Source: Patellaria atrata CBS 101060 (taxonomy: Eukaryota). Taken from it: DNA of 48,642 bases. Under the pieces are notes generated by a model that saw nothing but the letters and a program-made list of their open reading frames with translations, had not been told where the DNA came from and searched no databases. How positions within the stretch are numbered: position 1 is the first letter of the stretch; the number at the start of each line of letters is the position of its first letter. The DNA is taken from NCBI GenBank assembly GCA_010093705.1, contig MU006127.1, forward strand, positions 1-48,642. Reading direction: 5' to 3'. Below, piece after piece: positions 1 to 48,642 of this stretch. Position numbers and translations under genes: made by a program.

Positions 1-920
1 AGTCTACAGAAGATAACAAGATGTATAGCATAGAAATGGAAATTAGAAAAGAGATGGTGAAGAGGAAGAAAGACGGTTTTCCAACAATTTCCTTTATATG
101 GAGTTTAAACGTAATGGCTTTCCTTTACATATAAATTACCAGTGGGTTAAACTACTGAAGACTTCACTAAGCATATAAAGGCCCTGAAAAGGGATTTATG
201 TATATAGGGAGTTGCGCCATAACTTGAAGGCTGCATGCGCAGTATTGTAGATAATACAATATAATGGAATAAAAAAAAATGATTTCTAACCATGACCAGA
301 TTAAAAGATACCTTACCTTGCAACTTCGGGAAGCAACACAGGCTATTAATTCAAGGAAACATGGCTGATTACTTCGAATGCCTGATTATTTGTTGCGCAC
401 AGTACCTATACAGATATGGTTGAAAAATATGTGAAAAAGTACAGCCAAAGCATAGTCCATTAGTATAACGCAGAATTTGAGAATATTACTAGGAACAGAA
501 TGTACTGTAAAAATAGGTAAGGAAAAAGGAAGGGTGGACTAGCCCGTGGTGAGCTGAGTATCAAAGCCATAACTTGGCCATTGTCAACCATGGGGAGCGT
601 GTTTCCAGTGAAACTTAGGGGTAGTGTCTAAAGTTTGCAATGAATTCAAACGATCGGAACCACGAGGTCTGCACTCCTTCCATTGACAGCCTTAGGTAAG
701 ATAACTAAGGGTGCCCGAAGTTACTGGCGTTTATGGACTGTAGTAGGTATGGGAAGGTAAGGTCTGGTTGGACGACCTGCCAAGCCCGCGGCGAAACCCC
801 GAGTAGAACAACGAAAACATCACCATAACAAATCAAGTCCTCCGATCGAGCGATCGGGGCCAGTTCTCTTGCGATTCGTCGGCAGCTATTGTGTTGACTC
901 CTCTGCGGTTTCTATACCGG

Positions 921-3900
921 ATGCATACCGCCATTAGGGGCGCCAAGTGGTCTGCCATCAGGTATTCTGCGAAATTCAGAGCTGACCGAAGGTATGCTCA
1001 AGAGACACGCCAATTCCATTGGACCTTGAAAAGGCTGGAAGGAAAGCCAAATCTACCATCCGATACACCTATAAGCGATTCTCAGGATACCGAGCAAGAT
1101 GGATCACAAAAGTCGGGTGCTGACATGGTCACGGCTTCAACAACTGAAGGAGGCGCGAAGAAGGTTGGAACGCAAACATTGGTCTCGCCGTGGAGGAGAT
1201 CAAGCAGATACAAAAGAGTCAAGGAGATAAATCCCTTTCAAATCCCCGATTGGTTTTTAGAACAGAATGTCAAACTTCGGGAAGGGCTCACGTCCTTTCC
1301 AGGTCTCGAAAGGCCTTATATCCTTTCCCTTGAAATAAAGGATGCACAAACCAATGAAAGCCTACTGAGAATACCCATACATCATGGCAAAGGAGGAATG
1401 GTCAATTACCTTCACGAATTAGATGTGCAGAGGCGTCGTTCAGAAGCATTCGCTGAGGCGAAATTCATACGACCTGTATTCAATGATGCAGAACAACCAG
1501 ATTCTCTCAGGGTAGCTCAGTTTGGTCCAGAGGAGCAGATACATCACAAACTCTCTGGATTCCAGAAAAACAAGTTTTTAACCATTTTGGGCGATGATCT
1601 CCGTCGTGTGCTGTCGGAAGCGGACCAGGAAAGAGATACTCCATACTATAAAGATAACACATGGTGCAGGCATGGAGATATCCGAGATATTCCAGAGATT
1701 GATCCAAGGCTCTACGGAGAAATAGAGGCTACGATAGTCGGTTCTCTGCTCTCTGGAAGTTCTGCAACAACTGGCGAATATCATTCATTCCCGCATTCGA
1801 AGGCTAATTTGCTGCTACAGAGTGCACAAGATGGTTCCATCTCTCTTATCGACAGTTTGATTACTCAGATAGCTTCAAAGCATGGAGCTGACATTATTGA
1901 ACTCGATTCTCAGCATATCGCAGAATTAGCGGGAGACTATCTCGGTGACGGACTGAAACCTGAGAGACAATCTATCCGTAATTTCAGTTATGATGTGTAT
2001 GAGAGCGAAGAAGAGTTGAATGCGGAAGAAGATGACGATGCACCCCAACCCTGGCTCGGTTTAACTGACCTTGTGGAATCGATGAAGCGGAACGGTATCC
2101 CAGGATTCATAAACGGTTCTAGGATAGGAACTGCTCATGAACCTGGCTCAAATACTCTGCATAAGGGACCTTCTATTCAGCAGAGAAGTATCGCAATTGA
2201 CTGGGACAGTAGGAAGTTGTCCACTCTACTTGACACTTTACTGGATGCACACATATTGAAAAGATCTCAACTTGAAGAATCTCGTCGCTGTAAAGCTCAG
2301 CCACCCCTATATCCTGATGTAGACGTTAATGAACAGGGTTCGCCACTTGCTGAACTTCATCTTAAAGCGTTCACAGAAGGTAGCGCTGATAACTCTTCCA
2401 AGGGGAGATATCTCAGCCTCCGAGTTGATAAAGCAGCTCCTAGAAGCTCCGCACATAGCACGACGGCTGACAGAACTATAATCTTACTGAAGGACATGAT
2501 GGAACTTATTGCGTCTCCTCATGGCTCTATCATTGTTGACAAGCTTGCCGATGCCGTTGCAGAAAAACGACGAGCGGGACACAATATTATGATCATCGGC
2601 ACCACAGCTTCTTCAACACTGATGCCTGAGCTTTCTGTAGACTGCATCGACGAGATTCAAGCCCAAGACGACGAAAACTCCCTATTCCGAACAATTTTCG
2701 TCTTCTTCGGTAGATCTGTGCCTCAAGTGAAAGATTTTCTACCAAAACTAGGCTATTCTATGCAGGGCTGGTATAATCCTAGCGATGACATATACGTTCG
2801 AGCACACCGGCACAGGAACATGGAAATCAATGTCCGTCACATCAAAAACATGCTAAAACAATTTCATCAGAATACTCAAGGACTTGATGGCTCTAATTGC
2901 GATTTAATGTTACCGTCCACTGTCTATTTTGCTTGTGAACCCTATTACACCGAACAAGACATGCAGTTTATTGGGCTGAAGCTTGATGATACTCACAGTA
3001 TTTCTCCTTTTGAAGTAAAGGTTCTGTCCTTTCCTGAAGTTCATAGACTTGTCTTAACTGCCATCGGAGTACACAGGCTCTCTAATTCTAAATCCTCAAT
3101 CAATGGCCTTCATATCACGACAGCAGCTATGCTAATAAGACAGAGTGATTGGGCTAAGAAAATTTGGGTGAGGAATAATTCTAAGCGTGCGGATGAAACC
3201 AGACACGATGATGAACATAGTTCTCTTTCGGATAGTGAACTACATGAGAATCAAGGCAAAAAAGAAAAATCCGAGTACAATAAGTACGAACGTCGATTAC
3301 TCCTAGGTGTTATCGACGCATCGAAGATCAATACGACGTTCAAAGATGTCCATGTTTCTCAGGAGACTATTGAAGCCCTGGAAACTTTGACGTCTCTTTA
3401 TTTTATACGCCCGGATGCTTTCAAGTATGGCGTTTTAGCATCAGGTAAGATTCCCGGTGTCCTACTATATGGTCCTCCTGGGACAGGCAAAACCCTCCTC
3501 GCAAAGGCATTGGCGAAGGAAAGTGGCGCTAAAGTTCTCGAGATTTCAGCTGGAGAGATCAACGATAAGTACGTTGGAGAAGGTGAAAAGAATGTAAAAG
3601 CTATGTTTTCACTTGCGCGCAAACTTTCACCTTGCGTGGTTTTCATTGATGAAGCGGATTCACTCCTTCACACACGTAGTGGCGACCGCGGCAACGGTCG
3701 ACGAGAAGTAATCAACCAATTTTTAAAAGAGTGGGATGGTATGAATGATTCTAGTGTCTTTATCATGGCATCAACCAATCGTCCATTCGATCTTGATGAT
3801 GCCGTAATTCGACGTCTACCAAGACGCCTACTAGTTGATCTTCCTCAAGAATCAGATCGAGAAAAGATCCTGCAGATTCATTTAAAGAATGAGTTACTGG

Positions 3901-4604
3901 ATACTAATGTCAACCTCAAACAACTAGCCGCAGATACTCCCTTGTATTCCGGTTCGGATTTGAAAAATCTCTGCGTTGCTGCAGCTCTTGCATGCGTAAA
4001 AGAGGAGAACACTGCCGCTGTCCCTCTCGATAAAAACTATTCTGAAAGGAAGACAGACTTTTCTCAACTTTCTTACGAAGCTCACACAACTAATACTAAG
4101 AACAAAAGGAACCAGGAAGAAATTCTGCGTATAGTATCTGGTGGAGCAATTGAGGATCTCTTGAAAGATGGATCTCACATATCTGCCTCTAAGATTGAGG
4201 AACTTGAACGAGAGAGACACATGCTTTTACAAAATAACATGCATGATCTCGTCCGAGCTTTGTGGCCTGAACGCCAACTCCCTGCCCAACTGGTCAGTAA
4301 TTTGCAAGCCGACACATCTAGGAAACCGGACGAAGACAGTCTAAAGGAAGAGAAGAAAATTTCTTTCGCTACCGAGTCATCGTTCCTGTTACCCAAGCGA
4401 AGAGTTCTCTCGAAGCGTCATTTTGACAAGGCTTTGAAAGAGATCAGTGCCAGTGTCAGCGGAGATATGGGAAGTTTGCGCCAAATGAAGAAATTCGATG
4501 AGCAATATGGCGACCGTAAAGGTAGAAAGAAGAGGGATAATATAGGATTCGGTGGGTTTGATCAAGGAACTGAGGAGGACAGAGCAAGAGTAAGGGGGAA
4601 GTGA
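921..4604 (+). CDS. Large fungal AAA+ ATPase (Msp1/ATAD1/spastin-like C-terminal AAA domain plus a degenerate N-terminal AAA-like region), possibly mitochondrial
   Basis: Single uninterrupted ORF; first ATG at 921 (the ORF track starts at a GTG, 891). Walker A GPPGTGKT, pore loop KYVGEGEK, Walker B VFIDEAD, SRH STNRPFDLDDAVIRRLPRR, lid YSGSDLKNLC. The Arg-rich, acid-poor N-terminus resembles a mitochondrial presequence. Confidence 0.85.
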   Translation: MHTAIRGAKWSAIRYSAKFRADRRYAQETRQFHWTLKRLEGKPNLPSDTPISDSQDTEQDGSQKSGADMVTASTTEGGAKKVGTQTLVSPWRRSSRYKRVKEINPFQIPDWFLEQNVKLREGLTSFPGLERPYILSLEIKDAQTNESLLRIPIHHGKGGMVNYLHELDVQRRRSEAFAEAKFIRPVFNDAEQPDSLRVAQFGPEEQIHHKLSGFQKNKFLTILGDDLRRVLSEADQERDTPYYKDNTWCRHGDIRDIPEIDPRLYGEIEATIVGSLLSGSSATTGEYHSFPHSKANLLLQSAQDGSISLIDSLITQIASKHGADIIELDSQHIAELAGDYLGDGLKPERQSIRNFSYDVYESEEELNAEEDDDAPQPWLGLTDLVESMKRNGIPGFINGSRIGTAHEPGSNTLHKGPSIQQRSIAIDWDSRKLSTLLDTLLDAHILKRSQLEESRRCKAQPPLYPDVDVNEQGSPLAELHLKAFTEGSADNSSKGRYLSLRVDKAAPRSSAHSTTADRTIILLKDMMELIASPHGSIIVDKLADAVAEKRRAGHNIMIIGTTASSTLMPELSVDCIDEIQAQDDENSLFRTIFVFFGRSVPQVKDFLPKLGYSMQGWYNPSDDIYVRAHRHRNMEINVRHIKNMLKQFHQNTQGLDGSNCDLMLPSTVYFACEPYYTEQDMQFIGLKLDDTHSISPFEVKVLSFPEVHRLVLTAIGVHRLSNSKSSINGLHITTAAMLIRQSDWAKKIWVRNNSKRADETRHDDEHSSLSDSELHENQGKKEKSEYNKYERRLLLGVIDASKINTTFKDVHVSQETIEALETLTSLYFIRPDAFKYGVLASGKIPGVLLYGPPGTGKTLLAKALAKESGAKVLEISAGEINDKYVGEGEKNVKAMFSLARKLSPCVVFIDEADSLLHTRSGDRGNGRREVINQFLKEWDGMNDSSVFIMASTNRPFDLDDAVIRRLPRRLLVDLPQESDREKILQIHLKNELLDTNVNLKQLAADTPLYSGSDLKNLCVAAALACVKEENTAAVPLDKNYSERKTDFSQLSYEAHTTNTKNKRNQEEILRIVSGGAIEDLLKDGSHISASKIEELERERHMLLQNNMHDLVRALWPERQLPAQLVSNLQADTSRKPDEDSLKEEKKISFATESSFLLPKRRVLSKRHFDKALKEISASVSGDMGSLRQMKKFDEQYGDRKGRKKRDNIGFGGFDQGTEEDRARVRGK

Positions 4605-5130
4605 GGTTTGTGGTCTCGATACCCCTTGTCAGTATTGGATGCTTCTCTGTATATTTATTTTACTGTAGCACGTGTGGAGATATATAACCATTGGTAGCTG
4701 GCTGTGTCTTCTATAGACGTTCGAATCAATCTAATGCCGTTTATTTGACATTGGAGTAACGTGGTAGGTGGCAAAGGCCATTCAGTGTTCTAGAGGAGAC
4801 GTCTAATTAAAAAAGGATTTCCGGACCTCAAAGCGAACGTTGCATCGTCGAAAAGCTGGGCACTTAGTCCTAAATAGGATGAGTCTGCAATCTTCTTCCT
4901 GCTACTCTTATTCGGTTCTAACGGCCAAAGTCGATCGCTTGCTGGGATAAGTGTCAAAATCCAGGTTCGAATTTATATTATGCGGGGAAGCAGCCGCTCC
5001 ACTAATGTTGTCCATGTGCTCTGCAGGAACCCGACTTGACAATCTTCTAGAGTTATAAACTGAAAATGGCGCCACTTAGAAAAATGCTTTCATTTTGCAT
5101 GTGGAGGCAGTTTTTCTCACAGTCATCACC

Positions 5131-7723
5131 ATGGCTGTCGCCGCCATCATCACTGCTTTTCTTGCAGCACCGGTGTTCTCTAGGAATATCTATAAGAGAG
5201 CGAATACTTCTAATACCTACAACTATGTGGATCCTATGATTGGGACGTTGGATGGAGGTCCGTATGTGTTCTTCGGTCTGTTTTAGGTACATGTGTTAAC
5301 GTGGGATGCAGGCCATGTATTTGCCGGAGCAACACTACCATACGGAATGGCGAAAGCAGTCGCAGACTCTCATAGCGGACAAGCCATGGGCGGGTTTACT
5401 CCGGATGACAGTCAGGTCCTAGGGTTTTCGCACATGCACGACTCTGGAACAGGAGGTGTTAGTCTTCGTCGATATCTAATGTTCCATGTTCGAATACTAA
5501 CTGCGAGACAAGGGAATGTCAATGGGAGCTTTGCCAATTTTCATAACCGCCGGATGCCCTGGAGATGATATCAATCGATGTGTATTCAATAAAATGAATC
5601 GTGGATATATGCCAGACTACAACTCGCTGAGCGTGCGGCCTGGATATTTCGCCCTCAATGTCACCGAAACTACGCTGAATACGACATTAAGAGCGGAAAT
5701 GACGGCTTCGAATAAGACAGCTTTATACCGCTTTAAGTTCCCTGAATACCCAGATCCCATATCCTTCCCAAATCCGAACACCGTAGAGGTACAAACTGCG
5801 AAGTTTCGTCCTTTCCTTTTCGTCGACTTGTCGGATCTTGCGAACACTAGAATCGAAGGGTCCGCATCTGTAGACGCAGAAACCAGCCGGATGACCGCAT
5901 CGGGGAGGTTCGTTCCAAGCTTTGGTACTGGCGACTATCAAATTTATATATGCGCCGATGTGAAAGGTGCGCCGATTAAGAACAATGGAGTGTTCATTAA
6001 CACCCGTGCGGGAGCTGAACCAAAGAGCATAAATGTGACGAGAGACGGTGTTAATAACCCCCCCGAAATCCTACCCGCGGGCGTGTGGACGCAATTTGAA
6101 CCCCCCCCTGAGAGGGAAATCCTCGTCCGTGTGGGCCTTAGCTTCGTTAGCGAAGAGAAGGCGTGCGCAAATGCTGAGCGCGAGATCCCAGACTTTGACT
6201 TCGAGGGGACGCTTGACACAGCCGTAGCCGCATGGGAAGACAAACTTTCGGTCGTCTCCGTAGAGATACCACCAGACATGGATCCGCAGTACCCAAAGGG
6301 CTTCTGGTCAGGAATCTACCGCACCATGCTCTCACCACAAGATTATACGGGCGAGAACCCGTTCTGGGAGTCTGATGAACCCTATTACGACAGCTTCTAC
6401 TGCATCTGGGACTCCTTCCGCAGCATCCACCCCTTCCTAACCCTCATCGACCCACAAGCACAAACCGACATGGTCCGCGCTATGATTGACATCTACCGTC
6501 ACGAAGGTAAGTTGCCGGACTGTCGTATGTCATTTTGTAAGGGATTCACGCAGGGCGGCTCTAACGCCGATATCGTGCTCGTGGATGCCTATCTTAAGAA
6601 CCTCACTGCGAACATCGACTGGAATACAGCCTACGAGGCATTGATCTCTGATGCTGAAGATGAGCCGCCAAACTGGGCGGTAGAGGGGAGGGGTGGCCTC
6701 AAGAGCTGGAAAGAACTCCACTACATCCCCGCTGACGACTTCGATCCCTACGGCTCCGGTCCTTTCACCCGTAGCGTCTCGCGCACGGTCGAGTACGCGT
6801 ACGACGACTTCGTCATCGGCACTCTCGCCGCTTTACTCGGGAAAACGGAAGACGCGGCGAAATACCGCGAGCGGGGGACGTACTGGCGGAACCTGTTCAA
6901 CCCAACCACACGCTCAGTTCTTCGGGCGGAAGACACAAACTTCACCGGCTTCCTACAACCGCGCTTTGCAAACGGCAGCTGGGGGTTCCAGGACCCAGCC
7001 CGTTGCTCACCCGTAGTGCTACAACACGCTTGCTACCTGAACCCTAACGGCGGCGAAACTTACGAAGGGCCCATATGGCTCTACACCCTCTTTGCCCCAG
7101 GGCACATGTCGTCCCTCATTACTCTCCTCGGCGGACCCGAATCTTTCGTCAAGCGCCTCGATTTCATGTTCACCTCTGGCCTCCTCTACATCGGCAACGA
7201 AGTGTCCTTCCTCTCCCTCTTCCTCTACCATTACGTCGGCCGACCAGGCCGCTCAACTTACCGCGTCCACCAATTCATACCAGCCCAGTTCACCGCCACC
7301 TGGGGCGGTCTCCCCGGTAACGACGACTCCGGCGCCATGGGCTCCTTCCAGGCGTTCGCCATGATGGGCATCTTTCCCAATGCCGGGCAGGACGTCTATC
7401 TCATCACCGCGCCGTTCTTTCCTGAAGTCAGCGTCAAAAACCCCCAGACGGGGAAGACGGCGACAGTAAAGTGCAAGAACTGGGATAAAGAGTACCATAA
7501 TATTTATATCCAGAGCGCAAAGTTAGACGGAGAGGTCTATACAAAGAGTTGGTTGACACATAAATTCTTTCTCGAGGGCGGGATGTTGGAGTTGGTGCTG
7601 GGCGATACGGAGAGCGAGACGTGGGGACGTGCACTAGAAGACTTGCCGCCAAGTGTTGATATAGATTTAGGCAGACAGGTGTTTGAATCGCGGTGGGCGG
7701 ATGGGACGGTTATTAGAGCATAG
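5131..7723 (+). CDS. Secreted glycoside hydrolase family 92 (alpha-1,2-mannosidase-like); exons 5131-5257, 5312-5457, 5513-7723
   Basis: Signal peptide MAVAAIITAFLAAPVFS followed by a Kex2-type KR. GH92 motifs YVDPMIGT..GGHVFAGATLPYGM, GFSHMHDSGTGG, YCIWDSFRS, TQGGSNAD, SRTVEYAYDD, IGNE, LPGNDDSGAM. Introns 5258-5311 and 5458-5512 restore the frame. Confidence 0.92.
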
Positions 7724-8000
7724 GTCATCAGCATTGCAGGTTTCGGGTAAAATTGTACATGAGAGAATTGAAGTCATCATAATTATATTTTGCGTCATCT
7801 TTCTATCGTCAGAGGGCTAATCCAACGCGAATATCATGCAATATGTGTTCCCTCTTCATGTCTTCATGAATCAAGCCCTCGATTAGTAACGTTTGTCAAC
7901 CCAGAAACCGTATGGGGTATAATTTAAGGAATGTCCATCATTACAACGCCAAGATACCTTTTGCCTTTCCCTTACATCCACCTTGCAAACGCCAAAATAA

Positions 8001-11000
8001 TTACAACCTACTCGTCCTTTTCGCCAGCTTTGCATACATTTGCATAACCGGACTCTGGTGCGGAACAGCTGGACTTTGCTGAAAGTCAGCCGGACTCTGG
8101 TGCAAACCAGGCGTATTCGGCGTCGGCGGATGATAAATAGTAGCGCCACCACGATGGAAGTGCCTTTGACGAGACCCTATGGGCCGCTCCCCGCTCTCCA
8201 TAAAGAGGTGGTCTCCTTCCGTGTTGACATACCAGTTGACCTTATACTGGTCTCCTTCTGGACCACCACCACATGAGCCTGCGAGTAAATGTGATGGCGG
8301 GGAGTTGATTGCGATCGTTAAAAGGTTGGGTGGTTCGGAGAAGTCAGTCACGAGACCCTTGTGGATGAGGAAGTATGCTAGGACTCCGATATTGGTCAGA
8401 AACACGAGGAGTAGAACCGGGAAGAAGGCTTTGTTGCTGGCATCGGTTCCGCCAGACGTGTATTCTTGTGCTCGTATGGAAGCATTGAAGTATTGGAACT
8501 GTGGGTTGTCAAGTATCGTGGCAGAATAATTCTAGACCGAGAATCAGATACTACAACTCGAGTATAGCATACATTCTAGTGAAACACGGAATATGACTTA
8601 CCCAGAATTGGACGAATGGTGAATCCTGTGATGACTGTAATAAGGTACAACTAGCGAGAACCTTCGAACGAAGTTAATAATCCAATATCAAAATCAAAAT
8701 AGGATGGATGAGGAGCATACCGCTATGGCCTCCGCTATTGAGGGAAGAGCCGGGTTTAAGCTTGGTTTGCGTAATATGAGTTGGGATAGAATGCGTGAGT
8801 TGCTAGCATTTGCATCATTGATTCCAGTATTCAGTGACAAACTGTTAGCCCATTCAGAGCCTACATTTTTCCAGTCCTTATCCGGTATACCGGTCGTGGC
8901 GTTATGGAGGCTTTTGATGAACGTCATTTCATCGAACGGATCTTCACATAGTGTCTCCATGGTACCACCTTTTGCAGTCGCATTATAACGAGCAGAGCAA
9001 TTCGCGGTTAGGGAAACTTTGATGGAACATAGTGAATAGAGTCCGGCAAGAGCATCACCTCCAGCAGCGAGAAGGTATATTTCCGGTCTGGCCCACACAA
9101 TGCCGGTCTGGTTAAGGATTGTATTGAACGGCTTCGGTAGTTTTGCAAAGAATGGTGGTTGCCTGCCAGATTCGTTTTTCCAGCCAAAAACTTCATCAAA
9201 AACAGTGCGGTTACCCACGTGTATATCAGTGAATACGCCTGGAAACTCGCCAGAAGTCCAGTTGTCCTTTGCGTGAGGCCATTTGTCGTAAATTAGGGGA
9301 GCAATTTCTTCCTCCTTTACATTTGTACAGAGTACATTTGCGACCGGATTCGGTACAGATGCATGCACCGAGTATACGCCAAGCCCATCTAGCTCCTCTA
9401 CAATATTGTTAGTTTTTGTGTTCAACTCGAATCATTTTATCAATAGACACTCCTAAGTGCAATCATGTTGTGTTGTATATCAGATTCAAGAAAAAACCTA
9501 ATAACATGCTTTTGTAGAATTGACTGCTCCTTCAATGCTATCGGGCGTGTTGTATAAGTATGGGAAAAGACGTTAATTTAGAACTCACCGGGTTGCATCA
9601 GACCGTTGATTTGGTTTCGGCTAGCTTCGAATATACCTGCATGAGGCATTGCTAGGGAAACATTGTTAATAATTCTTCCAAATTTTTCATGACTGGCAGT
9701 CTCATTAATGGTCTCTACCCAAGACCCGATGACTGTGGTGTTCTCATGGAGTAGGCCGAGTGCCTTTGGTCTAGTCTCCATGTCCGTCGAGCCATTCCCG
9801 TTACCTGCTACCATGTCCCAACTGCGCAGAAATCGTTGATAATTGTGGTATCCCTGCGCAGCATGCTCAATCTGTACACAGGTATTTTCGCCAAAGGAGG
9901 GATCAGAATCGAAAGGGATGGGTGTTGGACATTGCTTTCCGATATACTTAGGATTCGCAAAAGATGCTACAACTCTGCCTTGCATAACTCTACGCTCCCA
10001 GGGGCTAAATTTGAGTTGCGGGGTCACTATGCACGAGGTCAATGGACGGATACTGGACGACGGATCCTAAATTATAAGAGGGTCACATACCTAGAGCATT
10101 GGCCGCAGTGGTATAGAGCATCGCAACAATGGCAGCAATAAGTGATGAAGCGCCGAGAACGGATAGTGCTGCATATTTTACCGCTTCCCAATGCGTAAAC
10201 ATAGTAGCTGGTTGAAGTATCCAGGATCGCATATTCCATTCAGCGAGGGTGACACCCTTTCCTTCTTTCATGAACGCACGCCTGGACAGAACCTGACCAA
10301 GAAAGGCCACGAATAAAGCAACAAACGACAGCTCTACGGTCTTAGCCAGTATGTTTACGACCAAACCGGCGTTAGATGGAGTGATAGGTCCATTAGTGCG
10401 AACTGTATGGCCCCACCGGGTACCGTTAAAAGCAATGATAAGAAATATGCCAGACAGTGCGGTCGAGTATACAGCCACTACCAATATGGAGATCGCCAGC
10501 CAGTTTGCGCGACCCCGGTAGAAGTGTTTACGAGTAGAGCATTGCTTTGGGGGGTCGAAGTCCCTTTCGTATGCAGATTTTACCGAGATCGCTGCGCTGT
10601 GACGCTTGATGTTATCCCCGCTAGCAGGAACTCTTTGGTAAGAGTCCTGATGCTCGTAACCTGAGTGCAGTGAGGAGATAGATGCGGAAGGATTCGATCT
10701 CGATTTCTGAGCTTCATTCTCAGGCCCAATGTAGTCATAGTGCCCACCGACGCCCTCATATTGTGCGCTCCCACTAAGGTCAGACACATGCCGTAGGTTG
10801 CTCGGAGGTGAAAAAGGTGAACCAGAGAGACTTCTATGTGATGGCGAAGCAGATGAGCGTGACGCATGTTTCGACCCGACCGGGACTCTAGCTATAGATT
10901 GACCTGAGATTCTCCGACCAAGGTTTGGTATCGTTCCGGTAGTAATGCCCAAGCCTCGACTTGCAGATTGCACATCGAAGGAATCTGCAATATCTCCCTC

Positions 11001-11210
11001 GAATCTCTGGTCTCGTGCATAGTCCTCCTCTTCAATCGTTTGATCAGACTCTAATCTCGAGTATCCGGGCCTGCTTCGAAACGGCGATCGAGGTGATAGA
11101 GGCGACACGGAATGCTGTTGGTAATAGAGGTGTGGTGGAGTGGAGAGGTCGGAGAGCTCAGAAGATTCAGACACCAGAGGTCGGCGATCCGACAAAATAC
11201 CCTCGGCCAT
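8001..11210 (-). CDS. Uncharacterised fungal multi-pass membrane protein; exons 11210-10091, 10026-9589, 9397-8721, 8661-8602, 8531-8001
   Basis: Four ORF-track pieces plus a 60-nt exon (VLASCTLLQSSQDSPFVQFW) join in frame through GT-AG introns. Ser/Pro-rich disordered N-terminus, three hydrophobic segments, a large domain rich in N-x-S/T sites, and a final TM helix (FFPVLLLVFLTNIGVLAYFLI). Confidence 0.8.
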
Positions 11211-11656
11211 ACGAGAATTGCTGCCTTATGGCCTGGCAACTCTACAATACCGGAATGAATCTGGTATGCGCCTTCTGGGAGCTGTTTCAAGTAAATCGAC
11301 AGAGCAACCAATCGTATTAGTTAGATCGATCAGTTCGTGGACGGTGACGGAAGCCACCCGCACAGAGGAAATTCAAAGTGCAAGATGCAGATACTGGTAA
11401 GAACGCAAAAATTACTTAAGTGAAAGGTTCTAGTATGAGAAATGGGAAGGTCATGAAAAATGAGTTGTAGGATTCAGTAGCCCGAACCTAAGGACCAGTG
11501 TCCAGCAAAAGTCACGAGCGTCGAGCGTCCGAGACAGAACATGTCAGAGAGGGCTGCCATAGCTCAAACACATGCTGGCAGCACATATTGACAGAATTGC
11601 ACTGAATGAGGCTTGAGCTAGACAGTCAGAATGGGGGATTGAGAGACCGGGACCAG

Positions 11657-11684
11657 TGGGGGCTGCTATTTGGGGGCTGCTATC
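11657..11684 (+). repeat. 14-bp tandem duplication (tgggggctgctatY) x2, upstream of the membrane-protein gene
   Basis: tgggggctgctatt tgggggctgctatc read directly. Confidence 0.7.
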
Positions 11685-12433
11685 GAGGATCCCCTTGGTC
11701 CAAGTCCTATAGCAAACAAGATGTGTGGCACAACTAGATATCTAAAATTGTCAACACCATATGACATTTCATGGTTTGGGTTTTACAGCTATTCGTACAA
11801 ACTTTCAAGCTTTGATGAATTCAGCAGTATTCTCCGTATCGACTACAGTAGCTAGTTCCACTTAGTTCGATGATTGACCTCTCGATTTGGGGTGACGCAG
11901 GTGAAAGGGTTGAATAGTTCCTTGTTGGACGGTAATAAGGCAATCGATAAGGCAATAAATCATACATCTTAGTCTCTTAGCTAAGAACGCCTCAATTAAG
12001 TAGGAGTATAGAAATAGTAGTAGATGCATAGACACAAGCAAAAGGTACTTTGCGATAAAATCTCAATGAAAAGAATTTTATATATGCTCTGGAGCTGTAG
12101 AACCTACGTACACTACAAATCAATAACCGAAAGTCAATTTTAGCCACCAGAGGTCCCATCGGATTCAGTGTAAATAGCAGCCTGCACTCCGCCACTCACA
12201 CCCAACATAACGAGAGGCCTCTAGCATATCTACTCCACTCGGAAAAACCATCCCGTTTTGTCCGCCTTCATCTATTGTACATGGAATTTCGCATCAAGGT
12301 CGTGTCGAAAGAAATGCCCGTCCTGATGCCTAAGCTCCGTAACCCGCCCTGCTAATTGAACAAACACCACGCATGCGCCATCAAATGCTCGCACTTCCAC
12401 TCTCCTTCATAAATTTGGAACAAGCAACACTGT

Positions 12434-15400
12434 TTAGGCGAACCCGAAGTATTCGCTTCCGGCTGTGATAGCAATCAAGAGCTGTTGCCTTAATGTCTCG
12501 TAGCTGTCGTATTCAGGAAGATCAAGTTCTATACCATAAATTAGCCACTTGATACATCAACAATGTCAAAATACAATTTACTTACGATTGAAACAGGTGT
12601 GCGAACTTGGTAACCTGTCTTTATTACCGTAATCTCTATGAATATTGAACCGACTGAAGCCATTCATACCCTCAAGCTCTTTGAAGCCGTTCAAAGGGAC
12701 CTTGCTAGTGCCGGTAACGAATTGCAAGAGCTTCGCGCGCTCTTCTTTATCGAATGAACGTACCGCTCGCCAGAACCATTGAATTTGAGGGGAAGCTGCT
12801 GTATAATTGTGGTACTCGGTGTTGTTCTTCCAATCGTCGACATCGATATCTGGGAGTCCAGAAATCAAAAGTTCTAGCTCTTGTTCGTTGAAGATTGCGA
12901 CTAGTTCCGCGGGAACGATGTCATGGAAACCTGGCATATATTAGATTCGTCCTATAGATCGGACAATGTGTTCACTTACCCTTCAAGAAATGCTCTAGTT
13001 GCTCCTTGACAGATCCTGTCAATTTATATTCCACCACGAGACGAACGTACTCCTGCTTATTCTCCTCGGTCACTGGAATATTTCGTCCATTCTCTATGAG
13101 ATCGATGACCTTTGTCTCGCCGAATGCATCTGCTTCAATCGAGAATGTTTCCACAATCAGATCGGTAATGTCATTCTCGAGCATCCATAGTAAGGACTTG
13201 TAGTAATCCAGATCGAGCGTTTCCATGTCCTTTATACTGACAGGTTTACCTAGGATGCGCTTGTAAACCGCGCGGCTGAAATGACAATCCAATACACGCC
13301 CTTCGTAGAGCGCTTTGCCTATGATGCGTCCGATAAATTCGAAGGACTTCAAGTGATGCTCTGGATTGATCCAACTGAACGGATTGGGATGGAAAGTAGT
13401 GCGATCGGATGCAACGGGATTGAATAAAGCATAATCTGGGTTAAACATCTGTCGTGCAAGCACTTGAAACCATTCCCTTGTCACGCCACCGGCGTCAACA
13501 CCCTCTTCCCCTTGGAAGCGGATACTCAGTTTTCCATATTTGATCTCATCGCCACTCTTGAAATAAAGATGTTTGTAAGAGTCTGAAAAGACCTGGTCTC
13601 TGCGGACAGAAAGTTGGAGCGGAACATGAGCTTGTCTAACCTCAGTTCGCGAATGAAGCTTGCGATTGAAATAGTTCCGCTTGTTATCGAATTCAAGGAC
13701 CTTGGAGTTCTTAACTAAGAGCGAGAAGGAACCGCTCATGAGTTTGGGGTTATGGCGGACTAAGTCGTTCAAAATCTTCCGATGCTCTTCCGTGAAGGAA
13801 AAGAACATGTTCTCCATGCGCGACTCGGGCGGTGGACTAGTCAAGGCGAATTCCTTTTGGCTGTGCAAAGTCTTGCTCAAAGGCATATCTTTCAGAGTTG
13901 TGTTCTTGCACACAACCATAAGAGCTTCGATCAAAGGTAGTAGGATGGTGGCAACATTGAACATATTTCCTCTTTGACGGATTGCACTAAGGCATTCGCT
14001 GAGTTTGCTCCATAGTGGGCCAAAAGTAGAATTTTCATATAAAGCAGTGAGCATATCCGCCTTCTGGTCCGAAGGAATGGCTTCTGCTCGAGTTGAGCTG
14101 GGCTTGTCTTTAGTATCAACACGCTTTGGATCAAATAGATAATCAAGCGCCGTCAAAACACGAAGTAATTTAGCCTGGTCAGAGCTAGCAGGAGAAAATT
14201 TGGTGAGGGCCATGCCTTGAACATCGGTCCCAGACTTCGCTTGGGAGATTTGAGTGACCAATTCTGCGAGATCAGTGAGAATTGAGTGACCAAGCTCTTG
14301 TGCTTGCTTAATCAACTCCTTTCCAAATACTTCTTTTGCATCGGGCAGTGCCGACATATTATTGATCATTGAAAGCGTATCCCTGAATGTCTTGCTACTG
14401 CATTCTCGAGCTGCGAGGATGTTCACCACGAGACAGAGGTTGTTCTCCGGAACTTCTGGTGGTATTAACATGCGTGTCTTCTTGCTCTTTTCTTCCTCGC
14501 GAGGTTGCGAGCCTGCTTCTCCTTTGGATTCGAAGTTAGTGGGCTCGGTATTGACAATTGCATCTAAACCTTCAGTTATGTCAGTTGGAGCTGGAATAGC
14601 AGTCGAGGACGACGTTGCATTAGCTTCGGCTTCAGTTACACTCGGTTGAGTATCAGTACCAGCATCCTGGGATGACCGTGCTTCGCGTTCTCCTTCAGGA
14701 GATGGTTCCTTATCCTTCTTCAGTAGCATATTGAGCGGTTGAGTAATATTCTGAAGCAAGGACACGAGCTGTTCCATGACTGAAGAGTTTTCAATGATGA
14801 GTTTACGATCAAGAAGGTTCAAAAGAGCATTTATAGGATAGCGTGATGCTTTGCTCTCTTTTCCTTTGCCTTTACGCGATGATCGTGACTTGAATCCAAC
14901 ACCCGTCTCATGTTCAGTGAGGAAGAACGATGGGATATGAGTGGAATTACTGTAAGTCAGATGTGATAACATGCTCAAACACTGTTGAACAACCATGATC
15001 GGTGACATTTCGCTGCTTGTGGAAAGTTGCCCAGTTTGAGTTCGTTTAAGTGGTTGGGGTGTCTTCTGAGCTGCTGGATGCTTCGCTCGAAGAGAAAGCT
15101 GAGCGAAACTCCTCTCCACTGCGTTTATATCCGCACTGCCATCTTGCAGAATGGACAATAAAATGGATATCACTTCTGCACGATTTTGACGATTCTCGCA
15201 GACGTCTTTTAAGATACCCTGAAGACTCTTTTGAGCACTACCCTGCTGCGGTACGAATAAAAGCCGCAAAAGTGTTGCGACACCAGCTTTGTCAAGCATT
15301 TGGATGACAGGGCGGGGCTTCTTCTTTTCGCCGGACTCGTTTGAATCGTCATTTCGGTCAATACCACGGTTTCGGCCGGCTCGGGACACGTCCATAAATT

Positions 15401-18400
15401 GATTCAAACGTCGATCACGACCAAGTTGCCGTGCTTCAAGTACGATGTCTTCTGGGAGATGTTGAAGAATATCGTCATCTTGTTCTAATAGTACAGCCTG
15501 CCGGAGGTGTGGATCTAACGATGCCAGAAAGCTTGCAGGATCCATGTCTTCTGCTTGAGGAGGAGGAGCATTACCATTGGCAGCTTGCCTCCGGCGAGCT
15601 TCTTCCCGCTCACGTCGGCGACGATCGTGTGCTTCTTGCTGAAGTAATTCTTCCCGAATATCAGGTGGAAGTGCTTCAAGAAATTCTCGGCTGATATCTG
15701 TGGGCTCTTGTCCTGCTGCGGCAGCTTGTGAGCGTTGTTCAGATACCTGAGCCATTAAGACCTCCTCTCTAAGTTCTTCGGGTAAAGCTTCTAGATATTC
15801 GAGATCTATACCCATCCCAGTAATGTCAAGTTCTCGACCACGTAAAGTGGTAGTTATTCGAGGTGTAGATTCGGAAGGTCCAGCTTCATTGGTCTCTTCT
15901 GTAGCCACGTTCTGAGTAGATTCCACACCCTCCATCTGCTGCCCTTCTGTAGGCTCGACATCAGACACGGAAATACCCTCTTGACGCTCTCGGGCGCGAG
16001 CTGCTTCTTCGGCAGCCTCCCGTTCCTCCCGTTCTCTCTTTTCTTTTGCTTCACGTTCTTCCTTTTCCGCCTTTTCTTTCGCGGCTGCTGCTTCCGCCTC
16101 TTCTTTTGCCTTCCTATTTCTTTCTTGGCGCTCCACTTCACGTTGTTTGAAAGCTTCGATTGAAGGCGGCACCAAAAGTCGAAGAACAGAGTTTGTTACT
16201 CTCTGACTCTTCTCTAGATGATTAGTGCCAAATAGAAGCCGTGCTTCCTCCTGCCAACGGCTGTTTGTTGACGCAGGGATGAAGGCCACCGATTGTGACG
16301 GATGGCCCCGTGAAGCGTGTGTAGGTAGATCATTCGCGCGTCTGAACTCTCTACGTAGGCTCTCGAGAGGTGGGAATCCAGCCATGGGAAGGTTACCTAT
16401 AGATATGTGTAAGGCACCGTTCCCATGATGGCCGAAAAGAGCATGGATCCCTCCGCTACGCTCCACTTGATTGATGAGATCTCCGATAATGGAAACTGGA
16501 CCATGACCTCTAGCTCCTCCGAAAAGACGAGGATCAATAGCATGCACCCAATCACTCATCGCTTCAAGGCGTCCGCTGAGCGGAGTAGAAGGATGACGAC
16601 CGGATCGCTGAAGGAGTGGGTTTGTTCCATCGTCCACTCCGCGAGTAGTGGGTCCTGTTGGGCCTGTGGGTCGAAATCGACCTCCTATATGACGACCGGT
16701 TGGTGGAAACATGGACCACGGATTATGTCTATCATGATGGTGATGATGGTGATGGCCTCCTCGCAAGTTGTTAGGGTTCATGTCCGGGTCAAGACCCCAC
16801 ATACCGTGATGTATATCGTCATCGTCTTCTTCATATCCACCTTCAAAGACAAGATCGTCACCGTCATAGTCTTCCTCATCCTCCTCATCCTCTTCTTCGT
16901 CGGGCATCTCATCTTCCAGGTATACTTCACGATCTAAAGCCATGTCGAGATTACCACCTTCGAGCTGGGCGAGGAGACCTCGCGGAGTATTGTCCCCCAG
17001 TACTTCCATGATCTCGTCAATATGTTGATGTCCGGGAAGTCCTGCTCCATCCTCAATATTATCTTGACTAATGAAATCCTCATCGTCTTCATCCGCCCAA
17101 TCTTCCTCATTTCCGTCATCCAAACTGTCCCCATCTTCTTCACCGGGGATTCTATCCAGGAGCTCAATGTCGGCACTCGCATCTTCATCATCCTCATCTA
17201 CGTCTTCGTCACTCATGTCTCCCTCTTCATCGTCATCTTGATCGCTCAGATCCTCATCGTCTTCCATGACTACTTCAACGTCCATCCCAACATCCCCAGA
17301 TAGTCCCTCGATAGGACCCATGCCTTCAATCTCTTCGTCTTCATCGCTAACGACGTCTTCGTCGGCATGAACGTCATCTTCTTCGTAATCCATTTCCTCA
17401 CCATATTCGTCCCCATACATGTCTTCATCATCATCGTCATCCGACGTCTCAGAATCAGACTCCTCATTTCTCCCGGGATCTAAAAGGCCCAGGGTGGAAT
17501 TTCGGAAAAGGTCTGGGGTTTCTTCCCGGCCTTCATTAAAATCAGAAACTGATGACGCAGTGGATATTTCGTCACCGTCAGTTGTCAGGCCAGGAACGGT
17601 CGAACTATCCGAAGAGACGCTTAGTTCTATGGCGGTTTGCGTAAGCGCTTTCAACGGGCGGAGTATGTACTTGACAGCACGCTTCGAGTTTGGAAAATTC
17701 AAGTCAATATCGGCAATTGAATTTGTTAGTGCGCCGATAAAATTCTTTTCGTACATAATCTTAGCGAGCTGTTTTTGCGAAGTGTAGTACACCTCGTGGC
17801 TATGGGGAGATGTGTCATTGGGATTAAGCTTGCCCATCAACGCTTTCGTGAATAGATCAGCAAGAGTCAATAACCTAGAGTATTTCATGTCGAGAGGCTC
17901 CGTTGAGGAATTAGCATCTTTAAATGCTTTAAGGGCGTGCTCCAGTACAAATTTCCGCACATAGAAGAGTTCTGGGTCCCCCTCATTGTTGATGGTCTCT
18001 GACACATCCGATTTATGCTCACTGGTCTTATCCGTAAGTGCAACGACGACTGCTGTTGCCCATCCTGAGGTTGCAAGTTTCTTCTTAAAGCTAAGATCCC
18101 CGTCGTGATTGAGAGAGCCGACGGGTAGCAAGGAAGTTAAAAGATAGTTGAGCACTCCAGATCGGGGTTTCGAAGGGGTAGTAGCCTGAGGGTCCGCCTT
18201 CCTAGAAAAATTGATGAATTCTACTTTCGTACGATTGTAGGAAGAGAGTAGTTCAGTAAGACATTGTAGAATAAAACATCTATATATGTATATCGGATGT
18301 TGATCTGCTTTGAAGTCTGATCGTTCGGTCTTCTTTTGTTCTGAAGTAGAATCGCTTTCAGAAGGCGGGACGGAGACATTGTCAGCATTCGTCATTTCTA

Positions 18401-21400
18401 TATCGACATTGTTAGAAGTGTTCGACGGTGTTTGATCTAGCTGTTCTTTATCTTCCACATCCTTGTAAGCGAGTAACTCGCAAAGGAGATAATGGATGAC
18501 ACCATCAGGATTCTCCACAACCGGGTGTTTGAGATCTCCATGCTTTGGTTTATCTTCTTGTTCTGTCTTTTGCTCTGTAGATGGCTTAGCCTCATCCGCT
18601 TCGTTACCAGTGCTTATAACACCTGTCCCATCGGCAGATTCGACGCGCTGCTGCAAATTTGAATCATCAATCTCAGTATCCTTTTTCTTCAATGCAAGTG
18701 TTTGGGGTCGCTGGTTAGGATCATAGCGCGGGATCTCAAGTTTCTCGTTCGTGACCTCGACAAAAATGTCAGGAGAGCGAAGCACTAAATGATACATTTG
18801 TCGAATGTAGCTCGATGTGTCTATGGAACGACGCTGTTGCTGCTCAAACATAATCTGCACCTCGGTGCGCATAATATGACGAAGGGTATCATCATCTTCG
18901 ACAATATGTCTCAATATGAGCATGAAAGAGCTTTGAAGCCGCTCGGTTGTACTTCCGGCAAGCTGTTTGATCATCAGGAAGAGCCTCTGGATATTCCGTT
19001 TCTCACCAAACCGGGATGATATTTGTCTGTTACGGGTGAGAATGACAAGGACACGAACAATTGAGAGAGCGAGGGATGCATCTTTTCCAATTCGAGGTAA
19101 TACTTCGACTACGGCGTCAAAAAGCTGAAGCTTTTCCTCCTGAGAGATCACAGATTCAGGAACATCAATTGCAGATGTATCCTCCAGTAGCACTTCATTG
19201 GTAGGGGGGGGAATCCAATGGATTTGTTGAGGTTGCACATCTTCCGCTAATAGACGCTCCACGATGAGCAGTACGTGTCCTATCCATGGCGATGAGGTCT
19301 CCGGTTTATCGCTTGAGGTCACCCGGATAAAACTGATTAAAGAACCAAAGGAATCTTTCAGTTGCTCCAACGCAGCTTCATAGAATGGTTTATTCTGAAT
19401 TATAAGAGCCAATAAATGAGCGTATGATGATATTTTCTTGCTATCCGGATTGGTGTCTTCGTCTACCTGCAGGGAGATCAGGGACTGTACTAAGGTCTCT
19501 CCAATGTCGGATCGCATGCTCGCAGAATCTGAAGCCTTGCTAACCGCCGCGGTAATGAGATCAGTGAGCTCGAAAGTCACATTATCATGCACATTAAGAA
19601 CGTCAAGCGCTCGCTCGATCAAATTCGATCGGATCTGAGATCGCTGTGCATCCAAGTCGTCAACTGTAATCACATCTGAAAGCTTGCTCGCTTCTGTTCC
19701 GTTTTCGGCAATAGGTACAGCCTGGCGGTCCAGAAAACTGCCAGTATTGAGAAGCATAGTGAGAGCGTCACCATTATTGGAAATGAGAGGAATCGGAGGT
19801 ACGAAATCATCCGTGGACGCGTCGTCCGTAGATGGAGCTTGCTCATCGGAAGGCTGGAGGTCTCTGGTTTGCGACGAAGTAGTTTCATCTGCTCCGAGAG
19901 CATCATCAGTGACTGGAGGCTGTGCCGTACGGACGTTGTTTGGACTTGAGTCGTTCAATCGTGATTGCATTGGAAGCATATTTTCAGGTATCGGGTTTCG
20001 TGGCAGTCCAGGTTCGCGCTTGTAAGCAACGCAGTAATCTCGAGCAGTATTCAGTGTGTCAGAGCATCGATACAATGCTTCCCTCGCAAGGTCTTCGGGG
20101 TAACCTTCATCTTTGAGCTTCTGTAAGTCCCCTTGGTTACGTAGTTTCCAAGTGCGCCATGTAGGCTTTGAGCGTTGAGGAACTTTGTCTGAAGATCGAT
20201 ATGCGCCTTGCTCTGTGTCACTTTCTAGAACCGTTCGAAGTATCTCAATGGTAGTCTTTACGATGGATGTTGTAGCCTTGTCCATCAAAGGTGACTCCCA
20301 AAGCTTTTGTACGGGAGTGATAACGGCCATACGAAGTTCAACGAGAAATTGAGCTGGTATGAAGACCTCCGAACGATCTCGTTCCTGGTTAGTTCTGGAT
20401 TGCATTGCCTGGGTTTGGGTCGATTCATTGACAACCTTTGATGAAATTATCTGCGAGTAAAAACTCAGGATAATCTTAATACCTCCAAAAGCTAGATTTG
20501 TCAGTCCCTCTTTATCAGCTTCGGGCTGTTGATTATCATCTTGTGAATTGAGGGCTTCAGCCTTTTGGAAAAAGGTCTCAAGGATCTCCGATAATACTTC
20601 AAGTCCTCCCTGGGTTTTGAAGGCTTGTAAAACTAACGTCAATAGGCTAACTGGCTGAGAATAGCCACGTTCCCCTGAAAGTTCTGTTCGTATCAGCGGG
20701 GACTTGACAAACTCATTTTTAAGGGGAAACATACTATCTATCATAACTTGAGAAATCGAGCTTAAGGTGACAATTAAGTAGGCATAACGATCTCTGTCAG
20801 AAGCAGCATTCTTCGCTATCAAAAAACGAAGATGATCAAGAACTACCCGGGAGAGTTGTTCAGCCACAATTGTCGCATTCTGCTTCTGGTACGAGTCGCC
20901 GGTCCTCCGTAGTAGTAAGAGCTTCCCAAGAGCTTGGAAAAAAGGAGTGATGGTAGTTGGTACCTGGCTAAGGAGATAACGGAGAGTTCGGGTATTCTTG
21001 AATTGGGCTGAGGATTTGTCAACGTCCGAAGTGGCAGATGGTTGCATTGCAGTCGAACTATTTCCACCTGAGGACGGTTGAGTGTTCTCTGAGCCTAGTG
21101 GGTCAGTTTCATCTGCAGCTGACAAAGAAATTCCGAGCACATTGTCAGCTTCTTCCGTGCCAAAGCCAAAAGGTCGCCGGATCCTCGTTGCACTCTCCCA
21201 GTTGGGGGACATACTCCGTTGTAGTAGAATCTCCTCCCATACACATCGTCGCTGAAGCTGCCCTAAGCTCTCAATGAGCCGAGCATACAAGTCCGCTAGA
21301 TTAACCTGAGTGAACAGGTTTTGATGGGACCGGTGAGTGAAAGCTTGGTGCTGAAAAGTGTGAGCTAGCGCTTGACAGAGAGTGTGGACTGTCACGAGAG

Positions 21401-24400
21401 CTTTGACAAAAGTAGTGCCCTTATCCACAATCCTGCGAGCCGACTCATTCAACTGATCGTAATTAACCCCGTTAGTGAACATAGAGAAGAAAGCAGACTC
21501 CTCGTTGTGGTTGAACACAGAATCTAGGTGATCCAAAGCGTTCTGCGCCCGCTTTATAATCAATGGTAAAGCAAGTTGTGGCTTTTGTTCGACTAGCATT
21601 GAGATGACTCGACTGATTTCATCCCCAGGGCCATTGACCTGATCTTGAAAATCGTACGGTAGACATGGTAAAGATGCGTAACCGAGTAGATCCTCAAGCC
21701 CACCAGCCTCTATAAAGGAGGAACAAAGGTTGTTTGAAAAGAATCCCCCTAAAAATCGACAGACTACGTTAATATACTGCACGGTTGTAGGGGATCCTTC
21801 GGCTGATTCAGTCTCAACCACTTCATCAATTATCACCTGGGACTCTATCAGAGGATTACTGAGGGTCGATGAATCTGCGTCTTGCATGGTCACATCCTTA
21901 GGATCATACTTCTCAGAAGATTCCATTTGAAGTCGCTTTTCCTTGTGGATTGGGCCTTCCAGACCGCTCAATGAAGATCGACCGCCGGCGACACAAACAA
22001 TACCGTCGCTCTTTTGATACCACAACTTTGCCCCGACACCTTGGTTAATAGCTTTAGAAAAGCACAGACTGCCGACACGTTGGATCATTGTACGGACAGC
22101 GCGCAAGATCGATGATTTGAGCTCAGGATGATGTCTCACCAACTCATCGAAGGAGCCGCCTAACGCGTTTGGTCCATCGAGCTCTTGTTCCAAAATCTTG
22201 ACGTGATCAGGGCTCTCGAAGATCTCAAAGAAACTGGCCAGTGCACCAGAGTCCTTGAATAGGCGCATACCGGCAGTGTTCAAGCAAATTGCACCGAAAG
22301 CTTGAGGAATAACGCTCATAGTTTCTCCATTAGGGAGTATACCACGAGCCAAATCCCGAGATGAACCTGGGTCAGAATCACTGGGTTGCTGGTCATAGCT
22401 CACGGTCGCAGCTTCTCCGGCGCTACGCATTTCGCCATCATTAGTGTCCAAACTCATATTCTGTTCGGAGGTTGATTCCTCCATGTTGGATATCGACTTC
22501 TGAGTTACCGCTTCCAGAAAGGCTGTGCTGAGTCCAGCTTCGGCAATAACGGCATAACTTGTTGGTTCATTATGTATGAAATTGCTAAGTATGGCTACTG
22601 ACGAGCTCCAGACATTTGAGCCAAATATCCTAGCGTTACTGAGAACGATGCGAAGGGCCTTAAGAAGCTGTGGCGAATCGATTAGATTTCGCAAGAGCCG
22701 GTCGAAATTTCCCCCACTGTGAGACATCATATGGATCATGAACTTGAAGAGCCATCGGAGTGTCTGCTGCTGATGATAGGGAATCTGGTAGTCCGTGAGC
22801 TGGGTCTTGTATTCATCGGGCATGCCTTGACTAGCTTGGGCGCGAGAATGCGAAGTCTCGACCTCGAATGCGGTCAGATCAGCGACGATGTCAAGACCCT
22901 TCGCATTAACCAGAGATTGGAAAGCGTCCTTGATATTGAAGATATGGAGATCCAGAAAATTTAGAACCTTAGGATATGTTTGCTCTGCTTTACTAGTCCG
23001 GAATTTGAGAATCTCAATTAAGATATCGATCAACCCTGCCGAAATCATAGCCTCCCCTGTGCGCTGAGGTGAGTTGGGGAGACTGTTGAGTAAAGAGAAC
23101 AAAGCTTCTCTCCAATCATCCTTGTTATTGATATCCGCATGATCACCGGCGTTTTCGTTATCATTCTCCAGTTCCGCAACAGCTTTACGAAGAACGTAAA
23201 ATAAAACACCATGATTGACATTGACACTAAGCGCAGCACACACATCAAGCATTCTTGACTTGTGCTTGAGCAAGGCGTCCAAGGTTGTGAGTGCTAAAGC
23301 CTGGACGTTTCGGGAAACGGTAGAATTGCTATTGCCGGGAGGATGAACCAACTCAGCAAGTTGGTAAGCAAGTTGAAACCGCCGTGGTTCCTCGGAGTCC
23401 TGTTGCAAGATCTTCGTTCGAAAGGTTTCTTCGCCATATATATACGCAAGATTTGATATAGCAAGCAATCGGATAGAAACGAGATCTTCTCTGGTTGGTG
23501 CTCCTGAAGTTAAAGCTTGTGCACTCCGTATCCTATGCAGTAATTCATACCTGGAAGTGGTCGGGACCTGAGAGATATATGACGCCACTAACTCATAAAC
23601 TGGAGTGCTAAGAATCATTTCGGGTGTTATCTCGAGGGATTTCGGACCAGCAGATCGCGCATTATCAGATCCCTTCGCTGTCGCTGAGGGCGGAGTATTC
23701 GGAGATTCATTTAACGAGGAACGACCTTGGCGTGATAATTGATGTGGGCTAAGGTTTGAGGTGCGGCGAACAGGGGTCGGTGTCGTCGGGAAAAAATTGT
23801 CAGGTCCAGTCTGGGAACCTGATCCAATTGTAGAATCCGCTAGCGTAGATTCATAATAGGATAACTGGACATTACCAAAGTCAGCCCAAACGGTGTCTGG
23901 GTAGACCTTCTCCTTGACTAATGAAACTAGGTCAGTTGGACGGATTGGGTCTTGCAAACCACCTGCAGACATGTGCGTCACTTTGTCTTTCCCTTTACCA
24001 AGAGGAGTGGCGCCGGAGGGATTAACAACTGAGGCCTTACTGAATGGAGATGCCAGTTTCTGGACATTATCCAAGTTGATGTTGTAGTGATTAGCCAGCA
24101 GAATTGATGGAACATGCGTAGTTGTCATACGATTCCGTTGACCGTGATATCGTTGCGCAAGTCTTAAGGTCAGACGAAGTGTTGCGTTCAACAGAGAGAG
24201 TGACGTTGTATTGAGGAGATCATTAAGGTGGCTGCTGCTGGAATACAAACTTCGGTTCCCACAATTTTCGTATAGGATCTTGGTAAAAGAAAGAATACTC
24301 TCGACAAGGTCTCTATCTCCTTCCTCTTGGAATCCGAGTTTCATCAAGATATCCAGAGAAACGAATTCATTCGAACCAGTACCGTTGTGATCACCATCGC

Positions 24401-24727
24401 CTTTCTGTAAAAGCTTCCTGCTGAAGGGTTGGGCTTGAGGGCCGCTATTCAGTCCATATTCGATGTTGAACAGCTCAAGTATATGATCAAACCTATTGAG
24501 AACGGGAATCCAATGATACATATCGCCCCGAGGAAAAGGCCATCTCCGAGGGAATGACGATAAATGTGATGGTAATTGGTGTAGAGGAATCTCAAGCGCG
24601 AATTGAATAAACTCAGCTAGGGCGGGAGACTAAAGATGTAAGCATTGAAACGTAAGCTGGAATTCTGATAGCACGATACCAAAGTAGCCTCATGCCTTGA
24701 TGTGGCAGTTTTCTTGATTTTCCCCAT
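12434..24727 (-). CDS. TOM1: HECT-domain E3 ubiquitin ligase Tom1/HUWE1; exons 24727-24680, 24629-20735, 20683-12980, 12930-12586, 12528-12434
   Basis: About 4,000 aa. Starts MGKIKK...[22 protein letters not shown]-like segment, long acidic tract, UBM-like repeats ([23 protein letters not shown]). HECT domain with [27 protein letters not shown], catalytic LPSSHTCFN, and C-terminus QLDLPEY...GSEYFGFA* (stop 12434-12436). Confidence 0.97.
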
Positions 24728-25750
24728 CGTGACAAGATTCACAAATCAACTCCTTCCACCAACTCTAGATGTTGCGGCCAGCTAGAAACGATTTGTTGTC
24801 CGCATGTGATGGGCCAACTGGAGATGTAGAGCGTCAAACTGGGCCGTCTGGGAATGGGGGGTGGTGTCCAATACGAAATTTAGTTGGTGGGGCAAAGAGT
24901 GCGGCAGAAGCTGAAGAGGAGCTCTACTTAGCTGATAGTAGAAGGTTAGGTGATTGAATCGTGCCTTGATTGGATTCAAAAGCTGCGATTTATGAAAGAC
25001 ATGCGTAAATTTGAAAACGACTAAGAGGTCAACGGTGCAGGCGCTTTCCCTAGGTCGTATATGAAGAAGTGGAATTTAGGCGGAGCTTGCAGCTTGGGTA
25101 TAAAGAGTGAGAAGTTTTAGGTATGTGTGCGATGTAGGAAAGAAAGAAGTGGCGATGGTGGGTGTGAGGTCGTTCAAGAATAAGTTCGCGGTTGACAAGG
25201 TCAACTCAGAAGCTTGAGAAACATTGCCGCGAGCGCCAAGCATCGCCGTTAGGCAATCGTCATTCTCACTCCGCTAATAACCCGTACATTTCAACCAGAA
25301 CACGACTCTTTCACATAAGTCGATATTTCTACGTTATAGAGTAGTAATGTTGTTACATATTGGTTACTATTGATTCAAAAAAGAATATTTCCAGCACATG
25401 AACGAGGTGCCGCTCGAAGGAAAGAGCCCAAAGATTTGGAGGTTTTCCCCTTAGGTGCTTCTACATTATCAGTTGAATGATTTGCGGATATATAATAAGC
25501 TATCTAGACATCTCCGACTGACGGTTCTCATATTGCTTCCTGAAAAGAGATCCAGAATTACCAGTTTAACCCTGAGTAACAGCATGCCCGATACCAAACT
25601 TCCAGGATATAGTTATGCATCGACAACACACCGTGAACTAGATAATAGCCTATCATTCGGAGATAATATGACGCTTCGCCCACATCTTCTATGAAGAAGC
25701 TGCCGGGATAATGGTTGATCTGAAAGAGTGGCAATGTTTTCCCACAAAAC

Positions 25751-26128
25751 TCAAAGTGAGGAAGATCCATTAACTGGATGTCCATTGCTCTTCGCGGATG
25801 CTTCCTCTTCAGCCAGTCGCAATGTCTCCTCTAGAACAAGTAGATCTCTTTCCATAAGTTCGGCCCAGTTCTGCGCATCCCCAATCTCATTGAGTCGCTT
25901 GGTGCTTGTATCTACAAGCTTTGTCCACTGCGCAGTCTGCTTTGCTAACGCCGCAGTCTGTTTCGCCAGCTCCTTCTCTTGTTTCGCAATTGCTGCAGAA
26001 TTCGAATGAAGGTCGGAGGCTCTGGTACGAATTTCGGCGTCTACTGAGTGACCAACTGAGGAGAGGGATGCGATGACCGCAGCGCGAGCTTCGGCTGTGC
26101 GCTGGGTGCTATTGTTGTCGGAGGGCAT
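25751..26128 (-). CDS. BLOC-1/BORC subunit 1 (GCN5L1/BLOC1S1 family)
   Basis: 125-aa coiled-coil protein with the family signature LNEIGDAQNWAELMERDLLVLEETL; intronless. Confidence 0.85.
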   Translation of the reverse strand: MPSDNNSTQRTAEARAAVIASLSSVGHSVDAEIRTRASDLHSNSAAIAKQEKELAKQTAALAKQTAQWTKLVDTSTKRLNEIGDAQNWAELMERDLLVLEETLRLAEEEASAKSNGHPVNGSSSL

Positions 26129-27647
26129 CGCTAGGTCGAGGAGCGAAAGATGCTAGAAGTCGATAGAGAGTAAGGAACTCCGGTTGGCAAAATCTGCCTA
26201 GTGTCTTCAGGGTTTGCGGATTGATTATACTACTACCCCATCAACCTGAAGGAATACAACCGTACTGTAACGTAGTTCCAAATCGTAGCTGACCGACGAG
26301 CGACCCCCACCTCTTGCTGCAAGATACGCTCCATCTAACTTACTGTAGCACCACAGCTCAAGCGATTGCACTTATGGTGGGTTGAATATCCATATTAGTG
26401 GTCCGAATCAATCCTACTACTTGTCATATCAGCGGATTTTCCGGTCTGGTGTCATTCGAAAGGGCTTATTCCATCAATATATTTTGTACTACAACTTGTA
26501 CGAAGTCTAACCAAGACCGAAAGCGTCTAGGACGAACTGTAACCAGAGAGGGATATTCGATACTTGCAGATTATACCTAGTGTACTAAGCACTGTACGCG
26601 CCGGACGCAATTAACTAATAGACCGACAATGAAAGATAATCTTCAGTTGCTTAACCAGCTACCCTCTACTAGACATATATTCAATAATGGCATAAAACTG
26701 ATTCCTTTTAGTATTTTATTGTCCCGCCTATGTTTCACCTTCCCATCTGCAGTAGCGCGACGAGCACGAGTACCTCAAGTACTATCTAGATTATCACTTT
26801 CAACCACTTCGCATACCGTATCTACGCAGCAGATGCGGTTCTATTGTTATTTATCATTATAATCGCTAGGGTAAGGCTATTTGATTTCCGCATCGATTAG
26901 TAGTCTGTATAATCTATCTCTGCCGATCACCGGCATGCTTCTTACCACATTGCTGTCTTACTTTGTAGTTTTCTCCTTCAGCCAAAGGTTCATAATAAAT
27001 TTCATTTTTCTACTCTCTCATTCTGATCTACAAGACTTTTTACGATTGCAGTGGCTCATGAGACGTATCAATATCAGTTATTTACATAGCCAACAGAAGG
27101 GTATTTCCGATTTCTAATATCCAAGCGATATTGACCATCTTGAAATGCTGGTCTCCAAGTTTACTTATCAGATTACATGAGGTAGTGCACTCATACTCGT
27201 CTCATACTTATCCCCCTATCCATCGAGTTGCTCTTGTCTAATAAGGAATCTATTGAAGTGAAAAAGACTCAATAATCAGCTTCCATATTATCTTATCATT
27301 CCCTGATATTCTTAGACATAAGTTGAGATTCCTTTCATCGATGTCTACACCAGACCATATGCTAGCTAGTCATAGGTTATTCCTCATCCGCCAAGCACAT
27401 TTAATTATAGGACCCAGGCACCTCGGATCTCAACCCCATATTCGCTTCTTGGTTTATACATGGACCCCAGGTTTTCTTTACCCGTGTCAGATCTTGTAGT
27501 ACACGGAAGATCTTGCTCCGTATATGTTGATAGCAAAATTATAGTGGTAGTTGGAGACAGGTTAAAGCTACACGTATAAATGATCTCAAGTGATGGCCAA
27601 CTTGAGAACAACTCGATCCAGCATTCCCGTCGTTTTCTCGACCAAGC

Positions 27648-29250
27648 ATGAAATCTTTATACTATATCACCTTCGCAGCTGCTGCTTCAGCCCAACAACT
27701 CGCATGGGCACAATGCGGGGGGCAAGGTTGGAGTGGCTCTAATAGTTGTGTTTCTGGCTATACGTGTGTTTCTCAGAATGACTATTACTTCCAATGCGTT
27801 CCAGGGGAAGCTGGTAAGTTCCACTCACAGAATTAGAGATCCCACTTTTGACACGCTCTTAGCAACAGCTCCAGCAACTGGCTCTACAGCTTCGCCTCCA
27901 GCTAGTGTAGCTGACTCGTTTTCCGCGACAAGCGGGACAAAGTTCGTTGTAGATGGGGTCGGTGAATCTATTTTCCTTTACCCAACCTAGGCGTTTGGCC
28001 TCAACAGCTTACTTTTGCCTTTAAAAAAAAACTATCCCTATTATGATCATCCACCAGTTATCCATGTAACTTTGATGCGGCCAATACATTCCTAAGAGGC
28101 AACAAAGATAGGTATGTTTAACTTACTGACAGAGTCGTAGAAAACCGGTTACTTCGCCGGAACAAACTCATATTGGATCGCCTTCCTTATGAATAATGCG
28201 GACATTGATCTTGTAATGGATCATCTGAAACAATCTGGACTTAAGATCTTGCGTGTATGGGGTTTTAACGATGTAAGTCCATCTTTTTACGCATGAGTCT
28301 CCTCCATATCTTAACACAACGTAGGTCACCAGCGTTCCCGGGAGCAACACTGTCTGGTTCCAGTCATTCGTTTCCGGCCAAAGTCCCCAAATCAATACTG
28401 GTGCCAATGGCCTTCAGCGCCTCGATTACGTCGTGAAGAGTGCTGAAGCACGAGGCATAAAGCTGATCATTAACTTTGTCAACTACTGGGACGACTATGG
28501 AGGCATGTCCGCTTATACCAGGGTTTTTGGCGGTACCAAAGACAACTGGTACACCAACACTCGAGCTCAAGACGCATACAGGAACTATATCAAGACTGTC
28601 GTAAACCGATACATTAACTCTCCAGCTGTCTTCGCCTGGGAACTTGCCAACGAGCCGCGTTGCAAGGGCTGTGCCACGTCCGTCCTCACCAAGTGGGCAT
28701 CAGACACCAGCGCGTACATCAAGAGTCTTGATTCAAAGCATATGGTGACTCTAGGCGACGAGGGTTTCGGTCCTGATCCTGCGGGCGATGGTAGCTACCC
28801 TTACCAGACTAGCGAGGGCTCGGACTGGAGAGAGAACCTCAAGATTAAGACTCTCGACTTCGGCACGTTTCACTTGTATCCCGACTCTTGTAAGTGTCCT
28901 GTCTCTTCTATCCCATAGTATCCAAACTCTAACATCTTCAAGGGGGCACCAACCATGAATGGGGCAACCGCTGGATTAAGACTCATGGCGATGCTTGTCG
29001 TGCTGCTGGTAAGCCTTGCATGCTTGAGGAATATGGTAGTACCCCTGAGAACCAGCACTGCCCGGTCGAGAGCAAGTGGCAGACTACTTCCTTGAATAAT
29101 GCGGGCATGGGTGCGGATCTGTTCTGGCAGTTGGGCGATACGTTGAGCACGGGGCAGACGCACAATGATGGCCATACAAAGTACTATGGCTCAAGTGATT
29201 GGACGTGTTTGGTTACGAATCATATCAAGGCGATTCCGGCTCCGGCATGA
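27648..29250 (+). CDS. Secreted endo-1,4-beta-mannanase, GH5 subfamily 7, with N-terminal CBM1; exons 27648-27813, 27863-27957, 28141-28272, 28325-28889, 28943-29250
   Basis: Signal peptide, CBM1 ([16 protein letters not shown]...NDYYFQC), Thr/Ala/Pro linker, [27 protein letters not shown], acid/base [14 protein letters not shown], nucleophile LEEYG, FWQLG. All introns are GT-AG and frame-consistent. Confidence 0.93.
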
Positions 29251-30093
29251 GGTTAGGAAAGGGTTCAGGGGAAACTATGCGTTGCTAGTCTAAGTTCTAG
29301 TAGTATGGAAAAACTCATTACTATACTCCGCAAAATTAGGAAATAAGTAATATCTTGTTAATCGAGGCCTCTATGATGTACCACAAAATGGTTATCCAAG
29401 CATTAGTTATTGAAGAAAGACGTAAGAAACCAGCTTTATACCCTAGTACACGGAGTATGTCCTCCGCACCATTCTCAGTCGAGCCGATGTCAGGTTCCGA
29501 GTATATTAACCACGTGTTCTCTAAGATTAGTAGGACCTATTAAATCTTGTGCTTGTACTATTTAAGCAATATACAGGTCCGACGGCTTGGATACTAGAAC
29601 TCTAGTAGAGCCTGCAGCTTCTATAATCAAAAAGAAATAGGTCAAATTAGCGCAAACTAGCTTGAGCCATAGAATAGCACGTCTTGAAAAGAAATTAAAA
29701 TTGCAATGTTATATATCGGCAGCATGGCTATGGCGTGACTCGATGGGAGAGGAACTGTTGACCGTGAAGTGAAAAGTAAAAGTCTCGTGAGTTTAGATTC
29801 AATATATTGAACGTATCTTATTCTCTAGATGAATCATGTAAAATACTGTATGAAATCACTTTTTGCTTGATCTGGATAGGACAAGCCATGATTTAGCACT
29901 ACACATTGGCCCATCTCTTGTCAAAAGCGCCAGTTACCCTGAAGCTAATAGTTTTTGCATTTCTATTATAAATTGCCTGAAGCATAGTGATATTGTAGTC
30001 CTTTCTAGCTCTCGCCACCCAAGAAGCTGAACCCCCCCCCCCCTCCCCGAACTCTAAAACGCCTATTCAACACGCACCGGCCGTACCAACCCA

Positions 30094-31071
30094 TCACCTC
30101 TTAATAACCCTCTCCGAAAAAAACTCATTGATGGGCTCCATATAATACTCCTTCAAGTCCTCCACTTTCGGCACCTCATCATCCTTACTATAGAAATCAT
30201 ACGGATTAAACTCGTTGACCGCCTCCAACATGTTAGCATCTTTCTCACTCATCATTCACTGATTTGCCCCCTGGGCATGCCACGGATAGAACGAATGATA
30301 CCCAATCATCGCCAGCGCTTCCTCCGGTAACGTTGACTGATTCCTAACGACATGATACAGATACTCATTATGGCCCCAGCTCAGCATAACGTTATCGAGT
30401 CCGCAGACGGGGGTGTAGATACCGTACTCGGTCCCGTATATGGGGTGGTCGTGATCGGTGTTCCCGATAAAAGCCTCGGGGTAAATGATCCGGTCATCGA
30501 ATTTACAACCGACTGGGAAAGTATCTCCGACTATGTCCCATTGACGTTCGGCGTCGAAGAAGAACAGCAGTTTCCCTTGGTCGTGGATGAGTCCAGTAAG
30601 CTGCATCCAACGTGGCTTGTCATCGCGGCGGATGGCCTCGACGGTCTGTAGAAGGTGTTCGATCTGCGAGAGTGAAGTGTATGGGTCTAAATTGTCGATA
30701 AGGATGTTGAGTTTCTCGATGGCCTCCCAGACGGTCATAGTGACGCGGATCCTGGAATGGAAGCTATTCCGAGCTTTGAGGTTATACGCTATTGTTTGTT
30801 TTGTGTGTTATTCGAGGTAGAAGTCCTTAACACATTCATAAGCCTCCTGATACTGGCGAAACTGAGTCTTGTCTTTCTTGAAATGGAACTCGGTCGGGTT
30901 ACAGATGTCTATGTTCCCTTTACCAACATCACCTTTCTTAGTCCTCAGGGCGGCGTGGAGAAGGTAAACTTCGTCGATATCGTCGGACGTCGCTTCGAGA
31001 GCTTACCTATCCTGGTTGCTCTTGACAGCTTCAAGGACATCAGGGATCTCGTGAACGGGTCCTGATACCAT
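30094..31071 (-). pseudogene. MIOX: myo-inositol oxygenase (MIOX) pseudogene, intronless, 326 codons
   Basis: One reading frame from ATG 31071 to TGA 30094 translates as MIOX throughout (KDKTQFRQY, QTIAYNLKARN, MTVWEAIEKLN, SQIEHLLQ, GLIHDxGK, VGDTFPVGC, SWGHxEY, YHSFYPWH, FNPYDFYSK). It has in-frame stops at 31005-31003 (TAA), 30810-30808 (TAA) and 30258-30256 (TGA), and altered motifs (SDPD->LDPY, HDLGK->HDQGK, GHDEY->GHNEY). Confidence 0.92.
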
Positions 31072-32153
31072 TGCGGATACGAAAAATAAAAAGGAAAGAA
31101 GTAAAGACGGTAAAGGGAATCACGGTTCGAGTACCTCAAACGAACCTATGATAGAATAGTAGAGTAGAAGACGTAATGTAGTCCGATCGTATGGAAGATG
31201 AATTGAACTGATGTCAACATCAGTGTTTACTTTACCTTTAGGAGTCCACAACCTGAACCGGAATGCTCAGTAAGGAAATCCTACCGCGCTCAGAGATGTG
31301 CTCGTCTGACGACCATAATGCATCACCTTTTGGTTCGCCGAAATCCAACTCAAAAGGATTGTTATGAAGAGACTCCACATTCTCTGACGAGACGTACGTT
31401 GTCTTGAAACTAGCGACATTCACATGTGCGGAGTTGACGTGAACCCCAAAGTTATTTTCCGTTTAGGATGCGTTTCCAAATCCCGTAAAAAAAAAATCTA
31501 AGGTCTAATCTCTTTATCAACCTTAGACTTTTAGTAGCGATCACCACGGCGACTAGTCGCATACCAATATCTCTTCAGGCCGATGCTGTTGATGACGTTT
31601 AGTTGTGAGGTTGCAGAAATGGAATCTTATCCTAAAATACTTCAGAGGGGATGGACGGGCAAATGTCGGTGTATTTCTTCTTTCCTCATCTTGTCCTAGG
31701 CGTATAGGCTAGAGCGAATCTGGACGACATAGAAAACATCCACCAGTCTTCATCAGATGGCAGATGATGACAGAGGAATGCGATCTATTGGAGTGGCCGA
31801 CGAAACAATGCCGGCTTTATAAACATCTCAGAGCTTCTTCTCCTTCTCAAAACCGCCTTGGGTACCATCGATATGACCCTAGTTAGGATCTCAGCGGGCC
31901 AACGGGCACTCTTCCAGATGAGGGGTCAAAAGTCCATCAATGATGGCGGGGGAGCTTCGATTGCGGCAGAATAGCAGCATACAGTGGGACATCAATTTGT
32001 GTCAGCGAGAAACCATCCCAACTCCGGTAAGGTAAGATAGAAGGAGAGAAATAAGGTCAAGGGCTCTTCCAAAACTTTCTTTCCATGAATACCTCTCTAG
32101 AAACCTTCATTCTTAAATCTACTCCCGCTTCAATTTTTGACCCAAATCTCGAC
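31072..32153. promoter_or_regulatory. Putative bidirectional promoter between the MIOX pseudogene and the GAR1-like reductase
   Basis: Head-to-head arrangement about 1.08 kb apart. CreA-type SYGGRG matches (GCGGAG about 31428, GCGGGG about 31946) and CCG/CGG-containing motifs near 31797-31815. Confidence 0.45.
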
Positions 32154-33189
32154 ATGGAGACTCGCATTCCTCTGAACAATGGGACTAGCATTCCCGCTCT
32201 GGGTCTAGGGACGTGGCAATCGGCAGCTGGTGAGGTGGAGAAGGCAGTAGCGCACGCGTTAAAAGTAGGATACAAGCACGTCGACGGTGCGTACTGCTAT
32301 GCGAATGAGGATGAGGTGGGTAAAGGGTTGAAGGAAGCATTCGACTCCGGAATCAAGAGAGAAGATATCTTTATCACGTCGAAGTTGTGGTGTACATACC
32401 ATACAAAAGTGGAGGAAGGACTGGATAAGAGTTTGAAGAGCTTGGGGGTTGACTATCTGGATCTGTTTTTGATGCATTGGCCTGTCCCCATGAATCCCAA
32501 CGGTATGAAACATACTGCTCAACCTAGTGTACAATAGATCTATAAATAAAGCACCCTAACCCACCCGCAGGAAACCATGACCGCTTTCCCACCCTACCCG
32601 ACGGCAAGCGCGACCTCGACCACAGCACAACGCATGTTGAGACCTGGAAACGGATGGAGAAGCTCCTCTCCACCGGGAAAGTAAAAGCTATTGGCGTCGC
32701 GAATTACAGCAAGCCATATCTAGAGGAACTCCTCGCCAAGGCCAATGTCATTCCCGCAGTTAACCAGATCGAGAACCACCCTTACCTACCGCAACAGGAA
32801 ATCGTGGATCTGTGTACAGACAAGGGAGTCCATGTGACCGCGTATAGCCCATTAGGTAGCACGGGGAGTCCGCTATTTGAAGAGGAGGGAGTTCAGAAAA
32901 TCGCGAAGAAGAATGGGGTTGAGGTTGGGACTGTACTTCTAAGTTGGCATGGTGAGTGGTACGAGATGAGGTTAAAATAATGTGGTGCTAATCTGAACAT
33001 TTAGTTGCTAGAGGACGGTCAGTCCTTGCGAAGTCCGTTAACCCGGACAGGATTGAGAAGAATAAAAAGATCATCAAGCTCGAAGAGGAAGACTTGAAAG
33101 CTTTGGAGGATATCCACAAGAATAAGGGGTTAAAGAGATATGTCTACCCTGCTTTTGGCGTACAATTTGGATTCCCAGACAAGTCGTAG
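32154..33189 (+). CDS. gar1: Aldo-keto reductase, GAR1-like D-galacturonate/D-glucuronate reductase; exons 32154-32502, 32571-32951, 33005-33189
   Basis: AKR catalytic tetrad (D-GAYCY, TSK, MHWP), AYSPLGS, LAKS. The segments GLGTWQS..GEV, DGAYCY.NEDEVG.GLKEAF, GNHD.FPTLPDGKRD and C-terminal KRYVYP.FG..FGFPDKS match my recollection of Trichoderma reesei GAR1; orthology was not computed. Intact. Confidence 0.85.
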
Positions 33190-33556
33190 TCGAAGAGATG
33201 GGAAAAGATTCTAGTGACTGCTGAGAGTCCTCAGAGTTTAAACTCGCAAAAGATAGATAGGGCTAGATAGATATGAAGAGTGACGACGAAACGCAACATG
33301 ATACGCAATGAATGATCCTAAAATCTATGGATATGCAAGCTTACTTTGACCCAGTCTAGTAGCACGAGAATTCCTGGCTAATAGGACTCTTGTCTCTAGG
33401 TATATCTCGACTTTGCTGTACACATCGTGGAAATCCTGAAACGGCCTTGGCTACACAGTACACCAGATTATGTATGGCGAGTGTACGGCAATTGAAGAGT
33501 CTGAAATCCGATATACGAGCGGATAGCTCATTCCAACACGACCGAACTCAAATCAC

Positions 33557-34389
33557 CTACCTTCCCATCCACCCTCCATCAACCGTCACTATCTCCCCAC
33601 TTAGGTATGCTGCTGCCTCACTCGCCAAAAATACCACAACCCCCTTAAAATCCTCCGGTCTGCCCCACCTCCCTTTTGGAATTCTCTCCAAAATGCTGTT
33701 CGCCCGCTTCTCGTCCTCTATTAACGCTGTATTCATCTCCGTTGCAATATATCCTGGCGCGATTGCATTGACCGCAATACCCTGGCCCGCCCACTCGTTT
33801 GATAATGCCTTCGTCAGCTGTGCGACTCCACCCTTAGATGCTGCATATGCTGGGACTGTGATTCCGCCTTGGAAAGAAAGCAGAGAAGCAACATTGATAA
33901 TGGCGCCACGACGACCTGACAGAGATGGAGGCTGGGATAACATGTGTGCACCGACATCCCGGCAGAGAGTGAATACAGCAGTGAGGTTTACGGTAAGTAC
34001 TTCATCCCAGGCGTCCGAGGGGAAGTGGGCAGCGGGAGAGCGGCGTTGGATCCCCGCGCAGTTGAGGAGGATAGAGATACGGTACGAGGAGAAGATCTGT
34101 AGGAGAAGCTCGGTGAGGGAGGGAGGAGCGGAAAGGTCTGCGATGAATATTGTTGCATTGCGGCCGAGCGATTCTACTTGCGATTTGGTTTCGGTATTGG
34201 CTGTGTCTCGCTATTCAGGGTTAGTATTTCAAGTTCAGTAATTTAGAATGTCAAACGGACCTGTATGAGAACGATGTCTGCACCGGCTTCGGCGAGTGCA
34301 ATTGCCATTGCTTGTCCAATTCCTCTTGTTCCTCCAGTCACGAGCGCTGTCTGTCCCTCTAAGGAGAACAATTGCTGTATTGACGCCAT
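33557..34389 (-). CDS. Short-chain dehydrogenase/reductase, KduD/IdnO (5-keto-aldonate reductase)-like; exons 34389-34261, 34210-33557
   Basis: [78 protein letters not shown]. Intron 34260-34211. Intact. The substrate is inferred from family resemblance only. Confidence 0.88.
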
Positions 34390-34858
34390 AGTTTTGGGTA
34401 TTGGTTTAAGGGTATCAAATTTGGTATCTGCTGTAGGAGATGAGAATCCGAAGCGCTCCTAGAGCTTCTTGTTTGAAGTAACAGTGCCATTGGAAAGACT
34501 GAGGCTAGAAATAGACGTACGTAGATTATGGAATGAAATGAGCTGGCGGACCGCCTAAAAGAGTAAGAGGGGCGTGGGGAAAATGGAACGGGACGTTTGG
34601 GCCAGTTCGATCGTTCCCCGATTGGGATTTATTCGGCCTACACACCGACTTCAGATGCCGGCAGGATGAGCATCAAATCTTCCATCTACACATGAAAGAC
34701 ATGGAAATGTTAGCGCTGAATCTGTTTCCTTTGGCTATGTACCGTTGGTACAGATTCTGTACTCATCAATGTTCTGTAGAAGATTAATTCAGTCCCTAAT
34801 CTATACAGATCATAAGTTTTAGACTAACTGATAATATTTTACTTTCTCCATATACGTT
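34390..34858. promoter_or_regulatory. Putative bidirectional promoter between the SDR and the Zn-dehydrogenase
   Basis: Head-to-head genes about 470 bp apart. Contains GGCGG-A-CCGCC (34545-34555) and TCGG-N8-CCGA (34633-34648). Confidence 0.55.
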
Positions 34859-36175
34859 ATGGCTGCAAGAGACCGCATAATCCGGGCCTCTGTACTTCAT
34901 GGCGCGAAAGATCTTAGAATTGTAAGCAGAACATAATATACTTTCACTCAATTTACTCATACTTATCTCAGGAAGAACGAAGTATCTCCGATCCCTCACC
35001 GCAAGAGGTCCAAGTAGCTGTGCGAGCAACAGGTTTGTGTGGATCCGACCTTCATTATTATAACCATTACCGTAATGGCGACATTGTTGTCCGGGAGCCG
35101 ATGTCCCTGGGTCATGAATCCGCTGGTGTAGTCACAGCCGTGGGTTCCGAGGTATCAAATCTGAAAGTTGGGGATAAAATAGCATTGGAGGTGGGTTTGC
35201 CATGCGGCAATTGCGAAAGATGTACAGAAGGGCGGTACAACATCTGCAAAGGGATGAATTTTAGGAGTAGTGCGAAAGCGTTTCCTCATGCTCAAGGGAC
35301 GTTGCAGGGGAGGATCAACCATCCTGCTGCATGGTGTCATAAGTGAGTATCGCCAGGTCCGTTATAGGATAATCTTAATTTATGTAATGTTAGGTTGCCA
35401 GAGCAAGTATCGTTAGACTTAGGAGCTATATTGGAACCTTTAAGTGTTGGAATCCATGCAACAAGACGAGCTCAGTTAGCAGCTGGTTCGACCGTCCTCG
35501 TCTTTGGCGCAGGTGCAGTAGGCCTACTAGTAGCGGCAATGGCGAAGATCTCAGGTGCAGGCACAGTGATAATTGCTGATATTGACGCTGGCCGTGTCGA
35601 GTTTGCAACACAGAATAGTTTCGCACATAGTGGTTTCATTGTCCCCATGAAAAGAGGGGAGACTGTGGAAGAGCAGTTGACGATTGCACAAGAGATAGCC
35701 GCGGAGATTGGTAAATTGAAAAAAAGTACAGATGAGCCTACAGGAGAGATGGATGCCGTATTTGAATGTACTGGTGTACCCTCATGCTTACAAGCATCTA
35801 TATATGTGAGTTTGGAGTTGGTATATGAAACAGTTATAATTAACGGAATCATAGGCAACCCGCCCTGGAGGGAAAGTAATGCTGATTGGTATGGGTACAC
35901 CCATTCAGACTCTTCCCATCTCTGCTGCCGCGCTTCGCGAGGTAGACCTCGTGGGAGTGTTCAGATATGCGAATACCTACTCCACCGGTATCGAAGTAGT
36001 ATCAAAGAGGGGGCCAGGTTATCCAAACTTCGCCAAGATTATCACACATAGGTTCAAAGGACTAGACAATGCTGTGGACGCATTCAACATGGCCGGTAAA
36101 ACCAAAGACGAGTCAGGAGAATTGGTATTAAAGGTCGTTTTAGAGATAGATGAAGAAGGCAGATCAAAACTTTAG
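34859..36175 (+). CDS. Zn-dependent medium-chain dehydrogenase, sorbitol/L-idonate 5-dehydrogenase family; exons 34859-34921, 34972-35342, 35394-35805, 35855-36175
   Basis: VLHGAKDLR, catalytic Zn GLCGSDLH and LGHESAG, structural Zn C-xx-C-xx-C-x7-C, GAGAVG Rossmann motif followed by ADID (NAD-type acidic residue), FECTG, GVFRYANTY. Three GT-AG introns, frame intact. Confidence 0.9.
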
Positions 36176-36819
36176 GTCCAACCATTATTCATACGAGATC
36201 AATTTCAAATATTATAATTACCGTCACTTCCTGGTAGCTTGATGATCCTCTCATTTTCTCTTCCTTTGTTCAGGCCCTGCTGATCGTACGCTACTTCAAA
36301 AAGAGTATCAGCTTAACCGTACAGTGGAAGGAAGAGATAGGATCAGTTAAAAATCCTCTTTATATACACGCCAACTGTACAATATTCAAGGATTGGCGAA
36401 TCTCCTCCTGTCTCCCGAAAGATATGACGTTCTATCTCTTTGGGAAAAATGAGTCCCGTAGAGGGTTCAATAGAGGAACGGGAACCTTACTTGAAGTAGC
36501 AATTCGTTTTCAGGGTCCACATCGGGTTCCAAAAAGAAAGTTACGTTGAAGGGACTTATTTTCCAGTTGCTAATTTGACAGATCATCTTCCGCAGTTCAA
36601 CCAAAGAGGAGAATCAACAAGTGCAGTTTAAATACTGACCTGTCAAATAGAATAATCGAACCCGTATATAACCCAGTTGACGAAACATCAATATCAGCCA
36701 AGCAGGTGCACCTCCAAAGAACTGAACGTGAGAAACCTTGGATCGTTGCAAGTCATCTCACCTTCGAACTACAGCGTGAGATAAGAAACTGCTATTTCAA
36801 AGTACGGTCAATTATCAAG

Positions 36820-37952
36820 ATGGCTCCGTGGAAGCTCAAAGTTGCTGCTTCAGGACTTGGACGCATGGCGCTCTCGTTATGCTCTCCATTTCCTCAACCG
36901 TACCCCACGTGCAGAGCTTGTTGCTGCATTCTTTCCAGATCCGAAGGAAATTGGTTGGGGTCGTCAACATCTTGAGCCTTACAAAGTAACGTTGTATATT
37001 AACTATGACGAGATGCCAAAACACGAGGGGTTGGAAGCTGTGGTGATCGCGACTGTCACTACCGTACATGCAGAGCAATCTATCAAGGCAATTGAGAAGG
37101 ACCTACATTTACTCTGTGAAAATCCTTTGAGCACTAGCGTCGAGATCATACGTGTCCCATTAGACAAACCCTCAGAGTTGGAGCAAAGATGACAAATCAT
37201 TGAGGATGGTAGTCCCAGCAAGTAGACGACGCGGTGAAGAAGAAACACTATTTGAAGGTCATGTGTGGCCTCTCACGTCGTTTCGATGCCAGTTATCGCG
37301 ACGCCTAGGAAAGGGTGGGTAACGGATCTATTGGACGACCATCTGTCTTCGGTTCACAGACGTGTGATTAATTAGACCCCAACGGATTCTCCGTCCAGTA
37401 GTCGTAATTTAGTGGAGGAATATTCGTGGGTTGTAATGTCCATGATATCGACCTCGTACTCTGGTTCTTCGGACAGGATGGTATTGTTAAGAGTGTCACC
37501 GGTATCGGTATTACAGCTGTTCAGCCCGAACTCAAGAAGTATGGAGATTTCGACATGGCGTTGGCCTCATCGAGTTTTGGGGCGGTAAGATCGCTTACAT
37601 CTACTCGAGTCGTTTGATGGCCGCTGGACAGCACGATACGACTGAGATCATAGAAACTGAAGGCAAACTTACAGTTAACGACCGTCCAGCTAGCTCTTTA
37701 GTCGAGATGCATGAAGCTTCGGGTGTAGGGAGGGGGATCTCGCAACACTACTATGGACGGTTCGAGCAGGCATTCGTGACGGAAGCTAATGAATTCGCGG
37801 CAGCATGCCTGGATAACACGGGGTTGCCCCTTAAGTTATCGGGAGCGGTACAGGCCATCAAGATCGGGTGTGCCTTACAGGAGAGCTTGAGGTCTGGGAA
37901 GAAGATCTCTTTCGATGAGACTGGAAACATTATCGAGGAGGCGAAGTTATAG
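36820..37952 (+). pseudogene. Gfo/Idh/MocA oxidoreductase (myo-inositol 2-dehydrogenase-like) pseudogene
   Basis: Reconstructs as KLKVAASGLGRM / RYALHFLNRTPRAELVAAF / LLCENPLS / VMCGLSRRFDASYRDA / SGGIFVGCNVHDIDL / YYGRFEQAFVTE. Lesions: +1 frameshift about 36868-36874, intron donor ATACGT instead of GT at 37148, stops at 37306, 37369, 37399 and 37405, -1 frameshift about 37555, CEKP motif changed to CENP. Confidence 0.9.
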
Positions 37953-38978
37953 AACTAGAGCTTTGCAATTCAGACAAGGTGAAGCGTGTGGGCTCTTACC
38001 CAAAAGTTCTCCCCAAAAGAAACCTATCAGGTTTCAAGTACAGATAATAGAGAAAGATGGATTTATAATTAATACTCCTGCCACTGATAGTAGTTTAGGG
38101 ATTGAAGGTTGAGGAGTTTGATAACAAGAGATGCATACTTCTACCTATGATCCACCTTACTTGTTCTCCCTTGACTTCAGTTTCAGTGTAGACCTTCATT
38201 AGCACCTTGTCCTACATGTCAATGACACGTCTATTTGTCTTTTGGCAGCTTCGATAGCTACCGTCGATCACCTGACAGCTTTGAGTCTTATGTGTTAGAA
38301 CATGAGACAACAGAGCCTGCTATCCCCCTCGAGGGTGTATGTGATATCTCATATCACTGCTTGCTAAAGGTCACGACTGATATTTTCGTGCTTAACGTAT
38401 TGCCATAATATTTTGAAATCCCTTTTCATTCAAATAAAAGATGAAGTGATAAGTTGTGTTGGTGTGGTACCGGCCTACTGGAACCAAGCTTCGCGATCAA
38501 CTCCGAGCATCTGCTTCGTGGACCTCTCCAGGCTCTCCAATCAAAAAGGGTAAAAAAGCACCACCTGCGTCGATAGGGCCTTGTTACATCTCTGCGAACC
38601 TTTTACCTACATCCTAAATCTCACTCGTGCACGGCACACTTGACCCTCTCAGTCATCCATTGTTCCATTCTTTTGGTGGGGACATCTAGCACATGTCTAC
38701 AATCCTTCGGGGTATTTTTCATCACCCCAGAATCCCTCCAAACTGGCCTCTGAATCATTTCTTATTCCTAACGCGAGACTTATCCCGAAAGCGTGGCTGT
38801 TCGGATAGAAGCCGGAAGGCAGCCCATTGTATATACCCTACCGGAGGCAATCGAACTCCAAACCTACCCAAACACTGCTTCTGACGGAACGGTCATCCTA
38901 TCATCCGAACGAGAGTTACAAGCTAAGAGTAAGCGCAAGCGGCGGGAGAAGCTCCAGCGGCTTCTTGATGAAGCAGAC

Positions 38979-41758
38979 ATGAAGTTCTCCCACAGCATCC
39001 AGTTTAATGCGGTCCCAGATTGGAGTACCCACTATATCGCATACAGTAATCTCAAAAAGCTGTAAGCTCTCCCGAGTTCACAGGCGCCGGCAACAGAGCC
39101 ATATGCTGATAATTTTGTCTCACTTAGAATATACTCACTCGAGAAGCAAATACATCAGAATGCTGGAACTGGTTCTACGGACGCCGAATCCTCACCTCTC
39201 CTTGATGGCTCCATCGATGACCCGGACAAGGTATTCACAAGCGCCTTAGATAACGAACTAGAAAAGATAAGCTCCTTTTATCAACTAAAGGAGCTTGAAA
39301 TCCTTGGAGAAGTAGACTCACTGCTGAAAGATGAAGAGGAGTATGAACATGAACAGGAGAGCGTGGAGATCGAACAGACACAGGGACCCCCTGGATCCCG
39401 TGGAATGAATAGGAGTGGAAGAGCGAGGACCGGCAGTATATTTGGAAACTTCGGTTTCAGACGGTCGAGCATGAGTAGATCCCGAGATCTAGAAGACGAT
39501 GGAGACAGCGATGACGATGATGACGAGCGTTCAGCTTTAACCAGATCAAAGATAAGAGAACGTCAATCGACATGGGACTCTCAGCATGACGAACTGCGGA
39601 ACTCCACTGGAAATGTTTCCAGGCGAAGAGAGAGCAATGCGGATGATTTTGTCGAACACTCCTTTGCCTCTTTATATGATACAGGTCTCACGTTGAAGAA
39701 GCGGATAGTTAGCCTATACGTCTCCTTATGCGAACTAAGGTCCTTCATCCAACTGAATAAGACGGGCTTCACCAAGGTGCTCAAGAAGTACGACAAGATC
39801 TTGGACCGGGATCTCAAATCATCTTACCTTAACGAAAAGGTCAATTCAGCGCAAGTGTTCCAGAAAAATACAATGAACCGTCTATCAGAGAAGCTGGAAA
39901 AGGTCGAACACGCTTATGCGAATGTCGTAACCAAGGGCGATATAGCGGAAGCAAAACGTGAACTACGATTACATCTTCGAGAACATGTAGTCTGGGAACG
40001 AAATACGGTTTGGAGGGAAATGATAGGTATTGAGAGAAAAGCGCAAGCTGCAAATATGGGTATCAAACAGACTGTGCTTGGGCATAGTATCGATCCGCGC
40101 GAAGCTGTCCTACAGGGAGATGACCCTCATCCTAACGTGAAAGAGATATCCACTCCTATCGGACGATATACGTGTCCGACCTGGTTACTGAGCCCTACAT
40201 TCTATACGCTCGTCGTAATACTGGCAATTTTCTTTATTCTCTTGTTCATACCGTTAGACCTTTCTCGAGAGCAACAAAACTGTTTGGCTATGGTAGTCTT
40301 CGTTAGTTTGCTATGGGCCACAGAGGTGAATTCTCATAAGCGTCCTCTTGCGGCTCTGACGACTAAGTATATTCACAGGCTATCCCTCTCTTCGTAACAT
40401 CAATGGCGGTACCATTTCTAGTCGTGGTCCTGCGCGTCGTAAGATCTGATCAGAAGCCGCACAATCGGCTGGACTCGAAGCGGGCCGCAAGCTACATTTT
40501 CGGAGCTATGTGGACTCCTGTGATAATGCTACTTTTAGGTGGTTTTACCATCGCTGCTGCGTTATCAAAATACAACATCGCTAAAATGATGGCAACGTTT
40601 GTCCTCAGCAAAGCAGGTACGAAACCAAGGACAGTGCTTCTCACCAGCATGTTCGTAGCCATGTTTGCCAGTATGTGGATTAGCAACGTTGCTGCTCCTG
40701 TGCTATGTTTCTCTATCATTCAGGTATATGTAAAAGTTCATACATTGTGTAGTACTCGTGCTAACCATGTTATAGCCAATCCTCCGCAACCTTCCAGCGG
40801 ATTCCAACATGTCTAAAGCTCTCCTCCTTGGCATTGCACTCTCTTCCAACATCGGTGGTGCAGCTTCCCCCATTGCTTCACCACAAAATCTTATTGCTCT
40901 CCAGAACATGGAACCTCAACCCGGTTGGGGTATCTGGTTCTTCATTGCGCTTCCAATCTGTATCATCTCAATCGTACTGATCTGGCTCCTACTCCTCGTA
41001 ACATTCAAACCAGGCCATAAAACCACGATTGTCCCTATCAGGCCAATGAAAGACAGATTTTCCGGAATTCAATGGTTTGTTAGCATAGTCACTGTAGCCA
41101 CTATTGTCTTGTGGTGCGTTTCACATCAGCTTGAGCCTGTCTTCGGAGATATGGGCGTCATAGCCATAATTCCTATTGTTCTTTTCTTTGGCACTGGGGT
41201 GCTCACAAAGGAAGACTTTAACAATTTCTTGTGGACTATCATCATCCTAGCAGCTGGCGGCTTGGCCCTAGGGAAGGCTGTCAATAGCTCGGGGTTGCTT
41301 CACACAATAGCGGGCAGTATCACAGCGAGTGTAGAAGGATACAGCCTTTATAGCGTCCTCCTCGTCTTTACGTCCCTGATCTTAGTTATCGCCACCTTTA
41401 TATCCCACACCGTTGCCGCTCTTATAGTACTACCTCTCGTACAGACAGTAGGTCAGGGTATGAGCGAGCCACATCCGAATCTACTGGTCATGGGTAGTGT
41501 GTTGATGTGTTCGGCGGCTATGGGGCTGCCGACCAGTGGATTTCCGAACATGAGTAAGTGCTATCTGATACTTATTCTTGGTGAAGATGTTTTTAGCTGA
41601 CAGGACTTCTAGCGGCTATAATGATGGAGGATTCTCAGACGGGCCAGAGATATCTTCAAGTCAAACATTTTATCACGAGAGGGGTACCCAGTTCGATCCT
41701 CACGTTTGTGGTTGTCATTTCTTTAGGCTATGGGCTCATGATTGCGGCCGGGCTGTAG
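38979..41758 (+). CDS. PHO91: SPX-domain low-affinity/vacuolar phosphate transporter (Pho91/Pho87/Pho90 family, SLC13/CitMHS fold); exons 38979-39061, 39128-40325, 40379-40723, 40776-41553, 41613-41758
   Basis: SPX start MKFSHSIQFNAVPDWSTHYIAYSNLKK, ELRSFIQLNKTGFTKVLKKYDK, LREHVVWERNTVWREMIG, LWATEAIPLFVTS, SMWISNVAAP, SNIGGAASPIASPQN, GLPTSGFPNM. The exact paralogue is uncertain. Confidence 0.9.
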
Positions 41759-42316
41759 ATGGGAGGGGAGGGTTGATTTCAAGTATGCTATTTTCCAAAC
41801 ACCTATAAAGCGTAAGAAGAGGGCGTTGAAACCTTTGGAATATAAAATCCTGAGGTGTTCTGATTTGTACAACATATTACCGATTGTACCTTTTGAGTGG
41901 CAGTGTGTAGGTGAATCTCAACATTTTGTATTGAAAAAGTGCCTTAAAGTATCAACAACCGCGAGTTTAGTATTCTCAGCTCTGTTATCAAGAAATTCGC
42001 TTCTACAAGTCCCAGAATCCTTGAATATCTAATTTGTTGCATTCACATGTTTGTTATTCAGTCGGACGAGATAGCGGGGTGGTAGGGAGCTCCGCCACAT
42101 GATAGGCCGGAATGCACATTCCCAAGACGCCAGCCCTCCCACTCAATATAGTTACATTCACTTACAATAGCTTTTATTGTCGCTATTGTACTCCGTTACC
42201 TATTATCTTCGCTTGAGACATCACTTCTTACTCTTTCTTCGTTGAGATGTCCTCTTCTTTTCTTCTTCATCTTCATTTTACCCATCTTCTTCATCTGTCT
42301 ACTGGTCTTTGCAAAG

Positions 42317-43752
42317 ATGAGCTCACCACCAACTCCTCCGAGTGATCCACTCACACCCCCATCTCGTTCCCCGCATCGTATGTTTTTCGATTCACCATTT
42401 TCTGATTATTATACCGAGTCGTCGCATTCGCACTCCTCGTATCATTCGTCACCCCTCAAGCACTTTCCGGAACTGCAGTCGCAAATCCAGTTAGCACTTT
42501 TAAACAAGCTATCACAGCTCGAGCAGCGCATATCGCAAAATGAACCATCTATCCGCACCTCAGACCTTCTTCATGAGCGCATCGATGCTTTAGAAGCTGT
42601 CCTTACCGCACCCGAAAGTCAAAGTCGTCTCCCCGCAGATGTTGTTGATTCCGGTCTTTTCCTTGAAGATGGCGATATTGGTGGCATGGGACTGGACGAT
42701 TCAATGGGATCTGATGTTACTTATCTCATGAGGAAGATCCGGGAGGCACAAGATGGTAATGCGTCGCACAATGAGGAAATCTGCAAGCAAGCACAAGACC
42801 TCTGCACTAATCTGTCAGTCGCTGTGAAACAACTCCAGCAGAGATTCGATGAAATCAAGGTGAGACATAATTGAACCATACACTGTGATTGCATTTCTAA
42901 TTATATAAACAACAGCTTCTACGAGAATCAACTTCCGACTCTATCTCTACCGCCGAAAAGACTATTGAAGACCTCCGTGAAAGCAATAAGAAGCTCAAGT
43001 TGGACCTCAGTCACAATCAAGCTGAACTCTATTCTCTTAAGGTTCGACTTGAATCCATCAAAATTCAAGCAGCTCGTTCCGACTTGAGCAGTGATTCCGA
43101 AGCTTCTCTTGAGCGTAATATCAATCAATGGAAAGAGGATTGGAAAAAGGCCGAAGAAAGAGTCAAATATCGTAACCGCACATCCCGTCTTCGTCCTAAA
43201 GGCCGCGCCGGTGCAACGCGTCGCTCTACGGCAGCAAGCTTCGGTGGAATCCAATGGGGTACGGGAACAATTTCAGGTCACTCTTCTTCGAAACGTCACA
43301 CCAATGCAAGACGTTTTTCTACCCCGTCAACCTTCAGTGGAATTCAATTAGGCACTGAACAAGTATCAACCTTTTCCTCCCCGAAACCCGAATTTGCTAG
43401 ACCGTCATGTAAGAATTCCATGACCACACGCACGGCTAAGTCAGGATCGTGTACAGCAACGAAGGGCAACAGCATCTCCAATATTTCTTCACTAGTACCT
43501 GAAAACTCTCCGGAATTATCTTTGGAACCGGAATTAGTGAAGCAAGATAATGAAGGTCACAGCAAGGTCGATGCTCTTTTCGCGGAAATTTGCGATATCA
43601 TCGGAAACGACAACAGTCTTTCGCTTTCTGAAGAAGACAAAGAGGAAGAGGTGGAATCTATCCCCGAAAAGACTCCTTGGCAAGAACTTTGGGACGGTCT
43701 GAAAGAATTTGCTGGCGTGGAGCAATATCTCAATGATGCCGAGTCTTTTTGA
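42317..43752 (+). CDS. Hypothetical coiled-coil protein; exons 42317-42859, 42916-43752
   Basis: Two ORFs joined in frame by intron 42860-42915 (GTGAGA...CTAAT...CAG). Heptad-like central region, Ser/Thr-rich tail, and a C-terminal amphipathic motif KTPWQELWDGLKEFAG. Confidence 0.75.
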
Positions 43753-44525
43753 CTGTTTTAGGACCACTGGATGTTGAAGTATGTGGAGTCGAACGTTACG
43801 CATTATGAATAGGCATTTAATGGTATGGTTATATGGATTATGATGGCGCAACTTCAGGATCATGGAGACTTCGTCTTTTGGGTCTCTTAGATACACTTTC
43901 TGGTGTTGGGTGGTCTAGTCTACTCAAGCATGATACTTTGGATTGGCATAACTATGAAGTAAATGCCGGTTACATGTTAAACGATTATTTTATACAAGAG
44001 ATAATACTTTACTTGAATTATAACTTACTATAATATAATATCTATAGTGATTAAAACGTCTATAATAATAGTATTAGCTTTTATAAACTTTATAAATATA
44101 AAATAATTTTTTAAACTTTATTATTTTTATTTTTCTATTATTCTTTTTTATTTTATCTTTAATTTATAATTTTATTCTATATTTATAATATTTAAATATA
44201 AAATATTTTATTTTATTTTATTTAATTTAAATAAAATATAAAGATTTATTTATAAATAATTAAAATTAAAATTAAAATAATAATAATTAATTAATTAATT
44301 ATAAAAATTATATATAAAAAATATTAAAATAAATTATAATTATATTAAATTATTAATTAATATTTTATTTAAAAATTTATTATTTTTATATTTTATATTT
44401 TTATTTATATTATAAAATTAATATATAATTTAATAATTAATATAATTATAATTATTTTTTAATATATTTTTATATATTTTTAAAAAAAATCTTTTAAAAA
44501 ATAAAATTTATATAATTAATTAAAA

Positions 44526-45888
44526 ATTATTAAATATTATAAAATTTTTTAATAAAAATAATTTATTATAAAAAATATTAAATAAATTATTATTAAATAA
44601 AGAATTTAAATAATTTATATTTATATTAAATTTAAAAGTCTTTTTTAAATTCTTTTTATATATTTAAATATTATATTTAATTTTTTTATAATTTCTATAA
44701 TATTATATAATTAATTAAATTATTTTATAATTATTATTATTTTAAATCTTTTTTAATTATTAAAATATTATAAATATTTTAATAAATATTTTTATTAATA
44801 TTTTATTATATTATTATATTAAATTTACTTTTATTTATATATTTTTCTTTTAATAATTATTATTATTTACTTTTTAAATTTAATAATATAAATATTTATA
44901 AATATATTTTTATATACTATTAATTTAATTTTTTTTATAAATTATATAAATTTAAATTAAATTATAATAAAATTTTAATAATAAAATTTTATATAAATTT
45001 TAATTATAATTTCAATTTAAATATATTATTTAAAATCTTTAATTATTATAATATTTATAATAATAAAAATTTTAATAAAATATATAAATATATTTTAAAA
45101 TAATTTAATATTATTTATATATTAATAAAAATAAAATTTTATATTTTAAAAATTTTATAATAATTTTTTTTTAAAAATATATTAATATAAAATATTATTA
45201 AATATTATATATTATTAAATATTATATATTATTAAATATTATAGAATTTTTTAATATAAATAATTTATTATAAAAAATATTAAATTAATTATTATTAAAT
45301 AAAGAATTTATATAATTTATATTTATATTAAATTTAAAAGTTACTTTTAAATTCTTTTTATATATTTAAATATTATATTTAATTTCTTTATAATTTTTAT
45401 AATATTATATAATTAATTTTATTATTTTATAATTATTATTATTTTAAATTTTCTTTAATTATTAAAATATTATAAATATTTTAATAAATATTTTTATTAA
45501 TATTTTATTATATTATTATACTAAATTTATTTTTATTTATATATATTTTTTTTTAATTATTATTATTAATTATTTTTTTAATTTAATAATATAAATATTT
45601 ATAAATATATTTTTATATATTATTAATTTAATTTTTTTTTATAAATTATATAAATTTAAATTAAATTATAATAAATAATTTAATAATAAAATTTTATATA
45701 AACTTTAATTATAATTATAATTATAATATATTATTTAAAATTTTTAATTATTATAATATTTATAATAATAAAAATTTTAATAAAATATATAAATATATTT
45801 TAAAATAATTTAATATTTTTTATATATTAATAAAGATAAAATTTAATATTTTAAAAATTTTATAATAATTTTTCTTTATAAATATATT
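44526..45888 (+). repeat. Tandem direct repeat, two copies of about 660 bp (about 44526-45185 and 45228-45888), period about 702-705 bp
   Basis: Shared anchors: aaataaagaattta (G at 44602 and 45304), tttaaaagt (G at 44638 and 45340), aaattctttttatatatttaaatattatattt, and tataataatttt at 45156 and 45861. Confidence 0.85.
45194..45244 (+). repeat. 17-bp minisatellite (attattaaatattatat) x3 at the junction of the two long repeats
   Basis: Copies start at 45194, 45211 and 45228; the last ends ...atag. Confidence 0.8.
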
Positions 45889-48642
45889 ATAAAATATATT
45901 TTTAAAAATTAATAAAAAGCTTTTTTTATTAATATAAAAAATATATTAATATATTAAATTTTAAATATATTAGAAATATTTATATTTTAATAATAAAAAG
46001 TAAATTATATTAAATAATTAAAATATATATAATAAATTAAAAAATATATAAAATATATAAAATTTTATTTTTTAAATAATAATTTTTAAAATTTTAATTA
46101 AAATAACTTTTATAATTATTAAAAATAAATAATTTATATATTTTTATTATATATATTTTTATATATATATATATTAAAATATTTTAATTATTTAAGATTA
46201 AATATATTATTTATTTAATTATTATTAAAAATTAAAATTTTTTAATATAATATATTTATCTTTTTATATTATATAAAAATATAAATATAATTTTTATAAA
46301 TAATAAAGAGTAAAATTATATATTTTATAATATAAATATTTTAAATAATTATAATTTATTTTAAATTATTTAATTAAATAAAATTAAATTTTATATATTT
46401 TTATTATAATTATAAATTATAAAAATATATAAATAATAAATAAAAGAAAAAAAGAAATATTATTTAAAGAAATTATAAATAAAATAAATAATAAAGAATT
46501 ATATAATTTAAATAATAATTATTAATTATATTAATTATTATAAATAATTAATAATTAAAATAATTAAAGTATAAATAATTAAATTAATTATAAAAAATAA
46601 AAATATTTAAAAATAATTTTTCTTTTATATATTTATATTTTTTATAATTATTTTTACTATTAATTTTATTTATAAATTTAAATATTATAATTTTAAATTT
46701 AACTTTATTTATTATATTATTTTTATATAATATATTTTATCTTATTATAAATATTATTTAAAGTTAAAAAATTAATAAATTATATTATTAATTTAAAATA
46801 TCTTTATTATATATATTTTATTATTTTATTAAATCTATTTTTATAATTAATTATATTAAATAAGAAGTTAAATATATTTCTAAATTTATTTAATTTTATT
46901 TTAATAAATATAAACTTTTATTATAATATTATAATTATAATATAATAGAAAAGTATATAATAAATTTAAATATAATATTATTAGCTATAATTAATATAAA
47001 AATAGATAAAAAATATATTTAAATATTATATAAATATATTAATAAATTTAAAAATAAAAAAATAATTTAAAAATTTAAAAATTATTTTAAATAATTTATT
47101 ATATAATTACTTTTATTATAAAAATAAACTATAAAAGTTAAAAAATCTATATTATATAATAATAAATAAAATAAATTAAAAGAATTCTTAATTTAAATAA
47201 AAATTTATTATAAAAAAATAGAATTAATAGATAATAATAAATATATATTTAATATATTAATATATTTTAAAAAAGATATTTTAAAATAATTTAAATTTAT
47301 TATATAAAACTATTTTAAAAATAGTGAAAAATATTAAAAAGATAAAATAATAAAGATTTTTAAATTATTTTTAAAGTTTAAAAAAATATTTAAAAATATT
47401 TTTAAGAAAATTAATAAATAATAAATAATTAAAAGAAAGTTTTAAAAATTTAAATAAAAAGAATTAATTTTAAAATATATAATTATATTTTAATAAATAA
47501 TATTAATATTAAAATAATTTAATAAATTATTAATAATCGTTTTTTATTAAAATTTAAAGAAAGAAATAAAAAATAAATAAATTTATTATAAAAAATTAAT
47601 AATTATATAAAATATAATAACTTTAATAATTAAAATAAATAATAAATTATATAAATATAAATAAAAAAAAAATAAAAAAATATTATAATTAAATATAAAA
47701 AGAAAATAATAAAAGTTATAAATAAATAAAATTAAAAAGATTTAATAAATTTTAATTAACTATAATAGATAAAATAAAAGAAGTTAAAGAAATAATAATA
47801 TTTTATTTAAAAAGAAAAAGAATATTTTATAAATAAAATATATTTATAATATAAAAAAATAAAATATTTTAAAAGAAATTATTTATAAAAAATATAATTA
47901 TTCTTATAATATAATTAATATATATAATTTAAAATTATATATTTAATATTATTATTATTAGTTTTATCGTTAAAAAAGAAAAAGATTAAAAAAATATTAT
48001 TATTTTATTAAATAAAAATAAATAAACTATTAATATTATTTTTAATAATAGGAAATTAGTTAAAAAAGAAAATATTTCGATAATATTTAAATAATTAATA
48101 ATATTAAATATATAAAAATATATATATATATATAATATTAAAAATATTTAATATAAAATTAAGATTAAAAAAATAAAATATAAATATTTAATAAATTAAA
48201 TCTTATATACTAAATTATAAAATAATAATAATAATTTAAATAAAAGTTTTAAGATTAAAAATTAATTAAATCTAAATTTAATATTAATATAATTATTAAA
48301 GAATAATAATTAAACTTTATATTAAAAGTAAAAAATTATCTAATTTTTTAATAAATATAATATAAAAAAAGTAATTATTTATATTATAAATAATAAAAAA
48401 TTATAATAAAGTTTAAAAATTAAGATTTTATTTATATATATTTATTTAAAAGTAAATATTAAATAAAAGAATATAAAAACTATAAAAAGAAAATAAAAAA
48501 ATTTAAAAAAAAACTAAAAATTTAAATTATTAATAAATAATTATAAAAAATATAATAGTTTTAATTATATAAATAAATTTAAATATAAATAATATTATTA
48601 AATATTAATTTATATAGAATATATAATAATAATATAAAAAGA

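Follow-up and report, generated by a model that had tools for sequence, protein, structure and literature searches.

The catabolism of inositol downstream of MIOX in filamentous fungi is unsettled, and the fungal glucuronate pathway is short of its gulonate-to-2-ketogulonate step. Among the closest described systems is the glucuronate pathway of Aspergillus niger (GaaA/GarB, GluC, GluD, GluE/IddA and GluF/KgrA; PMC4870679, PMC5306355, PMC5814732), with which the locus considered here shares the same predicted lower steps and three like genes, namely those for a uronate reductase, an L-idonate 5-dehydrogenase-like enzyme and a 5-keto-D-gluconate reductase-like enzyme. The cluster described in A. 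niger comprises gluD and gluE, with garB and gluF located elsewhere, whereas in Patellaria atrata the Zn-dependent enzyme is paired with a gluF-like gene, no gluD-type gene is present, and MIOX and an inositol dehydrogenase are attached. The same trio of AKR, Zn-dehydrogenase and SDR is encoded by consecutively numbered genes in Neurospora crassa (NCU01906, NCU01905 and NCU01904) and Trichoderma reesei (TrC1350W, TrC1351C and TrC1352W, namely GAR1, iddA and kgrA) according to the supplement of PMC13158570, the main text of which does not mention their linkage; the order in both species differs from that in P. atrata. No description of the five-gene cluster was found in the literature.

The Escherichia coli idn operon (IdnD, IdnO, IdnK) has in common with the locus the chemistry leading from L-idonate through 5-ketogluconate to gluconate and an ungapped IdnD-type substrate loop, but the fungal cluster would be entered from inositol or uronate, has an SDR nearer to KduD than to IdnO, and includes no kinase, nor was any linked transporter or regulator gene seen in the window. 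The Lactobacillus casei scyllo-inositol dehydrogenase IDH2 (4N54, 4MKX) and the IolG family TIGR04380 share the fold and the catalytic Lys, Asp and His with the fungal Gfo/Idh/MocA (hereafter Gfo) proteins, which differ in their 26-28% structural identity, in scores below the family cut-off, in a PTS1 tail and in being linked to MIOX and to no iol dehydratase operon. The peroxisomal myo-inositol dehydrogenase of Entamoeba histolytica is also a Gfo/Idh protein with PTS1 and acts on both myo- and scyllo-inositol (PMC8629394); it belongs to a lineage separate from fungal Gfo and is likened to it by features.

The host of the locus is P. atrata, a member of the Dothideomycetes, and the window is the whole 48,642-bp stretch of contig MU006127.1 that was analyzed. 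The locus consists of a MIOX pseudogene (30094-31071, minus strand), an intact AKR gene (32154-33189, plus strand), an intact SDR gene (33557-34389, minus strand), an intact gene for a Zn-dependent medium-chain dehydrogenase (34859-36175, plus strand) and a Gfo pseudogene (36820-37952, plus strand). The MIOX and AKR genes are located head to head, as are the SDR and Zn-dehydrogenase genes, with divergent intergenic regions at 31072-32153 and 34390-34858, respectively. The preliminary description had given the coordinates, order, strands, families and the arrangement of two head-to-head pairs plus one correctly but had overlooked the two pseudogenes. No Rfam match was found in the window.

The MIOX gene is intronless, contains 325 codons, matches PF05153 with an E-value of 2.9e-84 (283 bits against a cut-off of 25) and is interrupted by three in-frame stops (31005-31003, 30810-30808 and 30258-30256). 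This copy is 60-68% identical to intact fungal MIOX; besides the stops, one substrate motif is damaged, and 26 of the 157 columns invariant among 17 orthologues are altered (16.6% versus a leave-one-out mean of 1.1%). Each of the di-iron and substrate motifs, matched to mouse MIOX through an alignment with 2HUO and with residues that we take to form the pocket and the di-iron site, has its canonical form in 116-119 of the 119 homologues.

The Gfo gene (PF01408/PF02894) belongs to a large ascomycete cluster in the Atlas. It contains stops at 37306, 37369, 37399 and 37405, two single-base frameshifts near 36870 and 37553, and an intron donor at 37148 in which AT replaces GT; the catalytic Lys and Asp are altered, as are 20 of 119 invariant columns (16.8%). 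The C-terminal tripeptide is AKL, and a PTS1-like tripeptide ends 15 of 15 Gfo proteins according to a relaxed pattern. The closest PDB entries to the intact orthologues are L. plantarum 3CEA, annotated as a myo-inositol dehydrogenase, and the L. casei scyllo-inositol dehydrogenase (E-values 1e-47 to 1e-49), with weaker matches to Bacillus subtilis IolG (1e-17) and the L. casei myo-inositol dehydrogenase (1e-13), while in the fold search the lead of the scyllo-type enzyme is small (Z 29.6 versus 27-29 for myo-inositol dehydrogenases). Three intact orthologues score 246-253 bits with TIGR04380, under the curated cut-off of 355. They possess the catalytic Lys, Asp and His and lack the YGY marker of myo/chiro-inositol dehydrogenases, as is characteristic of group ii; as aligned here, Gln occupies the motif V marker position and the residue after it is His in most of them, whereas His, Arg or Lys is typical of the scyllo-inositol dehydrogenases of group ii, exceptions being allowed (PMC9603128). 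Judging from these features, the product of the Gfo gene, to which no role had been assigned in the preliminary description, resembles inositol dehydrogenases of the scyllo type and carries a peroxisomal signal. The cluster suggests a likely role for this uncharacterized ascomycete family of inositol-dehydrogenase-like proteins and points to a peroxisomal step. Its identity with GluC was ruled out, the latter being a 2-hydroxyacid dehydrogenase.

The other three genes have intact frames. The AKR gene codes for a 304-aa protein (PF00248) with the AKR fold in three exons (32154-32502, 32571-32951 and 33005-33189) separated by GT-AG introns, and 3 of 76 invariant columns are altered. It is inferred to be a GAR1/GarB-like uronate reductase from its synteny with TrC1350W and NCU01906 and from a likeness to GAR1 which is presumably present at the sequence level; neither the 50%-representative search nor PDB returned a GAR1-named sequence. 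The SDR gene (exons 34261-34389 and 33557-34210; 260 aa) encodes a protein identical to P. atrata P0001 and approximately 70% identical to Aspergillus brasiliensis proteins. [quoted passage not shown] The best NCBIfam match of exon 2 is L-idonate 5-dehydrogenase, below the cut-off. The substrate loop aligns without gaps to that of E. coli IdnD (6DKH), has a gap against it in each of the other four chains compared and is invariant in 27 orthologues, which agrees with the earlier assignment to the L-idonate dehydrogenase type (IddA/GluE-like) as a predicted activity. A PTS1-like C-terminus was found in 27 of 70 family members using a relaxed pattern. The enzyme is 46% identical to an Aspergillus-type GluE-like protein whose gene adjoins gluD in locus L079, on a long branch, and this gluD-linked gene may be a paralogue of the cluster gene; N. 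crassa has two co-orthologues.

Of 80 fungal metagenome loci, 10 contain all five genes, arranged in six different orders; among the 14 distinct loci with long flanks, 7 do so. Of 13 named genomes that could be tested, 11 have MIOX next to the pair formed by SDR and Zn-dehydrogenase. The head-to-head arrangement is seen for MIOX and AKR in 13 of the 14 metagenome loci possessing both, and for SDR and Zn-dehydrogenase in 39 of the 48 loci that extend 1.5 kb or more upstream. The linkage of the five genes is far beyond chance, and they form a real cluster kept across several fungal classes; the clustering proposed from this single stretch is borne out by conserved co-localization with internal reshuffling. 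A Fungal_trans_2 gene accompanies the cluster in nine loci, all from one lineage. Lineage-bound bystanders include a secreted protein with no Pfam match and CENP-S in some cluster gaps, and LeuRS beside other clusters. In A. nidulans, AN5985, a presumed MIOX, adjoins AN5986 (garB), and NRRL3_06932 of A. niger is located two genes away from garB; searches confirmed neither AN5985 nor NRRL3_06932 as MIOX or inositol dehydrogenase.

According to published data, on glucuronate versus glucose GAR1 and TrC1351C of T. reesei are upregulated approximately 8-fold and 11-fold, respectively, and AN5986 of A. nidulans approximately 30-fold on glucuronate; the trio orthologues are also induced by galacturonate and rhamnose, and the A. 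niger gar1 homologue shows no glucuronate induction (89/59/130 FPKM). In the SDR/Zn-dehydrogenase promoters the best 8-mer occurs in 8 of 26 loci versus a shuffle maximum of 6, a weak signal from loci that are not independent, and no 8-mer exceeded the shuffle in the MIOX/AKR promoters. No GaaR-type site, by a pattern we take to be representative, was found in the two divergent promoters of the window.

With moderate confidence, we propose that this is an old Pezizomycotina cluster sending inositols to the pentose phosphate pathway via the glucuronate (idonate) pathway. Judging from fold and family, Gfo would interconvert inositol isomers via scyllo-inosose and supply myo-inositol, the ring of which MIOX would cleave to D-glucuronate, as is established for its family. 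The GAR1-type AKR would then reduce D-glucuronate to L-gulonate, an activity established for GAR1 and transferred here by presumed orthology. Inversion at C2 to L-idonate would be carried out, as in A. niger, by unlinked enzymes (2-oxidation of gulonate and GluC/GluD), after which the Zn-dependent enzyme would convert L-idonate to 5-keto-D-gluconate, which the SDR would convert to D-gluconate, as has been demonstrated with GluE and GluF of A. niger. According to the C-termini, the Zn-dependent enzyme and Gfo are probably peroxisomal and the others cytosolic. The cluster connects MIOX genetically to the idonate branch and narrows the enzymes and substrates of interest to a few. The preliminary description read it as a co-regulated route from inositol to aldonates. 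The gulonate-to-idonate step is missing from the five genes, and the route has a gap mid-way: a motif scan of the 80 loci detected just 1 with a gene of the GluC/GluD type (L079, which is not among the five-gene loci), and the window had none. Also counting against this reading are the poor Km of GluE for L-idonate (30.9 mM), the 46% identity to the gluD-linked gene of L079, the uninduced gar1 homologue of A. niger, the response of the trio orthologues to galacturonate and rhamnose, and N. crassa, which has the trio but does not grow on glucuronate. Inositol conversion by the cluster agrees with Leptographium procerum, in which MIOX is required for myo- and D-chiro-inositol and inositols are interconverted.

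It is possible, if rather unlikely, that the five genes are instead a complete, undescribed and partly peroxisomal inositol pathway bypassing the gulonate-to-idonate step. One improbable way of achieving this is for Gfo to turn myo- into scyllo-inositol and MIOX to cleave it to L-iduronate (epimeric with D-glucuronate at C5), which the AKR would reduce to L-idonate for conversion to D-gluconate by the Zn-dependent enzyme and the SDR. The stereochemistry, as deduced from established structures, closes exactly over five genes with no gap, the motif scan found no GluC/GluD-type gene in five-gene loci, Gfo is nearer by E-value to 3CEA and the L. casei scyllo-type enzyme than to B. subtilis IolG and the L. 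casei myo-inositol dehydrogenase and lacks the YGY marker, and N. crassa keeps the trio only, yet does not grow on glucuronate. Opposed to this are the small fold lead, the Gln at the marker position, the canonical MIOX substrate motifs, in which, on our assumed residue roles, the pocket bears no sign of a shift, the glucuronate induction of the trio orthologues, and wild-type L. procerum, which does not use scyllo-inositol. Likewise improbable is a Zn-dependent enzyme that oxidizes L-gulonate at C5 to D-fructuronate, to be reduced by the SDR to D-mannonate, making four consecutive steps with MIOX and the AKR. L-gulonate differs from L-idonate at C2 only, bacteria offer precedents in L-gulonate 5-dehydrogenases that depend on Zn and in the action of KduD on fructuronate, the cluster enzyme is only 46% identical to the Aspergillus GluE type, and T. 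reesei induces TrC1351C on glucuronate though it has no gluC orthologue; the panel on which GluF was assayed did not include fructuronate and mannonate, but GluF is inactive on the analogous D-tagaturonate, A. niger requires gluC, and no conserved dehydratase was seen in related loci. A Gfo acting as the missing L-gulonate C2 oxidoreductase/epimerase and passing L-idonate to the Zn-dependent enzyme inside the peroxisome would fill the single unassigned step, and PTS1-like ends are frequent in both families by the relaxed pattern; we regard it as very improbable, as Gfo has the fold and motifs of cyclitol dehydrogenases, decayed alongside MIOX while the trio stayed intact, and is absent from trio loci such as L040.

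That the genes are a loose polyol/cyclitol redox unit, with the Zn-dependent enzyme and the SDR acting mainly on L-iditol, L-sorbose and L-arabitol, also seems decidedly improbable: the leading whole-protein PDB matches are ketose reductase and sorbitol dehydrogenases, and deletion of NCU01905 gives poorer growth of N. crassa on L-arabinose, but polyol dehydrogenases are gapped by 3-4 residues where the loop matches IdnD, deletion of iddA in A. niger leaves growth on sorbitol and galactitol unaffected, and 5-ketogluconate accumulates upon gluF deletion. Adjacency by descent with no selection for clustering is extremely improbable. The genes are separated in A. niger, Rhizodiscina and possibly Glonium, and in 4 of the 14 distinct long loci MIOX, AKR, Gfo and a head-to-head SDR are all missing; against neutrality stand the six internal orders, the varying bystanders and the abrupt boundaries near 30.0 and 38.0 kb. 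The flanking genes of the window are seen again in no more than 1 of 80 loci.

Returning to the glucuronate (idonate) pathway reading, the link between inositol entry and uronate catabolism stands as conserved co-localization, but in P. atrata both entry genes are dead, so the cluster is unable to work there as a five-gene unit. Contigs re-assembled from two runs agree with the window from 27 to 42 kb, where neither differences nor indels are listed, so the MIOX and Gfo lesions are not consensus errors of the assembly. Both runs derive from a single sample, probably DNA of the sequenced genome itself and hence the same strain rather than an independent source. No RIP signature was detected in either pseudogene by dinucleotide indices. 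The similar decay of the two genes (the trio has 1-7% of invariant columns altered) suggests that P. atrata lost the inositol-entry module as one unit, and the uronate/aldonate trio may owe its retention to a use on free glucuronate and galacturonate as well. P. atrata would thus be a natural knockout, expected not to grow on myo-inositol unless a second MIOX exists. The public protein model of P. atrata MIOX skips the stops and so masks the pseudogene state.

The five oxidoreductase loci are placed by gene models and Pfam between 30094 and 37952 of the window, in agreement with the preliminary description, and belong to a genuine and widely conserved catabolic cluster, which is built of known enzyme kinds and whose inositol-entry half has decayed in P. 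atrata. The cluster is apparently undescribed so far: neither a published description of the five genes nor of the GAR1-IddA-KgrA trio as a cluster was found among the matches listed, with subscription papers, theses and cluster databases outside the scope.

The AKR (32154-33189, + strand, 304 aa), SDR (33557-34389, - strand, 260 aa) and Zn-dehydrogenase (34859-36175, + strand, 388 aa) genes splice cleanly with GT-AG introns. The public models P0001 (SDR) and P0122 (Zn-dehydrogenase) are identical to the window gene models, and a protein of the dothideomycete P. atrata CBS 101060 shows 100% identity to the SDR exon. MIOX (30094-31071, - strand) contains three in-frame stops which are left out of the public 282-aa model P0241, named 'inositol oxygenase', so that a pseudogene carries a gene annotation. 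Gfo/Idh/MocA (36820-37952, + strand) is interrupted by four stops and two frameshifts; a splice donor is gone, and both the catalytic Lys and the catalytic Asp are replaced. Contigs of two runs, both from one sample, show zero differences from the window over 27-42 kb. In the columns identical in all orthologues (from 33 of the 80 metagenome loci, kept if covering >60% of the protein), changes amount to 26/157 in MIOX, 20/119 in Gfo, 7/102 in SDR, 3/76 in AKR and 1/104 in the Zn enzyme, with 1-2% expected from leave-one-out means over the orthologues. Since decay is equal in both, the sequences suggest that MIOX and Gfo were freed from selection at one time. The intact SDR has 5/101 highly conserved positions changed, four of them in a way seen in none of 119 homologues, which may reflect relaxed selection or a substrate shift following loss of the inositol module.

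Of 470 metagenome matches to the Zn enzyme, the best 80 make up the set, which is therefore skewed to close relatives. Among these loci, many of them short, 50 carry SDR, 24 AKR, 21 MIOX and 18 Gfo, and ten hold all five genes (L003, L007, L009, L012, L016, L023, L025, L030, L047 and L048). Within the same 80, the cluster is complete in 8 of the 17 loci having at least 5 kb on each side; once near-identical pairs are merged, the seven incomplete loci comprise one with four genes, one with three, one with the pair, one with a distant SDR and three with the Zn gene alone. Six gene orders occur. SDR and the Zn gene stand head-to-head in 39 of the 48 loci that extend far enough upstream, as do MIOX and AKR in 13 of 14. 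In the TBLASTX comparison of window 22-44 kb, bins matching at least 17 loci fall only within 30.0-38.0 kb, and those outside match single loci. The five-gene loci occupy four separate groups of the Zn-enzyme tree, with 62-72% identity between groups.

In all eight named genomes with positional tags in both match lists, the locus tag of SDR is next to that of the Zn gene, and MIOX lies no more than three tags from one of them in 6/6 (Neofusicoccum ribis, Plenodomus lingam, Bathelium, Bogoriella, Lignoscripta and Trapelia). MIOX is linked by accession in Saccharata, Xylona, Mytilinidion, Lophium and Decorospora and unlinked in Rhizodiscina and Glonium, the Glonium contig being just 6 kb. Co-localisation is conserved, with all five genes in 7 of the 14 merged long-flank loci (among the best 80 of 470) and MIOX linked in 11 of 13 named genomes. 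Gfo is six tags off MIOX in Extremus and two off SDR in Cladosporium halotolerans. According to the PMC13158570 supplement, the gar, idd and kgr orthologues are NCU01906/01905/01904 in N. crassa and TrC1350W/1351C/1352W in T. reesei and are dispersed in A. niger; the main text is silent on the linkage. Two fungal-type proteins that carry plant labels, the Zn-dehydrogenase P0121 (Quercus suber) and the MIOX P0298 (Carpinus fangiana), are probably fungal contamination in plant assemblies.

The KduD-like SDR shows about 70% identity with proteins of Aspergillus brasiliensis and has a C-terminus like that of gluF, whose end was deduced from a published primer. Sorbitol-type dehydrogenases are the nearest whole-protein relatives of the Zn enzyme, although its substrate loop aligns with that of E. 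coli IdnD without a gap, whereas four other chains shown require gaps. In the Aspergillus-type locus L079 (7900-16151), a gluD-like 2-hydroxyacid dehydrogenase is head-to-head with a gluE-like Zn enzyme, whereas in P. atrata the Zn gene is paired with the gluF-like SDR. The two Zn enzymes share only 46% identity and may be paralogues, so the P. atrata enzyme is at most a putative one-to-one orthologue of GluE. L079, which also has a gluF-like gene 4 kb away, a second SDR and a Zn2Cys6 factor (a candidate regulator), is a different idonate cluster. The AKR is a putative GAR1, by synteny and sequence resemblance.

PTS1-like C-termini occur in 15/15 recovered Gfo proteins (13 canonical) and 19/70 Zn enzymes (27/70 when relaxed), and in 0/40 SDR, 0/21 MIOX and 0/22 AKR. 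Intact Gfo orthologues fall under the IolG cut-off. In the PDB they best match 3CEA and the scyllo-inositol dehydrogenase of L. casei, and the lead of these over myo-IDHs is large by sequence and slight by fold (predicted model, pLDDT 68). The orthologues lack YGY, a myo/chiro-IDH marker according to PMC9603128.

It seems somewhat probable that the cluster serves a route in which other inositol isomers would be turned into myo-inositol, myo-inositol oxidized to D-glucuronate and this reduced to L-gulonate, inverted at C2 to L-idonate by genes unlinked to the cluster; the cluster proteins would then convert L-idonate to 5-ketogluconate and gluconate. This is favoured by the canonical MIOX motifs and, in the literature, by A. 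niger genetics, induction by glucuronate in T. reesei and A. nidulans, and L. procerum data. It is weakened by A. niger gar1 being uninduced on glucuronate, by the failure of N. crassa to grow on glucuronate and by the middle step missing from the cluster. Three rivals would complete the route within the cluster: conversion of scyllo-inositol to L-iduronate and 5-oxidation of gulonate, each unlikely, and Gfo acting as the C2 enzyme, which is quite improbable. A polyol role, improbable too, and neutral linkage, which we hardly credit, are weaker explanations.

A Fungal_trans_2 (PF11951) gene, a candidate regulator of the cluster, lies beside it on either side in one lineage (L007:878-2551 and L047:12513-14413, likewise L008, L009, L033, L034, L035, L046 and L048); the search for this family in the window gave zero matches. 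An ATGCCG-containing 8-mer at 34640-34660 recurs in related SDR/Zn-dehydrogenase promoters (6-8 of 26 against a shuffle maximum of 6) and is a weak lead to a putative binding site. In L047 (4337-6382) and nine other loci of one lineage, a secreted-looking protein with no Pfam match and CENP-S lie within the cluster.

Ordinary neighbours in the window are an AAA ATPase (807-4604), a GH92 (5501-7723), a large, presumably TOM1-like HECT-type ligase (12972-24629), a small coiled-coil protein which we take to be BLOC-1-like (about 25750-26100), a GH5 bearing a CBM1-like motif at its N-terminus (about 27650-29250) and an SPX phosphate transporter (about 38770-41700). The region from 44010 to the contig end at 48642 has a GC content of about 3%, a CpA/TpG depletion index of 0.08 and the appearance of a repeat heavily mutated by RIP.
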